Shown here: in pieces, positions 1 to 64,000 of the stretch | Layout: every line of letters begins with the position of its first letter | Position numbering within the stretch: position 1 is the stretch's first letter | Origin: Candidatus Aminicenantes bacterium | GTDB taxonomy: Bacteria > Acidobacteriota > Aminicenantia > Aminicenantales > Saccharicenantaceae | Length of the DNA: 64,000 nt | Assembly (NCBI GenBank): GCA_963736255.1 | Contig: CAVTOI010000002.1 | Coordinates: 1,038,486-1,102,485 of the forward strand | Direction of reading: 5' to 3' | Translations under genes and position numbers: made by a program | The notes under the pieces: generated by a model | Told to the model about the DNA's origin: nothing | The model's database searches: none | The model's input: only the letters and a program-made list of their open reading frames with translations

Positions 1-2148
1 CGTCGGCGAGCCCTCGCTCGTGCCGCTCGTATGGTCGTCGGGCAGGCAGACGAGGATCAGCTGGGGCATCCGGCCTTCCTTCTCCCAGGCCGCGACCTGG
101 TTCACGATATAGCGGGCCCGCCACTGGTCGGGGACGTCCATGTTCCAGCCGAGCGTGTCGGTCGGGGAGAAGGGGGCGACCGAGGGAATGGCCGGGGTGC
201 TGCCGATCGTGACCTCGCCGCGGCCGTTGAGGTATTCGTCCCAATAATCCTCCCACCGCGGGGCGCCCTTCCGCTCGGGGTCCTTCCAGCCGCAGGTCTG
301 CATCGTGAACTCCCCGAAATTCCAGAGTGAGATGCCGTGCTTCAGGGCGTTGTCCCAGATGAAGCCGCTCGGCGCATAGGCCAGGGCGTCGATCTCGTCG
401 GAGCCCATGCCGTCGGGATAGCTCCGGGGCCATCCCGCAAAGGACCGCTCGAGGTAATCGGTGCCGAAGGCCGTCGTCGACCACTGGTGCCCGTCGGCGC
501 TGAGGATGCCGCTGCAATAGGTGTTGTCGAGGAGGACGAAGTCGCGGACGAGCTTGTGCTGGTTGGGCGTCACCTTTTCGCCGAAGATGCAGAGCGCCGG
601 GTCTCCGTTGCCCGCTGCGACGTCGCCGAGGACCTGGTCGTAGGTCCGGTTCTCCTTGATGATATAGACGACGTGCTTGAAGACGCTCGGCTCGCCGATC
701 CGCTCGGGGACGGGCCGGGCCGGCTGGCCGGGCCTCGGCTTCTGCAGGGCTTGGCGCATCCGCTCGCGGCGGAAGTTGGTGTCGACGATCCCGGTCAGGT
801 CCCAGAGCTGTTTCTGCCGCGGCTCCGGGAAGAAGGAGACCGAGCCGTGGTACATATAGGAGTTGAAGCCCGGGGCCCCGGACGGCCCGGATTCCGCGGG
901 CTCGACCGCGTGCCCCTTGATGTTGGCGACATAGAGGATGCCGCGCCGCTCGTTCAACGCCAGCGCGCCCGGGAACCAGCCGACGGGAATAAGCCCTTTC
1001 AGACTGGACTTCCGCCGGCGCGGCCTGAACTTGATGGCGGCGACGGCGTTCTGGGTGCCGTTGGCGACATAGAGCGTCTTCCCGTCCCGGGAAAAGACCA
1101 GGGCGTTGGGCGAGGCGCCGAAGAGGTCGGCCGGACTCGACTTCGCCCAGATCGTCTCGGCGACCGTATCGGTCGCCGTGGCGATGACGCTGAGGTTGTC
1201 CGAGGCGGCATTGGCGCAGACGACCCAGCGGCCGTCGGGCGACAGGGCCAGGGCCGAGGCGTGGAGCTGGACGAGGACCTCGGTCTTCAGGGCCCCGGCC
1301 GCAAGGTCGATGACGCTGACGGAACCCTCGCTGGCGATGTGCCTCACCGGGTCGACCCTGACCTCTGTGCCCCGTCCCGCCGGTCCGGTGAGATCGCCCG
1401 GCATCGGCCGGCGCCCGCCCCAGTTGCTGACGTAGGCCTTGCCGCCGGCGAGGACGACGTCGAAAGGCGCGACACCCACGTCGAAGGTCCGCAGGACCTC
1501 GCCGGTCTCCGTACCGAGCTCGAGGAGGCGGTTGGACAGGTTGCCGCAGACGTAAAGCCGCTTGCCGTCGGGCGTGACGGCCAGCCCCGCTGGGATCTCC
1601 TCGGCCCGCCGGGGTGCGCCCGCGAGGGGCAGGGGGAACGTGTGCGAAGGCTCGACGGTCCCGTCCGGGTCGACGCCGAAGACCTTGATGCTTCCGTCGA
1701 CGTTGCTCATATAGATCCGGCGGCCGCCGGGAGCGAAGACGAGGCCCGTGTAGCTCAGCTGGCCCTCTTCGTCGGGGTCGAGGATCATCGGAGATACGAC
1801 CTCGGGACGCTGTTCCTCCTGCTCCTCGGCCGGGAGGACGACCTGCTGCGCGATCCGGCCCGTGAGGGCGTCGAGGATGACGAGCTCGTGCGTCTTGCCG
1901 GCGACGGCCAGGAGCTTCCCGTCAGGGGACAGGGCCAGGGCCTGGGGCCGGAGCCCGGGCAGAGTCGACTGGGTGCCGAACGGCGTCACGATCTGGTTGA
2001 CGGGCAGGACCGTCCGTCCAAGCCCCTTGGCCCCGACCGTGTCCTTGTCCTGACCGGCGGGGACGACGCTCCCGCCGGACGGGGCGATGAGGAGGAGAAG
2101 TCCGATCGAAGCCGCGGTGGCAGCGACGCGGAGAGGCCGTGGTGCCAT
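1..2148 (-). CDS. YVTN/YncE beta-propeller + phosphoesterase (alkaline-phosphatase-like) protein, 3'-truncated by the window edge
   Basis: Not in the ORF track because it runs off the edge. Manual translation from ATG 2148: MAPRPLRVAATAASIGLLLL (signal peptide), propeller repeats (ALALSPDGK), then KHVVYIIKENRTYDQVLGD and DNTYCSGILSADGHQW, typical of this fusion family. Confidence 0.85.
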   Translation of the reverse strand, partial: MAPRPLRVAATAASIGLLLLIAPSGGSVVPAGQDKDTVGAKGLGRTVLPVNQIVTPFGTQSTLPGLRPQALALSPDGKLLAVAGKTHELVILDALTGRIAQQVVLPAEEQEEQRPEVVSPMILDPDEEGQLSYTGLVFAPGGRRIYMSNVDGSIKVFGVDPDGTVEPSHTFPLPLAGAPRRAEEIPAGLAVTPDGKRLYVCGNLSNRLLELGTETGEVLRTFDVGVAPFDVVLAGGKAYVSNWGGRRPMPGDLTGPAGRGTEVRVDPVRHIASEGSVSVIDLAAGALKTEVLVQLHASALALSPDGRWVVCANAASDNLSVIATATDTVAETIWAKSSPADLFGASPNALVFSRDGKTLYVANGTQNAVAAIKFRPRRRKSSLKGLIPVGWFPGALALNERRGILYVANIKGHAVEPAESGPSGAPGFNSYMYHGSVSFFPEPRQKQLWDLTGIVDTNFRRERMRQALQKPRPGQPARPVPERIGEPSVFKHVVYIIKENRTYDQVLGDVAAGNGDPALCIFGEKVTPNQHKLVRDFVLLDNTYCSGILSADGHQWSTTAFGTDYLERSFAGWPRSYPDGMGSDEIDALAYAPSGFIWDNALKHGISLWNFGEFTMQTCGWKDPERKGAPRWEDYWDEYLNGRGEVTIGSTPAIPSVAPFSPTDTLGWNMDVPDQWRARYIVNQVAAWEKEGRMPQLILVCLPDDHTSGTSEGSPT

Positions 2149-2157
2149 GGGGCGCTC

Positions 2158-2925
2158 CTATTTGATGAGTCTTTTGCGCATCATGCGAATGGAGACCGTG
2201 AAGATGACCGCCGCGAAGGCCGCGAGCCCGGCCAGGCTCCAGCCGAGCCCGGCCGCGGGCTCGCCGGTGAAGACCGCGCGCGAAATGCGGACCGCGTGGG
2301 TCAGGGGCAGGAATTCGGCGAATGTTCTCATCCAGCCCGGGAAATTGTCGAGAGGGAAAAAGACCCCGGAGAAGAACAGCATCGGGGTCATGACAAGCTC
2401 CGTGTAATAGCTGAAGAAATCGAAGCTCGGGGCGACCGAAGTGACGATCATGGCCAGCGAGCCGAAGAGGATGCCGATGAAGGCCATGAACACGAGGAGG
2501 AGGGCGGCCCGCCAGACCGAGGCCGGGGCCACGCCCATGAACAGGGCGACGAGCATCATGAGGGAGCCGCTGATGAGTCCCCGGAACGAGCCCCAGGCGA
2601 TGTCGCCGGCCACGGCCTCGTCGGCCGAGACGGGCGTCGCGATGAGGGAATCGTAGACCTTCTCGTGGACGATCTTGACGTAGGTCCCGTAGAGGCATTC
2701 GAACGACGAGGACATCATCGCCGCCGAGGCCAGGACGCCGGGGACGAGGAAGTGGAGATAGGGCTTGCCGCCGAACGCGCCCATGTAGGCGCCCATGCCG
2801 ACGCCGAAGGTGATGAGATAGAACAGCGGCTCGACCAGGCTCACCAGGAATGCCGGGAGGACGAACCTCTTGTAGGAATAGAGGTTTCTCAAAAAGACGT
2901 AGGAGATGCGGTAGGACAGGCTCAT
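2158..2925 (-). CDS. ABC-2 exporter permease (NodJ-like)
   Basis: About six hydrophobic segments, EPLFYL..FGVGMG, FFSGVFFP and LPLTHAV motifs; 4-bp overlap with the ATPase gene. Confidence 0.9.
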   Translation of the reverse strand: MSLSYRISYVFLRNLYSYKRFVLPAFLVSLVEPLFYLITFGVGMGAYMGAFGGKPYLHFLVPGVLASAAMMSSSFECLYGTYVKIVHEKVYDSLIATPVSADEAVAGDIAWGSFRGLISGSLMMLVALFMGVAPASVWRAALLLVFMAFIGILFGSLAMIVTSVAPSFDFFSYYTELVMTPMLFFSGVFFPLDNFPGWMRTFAEFLPLTHAVRISRAVFTGEPAAGLGWSLAGLAAFAAVIFTVSIRMMRKRLIK

Positions 2926-3839
2926 TCGTGGAGGCTCCGTCCCGTGAGCTTGAGGAAGACGTCCTCGAGGGTCGCCGGCCGGTTCAGCGTGTTGGGCAGG
3001 TCGAGCTCGAGGAGCCTCTTCATCATGCCGTGACCGTCGCGGCAGTAGATGTAGAGGGTGTCGCCGACGCGCTCGTGGGAGCAGTCGAAGCCGGCGACAT
3101 GGCCGAGGATCCTCGCGTCGTCCTCGGGCGGCGTCCGGACCTCGACGACCTCCTTGCCGATCTCCTCCTCAACGAGCCGGCCCGGCGTGCCCTCCTTGAG
3201 GATCTTCCCCTGGTACATGACGACGATCCGGTCGCAGAGCTGCTGGGCCTCCTCCATGTATTGCGTGGTCAGGACGAGCGTCGCGCCCTGGGCCTTGAGC
3301 TGGCGAAGCCGCTGCCAGATGAGGTGGCGCGCCTGCGGATCGAGCCCCGTCGTCGGCTCGTCGGCGACGATGAGCCGGGGCCGGTTGATCAGGGCCCGGG
3401 CGATGAGCAGGCGCCGCTTCATGCCCGTCGACAGGTCCGAGATCTTGCACTTGGCCTTGGCCTCGAGCTCGACGAAGCGGAGGAGCTCGGCGATGCGGGC
3501 CTTGGCCTCCCGGCGTCCGATGTCGAAGAAGCGGGCGAAGATGATGAGGTTCTCGGCTACGGTCAGGTCGATGTCGAGATTGATCTCCTGCGGGATGACC
3601 CCGGTGATCTTCTTCAGGGCGCGGTTGTCGATCCCGGACGGCAGGCCGCCGACCGTGAGCGTCCCCGCGGTCACGGGCGAGACGCAATGGATCATGCGGA
3701 CCGTTGTCGTCTTGCCGGCCCCGTTCGGGCCGAGGAAACCGAAGCACTCGCCCTCGCGGATCTCGAAGTCGATGCCGGCCACGGCGACGAGGTCGCCGTA
3801 CTTTTTGGTCAGCCCGGAGGCTTTGACGAGGATCGCCAT
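2922..3839 (-). CDS. ABC exporter ATP-binding subunit (NodI/DrrA-like)
   Basis: Start re-called at MAILVKAS (3839). Walker A GPNGAGKTT, signature LSTGM, Walker B IVADEPT, C-terminal ATLEDVFLKLTG. Confidence 0.92.
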   Translation of the reverse strand: MAILVKASGLTKKYGDLVAVAGIDFEIREGECFGFLGPNGAGKTTTVRMIHCVSPVTAGTLTVGGLPSGIDNRALKKITGVIPQEINLDIDLTVAENLIIFARFFDIGRREAKARIAELLRFVELEAKAKCKISDLSTGMKRRLLIARALINRPRLIVADEPTTGLDPQARHLIWQRLRQLKAQGATLVLTTQYMEEAQQLCDRIVVMYQGKILKEGTPGRLVEEEIGKEVVEVRTPPEDDARILGHVAGFDCSHERVGDTLYIYCRDGHGMMKRLLELDLPNTLNRPATLEDVFLKLTGRSLHE

Positions 3840-3849
3840 GGTCCCTTTC

Positions 3850-6006
<2,157 letters not shown>

Positions 6007-6050
6007 GGGCTTCGCGCTCTTAAAACACTACAGGAACCCCCTCGGACCTG

Positions 6051-6118
6051 TCAACGGGAAATGGGGACGCTTCGGTTTTTCGCCCCGAAAAACGGAAGCG
6101 TCCCCATTTCCCGGTTGA
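6051..6118. repeat. Long intergenic palindrome (REP/MITE-like hairpin) between divergent genes
   Basis: GGGAAATGGGGACGCTTC-g-GTTTTTCG-ccc-CGAAAAAC-g-GAAGCGTCCCCATTTCCC: 26 of 27 arm positions pair, and the outer TCAAC/GTTGA also pair. Confidence 0.85.
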
Positions 6119-6178
6119 GGGGAAGGAGGGGAGGTGGTAAGATAGAAATGCAGCAAGTCATCGATAGGAGGAGGCCCT

Positions 6179-6400
6179 ATGTCCAGCATCACTTATATGT
6201 GTTCGGTATGCGGCAAGCAGGCTGTGGCGGAAAAGGGCAAGCCGATCCCGCTGTGCTGCAAGAAGGAAATGGAGCCGCTGCCGTTCTGCACGACGCAGCC
6301 CCATCCCGAGATGGCCCGCAACTACGACGAAGACCTTCCCTGCGACGACGGCACCCAGGTCCATCCGAAGCCCGAGCCCGGTCCCGCCAAGAAGGGATAG
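6179..6400 (+). CDS. Small Cys-rich metal-binding protein, desulforedoxin-like N-terminus
   Basis: Strong RBS GGAGGAGG; YxCxxCG-x13-CCxxxM motif; upstream TTGAGG-17-TAAGAT promoter-like sequence. Confidence 0.75.
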   Translation: MSSITYMCSVCGKQAVAEKGKPIPLCCKKEMEPLPFCTTQPHPEMARNYDEDLPCDDGTQVHPKPEPGPAKKG

Positions 6401-6411
6401 CGACGGCCCGG

Positions 6412-7779
6412 TCAGGCCTTTTTCTTGTCCCTGACGACCACCCGGTCGTAGATCCACAGCCCGATGACGGAGAGGACCCCGATGGCTACGATGATGAGCC
6501 ACATCGTCACCGTGTCGACCGGACGGCCCTCCTTGAGCGGCGTGTCGATGTAGCGCTGGAACATCCCGCCCCCGATGGGCCCGCCGATGATGCTGGCCAG
6601 CGCGATCGGCAGGCTCTGATAGCCGAGATACAACCCCTCCTGCCCCTTGGGGGCGATGGCCCCGATGTACTCGTAGACGCGCGGTGAGGCCATCATCTCG
6701 CCCACGGCCATCGAGGCGATGGAGATGATCATGAAGATCCCGGCGATGGGCAGGCTCAGCCCGAGCAGGCCGGTCTTCACGTTGGGGTCGGCGAAGAGAA
6801 GGGGCGGCAGGATGTTGACCAGCATTCCCAAGGTCACGACGATGGCGCCGAGCATGATCGTCTTGACCGGGAGCCACCGCTTGACCACGCGCGTGATGAG
6901 AAGCTGGAAGCAGACGATCATGATCGGGTTGGCCAGGGTGTAGAGCTCCATGGGGGCGTTCGGGTCGACGTAGCGCATGAACAGGGGCATGAGGTTGTAG
7001 AGCTGGATGTAGAGGAACCAGAACATGCCCAGGACGAGGATGAGGAAGAGGAACTTGAGGTTGCCCAGGACGATGAAGATGCCCCCGAGCGCCTGGCCGA
7101 GCGTCCGCTTCCGGACCTTCTGGCCGTCCTTGATGCCGTCGCTGACGTACTCCGGCTCCTTATAGATGAACAGGGCAACGATGAGGCCGATCAGGGCGAA
7201 CGAGGTCGCGGCGTAGGTGAAGATGGCCGGGATGCCCAGGCTCGTGCGGATGAAATAGGACACGCTCCGGCCGGTGATCGAGCCGATATTGATGACCATG
7301 TAGAAGACGCCGAAGGCCAGGGTGGCCCGCGTGCCCGCCGTTTTCTGGACGGTGCCGGCGATGCAGGGCTTGACGATCGACCCGCCGAGTCCGATGAGGA
7401 CGATGCCCAGGACGACCGGGACGGTGAAGTCGACCGCCTCGGCGGCCCCCTTGCCGATGACCCCGGGCCAGAGCCGCTGGACGTTGCCCATGATGAAGTA
7501 GCCAAGCGAGATGAAGACAAATGAAAGGGACAGCGACCGCTTGAAGCCGAATTTGTCGGCCAGCGTGCCCGACAGGATGGGCATGAAGTAAATGATGCCC
7601 CACAGGAGGGAGCCGTTGAGGAAGGTCGCGAACTCGGGGCTCATCCCCAGCGATTCCTTCAGGTAGATGACCATGAAAGAGGCCATGGAATAGTAGGCGG
7701 CCCGCTCGAAGAGCTCGATGGTGTTGGCCGTCCAGAACGTGGCCGGGAATTTCGGCTTGACGGTCGGTTGATCGTTCAT
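6412..7779 (-). CDS. MFS transporter, POT/peptide-transporter-like
   Basis: Start MNDQPT (7779) after GGAGGAG. ELFERAAYY (ExxERxxYY) and FYMVINIGS motifs; about 12 TM segments. Confidence 0.88.
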   Translation of the reverse strand: MNDQPTVKPKFPATFWTANTIELFERAAYYSMASFMVIYLKESLGMSPEFATFLNGSLLWGIIYFMPILSGTLADKFGFKRSLSLSFVFISLGYFIMGNVQRLWPGVIGKGAAEAVDFTVPVVLGIVLIGLGGSIVKPCIAGTVQKTAGTRATLAFGVFYMVINIGSITGRSVSYFIRTSLGIPAIFTYAATSFALIGLIVALFIYKEPEYVSDGIKDGQKVRKRTLGQALGGIFIVLGNLKFLFLILVLGMFWFLYIQLYNLMPLFMRYVDPNAPMELYTLANPIMIVCFQLLITRVVKRWLPVKTIMLGAIVVTLGMLVNILPPLLFADPNVKTGLLGLSLPIAGIFMIISIASMAVGEMMASPRVYEYIGAIAPKGQEGLYLGYQSLPIALASIIGGPIGGGMFQRYIDTPLKEGRPVDTVTMWLIIVAIGVLSVIGLWIYDRVVVRDKKKA

Positions 7780-7813
7780 GCGGGGTCTCCTCCCTCCAGA
7801 CGCACGGTCCGGG

Positions 7814-8323
7814 TCATTTGGCTTTGGGGACGGGGATCCTGTCTTCGGCGCGGCGGAGCAGGCCGTCGCAGGCCTCACGGCCCGGCGCCTCCAGGACGAC
7901 GACGAGAACGGGGCCCTTCTTCGCGGCCCCGGCCCAGTCGCCGGTCTCGATCATCTCGACGAAGCGGGATCGTCCCGGATCGAACGATCCCGAGAAAAAA
8001 TCCCGCCCGAAGCGCTCGTAGACCTTACCGGCCTCGTCGGCGGCGGGATAAACGACGACGAGCAGGAGGGCTTCGCCGGCCTCCGTCCGATAGCGGGCGA
8101 AGGCCGCGTCCGTCTTCCGGCCGAGCCCGAGTACGGACTCGTCGGCGAGATAGTAACGGGTATTGAGGGCCGCCTGGTCGCGGATGACCGCGACGCTCGA
8201 CGAAATGAGCCCTTCGGCCGGGAGAACGTCGCGGGCCCGGGTCGCTCCCGCGGCCTGCGCCGATGCGGCGAGAGGGGAGAGGACGGCTGTGAGGAGCGCC
8301 AGGATGGAGAACGTTTTTCGCAT
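7814..8323 (-). CDS. Exported hypothetical protein
   Basis: Signal peptide MRKTFSILALLTAVLSPLAASAQA; RBS-like GGAGGG upstream; in operon order after pit. Confidence 0.7.
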   Translation of the reverse strand: MRKTFSILALLTAVLSPLAASAQAAGATRARDVLPAEGLISSSVAVIRDQAALNTRYYLADESVLGLGRKTDAAFARYRTEAGEALLLVVVYPAADEAGKVYERFGRDFFSGSFDPGRSRFVEMIETGDWAGAAKKGPVLVVVLEAPGREACDGLLRRAEDRIPVPKAK

Positions 8324-8341
8324 GGGCCCCCTGTCCCTCCC

Positions 8342-9358
8342 CTAAAGGATGAACTTGTCGACAAGGCTGATCAGAAAATAGAAAACACCCGCGGTCAACG
8401 CCGCGCCGGGGATGGTGAAGATCCAGGCCCAGACGATCTTCAGGGTCACGCCCCAACGGACGGCCGACAGCCGTTTGGCGGCGCCGACGCCGGAGATGGC
8501 CCCGGTGATGACATGGGTCGTGCTGACAGGGACCCCGGCATGGGTGGCGAAGAAGATGCTGATGGCGCTGGCCGTCTCGGCGCAGAACCCGTCGATCGGC
8601 CGGAGCTTGGTGATCTTCTGGCCCATCGTCTTGACGATGCGCCAGCCGCCTGAGAGCGTTCCCAGGGCGATCGCGGCATGAGCGGAAAGGACGATCCAGA
8701 GCGGGATCTGGAACACCTTGTTCGGGTCGGTGCTGGACACAAAGATCAGGCTGGCGATGATGCCCATCGTCTTTTGGGCGTCGTTGCCGCCGTGGCCCAG
8801 GCTGTAGAGGGCGGCCGAGAGGAGCTGCAAGCGGCGCGCGGCCTTGTTGATGCGGGTCGGGTTCCCTCTGCGGACGATCCAAGTGGTGGCCGTGATAAAG
8901 AGGACACCCAGGGCCATGCCGAGAAGGGGGGCGATGAAGATGAACATGATCGTCTTGACCCAGCCGTGGGCGATGATGACCCCCGGGCCCGCCTTGACGA
9001 TGGCCGCCCCGGCGTAGCCGCCGATGAGCGCGTGGGAGGAGCTCGTCGGCAGGCCCATGAACCAGGTGAAGATGTTCCAGCCGATGGCCCCGAGAAGGGC
9101 GGCGAAGATGACCGGAGGCGTCACGACCGAGATGTCGATCATCCCCGAGCCGATCGTGTGGGCCACACCCGTGCCGAAGATGAGGAAGGCCGCGAAATTG
9201 AAGAAGGCCGCCCAGAGGACGGCCTGGCGCGGCGACAGGACCCGCGTCGAGACGACGGTGGCGATGGAGTTGGCCGCGTCGTGCATGCCGTTGGTGAAAT
9301 CGAAAGCCAACGCGACGAGGATGATGAAGATGACGAAGAGGAGGCCGGCGTCAGGCAT
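8342..9358 (-). CDS. pit: Inorganic phosphate transporter (PiT family)
   Basis: GMHDAANSIAT, PTSSSHALIGG, GGNDAQKTMG and PVSTTH signatures. Confidence 0.95.
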   Translation of the reverse strand: MPDAGLLFVIFIILVALAFDFTNGMHDAANSIATVVSTRVLSPRQAVLWAAFFNFAAFLIFGTGVAHTIGSGMIDISVVTPPVIFAALLGAIGWNIFTWFMGLPTSSSHALIGGYAGAAIVKAGPGVIIAHGWVKTIMFIFIAPLLGMALGVLFITATTWIVRRGNPTRINKAARRLQLLSAALYSLGHGGNDAQKTMGIIASLIFVSSTDPNKVFQIPLWIVLSAHAAIALGTLSGGWRIVKTMGQKITKLRPIDGFCAETASAISIFFATHAGVPVSTTHVITGAISGVGAAKRLSAVRWGVTLKIVWAWIFTIPGAALTAGVFYFLISLVDKFIL

Positions 9359-9363
9359 GAGGC

Positions 9364-9990
9364 TTAGTTGGACTTGAGGATGATCTCCTCGATGACGTTA
9401 GCCACGTCCTCGCAGCGGTCGGCGGCGACCTCGAGCCGGGTGTAGATCTCCTTGAGCTTGATGAGGTCTTTGAGCTCCGCGGCCGTCTCCGACTTCTCGA
9501 AGAGCTCGGCGATGGCCTCCCTGCAGATGACGTCGGCCTCGTACTCGAGGATGTTGATCTGCTTGCAGAAGGCGTGGACGTGACCCAGCGATTCGAGGTG
9601 GTCGATGGCCTCGAAGATCTGCTCGACGGCCTTGACGATGACGTCGACGAGCTTCTTGACCTCGGGCGTCGGCCGGGCCAGCTTGAAGGTCCACATGCGG
9701 CTGGCCACGCCCTCGATGCAGTCGAGGACGTCGTCGAGGCCGCTGGCCAGGCCGTGGATGTCCTCCCGCTCGAGCGGGGTGATGAAGGTGTCGCGGAGCC
9801 GGGTGAAGAGCTCGTGGGTGATGTTGTCGCCCTGGTGCTCGATGGCCTTGATGTGCTCGTATTTCTTCCCGACGTCCTCGTAGTGGTCGACGAGCTCCTG
9901 GAGGGCCAGGGCGCCCTTCCGGAGGTTGGCGGCGTCCTCGCGGAAGAGGTCGAAGAATTTGTGGTCTTTTGGAAAGAGCTTAAATGCCAT
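9364..9990 (-). CDS. DUF47/PhoU-like phosphate transport regulator
   Basis: EHQGD, FITPLEREDI, EYEAD and DRCEDVA motifs; directly upstream of pit. Confidence 0.92.
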   Translation of the reverse strand: MAFKLFPKDHKFFDLFREDAANLRKGALALQELVDHYEDVGKKYEHIKAIEHQGDNITHELFTRLRDTFITPLEREDIHGLASGLDDVLDCIEGVASRMWTFKLARPTPEVKKLVDVIVKAVEQIFEAIDHLESLGHVHAFCKQINILEYEADVICREAIAELFEKSETAAELKDLIKLKEIYTRLEVAADRCEDVANVIEEIILKSN

Positions 9991-10071
9991 GGTGATGTTC
10001 CAAGCCTCGAGGGGCTCATACTAACGGAGCCCGGGGGCGATGTCAACCGGCGGGCCGGGGGCGCCGAGCCC

Positions 10072-10986
10072 CTATCGGGCGACCTTGATCTCGAAGATCT
10101 GGCGGATCTTGCCCTTCATGCCTTCCTTGCCCGTGATGATGACGTCGACGTAGCTCGTCCCGGGTCCGAGGGCGTGCGGGAAGCGGAGGTCGACCGTCTT
10201 CATGGCCGCGAGCTCGGCGTCCGTGACCACGACGGAACGGGCGTCGGAGAAGCTCTCCTTCTTGGCCCCCCCATCGGTGTAGACATAGAAGAGGAACCTC
10301 AGGTCGATCTGCAGGCGGCCGTCGTCGTTCTCCCGGAACATCAGGCCCTTGGTCGGGAGGCGGACCTCGATCTCCCCGGGGCCCGGATCGTACAATGCTT
10401 CGAACTTGATGAACTTCCGGCTGAAGACGTCGTCGGCCCGGACGAAGCGGCCGAGCTTGACGAGGTCCATGGCCCCGAAGAAGTCCCCGTCATAGTCGGT
10501 GATACGATAGCGGCCGTCGCCCCGCTCGTCGGCGAACTGGACGCCCAGTCTGTCGTCGTAGTAGATCCACCAGACAGTGAAGCCGCCGCCCTGGCCGCTC
10601 GCAGGGGGGAATTCCTCGACCTTGTCGGGCGGGCCCATGAAGATGTAGACCCGGCCGCGGTCCGTGTTGTAGGCCGGCCCGCCTTCCTTGTTGAACCGCT
10701 TGGCGACGAACTCGACGCGGGCATCGAAGTCCTTTTTATACTCGTTCTCCGGCGTGTCGGGGTCGGGGTCCCGCTTGAGCCAGAAGTCGGCGATGAACTC
10801 CTTGCGGCTCGCGGCGTCCGGGAGCAGGCGGAAGATCTTCGTCTCCTCCTTGGTCATGATGAGCCGGGCTGTCTGGTAGAACTTCTCGCTATCGGGGTCG
10901 AGCTTCTTGGCTCCGGCGAGATCGGTCGCTGACAGGCCGGCCAGGACCACAAAGAGCAGCGGGACGAGGCGTTTCGTCTTGATCAT
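10072..10986 (-). CDS. GWxTD-domain protein (exported)
   Basis: Start MIKTKR (10986). FIADFWLKRDPDPDTPENE...TDRGRVYIFMGPPD core; the motif reads AYNTD instead of GWxTD. Confidence 0.85.
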   Translation of the reverse strand: MIKTKRLVPLLFVVLAGLSATDLAGAKKLDPDSEKFYQTARLIMTKEETKIFRLLPDAASRKEFIADFWLKRDPDPDTPENEYKKDFDARVEFVAKRFNKEGGPAYNTDRGRVYIFMGPPDKVEEFPPASGQGGGFTVWWIYYDDRLGVQFADERGDGRYRITDYDGDFFGAMDLVKLGRFVRADDVFSRKFIKFEALYDPGPGEIEVRLPTKGLMFRENDDGRLQIDLRFLFYVYTDGGAKKESFSDARSVVVTDAELAAMKTVDLRFPHALGPGTSYVDVIITGKEGMKGKIRQIFEIKVAR

Positions 10987-11100
10987 GGGATCCCTCTCTC
11001 CTCTTATCTTACCATGAAGCGAGGCGGCTCCGAAGCGCCGGGGCGACTCGCCCCTCGCGGAAGGGCCGCTATGGTAGAATGGTTGAGAATGGAGACCGGA

Positions 11101-12345
11101 ATGAACATGAGGCGTCCGATCCTGACGATCCTGGCGGTCTTGGCCGGCGCGGCCTTCGGGAACCCCCTCCCGGCGGGTCCGTCCCAGGAGGCGGTAAGCC
11201 CCTCCCCCCAGCCCGTCGAGGTCCGCGTCCACGTCTCGAGCGAAGGCCGTTTTGTCGATGACCTCTCTCTCAGTGATTTCGTCATCCTCGAGGCTGGGGC
11301 ATCGCGGCCGCTCGGCTCGCTGGCCCTCGTCAGGAACGGCCAAGTCGCCCGCCGGGAGGGGCCGGACTTCTCTCCTGTCCATTTCGACCGTTCCTATACG
11401 CTGCTCTTCCAGATGGTGGATTGGGACCCGACCATGGCCGGGGCCATCGACTATCTCTTTGGCTCCGTCCTCAAGTCGGGCGACTCGCTGACCATGATCA
11501 CCCCGTTCAAGCCCTACAATCTGCACAAAGAGGCCCTGGCCCAGAGGTCGAAGGCCGAGCTCTCGAAGAGCATGAAGGACGTCCTGCGCAAGGACATCCT
11601 GCGCGGCTCCGGCGAGTACCGGGCGCTCCTCGGCGACCTCCGGCGCCTGACCAGGGCCATCGCGGGCACGACGACGAACTTCCAGGAGGACATGGAATCC
11701 GACCTGACGACCGAAGCGGAAGGCGGCATGGGACTCGAGATGCAGATCGACCGCTACCGGCAGTCGCTCATGAAGCTCGAGGGTATCCGCCTCGTCGACG
11801 AAGCGAAGCTCCTGTCCTTCGCCGGCTCGCTCAAGTCCGTCTCTGGCCAGAAGACCGTCGTCCTTTTCTATCAGCGGGAGTACCGGCCCGAGATCAGCTC
11901 GGCGGCCATGAACAGGCTGATGAGCGATTATCAGGACAAGCCGGACATCCTGGGCAACCTGATGGACCTCTTCCAGTTCTACAAGCGTGAGAAGACCTTC
12001 CAGGCCGAAGCCGTCAAGAGGGCCTTCGCCGACGCCGGCATCGATTTCCACTTCATCTTCATGGAGAAGAAGAACCAGCGGGTCTTTGGAGCGACGATGC
12101 GGGAGCAGTCCGAGGACACATTCCCCGGCTTCGTCGAGATCGCCCGGGCCACCGGAGGGACGGTCGGCGTCTCCCAGAATCCCACGTCGGCGTTCAAGCA
12201 TGCCTCCGCAGTCTCAGCCGACTATTATCTGCTCTCCTTCATCCCCGAGGGTTCGTCGGCCGGCGGCGGCTTCCGGACGATCGATATCACCGTCAAGCGC
12301 GCGGATTGCCTGGTGACGAGCCCCCTGGGCTACTTCCCGAAATAG
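11101..12345 (+). CDS. Acidobacterial-type VWA-domain exported protein
   Basis: GGAGA RBS and signal peptide; GRFVDDLSLSDFVILE, KTVVLF, IARATGG, YYLLSF and FRTIDITV segments typical of VWFA-related acidobacterial proteins. Confidence 0.75.
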   Translation: MNMRRPILTILAVLAGAAFGNPLPAGPSQEAVSPSPQPVEVRVHVSSEGRFVDDLSLSDFVILEAGASRPLGSLALVRNGQVARREGPDFSPVHFDRSYTLLFQMVDWDPTMAGAIDYLFGSVLKSGDSLTMITPFKPYNLHKEALAQRSKAELSKSMKDVLRKDILRGSGEYRALLGDLRRLTRAIAGTTTNFQEDMESDLTTEAEGGMGLEMQIDRYRQSLMKLEGIRLVDEAKLLSFAGSLKSVSGQKTVVLFYQREYRPEISSAAMNRLMSDYQDKPDILGNLMDLFQFYKREKTFQAEAVKRAFADAGIDFHFIFMEKKNQRVFGATMREQSEDTFPGFVEIARATGGTVGVSQNPTSAFKHASAVSADYYLLSFIPEGSSAGGGFRTIDITVKRADCLVTSPLGYFPK

Positions 12346-12372
12346 GCGGCCCGGACCACCCCGGCCGCTTCC

Positions 12373-13638
12373 TCAGAGCTTCAGGAGAAGCCCGGCCCGC
12401 GTGAGCAGGGCCGTGAGGACAAGCACGATCCCCGTCATGACTGCCGCGTTGAGCATGCCGGCGATCCCGCCCGTCCCATAGAACGGCCAGAGCAGGCGGC
12501 CGATGTCGGTACCGAAGACGGCCCCCAGAAGGCCGGCCGCGCTGCCGATGAGCCCCGGCAGGAGGTAGGCCAAAAGAGGGTTCTTCCCTGCCGGGAGGAT
12601 GAATGTCGCGGCTCTCTTCCCCTTATAAACGTCCAGGCCGGCATAAAAAAGCAGGAAGGCGAGACAACAGAGGCCCGCCGTGGCCAGGCCATAGCTCTCG
12701 GTGCCGTGGATCTTGCTGAAGCCGTGGAGGGGCCTGAGGATATAGCCCGCCAGGACGAGTCCCGTCCCGAGCACGGCCAGGAAGCGTACGCGCTGGCGCG
12801 GCGTCGAGACGTCGGTCCCCGGCAGGAAGATCGTCCCGGCGAGCGTCCCGGCCGTGACGATGGCCGCGTGGGAGCCGAAGAGGCTGCCGATGTTGATGAA
12901 TTCGTTGACGGGGCCGAGAAAATCGAGCGCCCCGTGCCGGCTCCCGATGTAGAGGGCGGTCATCAGACCGATCGCGCCGGCCAGGACCGTCCTGTTGCCG
13001 CGGCAGGCCAGGAAGAGAAGGCTCGCCGCCATGTAGCACCAGCCGATCATGCCCAGGATCCCCCACCACGACGTTTGAAGCATCGTCACCCGGCCGTCCT
13101 CACCCTGGCCCCGAAAGACGAGAACGAGGACGACCAGGGCGATCGCCGCGGCGATCCTCAGACCGAGGAAGACGCGCTTTCTCTTTGCTGAGGCCCCTTT
13201 CGGCACGACGGCCCAGAGCCCGAATACGGCCAGCGTGGCCAGGAAGTACCAGAGATCCTTGCTCAAGCCGGTGGCCGCTGCTGAAAAGCGGTTCTCGTTG
13301 ACGAGGAGGACGCCCAGAAAAAGGAGGGCCAGCGTCCGCACGAGCACGTGCCCGACCAGCGCGGGGGCGGACCGGCCTTCGGAGCGCCTCTTCGCGAGGG
13401 CGAGCGGGATCGAGACGCCGACGATGAACAGGAAGCCGGGGAAGACGACATCGGTCAGGGTGAAGACGTTCTGGTCCGCTTCGGCGTGCCGGAGGATGAA
13501 GGGGATCGCCGCCATGCCGGCGATGTAATTGACGAAGACCATCGTCAGGATGTCGAAGCCGCGGAAGGCGTCGAGGCTGGTCAGCCGCTCCTTCACTGCG
13601 GACGGGGCGGCGCGCGAGACCGCGGGGTCCACCGTCAT
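12373..13638 (-). CDS. DUF5009 / HGSNAT-NagX-like membrane acyltransferase
   Basis: RLTSLDAFRG..MVFVN, TLTDVVFPGFLFIVG, WGILGMIGWCY, SKIHGT and GKNPLLAY motifs. Confidence 0.85.
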   Translation of the reverse strand: MTVDPAVSRAAPSAVKERLTSLDAFRGFDILTMVFVNYIAGMAAIPFILRHAEADQNVFTLTDVVFPGFLFIVGVSIPLALAKRRSEGRSAPALVGHVLVRTLALLFLGVLLVNENRFSAAATGLSKDLWYFLATLAVFGLWAVVPKGASAKRKRVFLGLRIAAAIALVVLVLVFRGQGEDGRVTMLQTSWWGILGMIGWCYMAASLLFLACRGNRTVLAGAIGLMTALYIGSRHGALDFLGPVNEFINIGSLFGSHAAIVTAGTLAGTIFLPGTDVSTPRQRVRFLAVLGTGLVLAGYILRPLHGFSKIHGTESYGLATAGLCCLAFLLFYAGLDVYKGKRAATFILPAGKNPLLAYLLPGLIGSAAGLLGAVFGTDIGRLLWPFYGTGGIAGMLNAAVMTGIVLVLTALLTRAGLLLKL

Positions 13639-14546
13639 TCGCAGCCTCCATCCCCCGCCACGGACCGGTCGGTCCCCCCGTCAAGGGCGGCGAGGACGCC
13701 CCGGACGTAGCCGGCGGATTCGGCCAGACCTGGGAGCGGATCGCGACCGTCCTTCTCGTACTCGAAAGCGGCCGTGCCGCGGTAGCCCATCGCCCGGAGC
13801 GTCCGCATCAGGCGCGGCAGGTCGATGACGCCCCGGCCGGCTTCGACGGCGACGCCGTCGGCGGTCGAAGCCGTGACATCCTTCAAATGGATGTCGAGGA
13901 GGCGCGGGCCGCAGCCGATCGCCTCAACGGACGGGTCGAGACCGGCGCGCGCGCAGTGACCGACGTCGAGGCAGACGCCGATCCGGGGATCGAGCTTCGG
14001 GATCCGGTCGAGGATCGACCGCGGGGTGGGGTAGCGGAGGTCGCCGGGCCCGTGGTTGTGGATGGCCAGCATGATGCCGGTTTCGCGCACTCTCTCTTCG
14101 GCCCGGCCGAGGAGGCCGTGGTCGGGGACGCCGATGATGATCCCCATGCCGCCGGTCCGGGCGTATGCGAAGGCACGGTCGACTTCGGCCTCGGTGCCCA
14201 TATAGATGACGCCGCAGCCGTAGGGGACGAGGCCGTGGGCCCTGACCTTGTCCACGACGGCCCGGATCTGCCCGTCCGGGCTGTCGAGAGGCAGATGCAT
14301 GTCCTTCAGGGCGATGCGGCCGAAGCCGAGCCGCCGGGCCATGGCCAGCGTCTCGTCGAGCCCGAATTCCCGGAATGAGTAGGAGGCCAGGCCGAGCTCG
14401 AACCGGGGCCCCGGGCCGGGCTGCGGCGTCTTCGCCCCGCGGCAGGACACCGCGGCGAACAAGGTTCCCAACGTCGCCGGGGCAAAAGAGCCCGCCGCCG
14501 CGGCCAGCGAAGCCCCAAGGAATCCCCGTCGCGTCGTGGTCCTCAT
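13635..14546 (-). CDS. Tat-exported sugar phosphate isomerase/epimerase (xylose-isomerase-like TIM barrel)
   Basis: TRRGFLG twin-arginine motif; metal ligands in AIHNHG, LDVGH, IHLKD and FEYE. Confidence 0.87.
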   Translation of the reverse strand: MRTTTRRGFLGASLAAAAGSFAPATLGTLFAAVSCRGAKTPQPGPGPRFELGLASYSFREFGLDETLAMARRLGFGRIALKDMHLPLDSPDGQIRAVVDKVRAHGLVPYGCGVIYMGTEAEVDRAFAYARTGGMGIIIGVPDHGLLGRAEERVRETGIMLAIHNHGPGDLRYPTPRSILDRIPKLDPRIGVCLDVGHCARAGLDPSVEAIGCGPRLLDIHLKDVTASTADGVAVEAGRGVIDLPRLMRTLRAMGYRGTAAFEYEKDGRDPLPGLAESAGYVRGVLAALDGGTDRSVAGDGGCE

Positions 14547-14687
14547 GCGGCCTTACTATAAACGGTTTCTCCGGGTCCGGTCAATTCCCCAATTCCTTGA
14601 CATCCCCTTCGTCCCTGCATTAGCATCGGGGCTGCGCCGGACGGCGGAATGCGGCGCCATCAAGACGACAAAGAAGAGGAGGTCCCG

Positions 14688-16253
14688 ATGGACGAACGAC
14701 ACGGATCCCGCGGCTGTCCGGGCTGCCCCCTGAGCCGGCGCCGTTTTATCACGGCCGCCTCGGCCGGTGCCCTGGGTGTCCTCGCCCCGGCCGGGCTCTT
14801 CCAGGCATGCGGGCGGGCGGAAAAGCTGCGGCTTCGCATCGTCTATGCGCTGCACGCCGTCGTCCAGCCCGGGCCCGATTGGCCCAACGTGGGCTTCGAT
14901 TTCCAGCCGGTCATGGACCGGACCACGGCGGCCCTGGTCAAGGCTTTTCCGGCTTGGGAGTTCACGACCGCCATGGCCAAGGGCCCGGAGGAAGCCCAGA
15001 AGATGCTGGCCGATGACGCGGCCTCGCGCGTCGACGGCTACATCGTCCTCCAGCTCAACTGCTGGAACCGGGTCGTCCAGACGATCGCGGGCTCGGGCAA
15101 GCCCACGCTCTACGTCGATTTCCAGTACGGCGGGAGCGGCGGCTTCCTCGTCTATACGGCCGACTTCCTGCGCAAGAAGACGGCCAACCTCGGCTTCGTC
15201 GCCTCGTCGCGTCCCGAGGACCTCGTCGCCGCCTGCCGCGCCTTCGGGCAAGTGAAGAAGGGCAAGACGGCGGACGATTTCGGGGCCCTCGTCGCCTCGG
15301 CCCGGCGCTCGGCGACGCCCGGCCCCGGCGATCTCGGCGTTGCGGCGGACGACCTCGCCGTCCTCTCGGCCGGCGATTGCCTGAAGAAGATGAGGGAATC
15401 GAAGATCCTGGCCGTCGGCGGCAGCTGGCCGGGGATCGCCCCGGCCGTCCAGGAGGGGATGGGCATCGAGGTCCTCAATGTGCCCTTCGCCGAGGTCAAT
15501 GAGGCCTGGGCGGCGGCCGACAAGGACGAGTCCAACGCGATCGCCGACCGCTGGCAAAAGACCGCGGCTAGGATCAACGGGGTCGATCGGGAGACCCTCG
15601 TCACCTCGGCGGCCATGTACCTCGGCCAGAAGGCGGTCTTGAAGGCCCACGGCGCGAACGCCATCACCATCAACTGCCTCGGCGGCTTCTACGGCGGCCA
15701 CATTCATGCTTATCCCTGTCTGGGTTTCCACGAGCTCTTGAACGAGGGCCTCGTCGGGGCCTGCGAATGCGACGTCCGGTCGACGGCGAGCATGGTGGCC
15801 ATGACGGCCATGACCGGAGGACGCCCCGGGTACATCTCCGACCCCGTCATCGACACCGCGGGGCGGCAGATCATCTACGCCCATTGCGTCGCTTCGAACC
15901 GTGCGTTCGGACCCGGCGGCCCGGCGAATCCTTTTGAGATCCTGACCCACTCTGAAGACCGCCAGGGGGCCTCGGTCCGGTCGATCCTGCCCGTGGGCTA
16001 CATGACCACGACGGTCGAGTTCTCCCCCGAGCGCAAGCTCATCCTCTTTCACCAGGGCAAGGCCGTGGCCAATTCCCCCGACGACAGGGCCTGCCGGACG
16101 AAGCTCGCCGTCGATCCCGTCGGCGACATCGAGAAGCTCTTCGGCGAGTGGGACTTGTGGGGCTGGCACCGGGTGACCGTCTACGGCGACCTCAAGAAGC
16201 CTGTCTTCGAGCTGGCCGATGCCCTCGGCTGGACGGTCCTCGAAGAGGCGTGA
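14688..16253 (+). CDS. Tat-exported L-fucose/L-arabinose isomerase-family protein
   Basis: Start MDERHG after GAGGAGG; SRRRFI Tat motif; ITINCL, YPCLGF, ACECD, SDP, YAHC, HSE, CRTK and WHRV motifs of FucI-like proteins. Confidence 0.78.
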   Translation: MDERHGSRGCPGCPLSRRRFITAASAGALGVLAPAGLFQACGRAEKLRLRIVYALHAVVQPGPDWPNVGFDFQPVMDRTTAALVKAFPAWEFTTAMAKGPEEAQKMLADDAASRVDGYIVLQLNCWNRVVQTIAGSGKPTLYVDFQYGGSGGFLVYTADFLRKKTANLGFVASSRPEDLVAACRAFGQVKKGKTADDFGALVASARRSATPGPGDLGVAADDLAVLSAGDCLKKMRESKILAVGGSWPGIAPAVQEGMGIEVLNVPFAEVNEAWAAADKDESNAIADRWQKTAARINGVDRETLVTSAAMYLGQKAVLKAHGANAITINCLGGFYGGHIHAYPCLGFHELLNEGLVGACECDVRSTASMVAMTAMTGGRPGYISDPVIDTAGRQIIYAHCVASNRAFGPGGPANPFEILTHSEDRQGASVRSILPVGYMTTTVEFSPERKLILFHQGKAVANSPDDRACRTKLAVDPVGDIEKLFGEWDLWGWHRVTVYGDLKKPVFELADALGWTVLEEA

Positions 16254-16362
16254 GAATCCGAGGAACGTTTCCGGAGGGAACGGTCCCTGGGTAACAATTG
16301 AACGTCCCCTCCAATTAGGCTAATATAAGCGGGGAATCGACCGCCGAAGAAAGGAACTCGCC

Positions 16363-17223
16363 ATGGCCGAGCCGTTCATCGAAGAAAAAACACGCAAAGT
16401 CGCCTTGCTCATCGACGGCGACAACGCCCAGCCCTCGCTCATCGGGCAGATCCTGACCGAGGCAGGCAAGTACGGCCTCGTGACGATCCGCCGCATCTAC
16501 GGCGACTGGACAACGGTCAATATGTCGGGCTGGAAGAACGCTCTCAACGACAACGCCATCCAGCCCATCCAGCAGTTCCGCTATACCATCGGCAAGAACG
16601 CCACCGACAGCGCCATGATCATCGACGCCATGGACATCCTTCACGGCCACCTGGTCGACGGCTTCTGTATCGTCTCGAGCGACAGCGATTACACCCGCCT
16701 CGCGACCCGGATCCGGGAGATGGGCTTCTTCGTCATGGGGGTCGGCAAGCGCTCGACGCCCAAGGCTTTCGTCAACGGCTGCAACATCTTCATCTATACC
16801 GAGAACCTCGTCCCCCGGGGCAGGGACCGCGAGGCGGGGCGGGAGCCGCGGCGCCGCGAGCGGGGCGGAGCGTCCCACCGCAAGAGCGGCGCCAAGGAGA
16901 CCCGGGAGCAGAAAGTCGAGCGCGAGGAACACGAAGATCGGGAGGACCGCGCCGACGCGGCCGCCAAGTTCGATCCCGTCCCCCTGCTCAAAGGCGCCTT
17001 CGACATGGCCGTCCACGAGGACGGCTGGGCCAATCTCGGCGAGATCGGCTTCTACCTGCGACAGCTCGATCCGGGTTTCGACCCGCGCACCTACGGCTTC
17101 AAGCAGCTGTCCCAGCTCATCAAGAGCCAGACGACCCTCTTCGACGTCCACTCGCGGGGCGAAGAGGGGGGCGGCGCCGCGATCTACATCCGTCTGCGTG
17201 AAAACGCGACCAGCGCCGGATAG
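16363..17223 (+). CDS. NYN (LabA/DUF88) domain protein with C-terminal OST-HTH/LOTUS domain
   Basis: VALLIDGDN, RRIYGDW, GKNATDSAMIIDAMD and SSDSDY motifs; PGFDPRTYGFKQLSQL LOTUS motif. Confidence 0.92.
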   Translation: MAEPFIEEKTRKVALLIDGDNAQPSLIGQILTEAGKYGLVTIRRIYGDWTTVNMSGWKNALNDNAIQPIQQFRYTIGKNATDSAMIIDAMDILHGHLVDGFCIVSSDSDYTRLATRIREMGFFVMGVGKRSTPKAFVNGCNIFIYTENLVPRGRDREAGREPRRRERGGASHRKSGAKETREQKVEREEHEDREDRADAAAKFDPVPLLKGAFDMAVHEDGWANLGEIGFYLRQLDPGFDPRTYGFKQLSQLIKSQTTLFDVHSRGEEGGGAAIYIRLRENATSAG

Positions 17224-17264
17224 CGCCCGGCGCTCGCCCCCTTTCCGTCGCAGGATAAGCTCGC

Positions 17265-17810
17265 CTATCCTCCTCGTTCTTCGCGGAGGACCACGCCGCG
17301 GCCGATAAAGGCGAAGCTGATCAAAACGAGGGCCGCCAGCCAGCCTCCCATCGTGAACGATCGCGGCAACAAAGCGGCCGTTCCGATCCCGCCCAGGACG
17401 AGCAGGCCCGCGAGAGCGCCGAACTGCCCCATGCCGTAGAGAAAAATGAACGGCAGATAATGGGCCCCGACGGTGATCATGGCGGCCGGATAGAACCAGT
17501 TCTCGCGGTAGAGCGTCGCGGCAGCCACGAGCAGGAAGGTGATCGGGACGGTAAAGGCGACCTGCGCGCCCAGCCGCCCCAGAGAATTCTCCGGGCTCAC
17601 CTTGGCTGGGCGGCCGAGCAGGCGAAGGACGATCTGGGTCAGGGGAAACAGAAACATGGAGGCAAGGAAGAGGAAGGCCATCCCCCGACGGTGAGGGCTC
17701 CATGTGCTGATGGCCGCCGAAAGCGCCCAGATCATCCCGGATAGAAGCTGGCCGGCGAATCCGCCCATGAAAGCGGACCGCATCTCGCGCTGCGCGACGG
17801 TGATATGCAT
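17265..17810 (-). CDS. Membrane protein, about 6 TM (DUF7010-like)
   Basis: Hydrophobic; WFYPAAMITVGAHYLPFIFLYG segment. Confidence 0.7.
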   Translation of the reverse strand: MHITVAQREMRSAFMGGFAGQLLSGMIWALSAAISTWSPHRRGMAFLFLASMFLFPLTQIVLRLLGRPAKVSPENSLGRLGAQVAFTVPITFLLVAAATLYRENWFYPAAMITVGAHYLPFIFLYGMGQFGALAGLLVLGGIGTAALLPRSFTMGGWLAALVLISFAFIGRGVVLREERGG

Positions 17811-17817
17811 GCTGGAG

Positions 17818-18072
17818 TTACCTCTTCGCCCCCCGCTTCAAGAAAGCGGTCAGCAGGAATCCGCCGCCGATCGCGAGCATCAGGATCCCCCAGATCAGGT
17901 TGAGGTTGATGCCGAGGGAGATCGCGTACATCTCCTTCTTGGTCGTCAGGCCGTAGACCGTGAGGAGAGCGCCATAGGCGCTGAGGAGCCAGCCGATCGG
18001 GAGCTTGAGGTCGAGGACATGGCCTTGGCTCATGCCCGTTTTCTGTTCCCCGGTTTCGATCTTATCGTTCAT
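17818..18072 (-). CDS. Small 2-TM protein downstream of the symporter
   Basis: LDLKLPIGWL..YG and GINLNLIWG; size and position typical of small membrane proteins that accompany SSS genes. Confidence 0.75.
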   Translation of the reverse strand: MNDKIETGEQKTGMSQGHVLDLKLPIGWLLSAYGALLTVYGLTTKKEMYAISLGINLNLIWGILMLAIGGGFLLTAFLKRGAKR

Positions 18073-18100
18073 GATGCGCTCCTTGGGGTCTCAGGCCCGA

Positions 18101-19720
18101 TCACCAGAAAATGACGTTGAGGATGACGGCCACGATAATGGCCAGCGTCCCCCAGACGGCCGGCCGGGCGTACCAGCGGGCCTCGGCCTTGGGCTTGGCC
18201 GTCAAGCCGAAGACGAGGCCGGCCAGCTCCTTGGGATCCCGCTTGGCGGTGAAAAGGCTGACCGCGATCGTGACGACGAAATCGGCCGACCAGGCCCAGA
18301 TGGCCTGATAGAAATTCGCGGCCATGTCGCTATGGTAGGTGAGGATCCCGGCCCGGTAGAGGATGTAATGTCCGGCCGCGGTCGCTATGCCCACGAGCAG
18401 GCCCCAGAAGCCTCCCCAAGCCGTGGCGCCCTTCCAGAACATGCCCAGCAGGAACGTGGCGAAGAGCGGGGCGTTGAAGAAGGAGAAGATGAGCTGCATG
18501 TAGTCCATCAGGTTCGGGAAGGACTGGACGATGTAGGCGGTCCCGACGCTGATGGCGATGCCGAAGACCGTGGCGTACTTCCCCATCCTCAGGTAGTGGG
18601 CGTCGGGCTTGCCTTTCTTGATGTAGGTGCCGTAGATGTCGTAGGTCCAGATGCAGTTGAATGCGGTGACGTTGCCGGCCATGCCCGACATGAAGCTGGC
18701 CAGGAGGGCCGTTATGGCCAGGCCCAAGAGGCCGTTGGGCAAATAATGCTTCATGAGGAGGATGAGGGCCGAGTTGTAATCGGCCGTGGGGAGGGCGGCC
18801 TGGCCGAACTCGGGCAGAACGAGCAGGGCGACCAGGCCGGGGATGACGACGATGATGGGGACGAGCATCTTCGGGAACGAGGCGATGATGGGAGTCATCC
18901 GGGCCGAGTTGATGTTCTTCGAAGCCAGGGCCCTCTGGACGACGAGGAAGTCGGTCGTCCAATAGCCGAAGGACAGGACGAAGCCGAGGCCCATGACCAC
19001 GCCGAACCAGTCGACGCCGAGAGGGTTGTTGCTGCTGCCCAGATACTTGATCGAGTGGAGGAGGGGCTCCTGGAGCTTGGCCATGAGCCCCTGGAAGCCG
19101 CCCACCTCCTTGAGCCCGAGGAAGACGATCGGCAGGAGGCCGAGCCAGATGAGGAAGAACTGGATGACCTCGTTGTAGATCGAAGAGGACAGGCCGCCCC
19201 AGAAGACATAGAGGAGGACGACGACGGCGGCGAAGAGGATGCTCCCGGTGAGCGACCAGCCGAGCATGAGCTTGAGGAGCAGGGCCATGGCATAGAGACT
19301 GATGCCGCTCATGAGGACCGTCATGATGGCGAAGGAGATGGCGTTGAGGCCTCGGGTCGCCTCGTTGTAGCGGAGCTTGAGGTACTCGGGAACGGTCCGG
19401 ACGCGGCTGCCGTAGTAGAACGGCATCATGAAGACGCCCAGGAAGACCATGGCCGGGATGGCCCCGATCCAGTAGAAATGGACCGTGGCGATGCCGTATT
19501 TGGCCGAGTTGGCCACCATGCCGATGACCTCGAGGGCGCCGAGGTTGGCCGAGAGGAAGGCCAGGCCGGTGATCCAGCCGGGGAGAGAGCGTCCCGAGAG
19601 GAAGAAGTCCTCGCCCGTCTTCATGTACTTCTTGAGCGAGTAGCCAACGAGGATCATGACCGAGATGTAGGCGCCGATGATGAGGTAATCGACGGCGTTC
19701 AGGGTGATGACAGGGGGCAT
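18101..19720 (-). CDS. Sodium:solute symporter (SSS), probably a sugar transporter
   Basis: EDFFLSGRSLP, ANLGALE, PEYLKLRY, YWTTDFLVVQRAL and ASFMSG motifs; promoter-like TTGACA-17-TATGCT upstream. Confidence 0.93.
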   Translation of the reverse strand: MPPVITLNAVDYLIIGAYISVMILVGYSLKKYMKTGEDFFLSGRSLPGWITGLAFLSANLGALEVIGMVANSAKYGIATVHFYWIGAIPAMVFLGVFMMPFYYGSRVRTVPEYLKLRYNEATRGLNAISFAIMTVLMSGISLYAMALLLKLMLGWSLTGSILFAAVVVLLYVFWGGLSSSIYNEVIQFFLIWLGLLPIVFLGLKEVGGFQGLMAKLQEPLLHSIKYLGSSNNPLGVDWFGVVMGLGFVLSFGYWTTDFLVVQRALASKNINSARMTPIIASFPKMLVPIIVVIPGLVALLVLPEFGQAALPTADYNSALILLMKHYLPNGLLGLAITALLASFMSGMAGNVTAFNCIWTYDIYGTYIKKGKPDAHYLRMGKYATVFGIAISVGTAYIVQSFPNLMDYMQLIFSFFNAPLFATFLLGMFWKGATAWGGFWGLLVGIATAAGHYILYRAGILTYHSDMAANFYQAIWAWSADFVVTIAVSLFTAKRDPKELAGLVFGLTAKPKAEARWYARPAVWGTLAIIVAVILNVIFW

Positions 19721-19902
19721 CGCGCTCTCCTTTCGTCAGGGACGACGGGGTCCATTTATTCCGCGAGGGAGCATAGTTCACGCCCCGGGCGATGTCAACG
19801 AAGATTGGGGCATGTTCCTGGAGACTCCGCGACGGAGCGTTTTGGGCGGCGCTGGGCCGCCCCTTGCCCCCGTGCCGTCGCGAGTCCTCTTTGGGGGCGG
19901 GA

Positions 19903-19933
19903 TGGGGACTTGTCCCTCCGGGACGTGTCCCCC
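19903..19933. repeat. Tandem GGGAC-Nn-GTCCC short palindromes (REP-like)
   Basis: GGGGACTTGTCCC followed by GGGACGTGTCCCC in the intergenic region. Confidence 0.5.
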
Positions 19934-19995
19934 CACCGGATTTGTTGTATATTGAGGCCGTCTGATCTCCGAGATGCCCGAAGGGGAAAGAGGCC

Positions 19996-21563
19996 ATGAG
20001 AAGCCGGAGCCGACCGATGACAAGGACTCTTTGGACGGCCGCAGCCGTCGTCATCCTGGCGCTGGCCGGATGTTCGGGAGCTGGTCCGGCGAAGATAGAG
20101 GCGCCCGAGGCCCCGGGGGGGGACAAGTCGCCAGGGTCGGTTCGGATATCTCCCATGGACAGGATCGAAGCCCTCGCGTCCAAGGCTGCGAGCGTCGTTC
20201 CGTCGGAACGGCAGCTCCGCTGGCAGGCGCTCGAGTTTCAGGCCTTCGTCCACTTCGGCATGAACACGTTCACCGACCGGGAGTGGGGCGAGGGAACCGA
20301 GGACCCGAAGCTCTTCGACCCGACTGATTTCGACGCGGACCAGTGGGTCGAGGCGGTCAAGGCCGCCGGCATCCGGGGCCTCATCGTCACGGCCAAGCAC
20401 CACGACGGCTTCTGCCTCTGGCCGAGCGAATTCACCGAGCACTCGGTCAAGAGCTCGCCGTGGAAGGACGGGAAGGGCGACGTCGTCGGAGAGGTCGCCG
20501 CCGCCTGCCGGAAGGGCGGACTCGCGTTCGGCGTCTATCTTTCGCCGTGGGACCGGCACGAGCCGACGCTACGGCGACTCGCCGCGCTACAACGAGCACT
20601 TCAAGAACCAGCTCCGCGAGCTTCTGACCCGGTACGGCGAGATCTCCGAGGTCTGGTTCGACGGCGCCTGCGGCGAAGGGCCGAACGGCAAGCGGCAGGT
20701 CTACGATTGGGCCGGATATTTCGCCCTCATCCGCGAGCTCCAGCCGGGCGCGGTCATCTCCATCATGGGGCCGGACGCCCGCTGGATCGGGAACGAGGCC
20801 GGTGTCACCCGGGAGAGCGAATGGAGCGTCATCCCCGTCGTCGGCTTCGACGACCTGCCCGACGAGAAGAACCCCGGCGGCATCGCCCATCTCGACGCCC
20901 AGGCCAAGGACCTCGGCTCCTCGGAGCGGATCGCCGCAGGTCGCCGATCAGGGCGGGCGGCTCATCTGGTATCCCGGCCAGGTCGACGTCTCCATCCGCC
21001 CCGGCTGGTTCTACCACGCGGCCGAGGATGACAAGGTCAAGACCCTCGACCAGCTCCTCGACATTTATTACACCTCGGTCGGCGGCAACGCGCAACTCCT
21101 CCTCAACATCCCGCCCGACAAGCGCGGCCGCATTCCCGAGAACGACGCCCGGCGGCTCAAGGAGCTCGGTGACAGGCTCCGGGCGACCTTTGCCGAGAAC
21201 CTGGCGGCGGGGACCGAGATGTTGAAAACCTCTTCGCTGAGGGATCGGCTCGACTGGTTCACCTGGGATCTCGGAAGCCCTGTCCGTTTCAACGTCGCTC
21301 AGCTGAAGGAAGACCTGAGGCTCGGCCAGCAAGTCGAGGCCTTCGCGTTCGATGTCTGGGACGGGAAGGATTGGGTCGAGAAAGCCCGCGGCACGACGAT
21401 CGGCTGGAAGAAGCACCTGCGTATTCCGACCGTCGAAACGACCAAGGTCCGGGTCCGCATCCTCCGGGCGAGGGGAGGAGTGGTGTTCATTCGACCGGAT
21501 TCATTCGGGCTCTATCTTGACCCGCTTGGCCTGCCGGTGAAGAAAGACGGGGTCAAACCTTAA
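19996..21563 (+). pseudogene. GH29 alpha-L-fucosidase lipoprotein interrupted by two +1 frameshifts (probably sequencing errors)
   Basis: LAGC lipobox; [32 protein letters not shown]. Shift near 20566-20569 to [23 protein letters not shown]; shift near 20936 to [25 protein letters not shown]. About 521 aa when repaired. Confidence 0.85.
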
Positions 21564-21640
21564 TTCTTATAATCCTGGGCATCCTCAGTCCTTGCCCGTG
21601 GCCGGGCGCACCCGGATTATAAGAATTAAGGTTTGACCCC
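21549..21640. repeat. 92-bp element with perfect 27-bp terminal inverted repeats (MITE/REP-like)
   Basis: GGGGTCAAACCTTAATTCTTATAATCC (21549-21575) and its exact reverse complement (21614-21640), between convergent genes. Confidence 0.9.
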
Positions 21641-21642
21641 TT

Positions 21643-23192
21643 CTAGCGGGAGTTGCTGACGAAGGCGATCCGCTTTGCGTCCGGCGACCACGACGGGACG
21701 TTGATCGTGCCCTGCCCGCCGTAGACATAAGCCATAACCCGTGGCTCCGTCGATCCGTCCGCGGGCATCATCCGAATATAGACTTGCTTATAGAACGGAT
21801 GGTCGTCCGCGGCGACGTCCTTACCGAACGACAGGAAGACGATGCGCCGGCCGTCGGGGGAGATATGAGGGAACCAGTCGTGGAATTCGCCCGAGGTGAC
21901 CGGCTCCTGGCCGGACCCGTCCGGCGCCATCCGCCAGATGCGCATGCTGCCCGTCCGCGCGGAATTAAAGTAAATAAAGCGGCTGTCCGGCGTGTATTCC
22001 GGGCCGTCGTCGAGTCCCTGAGCGTCGGTCAGGCGGATCTCCTGCCCGCCTTCGACCGGGATATTGTAGACATCGTAGTTTCCGGCGCGGCCGCCCGTAT
22101 AGACGAGGAACCGCCCATCCGGCGACCAGCCGTGGAGATAGGACGGCGCCAGCGGCGTGGCCCGCTTCGGAGCCCCGCCCTTCGCCGGGAGGGTGTAGAT
22201 GACCGATTCGTCCTTGTCCCCGGCGCTGTGATGGCTGATGCCTAGCCGTTTCCCGTCGAACGACAGGACGTGGTCGTTGTTATTGGCCGTGGCGAAGCCC
22301 GTATCGAGCTTCGATGTTTTCCCGGTGGCCAGCTCAAAGCGGCAGAGAAGGCCATCAACGTTATAGATGAGGAAGCGTCCGTCCCTCGTCCAGTTCGGCG
22401 CCTGGATGGGCCGGTCCGAGCGGAACACGGCCGTGCGCTTGCCCGTGTCGACGTCCAGCAGCTCGATCATCCCCCCGACGTAATCTTGGTAGGGGACGAA
22501 ATCCTCGGGAGCCGGGACGGTCATGCGGACGTTTGTGAAACTGGCCTTCTCGACGATCTCGGCGTTGTGCGAGCAGACGAAGAGACCGACGCGGACTTCG
22601 TCACCAAGGTCGATGTCTTCGACGCGCTCGCTCACGTACGGCTCGCCGAACTTCGCCGCCGACATGATATAGGTGTTGCCCTTGCGTTCGAGCTGGATCT
22701 GGTCTGCGCCGGAGAGGGGGAGCCGCGTCTCTTCGGTGTCGCCCCCGCTTCCCGCCGGTACTGCAGAGAGGTCAAACCGTCACCGTGGACGACGGCGCTG
22801 GTTTGGGCCGACCCCGTGTCCATGGCCGAGCGGGCCATCCACCCGATCTTGCGATGGGCTTCGATCCCTTGACCGATGAATTCGACCCGGGCGCTGACGA
22901 TGAAATCCCCTTTGATCCGTTTCCACAGGAAGTGGCCCTCGTCGCCGGCGAACCACATGTTGGCCCCGGCACCTTCGATAACGAGCGCCCCGTCCGCGGC
23001 GTCCTCGACGACCGTTCCGGCCTTCAGGACGGGTCCGATGTCGCCGTGTCCTTCGAAGAGGGCCAAGGGATCTTCCAGGGTCGGGGCCGGCGGCGGGGGA
23101 GCCTGCCGGCAGCCCGGGGCGGCGGCGAACAGGGGCACCAGGAGGAGGGCGAACCCCAGGGCTTTCTCTCGGCGGAAAGGGCGTCCGCGCAT
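21643..23192 (-). pseudogene. TolB-like/PD40 beta-propeller lipoprotein with a single frameshift in a homopolymer
   Basis: ORFs 22632-23192 and 21643-22665 join (QYRREAG-GDTEETRL...YIMSAAKF) if one base is added to the C5 run at 22742-22746. Repeats APNWTRDG, HGWSPDG, PHISPDG and PSWSPDA; APGC lipobox. Confidence 0.85.
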
Positions 23193-23228
23193 GGCCGCAT
23201 GATAGTCGTCCGCCCCGGAACGGTCAAG

Positions 23229-23304
23229 GGGGACTTGCTCGGAGGGACAGTCCCACTGACCGGAACACCCGGACCGGGGACACGTACCAAAGGGACAGGC
23301 CCCC
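23229..23304. repeat. Cluster of degenerate GGGAC(A)-GTCCC units (REP-like)
   Basis: GGGGACTTG, GGGACAGTCCC, GGGGACACGTACC and GGGACAGGCCCC within 80 bp between divergent genes. Confidence 0.5.
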
Positions 23305-23407
23305 TCTTCCTGCCCTTTTTCTGAACCGGCGGGCCGGTTTGACGTATAATACCGCGGGAACCCGCGCGCGGGTTCCCCTATCCACGTATCTTTCGAGGGA
23401 GGCCGGC

Positions 23408-24814
23408 ATGCTCCGCGACATCATCAAGAAAGAGATCCTGGACAACATCACCAGCCCGAAATTCGTCTTCACCTTCCTTCTCTGCACCATCCTCATCCTG
23501 CTCTCGGTCTATACCGGGGTGACGAACTACCGGGCCGAGAAGAAGGAGTACACGGCGTCGCTGGCCCTCAACAAGAAGAACATGGAGAATCAGCCGAACT
23601 ACAACTCGCTCGCCGGGATCGGGGTCAAGGTCAGCAAGCCGCCGCAGGTCCTCGGGACCGTCGTCACGGGCATCGAGGAGGCCGTCGGCCGCGTCGCCCC
23701 GGTCAACATCGCCGCCGACCCGAACCTCGTCGAGTCCAAATACAGCAGCAACCCCGTCTTCGCCGTCTTCGGCGCCCTCGATCTCATGTTCATCGTCAAG
23801 ATCGTCCTCAGCCTCTTCGCCATCCTCTTCACCTACGACGCCATCGTCGGCGAGAAGGAGAAGGGGACGCTGAAGCTGGCCCTGTCGAACGACGTCCCCC
23901 GCGACCGGCTCATCCTGGGCAAGGCCATCGGCGGCTACATCAGCCTGCTCCTGCCTCTGCTCATCCCGCTCCTCCTCAGTCTTCTCTTCCTGCTCATCGT
24001 GCCGGACGTCTCGCTCGGCGGCCAGGATTGGGCCCGGCTGATGCTCATCTTCCTCATGTTCTTCCTCTACCTCTCGGTCTTCTTCTGTCTGGGATTGTTC
24101 GTCTCGGCCCGGACCTCGCGCTCGTCGACGAGCTTCCTTGTCCTCCTCTTCGTCTGGGTCATCATCGTCATGGTCATCCCCAAGGCCGCGGTCATCACCG
24201 CCGGCCAGGTCAAGCCGATCCCGTCGGTCCACGAGATCACAGCCAAGAAGGACGCCTTCCTCCAACAGGTCCAGACCGACGGCCAAAAAGGCGCCCGGGA
24301 TTGGATCACCAAGAACCAAGCCGAAGCGACCAAGGATCCCAAGGCCTGGCAAGAGAAGTTCCGCCAGTTCATTCAGGAATATCAACAGGAGCTGACGACG
24401 AAGATCGACGAGAACAACGCCGCACTCGAGCGGGACTACCAGCAGAAGAAGAGGGCCCAGCAGAGCCTGGCCGTCAATCTCTCCCGCATCTCGCCGGCCT
24501 CCGCCCTGACCTTCGGCTCGATGACCCTGGCCCGGACCGGGGTCGACGAGTTCGACCGCTTCCTGGCCTCGGTCCGGACCTACAAGCCCATCTACACCAA
24601 GTGGATCAACTCGAAGCTCGGCGAAAGCATCAACTTCGCGACGGGGGAGCAGACCAAGATCAGCCTCGACAGCATGCCCCAGCACGTCTACGAGCCGGAG
24701 TGGCTCAGCAAATCGCTGGTCCGGGCCATTCCCGACTTCGCCCTGCTGCTCGTGATGATCATCATCTTTTTCGTCGGTGCCTACGTTTCGTTCCTGCACT
24801 ACGACGTCCGTTAA
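23408..24814 (+). CDS. ABC-2-type permease with a large extracytoplasmic domain
   Basis: Start MLRDIIKKE after GGAGG; YDAIVGEKEKGTLKL, ILGK, SRISP and terminal YDVR motifs. Confidence 0.88.
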   Translation: MLRDIIKKEILDNITSPKFVFTFLLCTILILLSVYTGVTNYRAEKKEYTASLALNKKNMENQPNYNSLAGIGVKVSKPPQVLGTVVTGIEEAVGRVAPVNIAADPNLVESKYSSNPVFAVFGALDLMFIVKIVLSLFAILFTYDAIVGEKEKGTLKLALSNDVPRDRLILGKAIGGYISLLLPLLIPLLLSLLFLLIVPDVSLGGQDWARLMLIFLMFFLYLSVFFCLGLFVSARTSRSSTSFLVLLFVWVIIVMVIPKAAVITAGQVKPIPSVHEITAKKDAFLQQVQTDGQKGARDWITKNQAEATKDPKAWQEKFRQFIQEYQQELTTKIDENNAALERDYQQKKRAQQSLAVNLSRISPASALTFGSMTLARTGVDEFDRFLASVRTYKPIYTKWINSKLGESINFATGEQTKISLDSMPQHVYEPEWLSKSLVRAIPDFALLLVMIIIFFVGAYVSFLHYDVR

Positions 24815-24824
24815 GGAGGACCCC

Positions 24825-25568
24825 ATGCTCGAAGCCATCAACCTGACCAAGCGTTACGAGGACGGCGAACTGGCCCTCGACGGACTGAGCTTCAAGGTCG
24901 ATCCGGGCGAGATCTTCTGCATGTTCGGGGCCAACGGCGCCGGCAAGACGACGACCATCAACCTGTTCCTGAATTTCATCCCGCCGACGTCCGGCGAGGC
25001 CCTCGTCGAGGGGATCGACGTGGCCAAGGACCCGCTCAAGGCCAAGCGCCACGTCTCTTTCGTCTCCGAGAACGTCATGCTCTACGGCAACTTCACGGCC
25101 ATCCAGAACCTCGACTATTTCAGTAAGCTGGCCGGCAAGCGGAACCTGACAAAGAAGGACTACGGCGAGGTCCTCGAGCGGGTCGGCCTCCAGAAGGAGG
25201 CCTTCGACCGCCGGATCAAGAACTTCTCCAAGGGCATGCGCCAGAAGCTCGGCATCGCCATCGCCCTGGTCAAGGACGCCGCCAACGTCCTTCTCGACGA
25301 GCCGACCTCGGGCCTCGACCCCCAGTCGGGCCGGGAGTTCCTGGAGATCCTCGTCCAGATGCGCGACAAGGGCAAGTCCGTCTTCATGTCGACCCACGAC
25401 ATCTTCCGGGCCAAGCTCATCGCCGACCGGATCGGCTTCATGCGCAAGGGCAAGCTGGTCATGCTGAAGACGGTCCAGGACCTGGCCCATGAAGACCTGA
25501 CCGACCTCTACATCCAGTACATGGAGGAACAGCCGGTGTCGGCGCCCGCCGCTCCGGCCGGGATGTGA
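24825..25568 (+). CDS. ABC transporter ATP-binding protein
   Basis: AAGGAGG RBS; GANGAGKTT, FSKGMRQ, LLDEPTSGLD and STH motifs. Confidence 0.93.
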   Translation: MLEAINLTKRYEDGELALDGLSFKVDPGEIFCMFGANGAGKTTTINLFLNFIPPTSGEALVEGIDVAKDPLKAKRHVSFVSENVMLYGNFTAIQNLDYFSKLAGKRNLTKKDYGEVLERVGLQKEAFDRRIKNFSKGMRQKLGIAIALVKDAANVLLDEPTSGLDPQSGREFLEILVQMRDKGKSVFMSTHDIFRAKLIADRIGFMRKGKLVMLKTVQDLAHEDLTDLYIQYMEEQPVSAPAAPAGM

Positions 25569-26065
25569 CGCCCAACGAGCCCGTCGGAAGGCCTGGGAGG
25601 ACCGTCGTCCTCGGACTGGGGAACATCCTTCTCGGCGACGAGGGGGTGGGCGTCCATGTCGTGGAAGAGCTGCGGCGCACGGGGGGGCTCCCCGGCGTCG
25701 AGCTCGTCGACGGCGGCACGGCCGGCTTCCAGCTCCTTCCTTACTTCGACGGCGGCGGCCTCGTCGTCATCGTGGACGCGGCGGCCGACGGGCAGCCCGC
25801 CGGCACCGTGGGCCAATCGCGGCCCGTGTTCTCGAAGGATTATCCCCCCGCCTTGACCCCGCACGACGTCGGGCTGAAGAACATTCTGGACGCCCTTGCG
25901 CTGACCGGCACGCGGCCCGATATCATCCTCCTGACCGTTTCGGTCGCCGAGGCGGACCGGGCCTCGCTCGACCTTTCGCCGGCCGTCGGCCGCGCGGTCC
26001 GCGAAGCCGCGGACCGTGTCCGGCGCCTCCTCAGCGGACCTGGGGGAAGCTCGACTTCTCGATGA
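25565..26065 (+). CDS. hyaD: Hydrogenase maturation endopeptidase (HyaD/HybD family)
   Basis: GLGNILLGDEGVG, VDGGT, IVDA and PHDVG motifs; GTG start overlapping the ABC ATPase stop. Confidence 0.88.
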   Translation: MTPNEPVGRPGRTVVLGLGNILLGDEGVGVHVVEELRRTGGLPGVELVDGGTAGFQLLPYFDGGGLVVIVDAAADGQPAGTVGQSRPVFSKDYPPALTPHDVGLKNILDALALTGTRPDIILLTVSVAEADRASLDLSPAVGRAVREAADRVRRLLSGPGGSSTSR

Positions 26066-26729
26066 ACTTCCAGCCTCCGATCATGGAGGAGATCGTCCCC
26101 CGGCCTTCCAGATAGTCGTGGTACCAAGACAGGTAGATGTGCATGGTCGTGAAGGCGACGAACACCCAGGTGAAGATGTGGTGCCACTGCCTCAGGCCGT
26201 CGAGCCCTCCGAAGACCGGGATGAGCCCGGCGAAAAGACGGGGGAACCAAGCCGGGCTCATGACCGAATACAGGGCGAAACCCGTGAGGATCTGAAAGAG
26301 AATGGCCAGGTACATCGTCGAATAGATGATGCCGGCCAGCGCGTTGGCCCCGACCGACAGGACCGGCAGCTTGCAGATCATGAAGATGTCGAGGCAGAGG
26401 ACCTGCAGGACCTCCTTCCGCTTGGCCTTCGTGCGGGGAAAGAAATTCTTCCACCGGGCAAAATCGTTCCCGGCAAAGCCCCAATAAACGCGGCCCAGGA
26501 AGTTGAGCAGGAAGAGGTAGGCGAAAGCGAAATGGACGAACCGGACCGACCCGAAGAGATAGCGGTTCGAGGCCTCGACCGCCGGTCCTCCCCAAGGCGG
26601 GGGGGAGCCCATGATGAGCCCCGTCACGCCGAGCACAAAGACGCACGCGGCGTTGGTCCAGTGGAAGAACCGGAGCGGCAGGTCCCAGACATAAACCTGG
26701 TAATACTCGGCGTGTCCGCTCTTGTCCAT
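26031..26729 (-). CDS. hyaC: Ni/Fe-hydrogenase cytochrome b subunit
   Basis: Start MDKSGH after GGAGG; VYVWDLPLRFFHW, RFVH, RQWHH..HIY heme ligands; SSMIGGWK. Confidence 0.93.
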   Translation of the reverse strand: MDKSGHAEYYQVYVWDLPLRFFHWTNAACVFVLGVTGLIMGSPPPWGGPAVEASNRYLFGSVRFVHFAFAYLFLLNFLGRVYWGFAGNDFARWKNFFPRTKAKRKEVLQVLCLDIFMICKLPVLSVGANALAGIIYSTMYLAILFQILTGFALYSVMSPAWFPRLFAGLIPVFGGLDGLRQWHHIFTWVFVAFTTMHIYLSWYHDYLEGRGTISSMIGGWKFIEKSSFPQVR

Positions 26730-26739
26730 GCGGCCCTCC

Positions 26740-28458
26740 CTATACGACCTGGACCTGATGGAGGCGCTTCCCCTGCGGATCGTAGAGGTGGACGGCGCAG
26801 GCGATGCAGGGGTCGAAGGAATGGATCGTCCGCAGGATCTCCAAAGGCTGGTCGGCGCGGGCGACGGGCGTCCCGACGAGGGCGGCCTCATAGGGGGACC
26901 TCTGTCCGCTCGCGTCCCGCGGCGAGCCGTTCCAGGTCGTCGGCACGACGAGCTGGTAATTCGCGATCTTGCCGTCCTTGATGACGATCCAATGCGACAG
27001 GGCCCCGCGGGGCGCCTCGGTGAAACCGGCGCCCTTGGCCTCCGCCGGCCATGTCCCCGGGTCCCACTTTTCGCCGTTGAACATCCGGGTGTCGCCGTTC
27101 TTGATGTTCGTGACCAGCGTATCGTAGAACTCCTTCATCCATCGGGCGATGAGCTGGGTCTCGATCCCGCGAGCGGCCGTCCGGCCGAGGGTCGAGAAGA
27201 GCGCGGTTACCGGCACGCCGAGGTGGGCCAGAGCGCCGTCCACCGCCTGCTTGATGTCCGGCTGCCCGGCGGCGTAGCCGACGAGCAGCCGGGCCAACGG
27301 GCCGACCTCCATGGCCCGCCCCTTCCAGCGGGGCGTCTTGAGCCACGAGTATTTGCTCTCGACCTCGAGGTTCTTGTAGGGCGGCTTCGGCCCTGTGTAG
27401 GCGAAGTCCGTTTCCCCCTCCCAAGGATGGAGGGCGGCCGCGTCGCCGCCCTTGTAGGCGTACCAGGAATGGGCCACGGACTCCGTGATCTGGCCGGGGT
27501 CGGCCGCGTCGACCTCGTGGACCCGGGTGAGGTCGCGGTCGAGGATGACGCCCCGGGGGAACTTGAACCCCGAGGGATCGCCGATGCCGCGCGTCGGCAG
27601 GTCGCCGTAGCTCAGGTAGTTCGAGACCCCGCCGCCGATCGCGGCCCAATCCTTATAATAAGAAGCCACGGCGAGGAGGTCGGGGATGTAGACCTGGTCG
27701 ACGATCGTCATGGCGTCGTCGATGAGCTTGCCGACGAGGGCCAGGCGCTCGGCGTTGAGCGTCATGGCGTTATCGGGCCCGACCGCGGAGTAGGCGCCCC
27801 CGACGAGGTAGTGCGGATGGGGGTTCTTGCCGCCGAAAATGGCGTGGACCTTGATGATCTCCTTCTGCCACTCGAGGATGTCGAGGTAGTGGGCGACGCC
27901 GAGAAGGTTGACCTCCGGCGGCAGCTTGTAGGCCGGATGGCCCCAATACGCGTTGGCGAAGATGCCCAGCTGGCCGCTCGCCACGAGCGTCCGGATCCTG
28001 TCCTGGACCGTCTTGAAATAGCCCTCCGAATTCTTCGGCCAATCCGAAAGGGACTTGGCGACCGCCGCCGTCTGCGCCGGGTCCGCGCTCAGGGCCGACA
28101 CGACGTCGACCCAATCGAGGGCGTGGAGGACGTAGAAATGGACGACGTGGTCCTGGAGGTAATGGGCGCAGAACATGAGGTTCCGCACGAGTTCCGCGTT
28201 GGGGGGCACGGCGATGCCGAGGGCGTTCTCCACGGTGCGCACCGAGGCCAGGGCGTGGACGGTCGTACAAACGCCGCAGGCCCTCTCGCAGAAGGCCCAG
28301 GCGTCCCTCGGGTCCCGGCCCCGGAGGATGATCTCCAGCCCGCGGACCATGGTCCCCGACGACCAGGCGTCGGTGATCCGCCCGCCGTCGACATCGGCTT
28401 CGATCCTCAGATGCCCCTCGATCCGGGTGATGGGATCGACGACGATCCTCTGGGCCAT
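26740..28458 (-). CDS. hyaB: [NiFe]-hydrogenase large subunit (group 1, uptake type)
   Basis: VDPITRIEGH; L1 ERACGVC; GKNPH; EAPRGAL; L2 SFDPCIACAVH followed by a 15-aa cleavable tail. Confidence 0.96.
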   Translation of the reverse strand: MAQRIVVDPITRIEGHLRIEADVDGGRITDAWSSGTMVRGLEIILRGRDPRDAWAFCERACGVCTTVHALASVRTVENALGIAVPPNAELVRNLMFCAHYLQDHVVHFYVLHALDWVDVVSALSADPAQTAAVAKSLSDWPKNSEGYFKTVQDRIRTLVASGQLGIFANAYWGHPAYKLPPEVNLLGVAHYLDILEWQKEIIKVHAIFGGKNPHPHYLVGGAYSAVGPDNAMTLNAERLALVGKLIDDAMTIVDQVYIPDLLAVASYYKDWAAIGGGVSNYLSYGDLPTRGIGDPSGFKFPRGVILDRDLTRVHEVDAADPGQITESVAHSWYAYKGGDAAALHPWEGETDFAYTGPKPPYKNLEVESKYSWLKTPRWKGRAMEVGPLARLLVGYAAGQPDIKQAVDGALAHLGVPVTALFSTLGRTAARGIETQLIARWMKEFYDTLVTNIKNGDTRMFNGEKWDPGTWPAEAKGAGFTEAPRGALSHWIVIKDGKIANYQLVVPTTWNGSPRDASGQRSPYEAALVGTPVARADQPLEILRTIHSFDPCIACAVHLYDPQGKRLHQVQVV

Positions 28459-29597
28459 CACGCACCTCCTTCTTTCTTTTCCGCCGGCTTTTCGGCCTTG
28501 AGGTCCTTGTCCTTGAGGCTGCTCTCGAGCTCCTTCTTGATCAGGCGCCGCTTGCGGATGTTCGTCGCGATGGCGTGGACGGCGACGCCTCCGCCCGCCG
28601 CCGCGGCGAGATACATCCCCAGCTTGTCCGCCGTCGATTCGACGCCGAAGCCCGGGAACGCCGGCAGGGACCTGGTGAACGGTCCGGCGTCGTAATAGCC
28701 GGCCTCGCTGCACCCGATACAGGGCGCGCCCGATTGGATGGGATAGCTCGTGCTCCCGTTCCAGCGGATGATGCCGCAGGAGTTGTACGTCTGCGGCCCG
28801 CGGCAGCCCATCTTGTAGAGGCAGTAGCCCTTCTTGGCCCCGGCATCGTCGAACGATTCGACGAACAGGCCGGCGTCGTAGTAGGGCCGCCGGTAACAGG
28901 AGTCGTGGATCCTCGTCGAATAGAACGCCTTGGGCCGCCCCTGGGAGTCGAGCTGGGGCAGACGGCCGAAGGCCAGCAGGTGGGCGACGACCCCCGTCAT
29001 GACCTCGGCGATCGGCGGACAGCCCGGGACGTTGACGACGTTGGGCAGGATCTTATGGATCGGCGTCGCCCCGGTCGGATTCGGCGAGGCCGACTGGACG
29101 CAGCCGTTCGACGCGCAGCTGCCCCAAGCCACGACGGCCATCGCTTTCTCGGCCGCTTCGCGCAGGCCGTCGAGGGCGCTCCTGCCTGCGATGGTGCAGT
29201 AGATGCCGCCGTCCTTCATCGGGACCGAGCCTTCGGCCATCAGGATATACTGGCCGGGGAATTTCTTGATCGTTTCCGTCACCGCCGCCTCGGCCTGCTC
29301 GCCTGCCGCAGCCTGGAGCGTTTGCGAATAATCGAGGGAGATCCGGTCGAGAAGAATGTCGGCCACGAGAGGATGCGACGACTTGATGAAGGACTCGCTG
29401 CAGCAGGTGCACTCTTGGAAATGGAACCACAGGACGGGCGGCCGGGGCTTGGTGTCCATGGCCTTGATGAGGGCCCTGGCCTGGCCGGCCTCGAGGCCGA
29501 GGGCAGCGGAAAGATAGCCGCAGAACTTCAGGAAATCGCGTCTTGAATGACCTCGCGACTGCGCGATCTCCCAGAGGCTTGGGGGTTTCTCTGTCAT
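28458..29597 (-). CDS. hyaA: [NiFe]-hydrogenase small subunit, Tat-exported, with six-Cys proximal cluster motif
   Basis: Start MTEKPP after GAAGGAGG; SRRDFLK; ECTCCSES, GSCASNGC, PGCPP, IHDSCYRR, CLYKMGC and CIGC; C-terminal membrane anchor. Confidence 0.96.
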   Translation of the reverse strand: MTEKPPSLWEIAQSRGHSRRDFLKFCGYLSAALGLEAGQARALIKAMDTKPRPPVLWFHFQECTCCSESFIKSSHPLVADILLDRISLDYSQTLQAAAGEQAEAAVTETIKKFPGQYILMAEGSVPMKDGGIYCTIAGRSALDGLREAAEKAMAVVAWGSCASNGCVQSASPNPTGATPIHKILPNVVNVPGCPPIAEVMTGVVAHLLAFGRLPQLDSQGRPKAFYSTRIHDSCYRRPYYDAGLFVESFDDAGAKKGYCLYKMGCRGPQTYNSCGIIRWNGSTSYPIQSGAPCIGCSEAGYYDAGPFTRSLPAFPGFGVESTADKLGMYLAAAAGGGVAVHAIATNIRKRRLIKKELESSLKDKDLKAEKPAEKKEGGA

Positions 29598-29644
29598 GGT
29601 CCCTCCTTCGAGACGAGAAAAGACCGTCGTTTGCCCAGTTCTTC

Positions 29645-29660
29645 TACAAGAATCGTGCCA
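29645..29660 (-). promoter_or_regulatory. sigma54-like -24/-12 promoter for hyaABC
   Basis: Minus strand TGGCACGATTCTTGTA versus consensus TGGCACG-N4-TTGCW; -12 GC is replaced by GT; 47 bp upstream of the start codon. Confidence 0.55.
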
Positions 29661-29843
29661 CGCGGCCGGGGGGCCTCCGGGGGGAGCTCCTGAGGGGAAG
29701 CCGAGCCCCTGAAGCGTCCTTGTCCGGGCCATGTCCCGTTCACCGGGATATTTTCCTGCCCGGCCGGATGTCAGGCGCCGCTTGCCCGGCGCGAACCCGA
29801 TCACCTCTTGGGGGGAGGCCCTGTTTCCCGATCCCTGAGGCCT

Positions 29844-29859
29844 TGGCACGCTTTTTGGA
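29844..29859 (+). promoter_or_regulatory. sigma54-like -24/-12 promoter for the M50-CBS operon
   Basis: TGGCACGCTTTTTGGA; -12 GC is replaced by GG; 46 bp upstream of the ATG. Confidence 0.5.
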
Positions 29860-29905
29860 TTAGAATAGGGCGGATAGGCTTGAAAGACGCCCTAAGGAGG
29901 GATCG

Positions 29906-31051
29906 ATGTTCGGAAAAACCGTGACCTTGTTCCGCGTTTTCGGCTTCGAGGTCAAGGTGGATTGGAGCTGGCTCATCCTGGGCTCGCTGATCGTCTGGAG
30001 CCTGGCCAAGGGCCTCTTCCCATCGTGGTACAAAGGCATCGATCCGGCCGCGTATTGGGCCATGGGCGTCGCCGGCGCGGTGGGCCTGTTCATTTCGATC
30101 GTCTTCCACGAGCTCTGCCACTCCCTTGTCGCGCGGAGGTACGGGGTTCACATGCGCGGCATCACGCTGTTCCTCTTCGGCGGGGTGGCCGAGATGGGCG
30201 AGGAGCCGGCGAGCCCCAAGGCCGAGTTCTTCCTGGCCGTGGCGGGCCCGATCTCGAGCGTCGTGCTGGCCGCGGCCCTTCTCGGCCTGAGCTATCTTCT
30301 AGCCGGCTCGGGGCCCATGACCCCTGTCACCGGGGTCCTCAACTATCTCGGCTACCTGAACTTCGTCCTGGCGGGATTCAACCTCATCCCCGCCTTTCCG
30401 CTGGACGGCGGCCGCGTCCTGAGGGCCGTTCTTTGGGGATCCTGGAACGATCTCCGCCGGGCGACGCGTGTTGCCGCCTCCGTGGGGGCCGGCCTGGGCG
30501 CGGCCCTCATGGTCCTTGGCACCCTCCAGTACTTCGGCGTCTTCCCGTTCATGGGCCGCTCCGTCGGCGGGCTTTGGACCCTCATCATCGGCATGTTCGT
30601 GCGGGTCACGGCCCGGTCGTCCTACAGGCAGCTGCTCTTCCGGCAGGCCCTCGAGGGCGTTCCTGTCAGGAAATTCATGGCCGCGGACGCGGTCACGCTG
30701 GCGCCGTCGACCTCCGTCGAGAAGCTCGTCGAGGATTATATCTACAAGACGCACTTCAAGATGTACCCCGTCGTCGACGGCGATAAGCTCGTGGGATGCG
30801 TCACGCTCGACCAGGTCAAGGCGCTCGGCCGCGGGGAATGGGCGTCGCACAGCGTCGGGGAGCTGGCCCGAGGCTGCTCTCCCGAGAACACCATCGGTCC
30901 CGATGAAGACGTGATGAAAGCCCTGGCCCTGATGCAGAAGACGGGCCGCAGCCGGCTCGTCGTCGCGGAAGGCGGCCGGCTCGCCGGCGTCATCGCGATC
31001 AAGGATATCATGGGTTATATCGCCCTCAAGCTGGATCTCGAGGAGGAATGA
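29906..31051 (+). CDS. Site-2 protease (M50B) with tandem CBS domains
   Basis: HELCH zinc motif, LFGGVA, AVAGP, FNLIPAFPLDGGR; C-terminal CBS pair; TAAGGAGG RBS. Confidence 0.93.
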   Translation: MFGKTVTLFRVFGFEVKVDWSWLILGSLIVWSLAKGLFPSWYKGIDPAAYWAMGVAGAVGLFISIVFHELCHSLVARRYGVHMRGITLFLFGGVAEMGEEPASPKAEFFLAVAGPISSVVLAAALLGLSYLLAGSGPMTPVTGVLNYLGYLNFVLAGFNLIPAFPLDGGRVLRAVLWGSWNDLRRATRVAASVGAGLGAALMVLGTLQYFGVFPFMGRSVGGLWTLIIGMFVRVTARSSYRQLLFRQALEGVPVRKFMAADAVTLAPSTSVEKLVEDYIYKTHFKMYPVVDGDKLVGCVTLDQVKALGRGEWASHSVGELARGCSPENTIGPDEDVMKALALMQKTGRSRLVVAEGGRLAGVIAIKDIMGYIALKLDLEEE

Positions 31052-31420
31052 ATGGCCACGACCAAGAAGAAGAAATCGGCGGAAGGGGCGGCCTGCCCCG
31101 AGGGACTGAACCTGCCCCGGCAGACCCGGGAGGAGTACGTCGCCGACACGCTCCAGCAGATCGGCGCTTTCGAGGAGAGGCTGGACGAGCTCGAAACGGA
31201 CATGGAATCGTCCGGCTGGGACGACATTGGGGATTACCGCGGCCAGCTCGACGATCTCCGGGTGAAGCTGAAAGCCGCCCGCTCGAGATCCGAGGAGCTC
31301 GAGACCGTGTCGGATCCCGCCTGGCCCGACGCGCAAGAGGAGATGGAAGAGTCCATGGTCGAGATCGCGGGGAGCATCGACGAACTCGTGGCCGGGCTCA
31401 GCCCAGTCCTTCCGGAGTAG
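31052..31420 (+). CDS. Small acidic coiled-coil protein
   Basis: Starts immediately after the M50 stop, GAGGAGG RBS; helical, very acidic; REEYV...W pattern. Confidence 0.7.
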   Translation: MATTKKKKSAEGAACPEGLNLPRQTREEYVADTLQQIGAFEERLDELETDMESSGWDDIGDYRGQLDDLRVKLKAARSRSEELETVSDPAWPDAQEEMEESMVEIAGSIDELVAGLSPVLPE

Positions 31421-31456
31421 CGGCGCAGACCTCCGGACCGGCCTGAGGGCTCCGCC

Positions 31457-32947
31457 ATGTTGATCATCCTGACCGGCCTGCCGGGGACGGGCAAGAGCAC
31501 GGTCGCCGCCGCGCTCGCCCGCGAGCTCGGCGCCGTTGTCCTGAGCACGGACAGGATCAGAGAGGAAAGCCGTAAGAGGCGGGGCTTCTCGCGCGCCGAA
31601 AAGGGAAGAGTCTACGAGCGGCTGTTCGTCAGGGCGAAGCGCGGTCTCGGGGCCGGCCGGAGCGTCATCCTCGACGGGACATTCTACGCCGAGAGCCTGA
31701 GGCGGGCCGCCGCCGCGGCGGGGCGAGGGACCGGGGCGTCCATATTCACGGTCGAGGTCGTCTCGCCCGTTCCCACCGTCAAGCGCCGGATGGAGCGCCG
31801 GCTCCGCACCGCCAAGGGCATCCGGCCGGCGGGCTTCGAGGTCTACGGCTTCATCCGGAGGTCGTTCGAACCGGTCCGGGGCCGGCATTTCACGGTGGAT
31901 ACCGCCGATCCGCGGGCCTGGAAAAACGGCATCGGTGCGCTGGCCAACGCCATGCGGGTCGTCGAGCGGCAGCGGAAGGTCATCGTCCCGCTCGGCCGGA
32001 CTCGGAAGATGCGGCTCATCCAGACGCACATCAGCTGGGTCCTCCTCGACGGCGTCCACGCCTTCAAGATCAAGAAGCCCGTCCGCTTCAGCTTCGTCGA
32101 TTATCGATCGCCCGTGCGCCGCCGCCGTTTCTGCCGGAAAGAGGTCGAGGTCAACTCCCGGCTCAGCCCGGGGCTCTATGCCGGGGTGGTTGCCGTGCGT
32201 GACGACGCCGGCGCCGTGAGCTTCGGCGGTCCGGGGCGGACGGTCGACTACGCCGTCGAGATGCGCGAGATGCCGCAGGCCTCGCGCCTGGACCGGCTGG
32301 TCGCGAGAGGCGCCGCCGGGACGGACGACATCATGCGGATCGTCCGGACGCTCTGCGGTTTCCACGCCCGGGCCAAGGTGGCGGCTCGCCGGTTCGGAAC
32401 GCCGACGGTCATCGGCGAGGGTTTCGCCCATGCGTTCAGGCTGAGGCCGCTCATCGAGAAGGAATTCGCGGCCGGCCTGGCCCTCGACCGGATCAGAGCG
32501 AAGGTCGAAGGATTCCTCGGGACCCATGCCGGTCTCTTCTGCGAGCGGGTCCGGCAGGGAAGGATCCGCTATTGCCACGGCGACCTGAGGATGAGCAATA
32601 TCTTCATCGACGGCGGGGAGGTCCACATCTTCGACGCCATCGAGTTCAATCCCGCCCTGGCCGCCACGGACGTCGCCGCGGACGTCGCCTACCTGGCCAT
32701 GGACCTGCGATCCTGCGGCAAGCGGGGCCTGGCCGAGCGCTTCATCGACGCCTATGTCGAATGCTCCGGCGACCTGGGGCTCCGGAAGCTCGCAGATTTC
32801 TATCAATGCTACAGGGCCTTGGTCAGGCTCCTCGTCGAGGCGCTCTTCCTTGTCGACCCCACGATCGGGCCGACGCGAAAGCAGAAAGCCAGGCGGGCTT
32901 TCCGGAGATACCTCGCCCTCGCCGAGGCGTTCTCCCGGCAACTCTAA
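31457..32947 (+). CDS. Fused AAA_33 P-loop kinase (N-terminal) and aminoglycoside-phosphotransferase-like kinase (C-terminal)
   Basis: GLPGTGKST, STDRIR and ILDGTF; then QTHISWV, KIKKPVRF, CHGDLRMSNI, FDAIEFN and DVAYLAMDL. Confidence 0.88.
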   Translation: MLIILTGLPGTGKSTVAAALARELGAVVLSTDRIREESRKRRGFSRAEKGRVYERLFVRAKRGLGAGRSVILDGTFYAESLRRAAAAAGRGTGASIFTVEVVSPVPTVKRRMERRLRTAKGIRPAGFEVYGFIRRSFEPVRGRHFTVDTADPRAWKNGIGALANAMRVVERQRKVIVPLGRTRKMRLIQTHISWVLLDGVHAFKIKKPVRFSFVDYRSPVRRRRFCRKEVEVNSRLSPGLYAGVVAVRDDAGAVSFGGPGRTVDYAVEMREMPQASRLDRLVARGAAGTDDIMRIVRTLCGFHARAKVAARRFGTPTVIGEGFAHAFRLRPLIEKEFAAGLALDRIRAKVEGFLGTHAGLFCERVRQGRIRYCHGDLRMSNIFIDGGEVHIFDAIEFNPALAATDVAADVAYLAMDLRSCGKRGLAERFIDAYVECSGDLGLRKLADFYQCYRALVRLLVEALFLVDPTIGPTRKQKARRAFRRYLALAEAFSRQL

Positions 32948-32971
32948 ACGGATCGCGGGAAGGGCCGAAGC

Positions 32972-35107
32972 CTAGAGCTTCTCGACGGCCGCTGCCGCGG
33001 AAAAGCCTGTGGGGCGGACGACCTCGACAACGACCTTCCCCGAGTCAGGGCCCATCGGTCCGAGGGGCGTCTCCAAAACCGTCCCCGGCGCGAGGTCGGG
33101 GAGAGACACGTCTTTGCGCTCGAGCGGGATGCCGCCTTTCCCGTAAGCGGTCCATCGAAGCCGGTAGCCTCTGAGCGTGTAGGCGGGCAGATCGTGCCGC
33201 GTCCGGATGACGGCGATGAGGGCCCGGCCGTCCGTCCTGATCCCGAGGGATCCGATCGGGCTCGACTCCGACCGAAGCACGTCGAAAGAAGGCTTGCGGA
33301 CGCCGAGGACGTCGACCACGCCGTGGACCCTTTGCCTGAGGACACCGATGCCTTTGTCTCCGATGTGAGTCCTGTAGTCGTTGTAGTCGAAGAAGATGGT
33401 CCCTCCGACCCATGGATAGTCCCGGAAGACCGCGTTGTGGGACCTAAGGATTTCCGCCCGGCGGACGTCGTCCTCGGGCCGGTCGGCGGTGCAGGCGCAG
33501 TAGCCGTATTCGGAGATGACGATGGGCTTGTCGGGAAAGGCCCGGTTGACGGCCTCGAGGTTCCGCCGCATCGTCGCGGGGTCGCCGCCGAACCAGGTCT
33601 CGTAGTATTCGTTCCACTCGACGAAATCCATCTCTCCGGCGACATCGCGCTCGGGCGATGTCTGAAGTGAATTCGAAGCATAAGAGCAGAGCCGGCCCGG
33701 GTCGAGGAGCTTGGCCTCACGGAGCATCCGCCGGACGAAATCCTGCGCCACCGGGTTTTGGCCGTCGACCTCGTTGCAGAGGCCCCAGGAGAAAACGCAA
33801 GGGTGGTTGCGTTCGCGGGCGATCATCTCACGGAGCTGTTCGAGCCCGTTCGTGGTGAGCGCATCGAGCTGGCCCCCTTCGAGCTTGAGGAAGGTCCCGG
33901 GGCCCCATGTGGGCACCTCGACCTGGATGAGGATCCCCTTTCGATCGCAGTAGTCCATGACACGTCTGTCCTGCTGCCAATGGACACGGGTGAAGACGCA
34001 GTTGAGCTCCTTGAGGTCGTCGTGGTCGTGCTCGATCCAGGAGCCCGGCTCGGCCATGCCGAAATCGGGATGGCTGCCGGCCATGCGCTCGACGCCGGCC
34101 AGGCGGACGGGCTCGCCGTTGAGCAGGATCTCTGTGCCCCGGACCTCTATCTTACGGATGCCGAAGGTCGTGGACAGGCGATGCAGGACCCTGCCCTTTT
34201 CGGATATCGAGGTTTCCAGGATGTACAGGTCGGGGTGATCGAAGTGCCAAAGCCGGGCATCGTGCAGCATGATCTCCGGCAGGGCGACCTCGCGCGTCGT
34301 CTCCGCCGGGATCTCCGCTGCCAGGGCGGATGCATCTTCCCGGGCGACACGGCCGCTCCTTTCATCGATGACGCTGCATCCGAGGTCGAGCTTGGCCGGC
34401 CTGCTCGTGGAATTTCGGATGAGGACCTTGACGGCCAGGGAGGCCGCGGTCCCGGCCAGGTCAGGCACGGCATCGACCCAGATGCATTCGAGGTAGACGG
34501 GGGACGTCACGATCAGGCGCGCCGGCCGTGTTATCCCGCCGTCCGGAGTCCAATCGTAGGAGTTGTCCCTCGGCAGCATGGTGGTGGTGAAGGAGTTATC
34601 GACCCGGACAACGACCGTGTTGTGCCGGCCGTATTCGAGGCCGGCTGTGATGTCGATGGCAAATGCCGTGTAGCCTTTGCCGATATGTCCGCCGACTCCC
34701 TTGCCGTTGACGAAAACCTCGGCCGTATGAAAGACGGCTTCGAATTCGATACGGACGACCTTGCCCTTCCAGGTTTGCGGCGCTTCGAACGTGCGCCTGT
34801 ACCAGGATGCGCCCATGTAGCCGGCGGTCTTTTCAGAGACCTGCCAGGTGGACGGGACGACGGTCTCCTCCCAGCCTGCCGTCGAAGCACCGGCCGCGAA
34901 CCAGGCTTCGACTTCGCCGCGGTTGTCGGGGTCGGTCCGGAAGAGCCACGGTCCGTCAAGGGATACCTCGAGATGCGAGCCTACTGAGAGTGTTACGTCA
35001 TGAGGACGGCCGGCCGGACCTCCGTCGCAGGCCGTCCCGGCGGCCGCTGCCCCCGCGGCCGCTTGGACCGCTCCCGTCAGGAATTTCCTTCGCGTCCAAC
35101 GCTCCAT
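32972..35107 (-). CDS. Tat-exported GH2 glycoside hydrolase (beta-glucuronidase/galactosidase-like)
   Basis: TRRKFL; FEAV..VNG, GGITRP, FGIR, RERNHPCVFSWGLCNE (acid/base) and ISEYG (nucleophile). Confidence 0.9.
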   Translation of the reverse strand: MERWTRRKFLTGAVQAAAGAAAAGTACDGGPAGRPHDVTLSVGSHLEVSLDGPWLFRTDPDNRGEVEAWFAAGASTAGWEETVVPSTWQVSEKTAGYMGASWYRRTFEAPQTWKGKVVRIEFEAVFHTAEVFVNGKGVGGHIGKGYTAFAIDITAGLEYGRHNTVVVRVDNSFTTTMLPRDNSYDWTPDGGITRPARLIVTSPVYLECIWVDAVPDLAGTAASLAVKVLIRNSTSRPAKLDLGCSVIDERSGRVAREDASALAAEIPAETTREVALPEIMLHDARLWHFDHPDLYILETSISEKGRVLHRLSTTFGIRKIEVRGTEILLNGEPVRLAGVERMAGSHPDFGMAEPGSWIEHDHDDLKELNCVFTRVHWQQDRRVMDYCDRKGILIQVEVPTWGPGTFLKLEGGQLDALTTNGLEQLREMIARERNHPCVFSWGLCNEVDGQNPVAQDFVRRMLREAKLLDPGRLCSYASNSLQTSPERDVAGEMDFVEWNEYYETWFGGDPATMRRNLEAVNRAFPDKPIVISEYGYCACTADRPEDDVRRAEILRSHNAVFRDYPWVGGTIFFDYNDYRTHIGDKGIGVLRQRVHGVVDVLGVRKPSFDVLRSESSPIGSLGIRTDGRALIAVIRTRHDLPAYTLRGYRLRWTAYGKGGIPLERKDVSLPDLAPGTVLETPLGPMGPDSGKVVVEVVRPTGFSAAAAVEKL

Positions 35108-35177
35108 CGGCTCCTCCTTTTTGGCAGGAGTATGGAACGCCGGGATGAAAAATGCAAACGGACGCGGGGCCGGGGGA

Positions 35178-35465
35178 TCAGGGCTTTTCGAGCAGGCCCA
35201 TCTTTTTTAGGGCCATGTCCGCGCGGCTCATCTCCGGCCCGTCGCCGGGGAGATAGAGCATGACCCCGCCCTTGACCGGTCGGAGCATGATCTTGCCCAG
35301 CCGGGAAAGCTCCCCGGTCGCCTCGATGGGATTGGCGCCGTCAAAATAGCTCTTGAAGGCGTCGTTGAAGCCGCTGTAGACCGAGTGGATGCCCTTGTAG
35401 TTCTCGAGCCGCAAGCGGCCGATGGCCAGCTTGACGAATTCCTCCGGGCTGAGCTTGTTCTTCAT
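35178..35465 (-). CDS. Small hypothetical protein (95 aa)
   Basis: AAAGGAGG RBS; protein-like composition, KGIHSVYSGFNDAFKSYF; function unknown. Confidence 0.75.
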   Translation of the reverse strand: MKNKLSPEEFVKLAIGRLRLENYKGIHSVYSGFNDAFKSYFDGANPIEATGELSRLGKIMLRPVKGGVMLYLPGDGPEMSRADMALKKMGLLEKP

Positions 35466-35522
35466 GAGGTCCTCCTTTCATGTCCTGTCATGAAAGAGGA
35501 CGAGCGGGGCCCGCGGTTTCTC

Positions 35523-38156
35523 TCAGTCCCGCCGGCCGGCCCAGTCCGGGACGAGCTTGACCGTCTCGACGGCGTGGTGACCGACCGGGAGGACAAGCCG
35601 GCCCTGGCGCGGCTTCATGGCGGCCCCTTCCTCCTCGATGATGTTCGTCAGGGAGGCCCGGGTCACCGGGACGACGAGCTCCAGCCCCGTTTCCGTGTTC
35701 TTCCCTTCAATGTCGTAAATGCGGAGGAGGGCCGTGTCGTCAGTCTCCGCCTTCTTCATCGTCGAGAGGACGAGGTTTGCCGCGGAGAAGGGCAGGAAGC
35801 TTCGGGTCTCGGGCAGACCGACCCCCGGATGGGCCTTGACGGTCCGAACGGCGATGAGAGGGTTATTGGCAGCGATGCCGGCGCGATAGCCGTTCCGCCA
35901 GCCCGCGGCGTGACTGGTGATCGAGAACCTGAACTGATGGTCGCCTTCCTGGAGGTACCAGTTGCCTTCGCCGTGGCAGCTCCGCCGCGAGGCGAGGAGG
36001 ATGGGCTGGAGGACAGGGTAGGGGACGGGATTGTCGGTCGGATCCTTATAGTCATTGACCGCGACCGATGTCGATAGCGTTAGGCCAAACGCATCGTTGC
36101 CAGCGTAAAGGAAGTTCTGGACCTCCCGCGGCCGGATCTCCGAGCAGAGCTCGTCGTAGACGAGGTTGCCGTAAGCCGGGCCGCCCGTGCCGGCGATCTC
36201 GCCCTTGCCGACCTCGAGGACCCCGAACGGGATCTCGTAAGCCACCTCGCCGTTATCCGCAGCGACGGGGACGGCCAGCCGGTATTCGCGGTAGGGGTTG
36301 CCGTCGAAGCCGAGGAGAGAAACCTCGCAGTCGATCCGCTTGACCGCACTGTAGAGGATGAGCTTCTCCCGGACCGTGCAGTCGGCGAGGATCTGCTCGA
36401 GCGCATAGACCGTCTTGACCGGACCGGATTCTTCCTGGACCAGGCGCCAAACGGGCGCGTGGCGGCTGAGCTTGTCGAAGCCCTCCATCGTCGGCTGTTG
36501 GACGCGTCCGAACTCGCCCGCGCCGTTGCCGACCGAGCGCATGGTGAAAACTTCGAAGCCGAGGAACTTCGTCGTATCGAGGATTTCCCGTCCAAGCGCC
36601 TTATCGAAGATGCCGGCCACCCCGCCGGGGACGAGCTTGATGCGGTAGAATTCGTTCTCGACGGCGGACGGTGCCGCTGTCGCGGGCGGCGGCGCAAGGG
36701 TGGGCCGCGCGTCCTCGACGAGATAGAAAGTCCTGTAACCGAGGGCCGGGACGTCATCGGCAAAGAACTCGACAGAACGCGCCTCGGGATTCCCGGCCAT
36801 GGCCTGACGATATTGGAAAGGCCGTTCCTGGCCATCCGGGCCGACGATACGGAAACGCCCCGGACCGGCCGGGACGGATACGGCCACAGGGGCCGTCACC
36901 GCCCAGGATAGAGCGTTGAACACGACGACGGGCGTTCCCTTGTCGGGTCTTGTGGAGATGCGGCCGGCGATCACGGTTAAGGCGTCGTCGAGCACAGCCC
37001 GTCCCTCATCGCGGGCGAACTCGTATTTCTTGCGGAAAAGGCGGTCGGTGACTTGGCCCTCTTTGCCGCCCCAGCCGTGATCGGGATAGACGGCGGCTTC
37101 CCAGGCGGCGTCGAGGCGTTTTGACGGATAGCTTGAGAAATTCCCCTCAAGAAGGCTCCGGACCGTGCTGAAGGCCTCGGCCGCCGGCAGGAGACGGGCG
37201 GCTTCGCGGGCCGCCGTGATAGCCCAGTGGTGGGTCGGGCCGTGGATGTAGAGCCATAGCCCCGGCCTTTCACCGGTGATGGTCTCGAGCTTGGCCGTCT
37301 TGACGTCGATCGACTCGAAAAAACGCCGGGCCGTCGAGTACTTCATGACCGGCCTCGAGTCGCTGGTCCCCGCCGAGGCCGCGTTCCAGTAGCTGATGAG
37401 AGGGCCGAAGTCGGTCGGCTGGGAGAAATCAACGGAATTAAGTAGGGGATATTCGGCGGGCAGACCGCGGGGGGCGTAATAGCCCGACCATTTGGCCACT
37501 TTGTCCGCGATCGTCTTGGCCCCCTCCTCCGGCTTGGCATTGAGATAGGCCGCGGCGTTGCCGTAGTGGCCGGGAGAGTAGGCGAGGACGGAGCTGCCGT
37601 CAGGGCTGGCCCAGCGGTAGAAGCCTTCATGATAGCGGCTCATGACGAGATAGGGGATGCCGGCCTTGGCCAAGATCTGCGGCATCTGCGCGGCGCGGCC
37701 GGGGACGTCGGGATTGAAGTAGACGCGGGCGTCGGCGCCGGGGATGGTCCGCTTGAGCCACAGCCGGCCGAGATAGGCCTCCCGGACGAGCTGCTCTCCC
37801 GAAAGGAGCGATTCATACGGCTGGTTGAACGTCGCCCCCCACTCCATCCGGCCCTCCCGGGTCAGGCGCGCGATCTCTTCGGCCCGCTCGGGGTGGCGCT
37901 CCAGGTATTCGGCGAGATTGAGCATGTTCTCCATGGTGAACGAATAGGCCGGGTCCTTGGCCATCATGGCCAGGGCCGGAGTGATGCAGTTCGTGTCACG
38001 ATAGACGATGCATTTTTCCGGGGAGTCCATCCAGGCGATGTCCTGGTGACTGGAGGAGATGATGTGGAGCCGGCCTTGAGGTGGCGCGGCCAGAAGGGCG
38101 AGCCCGAGGACGGAAACGGAGGCCGCGGCGGCAAAGAACAGGACAGGCTTGATCAT
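35523..38156 (-). CDS. GH38 alpha-mannosidase-like glycoside hydrolase, exported
   Basis: Signal peptide from MIKPVL; SSHQDIAW zinc motif, GEQLVR, PDVPG nucleophile region, HGWGG, VFNALSW, ENEFY. Confidence 0.85.
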   Translation of the reverse strand: MIKPVLFFAAAASVSVLGLALLAAPPQGRLHIISSSHQDIAWMDSPEKCIVYRDTNCITPALAMMAKDPAYSFTMENMLNLAEYLERHPERAEEIARLTREGRMEWGATFNQPYESLLSGEQLVREAYLGRLWLKRTIPGADARVYFNPDVPGRAAQMPQILAKAGIPYLVMSRYHEGFYRWASPDGSSVLAYSPGHYGNAAAYLNAKPEEGAKTIADKVAKWSGYYAPRGLPAEYPLLNSVDFSQPTDFGPLISYWNAASAGTSDSRPVMKYSTARRFFESIDVKTAKLETITGERPGLWLYIHGPTHHWAITAAREAARLLPAAEAFSTVRSLLEGNFSSYPSKRLDAAWEAAVYPDHGWGGKEGQVTDRLFRKKYEFARDEGRAVLDDALTVIAGRISTRPDKGTPVVVFNALSWAVTAPVAVSVPAGPGRFRIVGPDGQERPFQYRQAMAGNPEARSVEFFADDVPALGYRTFYLVEDARPTLAPPPATAAPSAVENEFYRIKLVPGGVAGIFDKALGREILDTTKFLGFEVFTMRSVGNGAGEFGRVQQPTMEGFDKLSRHAPVWRLVQEESGPVKTVYALEQILADCTVREKLILYSAVKRIDCEVSLLGFDGNPYREYRLAVPVAADNGEVAYEIPFGVLEVGKGEIAGTGGPAYGNLVYDELCSEIRPREVQNFLYAGNDAFGLTLSTSVAVNDYKDPTDNPVPYPVLQPILLASRRSCHGEGNWYLQEGDHQFRFSITSHAAGWRNGYRAGIAANNPLIAVRTVKAHPGVGLPETRSFLPFSAANLVLSTMKKAETDDTALLRIYDIEGKNTETGLELVVPVTRASLTNIIEEEGAAMKPRQGRLVLPVGHHAVETVKLVPDWAGRRD

Positions 38157-38167
38157 GGGTTTCTCCT

Positions 38168-39181
38168 TCATCTCCCCTCACCGAGGATGGAGAGGTCGGG
38201 CCGAAGAAGCCGGGCGATCGCCGGCTCGTTCATGTTATCGCGGACGGCCAGCACGACCGCTGTGGATTCTATCTTAGGGTAAGGCTCACCTCTCACGATG
38301 GCCACCGCAGTCTTCACGCTGCGATAGCCCATGGCCACCGGGTCCTGGAGCACGAGCCCTGCCAGCTCGCCCCCGGCCAGAGCCTCGTTCAGCTTCTCAG
38401 ACGCATCGAATCCGACATGGACGATCTTGCCGGCCAGCCCGTGGTCCTGGAGCGCCCGGAGGCAGCCAAAGGTGGTCGACTCGTTGGGGGTGAAGACGGC
38501 GTCGACCGGCCCGAACCGCGCCAGGAGGCTCTCCATGGTCTGGTAGGCCGTCTCCGTCGACGGACCCGCGTACTGGTTCTCGGAGACGACCTCGATCCCC
38601 GGATACTCCGCCCTCAGGGTGGCCAGGAAGCCCTCCTCGCGCTTAGTCGTCCCCTCGACGCCCACCATGAGCCGGACCATGATGAGCCGGCCGCGGCCGC
38701 CGGTGCGCCGTCCGATCTCCCTCGCGGCCAGCGTCCCGCCGAGAGAGTTGTCGGTCGCAATGAAGGCGGCGTGCTCTTCGCCCTGGAGGGCCGAGTTGAA
38801 GATGACCGTGGGGATGCCGTCCCGGCGGGCCTCGGCCACCGGCCGCATCAGGGCCCGGTCGTCGAGCGGGGAGAGGACCAGGGCGTCGACGCCGGAGCCG
38901 GCCAGCGTCTCGACGATCTGGATCTGCTCGTTGCGGTCGTCCTCCTTGAGCGGGCCCTTCCACAGGATCTCGACGCCGAGCTCCCGGGCGGCGGTGAGCG
39001 CCCCGGCATGGACGGACTTCCAGAATTCGTGGGTCGTGCCGATGGGGATGACCGCTATTCTCAGGAGCCGGCCGCCTGCGCCGTCGCCGCTCCGGGAAGG
39101 CCGGCAGGCCGCGGCGGCCAGGACGGTCAGACCGATTATCGGGACGGCGATGAAGAGGAGGGCACGGGATTGCGGGGCCAT
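38168..39181 (-). CDS. Sugar ABC-type periplasmic binding lipoprotein (RbsB-like)
   Basis: AAAC lipobox; HEFWKSVHAGA, ATDN..GG, REEGF, VGFD and LQDP motifs. Confidence 0.9.
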   Translation of the reverse strand: MAPQSRALLFIAVPIIGLTVLAAAACRPSRSGDGAGGRLLRIAVIPIGTTHEFWKSVHAGALTAARELGVEILWKGPLKEDDRNEQIQIVETLAGSGVDALVLSPLDDRALMRPVAEARRDGIPTVIFNSALQGEEHAAFIATDNSLGGTLAAREIGRRTGGRGRLIMVRLMVGVEGTTKREEGFLATLRAEYPGIEVVSENQYAGPSTETAYQTMESLLARFGPVDAVFTPNESTTFGCLRALQDHGLAGKIVHVGFDASEKLNEALAGGELAGLVLQDPVAMGYRSVKTAVAIVRGEPYPKIESTAVVLAVRDNMNEPAIARLLRPDLSILGEGR

Positions 39182-39187
39182 CGGGGG

Positions 39188-39742
39188 CTACTTGATCTCG
39201 GCGAGCTCCCTGTCGAGATCGAGCGGCCCCTTGGCCCGGAAGAACTCGCTGGCTTCCCATAGGGACAGGGCCCGGGTGTCCGAGCGGACATAGCGGCCGT
39301 TCGCGAACGCGTACCGCGAGACGACGGACATATCCCCGCCTTGCTTCCAATATGTCTCGAGCCGGGGATAGCCGCCGTCTGTCTCGCGACCGACGAAGAT
39401 CATGGCCCCGATGATGATGCCGCGCCCCGTTCCCCGGACCTGGTCGAAGACAAGCCACTGATAGCCCCCCGCCGCGGAGGGGACGCCGCAGAGGACGAAC
39501 TTCTCCTCCTTGCCGTCGCCGTTGAGGTCGATGGCCACGGACCTCATCGGTCCCCCGTCGTCCTTCTCGAATTGTTCGCGGAGGACGTCCGGGACGGCGC
39601 TGTCGGGAATGGCGGAGCGCACGGAAAAGAACGTTTTCATGGGGAATCCCGCTCCCGGGGCCGGGATCTGCCCTCTTGAGGGCAGACCGAGGACGAACGC
39701 AGCCAGGACAGCCGATCCGAGCCGGAGCCACGCGCCTTTCAT
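39188..39742 (-). CDS. Exported hypothetical protein with a DLNGDGKEE Ca-binding-like loop
   Basis: Start MKGAWL with signal peptide; promoter-like TTGACA-16-TATACT just upstream. Confidence 0.65.
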   Translation of the reverse strand: MKGAWLRLGSAVLAAFVLGLPSRGQIPAPGAGFPMKTFFSVRSAIPDSAVPDVLREQFEKDDGGPMRSVAIDLNGDGKEEKFVLCGVPSAAGGYQWLVFDQVRGTGRGIIIGAMIFVGRETDGGYPRLETYWKQGGDMSVVSRYAFANGRYVRSDTRALSLWEASEFFRAKGPLDLDRELAEIK

Positions 39743-39810
39743 GATCGACAGGAAGTATAACCCCGGTCGGGGAAATGTCAAACGGCCGCGGCGGCATGAC
39801 GGCCCGTCCG

Positions 39811-39838
39811 TTGACAATCCGCGGTCCTCCGCTACAAT
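39811..39838 (+). promoter_or_regulatory. sigma70-like promoter for the aldo/keto reductase
   Basis: TTGACA-N16-TACAAT. Confidence 0.55.
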
Positions 39839-39963
39839 GGACGTCGGTACGATCGGGATCCCGGCGGTGACCCGGCCCGCGAGCCGGCCGGGCCGGAGGG
39901 AGCATGAAGATAGGCGGGTCCCCGGTGGCGCCGCGAAGCCAATTCTGGAACGAGGAGAAGAGA

Positions 39964-41199
39964 ATGACGGACAAAAAAGCCGAACTCAAGAGACGCGCGT
40001 TCCTCAAGACGGGACTGACCGGGTTGGCCGCGGTCGGCGCCATGCCCGGGGTCGTCAAGGCCGCGGCCCTCGGTACCGGCGGGACGGCCAAGGCCCCCGC
40101 TGCGCCGGCCGGCGCCAAACCGATCATCCGCACGCTGGGCAAGACCGGGCTCAAGGTCCCGGTCGTCAGCATGGGCGTCATGAACGCCGACAATCCCGCC
40201 GTCGTCCAGGCCGCACTGGAAACAGGCATCACCCTGCTCGACACGGCCTGGGGCTACCAGCGCGGTCAGAACGAGAAGATGATCGGGCAGGTCGTCGCCG
40301 GCCGGCCCCGCGACTCGTTCATGATCGCCACCAAGGTGCCCGGCCCGAACAGGGACAGGTCCATGCAGGGCCTCGATCCCGCAGGCGTCGAAAAGGCCTT
40401 CCTGGACAAGTTCGACGAATGTCTCACCCGCCTGGGGCTTGACCATGTCGAGATCCTGTACCTGCACAACAACACGGACCCCGAGCACGTCCGGAACGAA
40501 GCCGTCATCGGGGCCCTCCAGAAGGCCAAAAAGGCGGGCAAGGCCCGCTTCATCGGCATCACCACGCACAGCAACGAGCCGGCCGTCATCCGGGCCACGG
40601 TCGAGACCAAGGCCTACGACGTCATCCTGACGGCATACAACTTCAATCAGGGCCACCGCGATGAGATCCGCAAGGCCGTGGCCGAGGCGGCCGCAGCCGG
40701 CCTGGGCATCGTGGCCATGAAAACACAGGCCGGGGCCTATTGGGACAAGGAGAAGCAGCAGCCCATCAACATGCGGGCCGCCCTCAAGTGGGTCCTCAAC
40801 GACCCGAACGTCGCGACGGCCATCCCGGGATTCACGACCTTCGACCAGCTCAAAGAGGACTTTTCGGTCGTGACCGATATCACCCTTACGCCCCAGGACC
40901 TCAAGGACCTCCGGATGGGCGAGCAGGTGGCCGGCCTCTATTGCCAGCAATGCGGGCAGTGCCTCGCCGGCTGCCCGAAAGGCCTGCCCATCCCGGACCT
41001 GATGAGAAGCTACATGTATGCTTATGGCTACCGGAACCTCCAGGCCGCCCACGAGCTCGTCGGCTCTCTCGAGATCGCGGCCGACCCCTGCGGCTCGTGC
41101 GCTTCCTGTTCGGCCGTCTGCGCCAAAGGTTTCGACCTCGCCGACAGGGTCCGGGATATCAGCCGCCTGAGGGCCGTCCCGGGCGATTTCTTCGCGTAA
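39964..41199 (+). CDS. Tat-exported aldo/keto reductase with a C-terminal Fe-S dicluster domain
   Basis: KRRAFLK; RTLGKTG, DTAWGY, ATK and YLH catalytic residues; CQQCGQCLAGCP and CGSCASCSAVC. Confidence 0.9.
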   Translation: MTDKKAELKRRAFLKTGLTGLAAVGAMPGVVKAAALGTGGTAKAPAAPAGAKPIIRTLGKTGLKVPVVSMGVMNADNPAVVQAALETGITLLDTAWGYQRGQNEKMIGQVVAGRPRDSFMIATKVPGPNRDRSMQGLDPAGVEKAFLDKFDECLTRLGLDHVEILYLHNNTDPEHVRNEAVIGALQKAKKAGKARFIGITTHSNEPAVIRATVETKAYDVILTAYNFNQGHRDEIRKAVAEAAAAGLGIVAMKTQAGAYWDKEKQQPINMRAALKWVLNDPNVATAIPGFTTFDQLKEDFSVVTDITLTPQDLKDLRMGEQVAGLYCQQCGQCLAGCPKGLPIPDLMRSYMYAYGYRNLQAAHELVGSLEIAADPCGSCASCSAVCAKGFDLADRVRDISRLRAVPGDFFA

Positions 41200-41223
41200 T
41201 ATCTAAAGAGATTTCGTTATTCC

Positions 41224-41257
41224 GGGCCTCGGGGCTCCCCCCGAGGCCCTTTTTTTT
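41224..41257 (+). terminator. Rho-independent terminator
   Basis: GGGCCTCGGGG-ctc-CCCCGAGGCCC hairpin followed by a T-tract. Confidence 0.85.
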
Positions 41258-41272
41258 AGCCCGAAAAACTTC

Positions 41273-41310
41273 TTGACAATAATATCGTACTGATATTATA
41301 GTGATATTAC
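41273..41310 (+). promoter_or_regulatory. sigma70 promoter overlapped by a GATATTA/TAATATC operator
   Basis: TTGACA-18-TATAGT; TAATATC-gtact-GATATTA palindrome plus a second TGATATTA copy. Confidence 0.7.
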
Positions 41311-41324
41311 TCAAGGAGGCCCGC

Positions 41325-42203
41325 ATGAAAGACATCCAGGAAAAAACCATTTTCACCGTCAACGGCCTGGTCATGGCCGCCGTCGACCTCGTCGTCGGCT
41401 TCTTCTGCTTCCGCTACCTTGTCACCCACGTGGACAAAGCCGGGTCGCCGGCGGGCATGATCGCCGCGGTCTTTGTGGCCATTCTCGTCTTTATGACCTT
41501 CGGCGGCTTCTTCCTCATCCACCCGAACGAGTCCAAGGTCTTCACCTTCCTCGGCAAGTACGTCGGCACCGCCAGGACGTCCGGCTTCTTCTGGACCAAT
41601 CCCTTCGTCGTCAAGAAGAAAGTGACCCTGCGCATCTTCAACTTCAACAGCGAGACGATCAAGGTCAACGACGCCCTGGGCAACCCGATCGAGATCGCGG
41701 CCGTCGTCGTCTGGAACGTTGTCGATTCCGCCAAGGCTATCTTCAACGTCGAGAGCTATCAGAACTTCGTGGCCATCCAGGGCGAGACGGCCATCAGGCA
41801 GCTGGCCACGCACTATCCCTACGACGCCCATGACAAGGACACGGAATCCCTCCGGGCCAATCCTGACGAAATCGCCGGCAAGCTCAAGGAACACGTCCAG
41901 AACCGGCTCGACGTGGCCGGGATCCACGTCGTCGAGGCCCGGCTGTCGCACCTGGCCTATGCGCCGGAGATCGCGCAAGCCATGCTCCGCCGCCAGCAGG
42001 CCGAGGCCATCATCGCCGCCCGGGCTAAGATCGTCGACGGCGCCGTCGGCATGGTCGAGATGGCTCTGAAGAGCCTCGAGGCCCAGGGGGTCGTCAAGCT
42101 CGACGAGGACAAGAAGGCCGCCATGGTCAACAACCTCCTCGTGGCCCTCGTCTCGGAGACCGAGATGCACCCCATTGTCAATACGGGGACGCTCTACGCC
42201 TGA
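41325..42203 (+). CDS. SPFH (band 7) domain membrane protein
   Basis: AAGGAGG RBS; two N-terminal TMs; [33 protein letters not shown] and AAMVNNLLV motifs. Confidence 0.93.
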
Positions 42204-42216
42204 CGGATCGTGAGCC

Positions 42217-42387
42217 GTGAGCGAGAAGAAGAAATTCCTTCTGAGGCTCGACGCCGCGCTCTACGACTCCCTCGAGAAATGGGCCGCCGACGAGATGCGC
42301 AGCATCAACGCCCAGATGGAATATGTCCTCAAGGAGGCGGTCCGGAAGGCCGGACGCCTCCGCGAAGGACGGGAGGACCGAAAATGA
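42217..42387 (+). CDS. Arc/ribbon-helix-helix DNA-binding protein (56 aa; not in the ORF track)
   Basis: Manual translation from GTG: MSEKKKFLLRLDAALYDSLEKWAADEMRSINAQMEYVLKEAVRKAGRLREGREDRK; alternating FxLRL strand followed by the RSxN helix motif. Confidence 0.85.
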   Translation: MSEKKKFLLRLDAALYDSLEKWAADEMRSINAQMEYVLKEAVRKAGRLREGREDRK

Positions 42388-42455
42388 AGACCGTTGTCCA
42401 CATCCTGCTCCTGGCGACCCTGGCGGTCATCGCCCTGCTTTTGATTCTCTTCTAA
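42384..42455 (+). CDS. Putative 23-aa single-pass membrane peptide
   Basis: MKTVVHILLLATLAVIALLLILF; ATGA overlap with the Arc stop; GGAGG 7 nt upstream. Confidence 0.55.
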   Translation: MKTVVHILLLATLAVIALLLILF

Positions 42456-42573
42456 CGCAGACTTCTCATCCCGATATTTTGCGACAGGAATGATCCCCCG
42501 GTCCGTTGACTTCCAGCCCCCGGTGTTCTAAGTTTGAGCTGATGCGAACCCCATCTCAGTCGAGGAGCCAGCC

Positions 42574-43461
42574 GTGAAGCGCGTCGTCCAGGCGCTCCTT
42601 GCCCTCGCCTTCCTCGTTTTCGCCGTGCTGGCCCTGTTCGTCGGGCGGCCGGGACGGGAGGCGGAGAACCGGGTCGACCTCTCTCCCCGGACCGCCGCGC
42701 CGGCGGGGGTGCGAGAGGAGGCGACCCTCCGCAATGTGACCAAGAAGCCCATCGTCTACACGATCATGCCCGGTCCCTATGCGCGCGTTCCCAGAACGAG
42801 GACCCTGGAGGTCGGCGCGCTGGATAGGATCGCCGCGGACCTCCCGATCGAGATCTCGTTCGACAGCGGCCGGCGCACGACGATTTATTTCATCCACCCG
42901 GGGAAGCCTTATTCCTTCCGTCACGACGAGAACGACGTCATCAGGATCTATCCCGGCTCCCACGGCCGCGAGGATGCTGCCGACCTGGCCCCCTTCGTCC
43001 CTACGCCTCCGGAGGTGGTCGAGCGGATGCTCGAAATCGCTGCCGTCGGTCCCGGCGACGTCGTCTACGACCTCGGCTGTGGCGACGGCCGGATGGTCAT
43101 CGCCGCGGCCAGGACCCGCGGCTGCCGCGCGGTCGGCATCGAGCTCGACGGCGCGCTCATCGATGAGTGCAAGGCCGCCGCGGAAAGGGAAGGGGTCACG
43201 AAGCTCGTCCGCTTCCTGCGCATGGACGCCGCCAAAGCCAGCCTGACCGAGGCCACGGTCCTGACGCTCTATCTGCTCCCGGAATCGCTGGAGACCCTGT
43301 CGCCCGCCTTTGAAAGGGACCTTCGCGCCGGGGCCCGCATTGTTTCCCACGATTACAGGATCCCGGGCTGGGACGGCCGCATCGTCCGGACCGAGGTCCT
43401 GCCCGGCGAGGGCGGGCGCGACCACAGGGTCGTCCTCTATCGTATGCCGGAGAAGCGATGA
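42574..43461 (+). CDS. Class I SAM-dependent methyltransferase with N-terminal signal/anchor
   Basis: PFVPTP..VERML, YDLGCGDGR, GIELD, TLYLL and RIVSHDY motifs; GAGGAG RBS with GTG start. Confidence 0.85.
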   Translation: MKRVVQALLALAFLVFAVLALFVGRPGREAENRVDLSPRTAAPAGVREEATLRNVTKKPIVYTIMPGPYARVPRTRTLEVGALDRIAADLPIEISFDSGRRTTIYFIHPGKPYSFRHDENDVIRIYPGSHGREDAADLAPFVPTPPEVVERMLEIAAVGPGDVVYDLGCGDGRMVIAAARTRGCRAVGIELDGALIDECKAAAEREGVTKLVRFLRMDAAKASLTEATVLTLYLLPESLETLSPAFERDLRAGARIVSHDYRIPGWDGRIVRTEVLPGEGGRDHRVVLYRMPEKR

Positions 43462-46400
43462 ACGCGACGATCCGGTTCCTGGCCGCGTTCTGCCGCGACC
43501 ACCCGCTCGATGAGAAGATCTTCATCTGCCCGTCGTTCGTGACCGGCCGGCAGATCGGCGAGGCTCTGGCCCGCGGATGCGGCTCCTGGGTCAATCTCCG
43601 CTTCCTCACGGTCCGCGCTCTGGCCGCCGAGATCCTGACCAGGCCCGGCGGATCGGCTGCGGGCCGGCCGATGACTTCTTCGGCGGAGCTCGCCCTGACC
43701 GACAGGCTCTTCCGGGAGCTCCTCGCCGAGGAAAAGCTCGATTATTTTGTCATGGCCGGGGCCTCTCCGGGGTTGTCCCGGTCGCTCCACCGGGCCCTTC
43801 GCGAGCTCCGGCTGGACGGCCTGACCGGCTCCGATATCCGGCCCGCGAGCTTCCTCGTCGAGCGCAAGGGACGCGAGATCGCCCTTCTCCTCGGCCGTTA
43901 TGAGCGGGCCCTCGAAGCGGACGGGCTTCTCGACCTTCCCGGCCTCCTCACGTCCGCCGTCAAGGCTTCGAGCCCGGCACCCCTCGATTCTGCCTGGGTC
44001 CTCTGCCCGACCGACATGCGGCTCTGCCGGCTTGAAGCGGACCTTGTCAGGGCCGCGGCGGCGGGCCGCCTCGTCCTCGTCCCGGGAGATGCCGTCGTCG
44101 GCCTGGAGCGGCCGTCCCTGTGCTGGCCCCTTCCGGGACCCGCTGACCTCTCCTCCGCGGGACGGCTGTCGTGGTTCTTCGAGCCGCGCCAGGCTCCTAT
44201 CGCCGGGGAGGAGACCCGGATCGAGATCTTCAAGGCTCTCGGGCCGGCCAATGAGTGCCGTGAGATCCTGCGCCGTCTCTATGCCGACGGGATCCCCTTC
44301 GACCAGGCGGAAGTCCTGGCGCCGGCCGGGGCGCCCCATGCGACCGTGTTCTACCTTCTCTCGGCCCGGACGAATCTGCCGGTCACGTTCGGGGACGGCA
44401 TTGCCGTCTGCTTCACCTCGCCCGGCCGGCTGTTCTTCGGCCTGGCTGCATGGCTGGCCGCCGGCTTTTCGAGCGACGAGCTTTGCCGCCTTCTCGAGAC
44501 CGGCGACCTCCTCCTGCCGGGCGGAGCGTCGGGCGGCCCTCTCCCGGCGAGGACCGCCTGCCGCCATCTCCGCAACGCCATGATCGGCTGGGGACGGGAC
44601 CGCTACGTCGAGCGCCTCGCGGCTCTCCGCGAGGGCAGGAAAGCCGACCTCGCCTCCCTCAAAGCGGGGGAGGGCGGAGAAGCCGGCGAGGAAGCGGAAG
44701 GACGGCGGGCGGGATATCTCGCGGCGGTCTCCGAGATCGAAAAGATCTCGGCGGCGATCGGCCGGGTCCTGGGGTTCATCCCGCAGCCGGATGCCCTCGG
44801 GAAGTACGATCTCCGGCTTCTCTGCCAAGCCTTCGCCCGGCTCGTCCGGGAATACTCGCAGGCCGGCTCCGACCTCGACGTCAAAGCCCGCCAGGCCCTC
44901 CTCGATCGGCTGGACGAGTTCGTCGAGGAGAGCCGGTTCCCGCCCCTATTGCTCAAGGAGGCCCTTGACCTCATCCGTGCCGCCGGCGCGTCCCTCCGCG
45001 TGGATGCGTCGCCGCCCATGCCCGGCCGCCTCCACATCGCCGGCCTGTCTTCGGGAGGGTACAGCGGTAGGCCGGTCACGTTCGTTGCCGGACTCGATGA
45101 GGCGACCTTCCCCGGCCGCGGTCTTCAGGACCCCGTTCTCCTCGACGAAGAGCGCGCCGCGATCTCGGCTTCCCTGCCGACCTCGTCCGACGCCCTTCGC
45201 GCCCGTCTCTACGGATTGGCCGCCGTTCTCGCCTCCCTTCGGGGCCGGGTCGTGCTGAGCTATCCGTCCTACGACGTCGTCGAGGGCCGGGAGTCCTTCC
45301 CCTCATCGGTCGTGCTCCAGGCGTTCCGGCTTCTCCGGGGCGACGCCGACCTCGACTATGGCGCGCTCGAAAGGTCGCTCCCCGGAGCATCGGGCTTCCT
45401 GCCCGGCGGCTCCGGCCGGGCCTTCGATGAGGCCGACTGGTGGCTCGACAGGCTCACGACCGAGCCGCGGCCCGACGGTCCCCGGACGGTCTCGGCCAAT
45501 TTCCCCGACCTGGCTGCCGGCCTTGCGGCCCTGGAAGCCCGTGACGGCGAGGCCTTGACTGCTTACGACGGGCTCGTCGACATCGGTCCCCTCCGCGCCG
45601 AGGTCGACCCCGTATCCGGGCGTTCGGCCGTCATGTCCGCGACGCGCCTGGAGCTGCTGGCCAAATGCCCGTTCAGCTATTTCCTGCGCCACGTGCTGAA
45701 GGTCCAGCCCCCGGAGGAGGTCGCCTTCGACCGGTCCCGCTGGCTCGACCCGCTGCAGCGAGGCAGCCTCATCCATGAGATCCTCTGCGAATTCATGACG
45801 GAGATCGCGGAGAGAGGAGAGGAGGTCGAGGCGGACCGGCATCGCCCTGTCTTGGCCCGGATCGCCGGTGGAAGGATCGCCGAAACGCGGCGCAAGGTCC
45901 CGCCCCCCTCCGACGGCATCTTCGAGAGCGAGAGGCGGGACATCCTGGAGACACTCGATATCTTCATGGCCGCCGAAGAAAAGCGCGAGGACCGGAAAGG
46001 GCGGCCGCTCGCGTTCGAGAAGGAGATCGACAGGGAACCCATCGGGCTCGGGGACGGGCGCTCGTTCCGGCTCCGGGGCTTCATCGACCGCGTCGATGAG
46101 ATCGGCCACGACCTCTACAGGGTCATCGACTACAAGACCGGAAGCTCGAAGCCGTACGAAGACCTCGTCCAGTTCGGCCGGGGCCGGATGCTCCAACCCG
46201 CCCTTTATGCGATCGCGCTCGAACAGATCCTGACGCGGGAACGGCCGGGCCGCGCGCCGCGGGTCGCCGAGAGCGGCTATCTCTTCCCGTCGCGGAAGGG
46301 CGAAGGCCACGAGATCATGGTCGGCGACTTCGACCGGCACCGGCTGAGGCTCCTCCTCGCCGATCTCCTCGCCCTCATCGAGAAAGGGTACTTCTTCGCC

Positions 46401-46535
46401 GGTTCCGGCGCCAAGTGCACCTATTGCGATTACTGCAACGTCTGCGTGTCCGGAGGTCCCGGTCCCTCCGGCCGCAAGCGCGATGCCAACCCCGAGGCCT
46501 TCGCGGCCTATGACAAGCTGGACGAATACAAATGA
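43458..46535 (+). CDS. addB: AddB-like subunit: inactive helicase plus PD-(D/E)XK nuclease with Fe-S cysteines
   Basis: SATRLE..KCPFSYF, RGSLIH, RGFIDRVD, IDYKTG, LQPALY and CTYCDYCNVC; no N-terminal Walker A. Confidence 0.85.
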   Translation: MNATIRFLAAFCRDHPLDEKIFICPSFVTGRQIGEALARGCGSWVNLRFLTVRALAAEILTRPGGSAAGRPMTSSAELALTDRLFRELLAEEKLDYFVMAGASPGLSRSLHRALRELRLDGLTGSDIRPASFLVERKGREIALLLGRYERALEADGLLDLPGLLTSAVKASSPAPLDSAWVLCPTDMRLCRLEADLVRAAAAGRLVLVPGDAVVGLERPSLCWPLPGPADLSSAGRLSWFFEPRQAPIAGEETRIEIFKALGPANECREILRRLYADGIPFDQAEVLAPAGAPHATVFYLLSARTNLPVTFGDGIAVCFTSPGRLFFGLAAWLAAGFSSDELCRLLETGDLLLPGGASGGPLPARTACRHLRNAMIGWGRDRYVERLAALREGRKADLASLKAGEGGEAGEEAEGRRAGYLAAVSEIEKISAAIGRVLGFIPQPDALGKYDLRLLCQAFARLVREYSQAGSDLDVKARQALLDRLDEFVEESRFPPLLLKEALDLIRAAGASLRVDASPPMPGRLHIAGLSSGGYSGRPVTFVAGLDEATFPGRGLQDPVLLDEERAAISASLPTSSDALRARLYGLAAVLASLRGRVVLSYPSYDVVEGRESFPSSVVLQAFRLLRGDADLDYGALERSLPGASGFLPGGSGRAFDEADWWLDRLTTEPRPDGPRTVSANFPDLAAGLAALEARDGEALTAYDGLVDIGPLRAEVDPVSGRSAVMSATRLELLAKCPFSYFLRHVLKVQPPEEVAFDRSRWLDPLQRGSLIHEILCEFMTEIAERGEEVEADRHRPVLARIAGGRIAETRRKVPPPSDGIFESERRDILETLDIFMAAEEKREDRKGRPLAFEKEIDREPIGLGDGRSFRLRGFIDRVDEIGHDLYRVIDYKTGSSKPYEDLVQFGRGRMLQPALYAIALEQILTRERPGRAPRVAESGYLFPSRKGEGHEIMVGDFDRHRLRLLLADLLALIEKGYFFAGSGAKCTYCDYCNVCVSGGPGPSGRKRDANPEAFAAYDKLDEYK

Positions 46536-49500
46536 CGCCCGCGAAAAAGACGCCGCCGCCCGACCAGCCCGCGCGCGACCGGATCAGCCGCGATCTCGGG
46601 ACGACATTCCTCGTCGAGGCCGGCGCCGGCTCGGGCAAGACGAAGAGCCTGGTTGACCGGATGATCGCCCTCCTCGCCGCGGGCCGCGCCTCGATCGACA
46701 CGCTGGCCGCCGTGACCTTCACCCGGAAGGCCGCGGCCGAGCTCCGCGGCCGCTTCCAGGTCGCCCTCGAACAGGCCAGGCTCACGGAGAATGACCCCGG
46801 GGTCCGGGGCCGTTTCGACGCCGCGCTGACCGGCCTCGAACGGTCTTTCATCGGGACGATCCATTCGTTCTGCGCCCGGCTCCTGCGAGAACGCCCCGTC
46901 GAGGCGGGCGTCGACCCGGAGTTCCGGGAGCTCGAAGAGCACGAGGACCGCGTCCTGCTCGAAAAGAGCTGGGACGAGTACCAGGCCAAGGCCCGGCTCG
47001 AGAGCGAAGCCGCGCTGCGCGGCCTCGATGAGGCCGGGCTCGATCCCGGCGACCTCGAGGCCGCTTTCAAGGCCATCGCCGAGTTCCCCGATGTCGAGCC
47101 CGTCCCCGGCCGGACGGAGCCGCCCGATTTCTCGGCCGTCCGCCGGGACCTCGAGAAGCTCATCGACCTGGCCTCGGCGCTCGTCCCGAGGGAGAGGCCG
47201 GAGAAGGGCCGGGATCCGCTCCAGAGCCTGTTCATCCGGCTTTTCCGGAGGAGACGCAACATCGGCTTCACCGACGGCCGGCGTCTCATGGAATCGGTGG
47301 AGCTGTTCGAAAAAACCCTGTGCTTTAAGAAGACCTATTGGCCTAACAGGGAAGACGGGCTCCGGCTTCTCGCCGCCGCGGAGTCGTTCCGGGAGAAGGC
47401 CGCCGGTCCGGCGATCCGCGAATGGCGCGAGTTCCGGCATACGAGGGCTCTGGCATTCCTCGGGCCCGCCGTCAAGTTCTACGCCGAGAAGCGGAGGGCC
47501 GAGGCCCGGCTCAATTTCCAGGACCAGCTCATGCTCTCCGCCAAGCTCCTTCGCGACAATCCCGAGGTCCGCCGCTACTTCCGGAAGCGCTTCCACCCGA
47601 TCCTCATCGACGAATTCCAGGACACCGATCCCGTCCAGGCCGAGATCCTGTTCCTGCTCACCGGCACATCGGATACGGAAAAGGAATGGACCCGGCTCGC
47701 GCCCGCCCCCGGCTCGCTCTTCCTCGTCGGCGATCCCAAACAATCCATCTACCGCTTCCGGCGGGCCGACATCGACATCTACAATCTCGTCAAAGACAGG
47801 ATCGAGGCGTCCGGAGGAGAGACGCTCGCCCTGAGCGCGAACTTCCGTTCCCTCCGCCCGATCGCCGACTGGGTCAATCCGCTCTTCGATCCCCGGGCGG
47901 GCGGCGCGTTTCCGGCCGCGGCGGACGCCTACCAGGCCGGCTTCATGCCCCTCGAGACGATGCGCGATCCCGGCCGCGGCACGCTTGCCGGTGTGCGCCG
48001 GACGACGGTCCCCGCCGTGCCCCGGAACGCCAAGGAGGGGATAGCCGAGATCGACTCCTCGCGCGTAGCCGGGTTCATCGCCTGGGCCCTGGCCGGCAAC
48101 CTCCGCCTCGACGCCGGGGCGGGCGGAACGCGGCCGGCCCAGCCCGGCGACTTCCTCGTCCTCTTCCGCTACAAGGACCGCATGGGCAAATACGCCCGGC
48201 GGCTCGAGGAGCTGGGCATCCCTTTCGAGATCGCTGGCAGCGACGCCTTCTCCGAGAACGCCGAGATCAAGGAGGTCCAAAACCTCCTCCTGGCTCTCGA
48301 CGACCCCGACGACCCCGTGGCCACGGTGGCCGCGCTGCGCGGTCTCTTCTTCGGGCTGAGCGACCAGGACCTCATCGAACACCGCGCTGCCGGTGGGGGA
48401 TTCTGCTACCTCTCTGAAGCCGGGACGGCGGCCGGCTCGGCCCGGGTGAGAAGCTCGTTCGCCGCCCTGCGCGGCTGGCGCGAGCTCACGACCCGGGTCC
48501 CTCCGTCGGTGGCCATCGAGACCATACTCCAGGGATCGGGCCTTCTCAGTCACCTCGTCACGGCCGAAATGGGCAGCAGCCGGGCCGGCAACGTCCTCAA
48601 GCTCGTCGAGGTCCTGCGCGGCCGCGAGAGCGAGGACATGACCTCGTTCCCCGCCGCCGTCGCTTTCATTTCCGAATGGGTGGGCGCCCAGCCCGTCGAA
48701 GAGATGAGCCTCGAGCCCGGCCGCCGCGACGCCGTGCGCCTCATGAACCTCCATAAGGCCAAGGGGCTGGAAGCCCCGGTCGTGTGGCTGGCCAATCCTG
48801 CCGGCGTCGGCGATTTCGAGCCGGACAAGCACGTCCGCCGGACGGGAGCGACGCCGCTCGGCCATTTCCGCTTCACGAAGCCTGCCGGATATCAGAAGAG
48901 GACCGTTTCGCAGCCCGCCGGTTGGGTGGAGAGCGCCGCCGAAGAGCTGAAATACGAAGACGCCGAGGAGAAGCGCCTGATGTACGTGGCGGCGACGCGG
49001 GCCCGGGACCTCCTCGTCATCAGCGGCTATGCCGGGGACCTCGGGGCCAAAAAGGCCTGGGGCCCGCTCGAACAGGGACTGGAGGGCCTGGAGGAGCTCC
49101 CTGAATGCTCCCTGGCGCCGTGCGCCGTGCCTCCCCGGAAGAAGAAGACGGCTGTCAAGCCGGCGGAAGTGGCCAAGGGCCGGGAGGAACTGAGGCGGAA
49201 GATGGCCGGCGCCTCAACGGCCTCAGCGCTTCATGAGACCGTGACCGCGCTCGCCAAGCGCGCCGGGGAGACGCCCGAGTGGGCCAAGGGCGGGCTCGGG
49301 CTCTGGGGCTCCGAGGTCCACGTCATGCTGAAGACCCTCGGCGGAGCCTGGCGGGACAAGACGCCCGGCGCCACGGCCGACGAGCTTCTTCGCATGGCCC
49401 GGGACGTCCTCGTCGCGTCCGGGCGGGACCCCGCGGCTTCGCGCGACCTGGCCGCCCATGTCGCGGGCATTATCGGCAGTCCCTTCTGGCTGAGGGCCAT

Positions 49501-49915
49501 GCGCTCCGGGCGCCGCTTTTATGAAGTGCCCTTTACGGTCCGGGTCGGTCGCGGCGATGCCGAATACGAGGAGCTCATCGCGGCGATCGGGCCCGTCCCC
49601 GCCGCCGGCGGCAAGCCGGTGGTGGCAGCCTCCGGGGCGCCCATCTTTCTTTCCGGCGCGGTCGACATCCTTTTCAAGGAAGACGAAGGATGGGTCATCG
49701 CCGATTACAAAACCGACCGGCTGCCCCCGGCCCTCGAGGGCGCTGCGGATGAGGACAGGGAAAAGGCCCTGGCCGTGCTGGCGGACCACTACCGGCCCCA
49801 GGTGAGGCTCTACACGCGGTTCTGGTCGAAGATCACCGGGGAGAAGGTGAAGGAATCCGGGCTCTATTTCACCGCCCTCGGCCGCTGGGTCAGGATCGAG
49901 GGACCTGGCGGATAA
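46532..49915 (+). CDS. addA: AddA-like UvrD helicase/nuclease
   Basis: AGAGSGKT, TFTRKAA, TIHSFC, IDEFQDT, VGDPKQSIYRFR, NFRS, HKAKGLE and YVAATRA; nuclease GAVD..DYKT. Confidence 0.9.
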   Translation: MTPAKKTPPPDQPARDRISRDLGTTFLVEAGAGSGKTKSLVDRMIALLAAGRASIDTLAAVTFTRKAAAELRGRFQVALEQARLTENDPGVRGRFDAALTGLERSFIGTIHSFCARLLRERPVEAGVDPEFRELEEHEDRVLLEKSWDEYQAKARLESEAALRGLDEAGLDPGDLEAAFKAIAEFPDVEPVPGRTEPPDFSAVRRDLEKLIDLASALVPRERPEKGRDPLQSLFIRLFRRRRNIGFTDGRRLMESVELFEKTLCFKKTYWPNREDGLRLLAAAESFREKAAGPAIREWREFRHTRALAFLGPAVKFYAEKRRAEARLNFQDQLMLSAKLLRDNPEVRRYFRKRFHPILIDEFQDTDPVQAEILFLLTGTSDTEKEWTRLAPAPGSLFLVGDPKQSIYRFRRADIDIYNLVKDRIEASGGETLALSANFRSLRPIADWVNPLFDPRAGGAFPAAADAYQAGFMPLETMRDPGRGTLAGVRRTTVPAVPRNAKEGIAEIDSSRVAGFIAWALAGNLRLDAGAGGTRPAQPGDFLVLFRYKDRMGKYARRLEELGIPFEIAGSDAFSENAEIKEVQNLLLALDDPDDPVATVAALRGLFFGLSDQDLIEHRAAGGGFCYLSEAGTAAGSARVRSSFAALRGWRELTTRVPPSVAIETILQGSGLLSHLVTAEMGSSRAGNVLKLVEVLRGRESEDMTSFPAAVAFISEWVGAQPVEEMSLEPGRRDAVRLMNLHKAKGLEAPVVWLANPAGVGDFEPDKHVRRTGATPLGHFRFTKPAGYQKRTVSQPAGWVESAAEELKYEDAEEKRLMYVAATRARDLLVISGYAGDLGAKKAWGPLEQGLEGLEELPECSLAPCAVPPRKKKTAVKPAEVAKGREELRRKMAGASTASALHETVTALAKRAGETPEWAKGGLGLWGSEVHVMLKTLGGAWRDKTPGATADELLRMARDVLVASGRDPAASRDLAAHVAGIIGSPFWLRAMRSGRRFYEVPFTVRVGRGDAEYEELIAAIGPVPAAGGKPVVAASGAPIFLSGAVDILFKEDEGWVIADYKTDRLPPALEGAADEDREKALAVLADHYRPQVRLYTRFWSKITGEKVKESGLYFTALGRWVRIEGPGG

Positions 49916-50792
49916 CGGGATCCGGCGCTTGGACGCCGATCAGGACGATCTCGGCGAAGGCCGAGAACGAGAACGGGAATTCGGCCAGCCGGTCCTCGCC
50001 CTTCTTCATGACGAACGCGGCGTCCGTCTTGAAATCGACGCGATACTCGGAGAAATAACCCTTGTCGACATGGACCTGGAGCGAACCCGCCCCCGCGCCC
50101 TCGCCTTCGAAGACCCCTTGGGAGTCGCCGAGGTCCTTGGTGCCCGACACGCCGACCTTGTAGACGGCCGAGATGATGGCCAGCCGTCCGTCGTCGGCGG
50201 GGAGGATGTCGTCGAGAGTATAGGTGATGGCCAGGTTGACCTGGATATCGAATCCCTGAAAGGGGATGGTCAGGCGCCGGCTCTCGAGCCAGCTCTCTCC
50301 CCGGCCCACCGCTTCGGCCGGAAAAGCCGGAAAGTAATCGCGGAGGAGCTGGGGGATGGAGACGTTGAACGGATTGCCGCCCCCAAGGACCTCGGGGTTG
50401 AGGATGGATTCGACCTTGCCGGTCCGGTTGAAGACGACTTCGAGGGCCGCCCCCTTAGTCGCGCCGAGCTTCTGGGAGATGACTTTTTCGGGCAGACGGA
50501 TGTTGACATCGATGCCGGGGCTGGTCAGGTCGGTCCGAACCGTGTCGCGCGTCGAGGGCTTGGCGAGGAGCCGGATCTCACCCCGCGAATCGGCATTCAG
50601 CCCCAGGTCCATGCCCATGAAGTTCTTGCCGTCGACATTGATGACGCTGGAAAAGCTGTAGGTGACGAGGGTGCCTTCGGCCGGGCCGAAGCGGAGGGCG
50701 ATCTTATCCTGGTCCTGGCCGCCTGCAAAGACCGGCCACCCGGCCAGGAGGCCCACAAGGGCGGCCGTCACAAATGCGTTGCGCATCGTCAT
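49890..50792 (-). CDS. Exported beta-rich hypothetical protein
   Basis: Signal peptide; FPAEAVGRGESW segment; third gene of the M16 operon; convergent 26-bp overlap with addA. Confidence 0.7.
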   Translation of the reverse strand: MTMRNAFVTAALVGLLAGWPVFAGGQDQDKIALRFGPAEGTLVTYSFSSVINVDGKNFMGMDLGLNADSRGEIRLLAKPSTRDTVRTDLTSPGIDVNIRLPEKVISQKLGATKGAALEVVFNRTGKVESILNPEVLGGGNPFNVSIPQLLRDYFPAFPAEAVGRGESWLESRRLTIPFQGFDIQVNLAITYTLDDILPADDGRLAIISAVYKVGVSGTKDLGDSQGVFEGEGAGAGSLQVHVDKGYFSEYRVDFKTDAAFVMKKGEDRLAEFPFSFSAFAEIVLIGVQAPDPVIRQVPRS

Positions 50793-50821
50793 GGCGTTTC
50801 CTTTTCTCCTCTCCCGGCTCC

Positions 50822-52222
50822 CTAGAAGTCGGGATCGGTGATCCTCTTCTCCTGCCAGGTGCCGAACTTGGCCAGAAGAGGCTTGATCTCCGCCGCCTTG
50901 CCGACGACGACGAGCACGAAGTCCTCCCGGGGCAGGAGCCTTGCGGCGGCCGCCCTGAGGTCCTCCGGCGTGAGCCTGCCGATCTCTGCGAGGTACTTGT
51001 CGTACTCGTCGAAACCCCGCTTATAGAAGGCCAGCCGGGCATAGGCGCTGGCCTTGCTGGCGTTGGTCTCCAGGCTCGGCGGGAACTGGCCGAGGATGTA
51101 GTTGCGGGCGCTCTCCGTCTCCTCCGCGCCGAAACCGTCCTTCGCCTTCCGCAGAAGATCGAAGACGATATCGAGCATCTCGCCGATCTTGTCGTTCTTG
51201 GTATAGGAGCTGAGGACCGTGATGCCGCCGACGGCCCAGTTGCGGGCGGAGCTCGAGGCGCCGTAGGTCAGGCCCCGCTTGATCCGCAGTTCGGTGTTGA
51301 GCCAGGAGGTGAACCGGCCGCCGAACAGGGTGTTCATGCCGGAGGCTGCGGCGGTGATCTTGTCCCCCATGGCATAGCCCGGCGCCCCGAGCGAGAAGTA
51401 GGCTTGAGTGGCGTCGGGCTTGTCGATGAGGATAAGCTTCTTACCGGCCGGCCGGGGCAGGGCAGGAAGTGCCGCAGCGGGCGCGGGCCCGGACGGATTG
51501 GCCATCCGGCCGAGCGTCTTCTCGAGAAGTCCGGCGAGGGCGTCCCGGTCGATATCACCGACGACCGCTGCGACGGCCCGGTCGGGCCGGTACTGCCTCT
51601 TGGTGAAGTCCTTGACCGTCTGGACGGTCATTTTGCGAAGCGAGGCTTCCGTGCCGGAGGCCAGATGGCCCATGGGATGACCCCCGAAATAGGCCTTCTG
51701 GAAATAATAGCGGATGGCCATGCCCGGATTGTCTTTCGCGGCCTTGAGGCCGTCGATCCGGAGGGCCCGCTCCTTTTCGAATTCGCCCGCCGCGAAGGCG
51801 GGGTCCGTGAGCACGGCCGCGGCGATCTCGAGCAGTCGGGGGAAATGCCCGGCCAGACTGTCGGCGTAGACCTGGGCGTACTCTTCCGCGGCGCCGATGC
51901 CGAAGTTCGCCCCCATGAAGTCGAGGGCTTCGGCCACGGCGTCCGCGTCCATCTTCGACGTCCCCTTCATCAGCAGGGCCGCGGCCAGGCCGGCGACGCC
52001 CTCGGCCGAGGCCGGTTCGGCGGCCGAGCCGGCGCCGCCGAGGAACATCCGCAAGCTGACGAGGGGCACGTCCGCGTTCCGGAAGTGATAGACCGTGAGG
52101 CCGTTCTTGAGGACCATCTTCTCGGGCGCCGGCAGCTGGCGGCCGGCCTGGAGGGGCAGAGCCGCCGCGGCGATCGAGACGGCCAGGACGAGGGCCAGGA
52201 CCGTCCGGGTGGGGCCTCTCAT
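50822..52222 (-). CDS. M16B peptidase, non-catalytic partner subunit
   Basis: LKNGL, GVAGLAAALLMKGT (no HxxEH), FGGRFTSWL..ELR.KRGLTYG. Confidence 0.9.
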   Translation of the reverse strand: MRGPTRTVLALVLAVSIAAAALPLQAGRQLPAPEKMVLKNGLTVYHFRNADVPLVSLRMFLGGAGSAAEPASAEGVAGLAAALLMKGTSKMDADAVAEALDFMGANFGIGAAEEYAQVYADSLAGHFPRLLEIAAAVLTDPAFAAGEFEKERALRIDGLKAAKDNPGMAIRYYFQKAYFGGHPMGHLASGTEASLRKMTVQTVKDFTKRQYRPDRAVAAVVGDIDRDALAGLLEKTLGRMANPSGPAPAAALPALPRPAGKKLILIDKPDATQAYFSLGAPGYAMGDKITAAASGMNTLFGGRFTSWLNTELRIKRGLTYGASSSARNWAVGGITVLSSYTKNDKIGEMLDIVFDLLRKAKDGFGAEETESARNYILGQFPPSLETNASKASAYARLAFYKRGFDEYDKYLAEIGRLTPEDLRAAAARLLPREDFVLVVVGKAAEIKPLLAKFGTWQEKRITDPDF

Positions 52223-53544
52223 TGCGCGCCTCCTTCGGGGATGAGCTTGCCGACCGTCTTGTTCGTTTCGATCAGGTACTTTCCCGCGGCCTCCTTGACC
52301 CGTTCGACCTTGACTGCCGCGTAGTCGTCCATGATGGTGAAGAGCTTGGCGAAGTCGCCGAAGACGAGCTCGGTCGTGCCGAGCTGGTTGGCCTTGCCGG
52401 CGACCGTCTGCAGGCCCTGATAGAAGTCGGTGCGGACGATGTTCATGGCCTTGTCGTATTCCAGAGGCGTGATGCCGTCCTTCCGGACCTTGGCCAGTTC
52501 CTCCTCGATGATCCGGTCGATCCGGTCGAGGTCGGCGCCCGGCCGGGGCTTGACGTCGATCATGAAGAGATGGGGATCGATGGTCTCCCCGATGCCGCCG
52601 CCGACATCGATGGCCAGCTCCTCTTCACGGACCAGACGACGGTAGAGCCGGCTGCTCTCGCCCTCGAGGAGAGGCTTGGCCAGGATCGCGAGCGGCAGGA
52701 AATCGGGGTCCTTGGCGCTCGGGCCGTGCCAGACGGCGGTGAATGAGGGCGTCTGGGCCTCCTTGCGCATGACCACGGTCTTCGTCCCGAGCTGGGGCGG
52801 CTCGACCGTGCTGACGGGAGGCGGGGGAGGGGAGGCCTTGACGGGGCCGTAATATTTGCGGATGAGCTCGAGCGTCCGGACCGGATCGATGTCGCCGGCG
52901 ACGACCAGGACGGCGTTGTTCGGCGCGTAGTAGGTCCGGTAATAGGCCATGACCTCGTCGCGCCGCCAGCTCAGGATGTCGCTCATCCAGCCGATGACGT
53001 CCCAATGATAGGGATGGGCCATGATGGCCGTCGCCCGGACGGTTTCCGCGAGGAGGGCGTCATTGTCGTTGTCGACGCCGAGCCGCCGCTCGGAGGCGAT
53101 GACCCCGCGCTCGGATTCGAAGACCTCCGGCACGAAGGCCAGCCCCTGGATGCGGTCGGCTTCCATGGCGATCATGGATTCGAGGGCGGCCGGGGGGAAC
53201 CAGTCGGTGTAGGCGGTCATGTCGTCGGCGGTGTAAGCGTTGTTGCGCCCGCCCTGGAACTCCATGCGCCGGTCGAACTCGCCCGGCCCGATCCCGGGGG
53301 TGCCGTTGAACATCATGTGTTCGATGAAGTGGGAGACGCCGGTCAGGCCCGGCCGCTCGTTGCGCGACCCGACCCGGAAGAACGTGTACAGGGCGACGCT
53401 GGGGATATTGTGGTCTTCGAGGAGCAGGATCTTGAGGCCGTTGTCGAGAGAGTGGACCTTGACGTCCTCCTTCTTGAAGGCCGCCGGGAGAGACAGGGAC
53501 AGGACCGCCAGGGTCGCGACCAGGAGCCAGGCTCGTTTCCTCAT
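52219..53544 (-). CDS. M16B zinc peptidase, catalytic subunit
   Basis: Start MRKRAW after GGAGGTG; HFIEHMMFNGT inverted zincin motif, NAYT, ERGVIASER, YYAPNNA. Confidence 0.92.
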   Translation of the reverse strand: MRKRAWLLVATLAVLSLSLPAAFKKEDVKVHSLDNGLKILLLEDHNIPSVALYTFFRVGSRNERPGLTGVSHFIEHMMFNGTPGIGPGEFDRRMEFQGGRNNAYTADDMTAYTDWFPPAALESMIAMEADRIQGLAFVPEVFESERGVIASERRLGVDNDNDALLAETVRATAIMAHPYHWDVIGWMSDILSWRRDEVMAYYRTYYAPNNAVLVVAGDIDPVRTLELIRKYYGPVKASPPPPPVSTVEPPQLGTKTVVMRKEAQTPSFTAVWHGPSAKDPDFLPLAILAKPLLEGESSRLYRRLVREEELAIDVGGGIGETIDPHLFMIDVKPRPGADLDRIDRIIEEELAKVRKDGITPLEYDKAMNIVRTDFYQGLQTVAGKANQLGTTELVFGDFAKLFTIMDDYAAVKVERVKEAAGKYLIETNKTVGKLIPEGGAQ

Positions 53545-53662
53545 TCGCTCACCTCCGTGGATCAGATACCGATTATACCATTTTCCGCCCCCCCCGGACC
53601 CGGCTCCTTGACGCCGGGCCCCCGGGTGGGATATAACTGGCCGAAAAGTCCGAGGTCCCCCC

Positions 53663-54343
53663 ATGAACATACCCGAGAACGGATTCGACTTCCGGAAGTC
53701 GATGAAGACCGTCTCGTCCTATCCGGTTATCCGGAAATTCCTCCCGTTTGACCGGTACCTGATCCGGCCGCCGGCGTCTCTTGTCGTCAAGCTCGTTTTC
53801 AACACCTCGGTCACCCCCAACCAGCTGACCCTGACCTCCTTCTTTTTCGCCTTGCTTGGGGCGCTGGCCTTTCTCGGCGGTACGCCCGCGTTCTTCGCCC
53901 TGGGGGGATCGCTCTCTCTCGTATCGACGATCTTCGACGCCGCCGACGGCATGTTGGCCCGGGCCAAGGGGATGACCAGCCGTTACGGGGCCTTCCTGGA
54001 CCTCTTCCTCGACCGCATCGCCGATTTCGCCGTGCTGACGGGGGCCTCTTTCGGTTATTTCCGGTACACGGGGAGCGTCCGCTTTCTGGCCTTTGGATTG
54101 GTGACGGTCGCGCTCTATCTCCTCCAGCTCAACCTCTACTACATCAACAACGTCTATACGCGTCTGGAGAAAAGCGGCGAGGGCGCGGAGGCCAAAAGCC
54201 TGGCCGTCGTCCTCATCTTCGTCTTCTCGATCATCGGCCGCCCGGACGGGTTCCTCGCCGGGATCTTCCTGTTGGGCCTGCTCGGCACCGTCATCAAGCT
54301 TATCCGGTTCCTTCGGAAGGGCAAGGCCCCGGAGGTCCGCTGA
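53663..54343 (+). CDS. CDP-alcohol phosphatidyltransferase family protein
   Basis: TPNQLT and DAADGMLAR..SRYGAFLDLFLD signature. Confidence 0.92.
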   Translation: MNIPENGFDFRKSMKTVSSYPVIRKFLPFDRYLIRPPASLVVKLVFNTSVTPNQLTLTSFFFALLGALAFLGGTPAFFALGGSLSLVSTIFDAADGMLARAKGMTSRYGAFLDLFLDRIADFAVLTGASFGYFRYTGSVRFLAFGLVTVALYLLQLNLYYINNVYTRLEKSGEGAEAKSLAVVLIFVFSIIGRPDGFLAGIFLLGLLGTVIKLIRFLRKGKAPEVR

Positions 54344-55370
54344 CGCTCTGCCGGGCCCTCTTCCGCACGAGCGGGATGAGTCCCAGTCCCGCCCAAGCCA
54401 TCCCCACGAACCGCCGGATCAGAATGACGGCCATGCCCGCGGACATCTCGATCCGAAGCAGGGCGAAAAGCGAAACATAGGTCAGCTCGTAGACGCCGAC
54501 CGACCCCGGCACGGGCAGGAACGAATAGAACGATCCCAGGGTGACGATCAGGAAGCACTTGAAGAAGGTCGGGTGGGTGCCGCCGAGGAAGAGGAAGGTC
54601 AGGTAGATCTCGGCCGCCCAGAGCCAGGCCTGGACGAAATAAGACGCGAAGAGCGCCAGGAAGAGCCCCGTGTTCCGGTTGTAGAAGTCCGAGATATGGG
54701 CGTCGGTCTCGAGGATCTTGTCGCGCCGGTTCTCGAAGAAGGGGATGCGGATCTTGATCTTCTTGAGGGTGTCCAGGGCCCAGGTGAACAGCCCCTGTTT
54801 CTGCTTGAGGATGAGGAAGAACAGGAGCAGCATGAGCGCGGCGATGGCGGCGAAAAGCTCGACCTTCTGGCGCCGGGGAAGCGCGAACTCGGTGATCAGG
54901 AAGACGACCGACAGGGCGATGGTCGAAAGGCCGGCCAGGAATTCGACGGTCTTGTCGACGACGACCGTGGCCAAGGCCTTATTGCGGTCGACGCTGTCGA
55001 GGCAGAAGATGCGGACGGTCTCGCCGCCGAGGTTCCCGGCCGGGGTCAGATAGCTCACCGCATAGCCGGCGATCCGGGCGCCGAGGACCTCCCGGAAGGG
55101 GACGCGCTCCCCCGCGGAAACGAGCAGGGCCCGCCAGTTGAGGGCCCGGATCGTCCAGTAGAGCAGGCGGAGCCCCATGAGGGCGGCGATCTCGGCGAGG
55201 TTGAGTCTGCCCAGGGCCCGCAGGATCTCCTTCGGGCCGGTCTTGACGATGAGGAAGACGAAGAGCCCGACGCCGGCATAGCCGATGAGCCGGAAGAGGA
55301 ACGTCCGGAGGCGCGCCTGGCGCGTGGGCGGCGGGCCGGCCGGCTTGCCCGCTTGGAAGACCCTGAGCAT
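54300..55370 (-). CDS. Lysylphosphatidylglycerol-synthase TM / UPF0104 flippase-like membrane protein
   Basis: RALNWRALL, YLTPAGNLGGETVR and PVPGSVGVYE motifs. Confidence 0.85.
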   Translation of the reverse strand: MLRVFQAGKPAGPPPTRQARLRTFLFRLIGYAGVGLFVFLIVKTGPKEILRALGRLNLAEIAALMGLRLLYWTIRALNWRALLVSAGERVPFREVLGARIAGYAVSYLTPAGNLGGETVRIFCLDSVDRNKALATVVVDKTVEFLAGLSTIALSVVFLITEFALPRRQKVELFAAIAALMLLLFFLILKQKQGLFTWALDTLKKIKIRIPFFENRRDKILETDAHISDFYNRNTGLFLALFASYFVQAWLWAAEIYLTFLFLGGTHPTFFKCFLIVTLGSFYSFLPVPGSVGVYELTYVSLFALLRIEMSAGMAVILIRRFVGMAWAGLGLIPLVRKRARQSVSGPPGPCPSEGTG

Positions 55371-55436
55371 GTCTTGACTCTCCTCGGCGAATGGCTTATT
55401 TTATTCCCTATTTTAATAAAAACAAAGCTGGAAAGA

Positions 55437-57137
55437 ATGCATCGTCCCCTGAAGCAGAAAGCCCTCGCCGCGGGCCTGGCCGCCCTTCTTGCCGGCGCCG
55501 CCGCAGGCCCGGCCGGCGCGGCCGTCCGTCACGGCTTCTCCCTGGCATCCTCCGGCGGGGACGCTGTCGAGATCTCCCGTCCGGCTTCCCCAGCCGCCGG
55601 TCCCTCCGTCCCCGTCGTCTTCAGCCTGGCCGTCCGGCCCCTCGTGGGTGAAGAAAGCCCGGTCGCGGCCCCTGCGAGCGCTGACCGGATGCCCAGGAAA
55701 TGGCGGCGGGCCCTGGTCCAAATGGGCCTGTTGGCGGTCTATGCCACGGCCGAGTACTGGCGCAATTACCATCAATGGGTCGAGGACTGGCAGTTCGAGC
55801 TGACTTTCGCCGACCAATACCGCCGCTTCCTGACGACCGAAGCCATCCGCTTCGATTCGAACTGCTATCCGACCAATTTTTCGCATGTCATAGGCGGGGC
55901 CCTTTATTATCAGATGGCCCGGACCAACTATCTCACCTGGGAACAATCGCTCCTGGCCGTCCTCGCCAACTCGACGATCTACGAGTACGTTTCGGAGTGG
56001 CGGGAGGTCATCTCGGTCAACGACCAGTTCGTAACGACGTTCGCCGGCTGGTCCCTCGGCGAATCGTGGTTCCAGCTCTCGGATTACTTCCATCACAGCA
56101 GATCGCCGTTCCTCAGGTTGCTGGGCTTCATGAACCCCATGAACAAGATCAACCAGTTCCTGGACCGGAAGAACCCGTCCTCAAAGGTCTTTCCCCGTCC
56201 GGGCTGGCACGATTTCGTCTTTTCTGTCGGGTGGCGGCACTCCTCGGAAACTGGCCGGGGAGCCTTCGACACCGGCCTGATCAGTCTCGAGACCCAGATC
56301 ATCAGGACCCCGGAATACGGCCGGGAGGGGACCTTCAAGAAGGTCCTGCGGGACACGTCGCTGAGCGAGCTGTCCGCGGAAGTGGCCCTGAGACCGCGGC
56401 CCTCGGCCGACGTCCAGCTCAGGGAGAAGCTCGCCGAAGAGGTGGACCTCTATGCCCGAATCGTCGGACTGGCCTGGTACCGCCAGGACATCGACGCCTT
56501 GGGGCGGGGCTCCTCGCTCTCGATCGGATTGGGATCAGCCCTCACGTATCTTCGCAAGAGGCCGGTCTTCTATGATTCCCGAGCCTACCGGGCCCGATTC
56601 GAGCCCCTGCCGGCGACTCCGACGGATTTCCGGGACAAGATGACGGTGACGCACCTCGTCGGGCCGGTCGTCGATTGGACGAGCTTCGGCCGGCGCCTGA
56701 AGGTCCGGGCCGTGGCCGACGCCTATGTCGATTTCGCCATGATGAACGCCTTTGCCTTCAACGCCTATTCCGCCTCGCACTCGATCGAGGGCATGAAGAC
56801 GACGCTCAACTATTACGGCTACTATTATGCCTACGGGGCGAGCGTTTCCGGTCGCGTCGACCTGGACTGGGGGAACCTCTGGATCCGCGGCCTCGTCAGC
56901 GGCCATGTCTGGGATTCCTGGGAGGGATTGGACCGGTTCGAGGCCGATATCACGAACAACGTCAGCGCCTTCGATTCCCGCACGCGTTTTCTTCTCAAGG
57001 CCGGTTGGCGGCTGCCTTCGGTCCCCGTCAGGGCCTTCGTCGCCGTGGAAGGGATCCATCGCCGGGGCCGGATCGGGGACTTCCGGGACGGCAGCCGGGA
57101 GACCCGGACCTTCGCCGGGCTGAGCTATCTTTTCTGA
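55437..57137 (+). CDS. Putative outer-membrane protein with a DUF3943-like domain
   Basis: Start MHRPLK with signal peptide; FDSN..TNFSH..GALYYQMARTN..STIYEY..SVND; beta-strand-rich C-terminus ending YLF. Confidence 0.7.
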   Translation: MHRPLKQKALAAGLAALLAGAAAGPAGAAVRHGFSLASSGGDAVEISRPASPAAGPSVPVVFSLAVRPLVGEESPVAAPASADRMPRKWRRALVQMGLLAVYATAEYWRNYHQWVEDWQFELTFADQYRRFLTTEAIRFDSNCYPTNFSHVIGGALYYQMARTNYLTWEQSLLAVLANSTIYEYVSEWREVISVNDQFVTTFAGWSLGESWFQLSDYFHHSRSPFLRLLGFMNPMNKINQFLDRKNPSSKVFPRPGWHDFVFSVGWRHSSETGRGAFDTGLISLETQIIRTPEYGREGTFKKVLRDTSLSELSAEVALRPRPSADVQLREKLAEEVDLYARIVGLAWYRQDIDALGRGSSLSIGLGSALTYLRKRPVFYDSRAYRARFEPLPATPTDFRDKMTVTHLVGPVVDWTSFGRRLKVRAVADAYVDFAMMNAFAFNAYSASHSIEGMKTTLNYYGYYYAYGASVSGRVDLDWGNLWIRGLVSGHVWDSWEGLDRFEADITNNVSAFDSRTRFLLKAGWRLPSVPVRAFVAVEGIHRRGRIGDFRDGSRETRTFAGLSYLF

Positions 57138-57200
57138 GCGGCGGGCCTAGCCTGGACCATTCATAAATCTGCAGCCGCCTCGGCTCGTTAATAATCCAGG

Positions 57201-57893
57201 CTAGCGCCCGCGGATGTTCTCCCAGCCCCTCTTGACAGCCAGGCGCCGGAGCTTGCGGTCGGCGTGGACCGCGACCGGATGGCCGACGAGCTCGAGGACA
57301 GGCAGGTCCGATATCCGGTCGGCCAGGGCCCAAGAGCCGGACCAGTCGATGCCCTCCGGGTCGATCCTATGGAACAGCGCATCGATCTTCATCCGCCCGT
57401 AAGGGAAGATCCCCGTCTTCCGGCCCGAGAGCTTTCCGTCGACCACCTCGAGATCGTTCCCGATGAGGATATCGGCCTCGAGCCGCTCCCTGAGTTGATC
57501 GACAAGGAGTTGCAGGGACCCGGAAAGGAGGACGATGCGGCAGCCCGATGTCTTGAGGCTGAGGATCTTCGCCCGCAGGTCCTCGGGGACCGCGTTGCGG
57601 AGAAAGATATGACCGAAGGCGCCGGCCCATTGCCTGATCTCTCCGGGTGTCTTTCCCCTGATTATGCGGGCGTTGGAGCCGATGGCCTTCCGGAACCCCA
57701 ACCGGACCGTGTCGCCTACGAGGGACAGGAGGAAGCCGCCCATCCGGAAGACGCTGATGTGGCTGTGGACGAGGAGATAGAGATAGAAGATCCTTTCGGC
57801 GTTCATCCCCTTGAGGAGCGTGCCGTCGAGGTCGATGACGGCCAGACGGGTCCCCGGGGGGAAGGCGATCCTCTTTGCTTCTTCGGGCGTCAT
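57201..57893 (-). CDS. HAD-IB family phosphatase (SerB-like)
   Basis: DLDGTL motif I, LSGS motif II, K, ADRISDLP motif IV. Confidence 0.88.
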   Translation of the reverse strand: MTPEEAKRIAFPPGTRLAVIDLDGTLLKGMNAERIFYLYLLVHSHISVFRMGGFLLSLVGDTVRLGFRKAIGSNARIIRGKTPGEIRQWAGAFGHIFLRNAVPEDLRAKILSLKTSGCRIVLLSGSLQLLVDQLRERLEADILIGNDLEVVDGKLSGRKTGIFPYGRMKIDALFHRIDPEGIDWSGSWALADRISDLPVLELVGHPVAVHADRKLRRLAVKRGWENIRGR

Positions 57894-57974
57894 GGCGGTG
57901 CCTGGTGCGGCCACAGGGCAAGGGGCCAGATATAGCACACCCGCCCGCGGCGAGTCAAAGCCCGGCGGCGGGCC

Positions 57975-58709
57975 TCAGGCCCGGGCGCGGGGGCGGGCTT
58001 CTTTGGCGATGAGGAGCGTCGTCGGGTCGAGCTCGAGCCGGAGGTCCCTGGGGGCCAGCCGGCCGTGGTCCTGGACGAGGTTGAAGTGGACGTGGTCGCC
58101 GTGATGCTGCAGGGAGATAAGGACGTCGATCGCGCCGAGGTAGCCCTTGAGCTCGTAGGGGATGCCCCGCTCGTCGAACAGGGGGTCGTCCTTCTTGAGC
58201 GAGGCGCTGAACCAGACCTCGAGGCCGAGACGGCCGGCGAAGTCTTTGAAGGCCAGGAGATCGCCGGTCCCGGCCTGGGCCAAGTCGAGTCCGTCGACAA
58301 TGATGGTCTGGGCCCGGAAATTCCCGTGGACGATCATGGCCTCGATGCTGCGGAGGACCTGGTCGGTCCTGGCTCCGTCCTGCTTGAAGTTCATGATGAC
58401 CCGGTGGCGGATGAGCTCGTCGAACCCGTCGAGCGCGGCGCGCATCCTGGGCTTCTTGGCGATCTCCTTGAAGATGTCTTCGTACCAGGTGACGATATGG
58501 TCGACGCGGCTGGCGTAGGAGACGTGGATGACGTGCTGGCCCTGGAGGAGCTTGTCGGCGGCGATGTGGACGAGGCAGGCCGTCTTGCCGACGCCCTTAC
58601 GGCTGGCCAGAACGCCGATGTTCCCCTTGCCCAACCCCCCGGAAATGGACTTCTCGAGCACCCGCAGGGGGCTGCGCTTGATGAGTTCTTCCTGGACCGT
58701 GAGAGTCAT
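57975..58709 (-). CDS. RecA/KaiC-like P-loop ATPase
   Basis: Start MTLTVQ after GGAGG; GGLGKG, ASRKGVGKT Walker A, IIVDG Walker B; 14 bp downstream of fusA. Confidence 0.8.
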   Translation of the reverse strand: MTLTVQEELIKRSPLRVLEKSISGGLGKGNIGVLASRKGVGKTACLVHIAADKLLQGQHVIHVSYASRVDHIVTWYEDIFKEIAKKPRMRAALDGFDELIRHRVIMNFKQDGARTDQVLRSIEAMIVHGNFRAQTIIVDGLDLAQAGTGDLLAFKDFAGRLGLEVWFSASLKKDDPLFDERGIPYELKGYLGAIDVLISLQHHGDHVHFNLVQDHGRLAPRDLRLELDPTTLLIAKEARPRARA

Positions 58710-58723
58710 CGGCGAGTCCTCCG

Positions 58724-60814
58724 TTATCTCTGGCTTTTCTTCCGCTCGTTCTCGAGGTGCTGCTCCGTGAGCATCTCGGCGACATGCGGCGGCACGCGGC
58801 CGTACTTCAGGAATTCCATCGTGAACTCGGCCTTGCCCTGGGTGAGGGAGCGCAGGACGGTCGAGTAGCCGAACATCTCGCCGAGCGGCACCTCGGCGTC
58901 GACCCGCGAGAAATTCCCGTCCTCGACGGAGCTGACGATGACCCCGCGCCGCTGGCTGATCGTGGCGAAGATGTTTCCGGCGAACTCCGACGGCCCCTCG
59001 ACCGAGACCCTCATGACGGGCTCGAGGATCTGGGGCTTGGCCTTGATGTAGGCCTGCTTGAAGGCGCCCTGGGCGGCCGTTTGGAAGGCGATGTCCGAGG
59101 AATCGACCGGGTGGTACTGGCCGTCGTTGATGACGACGCGGACGCCGATGATCGGGAAACCGATGAGCTGGCCTTTGCGCAGGACGGCCCGGAAGCCCTT
59201 CTCGCAGGAGGGAATGAACTCCCGCGGGATGCGGCCGCCCCTGACCTCGTTCGCGAATTCGAAGGCGCCCTTGGCCAGGGGCTCGAGCCGGCCGATGACC
59301 CGGGCGTACTGCCCGGCGCCGCCGGTCTGCTTTTTGTGGGTGTAGTCGAAATCCACGGCCTGGCTGATGGCCTCGCGATAGGCGACCTGGGGCATGCCGG
59401 TCTTGACCTCGGCCTTGTATTCGCGCTTCATGCGCTCGATGTAGACGTCGAGGTGGAGCTCGCCCATGCCCTGGATGATCGTCTCGTTGGACTCCGGATC
59501 GACGTGCGTCCGGAAGGTCGGGTCCTCTTTGGTGAACCGGTTGAGGGCCTTGGCCACACGGTCGGCGGCGGCCTTGTCGACGGGCTCGATGGCCAGGGAG
59601 ATGACCGGTTCGGGGACATAGATCGCGGACATGGCCAGGTTGAGGCCGGGGCTGCAGAAGGTATCGCCCGAGGCGCACTCGACGCCGAAGAGGGCGACGA
59701 TGTCGCCCGGCCCGGCTTCGACGATCTCGGACATCGCGTCGGCGTGCATGCGGACGAGACGGCCGACCTTGATCTTCTGGCCCGAGCGGGTGTTGACGAT
59801 CTCCTCGCCCTTGCGAAGGGAGCCCTGGTAGACACGGACGTAGGTCAGCTGGCCGTAGGGCCCGTCCTCGAGCTTGAAAGCCAGGGCGACCGTCTTGGCG
59901 GCCGGGTCGGCTGTGAGGACGCGCTCCGCCCCGCCGGCATCGAGGTCAACGGCCCTGTTCTCGACCTCCGCCGGATCGGGCAGGTAGTGGACGACGGCGT
60001 CGAGCAGGGGCTGGATGCCCTTGTTCCGATAGGCCGAGCCGATGAAAAGAGGGACGAGCTTGCGGGCCAGGACGCCTTTGCGAACGGCGGCCCGGATGAG
60101 CCCCTCGGTCGGACGGCCCTCGAGCAGCGCCTCGGTGAGCTCGTCGGAGTGAAGGGAGGCGGCGTCGAGAAGCTCCTCACGCCTTTTTCCGGCCTCGGCG
60201 GCGAGCTCGGCCGGGATGGGCTCGACCCGGATCGTCTCGCCCTCCGGACCGTCGAAGTACAGGGCCGTCATGGTGACGAGATCGACGAGGCCGCTGAAGG
60301 CGCCCTCGAGGCCGATCGGGATCTGCATGAGGACGGCGTTGTGGCCGAGCTTCTCGGCGATCTGATCGCGGACCTTCAGGGGATTGGCCCCGACCCGGTC
60401 GGCCTTGTTGACGAAGGCGATGAAGGGGACGTTGTAGCGCCGGAGCTGGCGGTCGACGGTGATCGTCTGGGACTGAACGCCGCCGACCGAGCAGAGGACG
60501 AGGATGGCCGAATCGAGGACCCTCAAGGACCGCTCGACCTCGATGGTGAAATCGACATGGCCGGGCGTGTCGATGATGTTGATGGAGTGGTCGGCCCACT
60601 CGACGGCGGTCGTCGCGGAGGCGATCGTGATGCCGCGCTCGCGCTCGAGGTCCATGGAATCCATGGTCGCGCCCACTCCGTCCTTGCCCTTGACCTCGTG
60701 GATCTTGTGGATCTTCTTGCAATAGAAGAGGACCCGCTCCGTCAGCGTCGTCTTGCCGGAGTCGATGTGGGCGCTGATGCCGATGTTGCGCATGCGGGCG
60801 ATGTCGGTCGTCAT
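58724..60814 (-). CDS. fusA: Elongation factor G (stand-alone paralog, spdEFG1/mtEFG1-like)
   Basis: [54 protein letters not shown] and HPVDSS; no rpsL/rpsG/tuf neighbours. Confidence 0.95.
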
Positions 60815-60917
60815 GGACAGCTCACTCACTATAAGAATAAATGATCACGCCTGTCGGGATGTTCGGGGTATCGCCGGTGGGGCAACCGAGGGTCCGAAAT
60901 CGAACAGTCGAACGTCT

Positions 60918-60946
60918 ATTATAGCGAAAAGCCCCTGACAGCTCAA
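60918..60946 (-). promoter_or_regulatory. sigma70-like promoter for fusA
   Basis: TTGAGC-N17-TATAAT on the minus strand. Confidence 0.6.
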
Positions 60947-61054
60947 GGTCCCCTCCCGGGCGGACCAATCCCGTCCCCCGGGACTCTGTCCTGCAGAGGA
61001 GCATGGGCCCCCGTCCGGGCCGCCCGGATGCCCCCTCCTCCCCCTATGGGGTCG

Positions 61055-61070
61055 AGGCACGAAAATTGCA
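61055..61070 (+). promoter_or_regulatory. Canonical sigma54 -24/-12 promoter for the multiheme cytochrome
   Basis: AGGCACGAAAATTGCA with the GG-N10-GC spacing intact, 69 bp upstream of the ATG. Confidence 0.75.
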
Positions 61071-61139
61071 TAGATCAGGGGCAGGCTGCTTTCGCGGCCG
61101 TTATGGAGTCTGCGCCCGGAGAGGGGCGGAGGAGGCGAC

Positions 61140-62513
61140 ATGGAAGGTTTGAAGAAAGCTAAAGGGATCCTGTTCGCGATCGTTCTGTTATCCGCGGCGG
61201 CCCTCGTTTCGTGCAGCTCGAACGGGAACGGGAACGGCGACGGGGACGGGGACGTCAACGCCAAGGCCATCCCGGCGGCCAACATGACCTACGTGGCCTT
61301 CGCCTGGAACGACCTCGGCATGCACTGTCTCAATCCGACCTACGACAAGGCCGTGATCCTTCCGCCCTATAACACGGTTTGGGTCCAGGTCGTCAAGAGA
61401 GGCGATCCGCCCCAGATCGTCACGGCGGGGCTCACGGTCGAATATGCCATCCGCGGCAACACCTTTTCCTACGGCAAGCGCAGCTACGGCCAGTTCTGGG
61501 ACAACATGCCCCTTCTGTTTGGCGTGTCGCTGCCCCACAACCTGGGCCTGAACCTCGAGGACCCGGCCATCCACAACGGCCTCGCCGGCACGATGGTCGT
61601 CAAGGGCGATCATTTCCAGGTCAACGGCATGCCGGTGGTGCCCGTCAATGATGCCGGGACTTATAATCCCTACCAGATCGCCGACATCACCGTGAGGGAT
61701 TCCGGGACGAACGCCGTGCTTGTCCAGACGAGCGCGACCGTCCCGACGTCCGATGAATTCAACTGCGCCAAGTGCCATGCGGCCGGCGGCGTAGGATCGG
61801 CCCATATCCCCGGCGGCGGCGGGGCCGACGTGATGGCCAACGTGCTGGACACGCACGACGCCCTCTCAGCCACGACCCTGGCGGCATCGGCCCCCGTTCT
61901 CTGCGCCTCCTGCCACGGCAGTCCGGCCCTGGGCCAGACCGGTCCGGGGACATCGGGCTTCTATCTGTCACGGGCCATCCACGGCTACCATGCTACGCGC
62001 GAGGCGGCCTGTTACGATTGCCATCCCGGTCAGATCGCCAAGTGCAGCCGGAGCGTCGCCCACACGGCCGCCGACGGCAACTGCATCAGCTGCCACGGCA
62101 CGATGCAGGACGTGGCCAGCTCCATCGCGACCGGCGGACGGGTGCCGTGGGTGAACGAGCCCCAGTGCGCGACCTGCCACCCCGGCGTCGCCGAGGTCAA
62201 TACCGGGACCACGCTTTACCGGAACGCCAGCGGCCACAAGGGGATGTCCTGCCCGGCCTGCCATAGCAGCCCCCACGCCATGGTCCCTTCCTCCGAAGCC
62301 TCGGACAATGCCCAGGCCGTCCAGTACCAGACGACCGTCGCGCCGATCGGGGATTGCAAGGTCTGCCACAGCACCTCGCGCGGCGGCGGCATCAGCGAAT
62401 TCACCGAGGCCCACGGCGGCAGCCGGGCCACGGCCTGCTCAGTCTGCCATACGGCCGCCCCTTCTGCGAACGCTTCCGATTGGCCCCACCAGTTCCAGTG
62501 GAAGAGCCGCTAA
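61140..62513 (+). CDS. Octaheme cytochrome c lipoprotein
   Basis: GGAGGAGG RBS; LVSC lipobox; eight CxxCH motifs (CAKCH, CASCH, CYDCH, CISCH, CATCH, CPACH, CKVCH, CSVCH); N-terminal WNDLGMHC domain. Confidence 0.92.
   Translation: MEGLKKAKGILFAIVLLSAAALVSCSSNGNGNGDGDGDVNAKAIPAANMTYVAFAWNDLGMHCLNPTYDKAVILPPYNTVWVQVVKRGDPPQIVTAGLTVEYAIRGNTFSYGKRSYGQFWDNMPLLFGVSLPHNLGLNLEDPAIHNGLAGTMVVKGDHFQVNGMPVVPVNDAGTYNPYQIADITVRDSGTNAVLVQTSATVPTSDEFNCAKCHAAGGVGSAHIPGGGGADVMANVLDTHDALSATTLAASAPVLCASCHGSPALGQTGPGTSGFYLSRAIHGYHATREAACYDCHPGQIAKCSRSVAHTAADGNCISCHGTMQDVASSIATGGRVPWVNEPQCATCHPGVAEVNTGTTLYRNASGHKGMSCPACHSSPHAMVPSSEASDNAQAVQYQTTVAPIGDCKVCHSTSRGGGISEFTEAHGGSRATACSVCHTAAPSANASDWPHQFQWKSR
61221..61253 (+). 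repeat. In-frame hexamer tandem repeat (RACGGS) encoding an NGNGNGDGDGD linker
   Basis: AACGGG AACGGG AACGGC GACGGG GACGGG GAC just after the lipobox. Confidence 0.7.
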
Positions 62514-62554
62514 GGGAGGAGGCCTCTGTAGATAGCGCCTGAGTCGGGGGGATC

Positions 62555-62580
62555 CGCCGGGGACCTCCGGGTCCCCGGCG
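62555..62580. repeat. GC-rich hairpin with a GGGGAC/GTCCCC core (REP-like or terminator)
   Basis: CGCCGGGGACC-tccg-GGTCCCCGGCG, perfect 11-bp stem with no T-tract. Confidence 0.55.
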
Positions 62581-62662
62581 ATGCTCGGGCCTTTCCGGCC
62601 GCCGAGGGTTGAGTCCCCCGCCCATCCGGCCTATAATCCTTCGGAAGACCGAAGGAGCTCCC

Positions 62663-64000
62663 ATGAGAAGATCGATCCTGGCCCTGGCCGTGCTGTTCCT
62701 CGCCATGCCGTCCGCCGTCCCCGCGGCGCCGGCGCCGCAGCCCCCGCCGTCGTTCGATGAGTTCTTCGTCGACAAGGCCCTGCGGGTCGACCTCTACCAG
62801 ACAGGCGACGCCAAGTCCGAGACGGTCACCATCCACCAGCTCGTCGAGGAGGCGATCTGGCCCGAATCGAAGTCCGGTCTCCTTCCGCCCTTCGATTACG
62901 GCCGCTACGCCTTCAGGGTCTATGACGCCGCCTCCAACCGTCTCATCTTCTCGCGGGGCTTCGACACGATGTTCGCGGAGTACAGGACGACCTCCCCGGC
63001 GCTGGCGGGGACGGTCCGGGTCTTCGAGCGCTCCGTCAGGTTCCCGCTGCCCAAACGCCCGGTCCTTTTCGTCGTCGAGCAGCGCGACAAGCGCAACCTC
63101 TTCCACCCCGTATTCGACCGCATCATCGACCCCGCCGATTACCACATCGTCCGCGAGAAGCCCGCCTCGGCGGACTGGGTCTATGAAGCTTCCATGACGG
63201 GAGATCCGCACGACAGGGTCGACATCGTCTACCTGGCCGAAGGCTATGCCGCCGGGGACAAGGACAAGTTCAAGTCCGACGTCGACAGGATGACGGCCGC
63301 CCTGTTCGCGATCGAGCCTTACAGGTCGATGAGGGACCGCTTCAACGTCCGCGCCGTTTTCCGGGCCTCGGCCGACCGGGGCATGGACGAGCCCCGCCAG
63401 AGGTCCTACAAGAGAACCGTGCTCAGCGCCTCTTTCAACGCCTTCGATCTCGACCGCTATCTGCTCATCGAAGAGGACCACCTCATGCATGATATCGCGG
63501 CCCAGGTGCCCTACGATGTCCTGGCCGTGCTCGTCAACAGCCCGCGCTACGGCGGCGGCAGCATCGCCCTCGATTACTGCGTGTCGACGGTCGACCACCC
63601 CGCGAGCCCCCAGGTCCTCGTCCACGAGCTCGGCCACTCCTTCGCCTACCTCGCCGACGAGTATTACCAGTCCGAGGTATCCTACAACGATTTCTATCCC
63701 AAAGGCGTCGAGCCGCTCGAACCCAACATCACGGCCCTCCTCGATCCGACCCGCGTGAAATGGGCCGGCCTCCTTTCGCCCGGGATCTCCGTCCCGACGG
63801 AGTACGGCAAGGACCGGATCGAGAGCCTTCAGGCCGGCCTCCGCGACAACCGCGCCGCCTTGGGCAAGGCCCTCGAAGAGGCGAAAAAGAAGGGCTCCTC
63901 AGACAAGGAGAGGAAAGAGATCGAGGCCCGGTTCAAGACGGCCGGGGAGGCGTACGACGCCAAGATCGCGTCCGTCCGCGCGGAGTTCGCGGCCCTCACG
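62663..64000 (+). CDS. Peptidase M64 (IgA-peptidase family), 3'-truncated by the window edge
   Basis: Not in the ORF track. GAAGGAG RBS, upstream TTGAGT-17-TATAAT; MRRSILALAVL signal, FFVDKALRVD, VDIVYLAEGY, RYGGG, HELGHSFAYLADEY and EPNIT. Confidence 0.9.
   Translation, partial: MRRSILALAVLFLAMPSAVPAAPAPQPPPSFDEFFVDKALRVDLYQTGDAKSETVTIHQLVEEAIWPESKSGLLPPFDYGRYAFRVYDAASNRLIFSRGFDTMFAEYRTTSPALAGTVRVFERSVRFPLPKRPVLFVVEQRDKRNLFHPVFDRIIDPADYHIVREKPASADWVYEASMTGDPHDRVDIVYLAEGYAAGDKDKFKSDVDRMTAALFAIEPYRSMRDRFNVRAVFRASADRGMDEPRQRSYKRTVLSASFNAFDLDRYLLIEEDHLMHDIAAQVPYDVLAVLVNSPRYGGGSIALDYCVSTVDHPASPQVLVHELGHSFAYLADEYYQSEVSYNDFYPKGVEPLEPNITALLDPTRVKWAGLLSPGISVPTEYGKDRIESLQAGLRDNRAALGKALEEAKKKGSSDKERKEIEARFKTAGEAYDAKIASVRAEFAALT

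Follow-up and report, generated by a model that had tools for sequence, protein, structure and literature searches.

A probable group 1d-type, six-cysteine uptake [NiFe]-hydrogenase on an accessory cassette in Aminicenantes

Aminicenantia are an abundant class of sediments and aquifers, usually modelled as fermentative, and we know of no cultured member. Can a bacterium of this class carry an uptake hydrogenase of the oxygen-tolerant type, and what would such an enzyme do in its host? The window analyzed here is a stretch of 64,000 nucleotides from a Candidatus Aminicenantes bacterium. The host assignment is borne out by about 13 kb of collinear DNA at 78-88% identity to MAGs named Candidatus Aminicenantes or Aminicenantales. 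The original prediction placed hyaA-hyaB-hyaC at positions 26031-29597, and these coordinates are exact (minus strand). The features of the locus are as follows.

28458..29597, minus strand: hyaA, [NiFe]-hydrogenase small subunit, 379 aa (TIGR00391, 457 bits; PF01058, PF14720)
26740..28458, minus strand: hyaB, [NiFe]-hydrogenase large subunit, 572 aa (PF00374, 774 bits)
26031..26729, minus strand: hyaC, b-type cytochrome membrane subunit, 232 aa (TIGR02125, 144.9 bits against a cut-off of 121.5; PF01292)
25565..26065, plus strand: HyaD/HybD-type maturation endopeptidase, 166 aa (TIGR00072, 113 bits against a cut-off of 47.45; PF01750)
25570..29732, no strand: hydrogenase cassette of four genes (protease, hyaC, hyaB, hyaA) together with the region upstream of hyaA; empty site in genome G186

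The ATG of hyaB overlaps the TGA of hyaA by one base. The protease gene, on the strand opposite to hyaABC, starts at a GTG that overlaps the stop of an ABC ATPase gene and converges on hyaC with a 35-base overlap of the two 3' ends; the same convergent layout is found in a class-mate (G181). On the basis of the sequence, we put a probability of roughly 70% on the product being an uptake [NiFe]-hydrogenase of the six-cysteine ("oxygen-tolerant," group 1d-type) kind that is intact, exported by the Tat route, and anchored in the membrane.

The small subunit carries much of this assignment. The motifs ECTCCSES and GSCASNGC are present as had been described, and alignment to E. coli HyaA identifies the extra cysteines as positions 19 and 120. 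When 87 small subunits are aligned with MAFFT (mature E. coli HyaA numbering), the window protein has cysteines at 17, 19, 20, 115, 120, and 149, which correspond in the precursor to Cys63, 65, 66, 161, and 166 plus the 149 equivalent. Glu76 is present as well, so that HyaA has the six-cysteine proximal cluster and the glutamate that mark group 1d. Ligands of the distal cluster (His187/Cys190/215/221) and of the medial cluster (Cys230/249/252) are kept, and the 14-position ligand pattern, CCCECCCHCCCCCC, is identical to that of E. coli HyaA in both the 87-row and a 96-row alignment. The protein begins with a Tat signal (SRRDFLKF), with the mature end predicted near residue 47, and finishes with a hydrophobic anchor and, behind it, a tail rich in Lys and Glu. 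Among solved structures it matches R. eutropha HoxK best (3rgw_S, 422 bits), with query residue 47 aligned to residue 1 of that chain.

The large subunit keeps the equivalents of E. coli E28, E73, C76, C79, D118, H229, P508, R509, D574, C576, C579, and H582. Its L1 motif is ERACGVCTTVH (Cys61, Cys64), and its L2 motif is DPCIACAVH (Cys551, Cys554, His557). A tail of 15 residues comes after L2 and would be cut off by the protease. The difference from E. coli noted in these motifs is real, as E. coli has VERICGVCTGVH and DPCLACSTH; HyaB does not match the proteobacterial forms (ERICGVCT..H and DPCLACSTH in E. coli, Rhizobium, and C. necator), with the metal ligands kept. Two large-subunit residues had been noted along with the oxygen-tolerance signature. 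The glutamate before L1 (Glu73) is shared by the six-cysteine enzymes of E. coli (Hyd-1), C. necator, and the window and is replaced by Gln in the four-cysteine enzymes aligned, the exception being a six-cysteine Parabacteroides enzyme with Gly at this position. The histidine of GKNPH (His229) is also present but is no signature, since the aligned four-cysteine enzymes (E. coli Hyd-2, Isp-type, Alteromonas, and Flavobacteriales) have it too. Among solved structures, the four-cysteine A. vinosum enzyme (3myr_B, 801.7 bits) outscores every six-cysteine enzyme against HyaB, ahead of Salmonella Hyd-5 (724 bits), E. coli Hyd-1 (661 bits), and R. eutropha MBH (606 bits).

As predicted, a HyaC-type cytochrome b gene follows hyaB. 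Its product has four histidines (His23, His66, His183, and His197) that are invariant in six HyaC/HupC/HoxZ-type proteins, and it is presumed from its sequence to be a quinone-reducing di-haem anchor. The operon thus has the group 1d composition of small subunit, large subunit, HyaC-type cytochrome b, and Tat signal. The features of group 1e are missing: there is no isp1 or isp2 between hyaA and hyaB, which overlap by that single base, and the proximal cluster is of the six-cysteine type. Elsewhere, the genome has a full set of maturation genes (hypA, B, C, D, E, and F). HyaE- and HyaF-type accessory proteins are typical of canonical 1d operons, though not strictly defining. In the 93%-complete host genome, no match to PF07449 or PF04809 was found for HyaE/HoxO/HupG or HyaF/HoxQ/HupH, and tblastn with E. 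coli, Rhizobium, C. necator, and Alteromonas queries found neither protein in the genome or in the loci of 91 relatives.

Is the operon a settled part of its host? Collinearity with a genus-mate (G186) stops at 25569 and restarts at 29733, with 3 bases between in the alignment, which makes this genome an exact empty site. The cassette of 4.2 kb (protease plus hyaCBA) is present in G203 and G205, and hence is a presence/absence polymorphism within the genus. Among 201 class genomes, 7 have the six-cysteine type and 21 an Isp-like type. The hydrogenase is an accessory trait on a 4.2-kb cassette and no core feature of Aminicenantia. Could it be a recently acquired or decaying passenger without function? 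The genus-mate without the cassette, the small number of holders, and the failure to find either HyaE/F or a quinone pathway would fit this explanation, which we nevertheless regard as hardly credible. All three hya reading frames are open, every metal ligand is intact, and the hyp set is full; moreover, the cassette has a GC content like that of its surroundings, and syntenic relatives retain it at 84-87% DNA identity. Metatranscriptome contigs from two libraries of two studies (X15, X18) match all three hya genes at 90-99% likeness, a weak hint of expression, as contaminating DNA may be their source.

We then asked where the enzyme falls among its relatives. In an 89-row large-subunit tree, the window lies inside a 70-row clade (support 99, starred) whose small subunits comprise 67 with six cysteines, 1 with four, 1 partial, and 1 unknown. 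Wherever the extra cysteines are missing within this clade (L019 and the Flavobacteriales/Bacteroidales rows), both Cys19 and Cys120 are gone, which fits selection on the two as a pair. A careful large-subunit tree places it in a wider clade of 43 rows (100/100, starred), and the clade members belong to Aminicenantes, Acidobacteriota, Bacteroidota, Ignavibacteriota, Calditrichota, and Verrucomicrobiota. The original prediction would have been undone by placement in an oxygen-sensitive clade; the window instead sits within a well-supported six-cysteine one. In the small-subunit tree, canonical 1d enzymes (E. coli, Rhizobium, and C. necator) and the window's clade form one group (100/99, starred), which also holds three four-cysteine Bacteroidales/Flavobacteriales rows and leaves the Isp-type outside. 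In the careful large-subunit tree, the Isp-type adjoins the window's clade and canonical 1d falls outside both, weakly (88/75); an AU test uniting canonical 1d with the window's clade for this subunit gave p = 0.213, no rejection. HydDB calls of group 1d have been published for Kryptonia, Phaeodactylibacter, Parabacteroides, and Thermoanaerobaculum aquaticum (PMC5037454, PMC12578642, PMC5900883). The first three taxa also occur in the window's clade, a link by taxon and not by sequence, because the published accessions are outside the alignment. Given a six-cysteine clade that spans phyla and these published 1d calls, the window appears to hold a known kind of enzyme in a new host rather than an anomaly.

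One tentative reading, which we find possible but rather doubtful as a whole, is that the six-cysteine enzymes of Aminicenantes, Acidobacteriota, the FCB phyla, and Verrucomicrobiota are no offshoot of proteobacterial 1d. Their large subunit may have its most recent common ancestor with the Isp-type (1e) enzymes, and the [4Fe-3S] proximal cluster would be older than the 1d/1e split and would be built without HyaE/HyaF helpers. It would also have been lost repeatedly (in the Isp-type, in a Flavobacteriales/Bacteroidales branch, and in individual genomes, L019 among them), both cysteines going each time, and the 4.2-kb cassette would move within Aminicenantia, tracking cytochrome bd.

What could accept the electrons? 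The host encodes a cytochrome bd (cydA, 511.7 bits, about 38 kb from the hydrogenase operon), a divergent haem-copper oxidase homologue (a COX1-like protein), complex I, a DmsAB-type reductase (DmsA, 902 bits; DmsB, 233 bits; both above cut-offs), and 14 multihaem cytochrome ORFs with at least four CxxCH motifs, including a six-gene cluster at C2:1413816-1426152. "Fermenter" does not describe a host with this respiratory kit, and the surprise implied by the original prediction finds no support. Its proposal of quinone-linked H2 oxidation to a high-potential acceptor holds for the acceptor genes (cytochrome bd, haem-copper oxidase, and DmsAB) and not for de novo quinone synthesis. A search of the 93%-complete genome turned up no menaquinone pathway: a MenA-like match (97.3 bits) is below the cut-off of 102.15, neither MqnA/D nor MqnC was found, and tblastn of the genome recovered none of MenB, C, D, F, and H. 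The quinone that the model needs is thus unaccounted for.

From these genes we infer the O2 tolerance, catalytic direction, and electron acceptor of the hydrogenase. HyaAB would split H2 on the periplasmic side and pass the electrons through three Fe-S clusters and the haems of HyaC to the membrane quinone pool. Cys19 and Cys120 would let the proximal cluster donate two electrons, so that O2 at the active site would be reduced to water and activity kept in traces of O2. Under micro-oxic conditions cytochrome bd oxidase would re-oxidise the quinol; under anoxic ones, either the multihaem cytochromes or the DmsAB-type reductase would do so. The cell could in this way recover H2 released by itself or by its neighbours where oxic and anoxic zones of sediment or soil meet.

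Must O2 be involved at all? The electrons of H2 might reach only fairly high-potential anaerobic acceptors, the six-cysteine cluster having been inherited for a higher-potential chain and not for O2. The acceptors envisaged are S- or N-oxides via DmsAB and metals or nitrite via multihaem cytochromes. Both DmsA and DmsB, together with the multihaem ORFs and their cluster, suit such a chain, and Thermoanaerobaculum aquaticum is a strict anaerobe. HydDB calls group 1d in its strain MP-01 (PMC5900883), and PMC4486115 counts anaerobes within the six-cysteine group and discusses a "redox up-shift." A strong CydA match is absent from three of the seven six-cysteine holders (completeness 84%, 86%, and 94%). 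On the other hand, the host has cytochrome bd, a strong CydA match occurs in 4/7 six-cysteine holders versus 2/21 Isp-like holders, relatives among the 201 class genomes being non-independent samples, and the haem-copper oxidase homologue is in the genome as well. We consider a purely anaerobic role unlikely. Anaerobic and O2-linked roles can coexist, and the HydDB definition of 1d takes in "oxygen-tolerant anaerobic respiration" (PMC5037454).

A further possibility, to which we give little weight, is that the enzyme oxidises H2 chiefly to remove O2 or reactive oxygen species, shielding anaerobic metabolism without conserving energy. Against this, electron flow from HyaC through quinone to bd is electrogenic in the systems known, so that protection and energy conservation would coincide. 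Cytochrome bd is often an O2 scavenger in anaerobes, and the host also has enzymes of O2-sensitive type, a group 3c-like [NiFe] hydrogenase and an [FeFe]-hydrogenase-like gene product; both points would favour shielding, as would the "oxygen-protecting" group 1f that HydDB lists (PMC5037454).

Uptake of H2 into a quinone-linked chain is our preferred reading, and it refines the picture of Aminicenantia: some members appear equipped for quinone-linked H2 oxidation with an oxygen-tolerant-type enzyme and cytochrome bd, whereas most hydrogenase-bearing relatives have an Isp-like enzyme instead. If the separate origin tentatively proposed above were true, the cassette would mark those members of a "fermentative" class that are able to respire H2 with traces of O2. 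A six-cysteine clade without HyaE/HyaF, together with its natural four-cysteine reversions, offers ready comparisons on the role of the extra cysteines.

How does the locus compare with known systems? Like canonical 1d systems (E. coli HyaABC, C. necator HoxKGZ, Rhizobium HupSLC, and Salmonella Hyd-5), it has the small-large-cytochrome b gene order, a small subunit with Tat signal and C-terminal anchor, the identical 14-position Fe-S pattern, and Glu73 before L1. It differs from them in a large-subunit identity of only about 52-57%, in L1 (ERACGVCTTVH for ERICGVCTG.H) and L2 (DPCIACAVH for DPCLACSTH), in that neither HyaE/HoxO nor HyaF/HoxQ was found, and in the protease on the opposite strand. 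With the Isp-type (group 1e) A. vinosum HynSL (PDB 3MYR), its best solved large-subunit match, it shares the L2 motif DPCIACAVH, and the Isp-type and the window's clade are neighbouring lineages in both trees. Unlike the window, the Isp-like enzymes aligned have Gly at 19 and 120 and Gln for Glu73, and judging by sequence, the commoner group 1 hydrogenase of Aminicenantia looks Isp-type and four-cysteine. The Isp-like Aminicenantia loci also have genes or a gap between the subunit genes. In G085 the two genes there code for a membrane protein and for an HdrD-like CCG/Fe-S protein, and in G095, G072, G125, and G043 the gap measures 1.8-2.3 kb; these five genomes gave no HyaC match. These 1d assignments are database classifications: PMC12578642 describes H2 metabolism in Parabacteroides as still awaiting study, and Kryptonia stands as untested in the HydDB table (PMC5037454). 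The enzymes of a Kryptoniota MAG, a Lewinellaceae MAG, and a Parabacteroides distasonis plasmid are all of the six-cysteine type and belong to the window's starred clade. The known working of such hydrogenases is unchanged by our finding; what is new is a host for a known kind of enzyme.

The hydrogenase of the window is best read as a putative quinone-reducing, six-Cys uptake enzyme that feeds cytochrome bd and anaerobic reductases. Its structural genes are tightly packed (window 26031-29597), with the TGA of hyaA and the ATG of hyaB sharing one base, and a maturation protease gene lies next to them.

28458-29597, minus strand: hyaA, small subunit, 379 aa (TIGR00391, 457 bits)
26740-28458, minus strand: hyaB, large subunit, 572 aa (PF00374, 774 bits)
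26031-26729, minus strand: hyaC, Ni/Fe-hydrogenase b-type cytochrome, 232 aa (TIGR02125, 144.9 bits; cut-off, 121.5)
25565-26065, plus strand: HyaD/HybD-type maturation protease, convergent with hyaC

The start of the protease gene and the stop of an ABC-transporter ATPase gene overlap. Through this overlap, the protease gene is apparently cotranscribed with an ABC-2 permease and ATPase pair (window 23339-26065) and not with the hydrogenase genes. No hyp genes were found within the window; elsewhere in the host genome (G000), they lie on contigs C2 and C3.

C2:221608-222607: hypA and hypB
C3:1841329-1843645: hypC, hypD, and hypE
C3:630908-633160: hypF

The original prediction had seen here a hydrogenase with the six-Cys signature, and it had seen correctly. 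We aligned 87 small subunits, namely, that of the window, 78 others encoded at related loci, and 8 reference proteins, with columns numbered on mature E. coli HyaA. The window protein has Cys at positions 17, 19, and 20, Glu at 76, and Cys at 115, 120, and 149, together with H187, C190, C215, C221, C230, C249, and C252. All 14 ligand positions are the same in E. coli HyaA, a result that was repeated after the addition of nine rows, and the two extra cysteines are thus those of positions 19 and 120, as had been claimed. The protein starts with a Tat motif (SRRDFLKF), and its residue 47 is where mature HoxK of R. eutropha begins (residue 1) in the alignment. At the C terminus (window 28458-28560), a Lys/Glu-rich tail, RKRRLIKKELESSLKDKDLKAEKPAEKKEGGA, runs ∼30 residues past the membrane anchor and presumably exceeds in length the short tails that HoxK and HyaA have.

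Cys19 and Cys120 were never lost singly among 96 rows. Within the six-Cys clade, the locus L019 from a Bacteroides-labelled metagenome-assembled genome (MAG) has Gly at both positions, and its sister L020 is six-Cys. Both cysteines are also lost in a Bacteroidales/Lutibacter/Flavobacteriales branch (L013, L014, L015, and L025), where Gln replaces Glu73 and the large-subunit tail is longer, ending in ...GGACTI or similar. Three loci of a neighbouring clade (L026, L028, and L047, from Desulfuromonadaceae, Trichlorobacter, and Caldilineales) have Asp or Asn at the Cys20 position, with the patterns C-G-D, C-A-D, and C-G-N, which suggests that a residue other than cysteine is a ligand of their proximal cluster.

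HyaB keeps the equivalents of E. coli E28, E73, C76, C79, D118, H229, P508, R509, D574, C576, C579, and H582 and has 15 residues beyond the last histidine. The histidine of GKNPH, one of the features first singled out, is present but not diagnostic, as it also occurs in Hyd-2, Isp-type, Alteromonas, and Flavobacteriales four-Cys enzymes. The Glu noted before the L1 motif (Glu73) is likewise present and is more telling, since the aligned four-Cys enzymes have Gln instead; the exception is the Parabacteroides enzyme, which has Gly although it is six-Cys. That a cytochrome b gene follows the subunits was confirmed by the TIGR02125 match above cut-off and by four histidines of HyaC (H23, H66, H183, and H197) that are invariant among six homologues and fit two haems with bis-His ligation.

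Over ∼13 kb, at 78 to 88% DNA identity, the window is collinear with contigs from MAGs named Candidatus Aminicenantes bacterium RBG_16_66_30 and Candidatus Aminicenantales bacterium, which supports the suspected placement of the host among relatives of Aminicenantia. The literature on Aminicenantes, in the parts available, describes putative fermenters, with Dms-like genes noted in one account. The view of the host as a plain fermenter did not hold, as its genome encodes cytochrome bd, DmsAB, multihaem cytochromes, and NuoD. DmsA (TIGR02166, 902 bits) and DmsB (233 bits) exceeded their cut-offs of 777.7 and 214.1, respectively. The genome also has a formate dehydrogenase alpha subunit, a NuoG-like protein (below cut-off), a group 3c-like [NiFe] hydrogenase adjoining hypAB, and an [FeFe]-hydrogenase-like gene. 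Open reading frames (ORFs) with at least four CxxCH motifs number 14 in the host genome, one of them in the window.

C2:1024960-1026243: cytochrome bd subunit I (511.7 bits); distance to the operon, ∼38 kb
G000:C2:832075-834316 (L007:807-3048): divergent haem-copper oxidase subunit I (PF00115, 185 bits; CtaD, 107 bits only), after a COX2-like cupredoxin protein
Window 61140-62513: multihaem cytochrome c gene, 8 CxxCH, with cytochrome c7/c3 and MtrC/MtrF-like domain matches
G000:C2:1413816-1426152: six multihaem cytochrome ORFs, 4 to 17 CxxCH each, ∼310 kb downstream

The divergent haem-copper enzyme may be a quinol oxidase or nitric-oxide-reductase-like; the C-terminal stretch of the COX2-like protein, as read, has Ser where the CuA-binding cysteines are expected. 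A capacity for metal or extracellular electron transfer is possible from the multihaem genes.

The quinone synthesis and terminal oxidases or reductases linked to this enzyme in the original prediction fared differently: oxidases and DmsAB were found, and a quinone pathway was not. Neither MqnA/D and MqnC of the futalosine route nor MenB, C, D, F, and H (tblastn with E. coli proteins) were found in the 93%-complete host genome. A MenA-like prenyltransferase at C2:411449-412195 scored 97.3 bits, just under the 102.15 cut-off, with the match lying within the ORF L101:1369-2586. Quinone is required by complex I, cytochrome bd, DmsAB, and HyaC alike, yet no menaquinone pathway was detected; the host could possibly obtain its quinone by precursor salvage or by an unknown route.

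How common is such an enzyme in the class? Among 201 Aminicenantia genomes sampled, 43 have a group 1 large subunit (E ≤ 1e-100), and these fall into three sets by identity to the window HyaB. Seven genomes are at 68% or more: the host (G000), G157, G181, G191, G129, G015, and G033. The six-Cys pattern and HyaC were confirmed in G181, G191, and G015, and G157, G129, and G033 were placed by identity. The other sets are at 57 to 62% (n = 21) and at 41 to 47% (n = 15). Five loci of the 57 to 62% set (L104, L105, L109, L113, and L112, from G085, G095, G072, G125, and G043) have the small-subunit gene 1.8 to 2.3 kb upstream of the large-subunit gene and gave no HyaC match, and Gly occupies positions 19 and 120 in all four small subunits aligned. 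Between the two subunit genes of G085 lie one gene for a 225-aa membrane-protein candidate that matches no Pfam family and one for an HdrD-like CCG/4Fe-4S protein, which is the Isp arrangement. The commoner group 1 hydrogenase of Aminicenantia (21/201 genomes) looks Isp-type, the whole set being placed by identity alone. The tail past L2 of these Isp-like large subunits ends in ...TGFN.VVR. One of the holders, G095, is a genus-mate of the host.

A strong CydA match (∼500 bits or more) was present in 4 of 7 six-Cys holders versus 2 of 21 Isp-like holders. Within genus g12, CydA occurs in one genome of four, namely G191, its one six-Cys holder. Because the relatives are not independent, this co-occurrence should be read as a pattern rather than as a test.

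Presence of the hydrogenase varies within the host's genus. The genus-mate G186 has no group 1 match; it is collinear with window 10604-25569 and again from 29733 onward, with 3 bases between the two stretches. What it lacks is exactly the protease gene, hyaC, hyaB, hyaA, and the region upstream of hyaA, a 4.2-kb cassette that is present in G203 and G205. The ABC ATPase gene has an unchanged end point in the cassette-less genome, and no repeats, direct repeats included, were seen at the cassette junctions. Gain of the cassette is not distinguishable from loss. A second small presence/absence difference lies near the hydrogenase: a glycoside hydrolase family 2 gene (window 32972-35107) is not present in L009 and L010, Aminicenantes contigs that are collinear in other respects.

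Two metatranscriptome libraries from two studies (X15 and X18) contain contigs on parts of hyaA, hyaB, and hyaC at 90 to 99% likeness, for example, a piece of 168 bases at 27762-27929 with one mismatch. The highest share of words sampled from the window that occurred in any one sequencing run was 0.35, less than half, so these contigs come from relatives, and their depth and uncovered bins are uninformative; given this, and as DNA can occur in RNA libraries, they are a weak hint of expression.

Close relatives are very numerous in the protein database: the best 120 of 8,000 scored are 73 to 94% identical to the window enzyme, and Aminicenantales, Acidobacteriota, Calditrichia, and Krumholzibacteria are the sources of the few with names. 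Among species-representative genomes, 80 loci were found. In an 89-row large-subunit tree, the window falls inside a 70-row clade (support, 99) whose MAG labels are Aminicenantes, Acidobacteriota, Vicinamibacterales, Bacteroidales, Ignavibacteria, Kryptoniota, Calditrichota, Rhodothermales, Verrucomicrobia/Opitutaceae, and Anaeromyxobacter. Small subunits in this clade are full six-Cys in 67 of 70 rows, partial in one, cut by a contig end in one, and four-Cys in one (L019).

A more careful 62-row large-subunit tree placed the window in a 43-row clade (100/100) made up of the window group, Parabacteroides distasonis and a Lewinellaceae MAG (both six-Cys), and a four-Cys Bacteroidales/Flavobacteriales branch. 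It also recovered canonical group 1d, the six-Cys, O2-tolerant-type enzymes of E. coli, Rhizobium, and C. necator (100/100), and an Isp-type group of Alteromonas and five Aminicenantia enzymes (98/96). The stand-ins for group 1e (Isp-type, four-Cys) were the Aminicenantia Isp-type loci and the Alteromonas plasmid HynSL, which we take to be of the Thiocapsa/Allochromatium type; the A. vinosum and Geobacter references were compared by PDB scores only. Branching order among the window clade, Isp-type, and canonical 1d was weak: Isp-type joined the window clade at 88/75, and canonical 1d plus the window clade was not rejected by the AU test (P = 0.213). The small-subunit tree united canonical 1d, the window's clade, and three four-Cys Bacteroidales/Flavobacteriales rows (100/99), with Isp-type outside.

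The window's hydrogenase proteins are >50% identical to solved structures, and the two subunits disagree on the nearest kind. HyaA scored 422 bits with R. eutropha HoxK, 379 with E. coli Hyd-1, and 322 with A. vinosum; HyaB scored 801.7 bits with A. vinosum, 724 with Salmonella Hyd-5, 661 with E. coli Hyd-1, and 606 with R. eutropha. A chimera of a 1d small subunit and a 1e large subunit was rejected, because the same 40- to 43-row clade surrounds the window in both subunit trees and the trees conflict solely at one weakly supported deeper branch.

Canonical 1d large subunits are 49 to 57% identical to that of the window and have L1 ERICGVCTG.H and L2 DPCLACSTH, whereas the window has ERACGVCTTVH and DPCIACAVH, a difference rightly noted from the start. 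The accessory proteins typical of canonical operons also differ. PF07449 and PF04809 had no match in the 93%-complete host genome, and tblastn with four reference sets found neither HyaE/HoxO/HupG nor HyaF/HoxQ/HupH there or in 91 relatives' loci with ≤6 kb of flank, small divergent proteins that tblastn could miss; homologues of HyaC and HyaD were found in 83 of the same 91 loci. An assignment of group 1d to Aminicenantes did not appear in the portions of the literature searched, and supplementary tables of genome surveys may already list the enzyme. In the HydDB paper (PMC5037454), hydrogenases of Kryptonium thompsoni and Phaeodactylibacter xiamenensis are listed under group 1d, as are those of Parabacteroides in PMC12578642 and of Thermoanaerobaculum aquaticum in PMC5900883. 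By these listings, the window's clade is, by taxon, what the field already files under 1d. The occurrence in Aminicenantes thus extends a known pattern, since both the kind and the clade have been classed as group 1d before, in other uncultured and anaerobic lineages.
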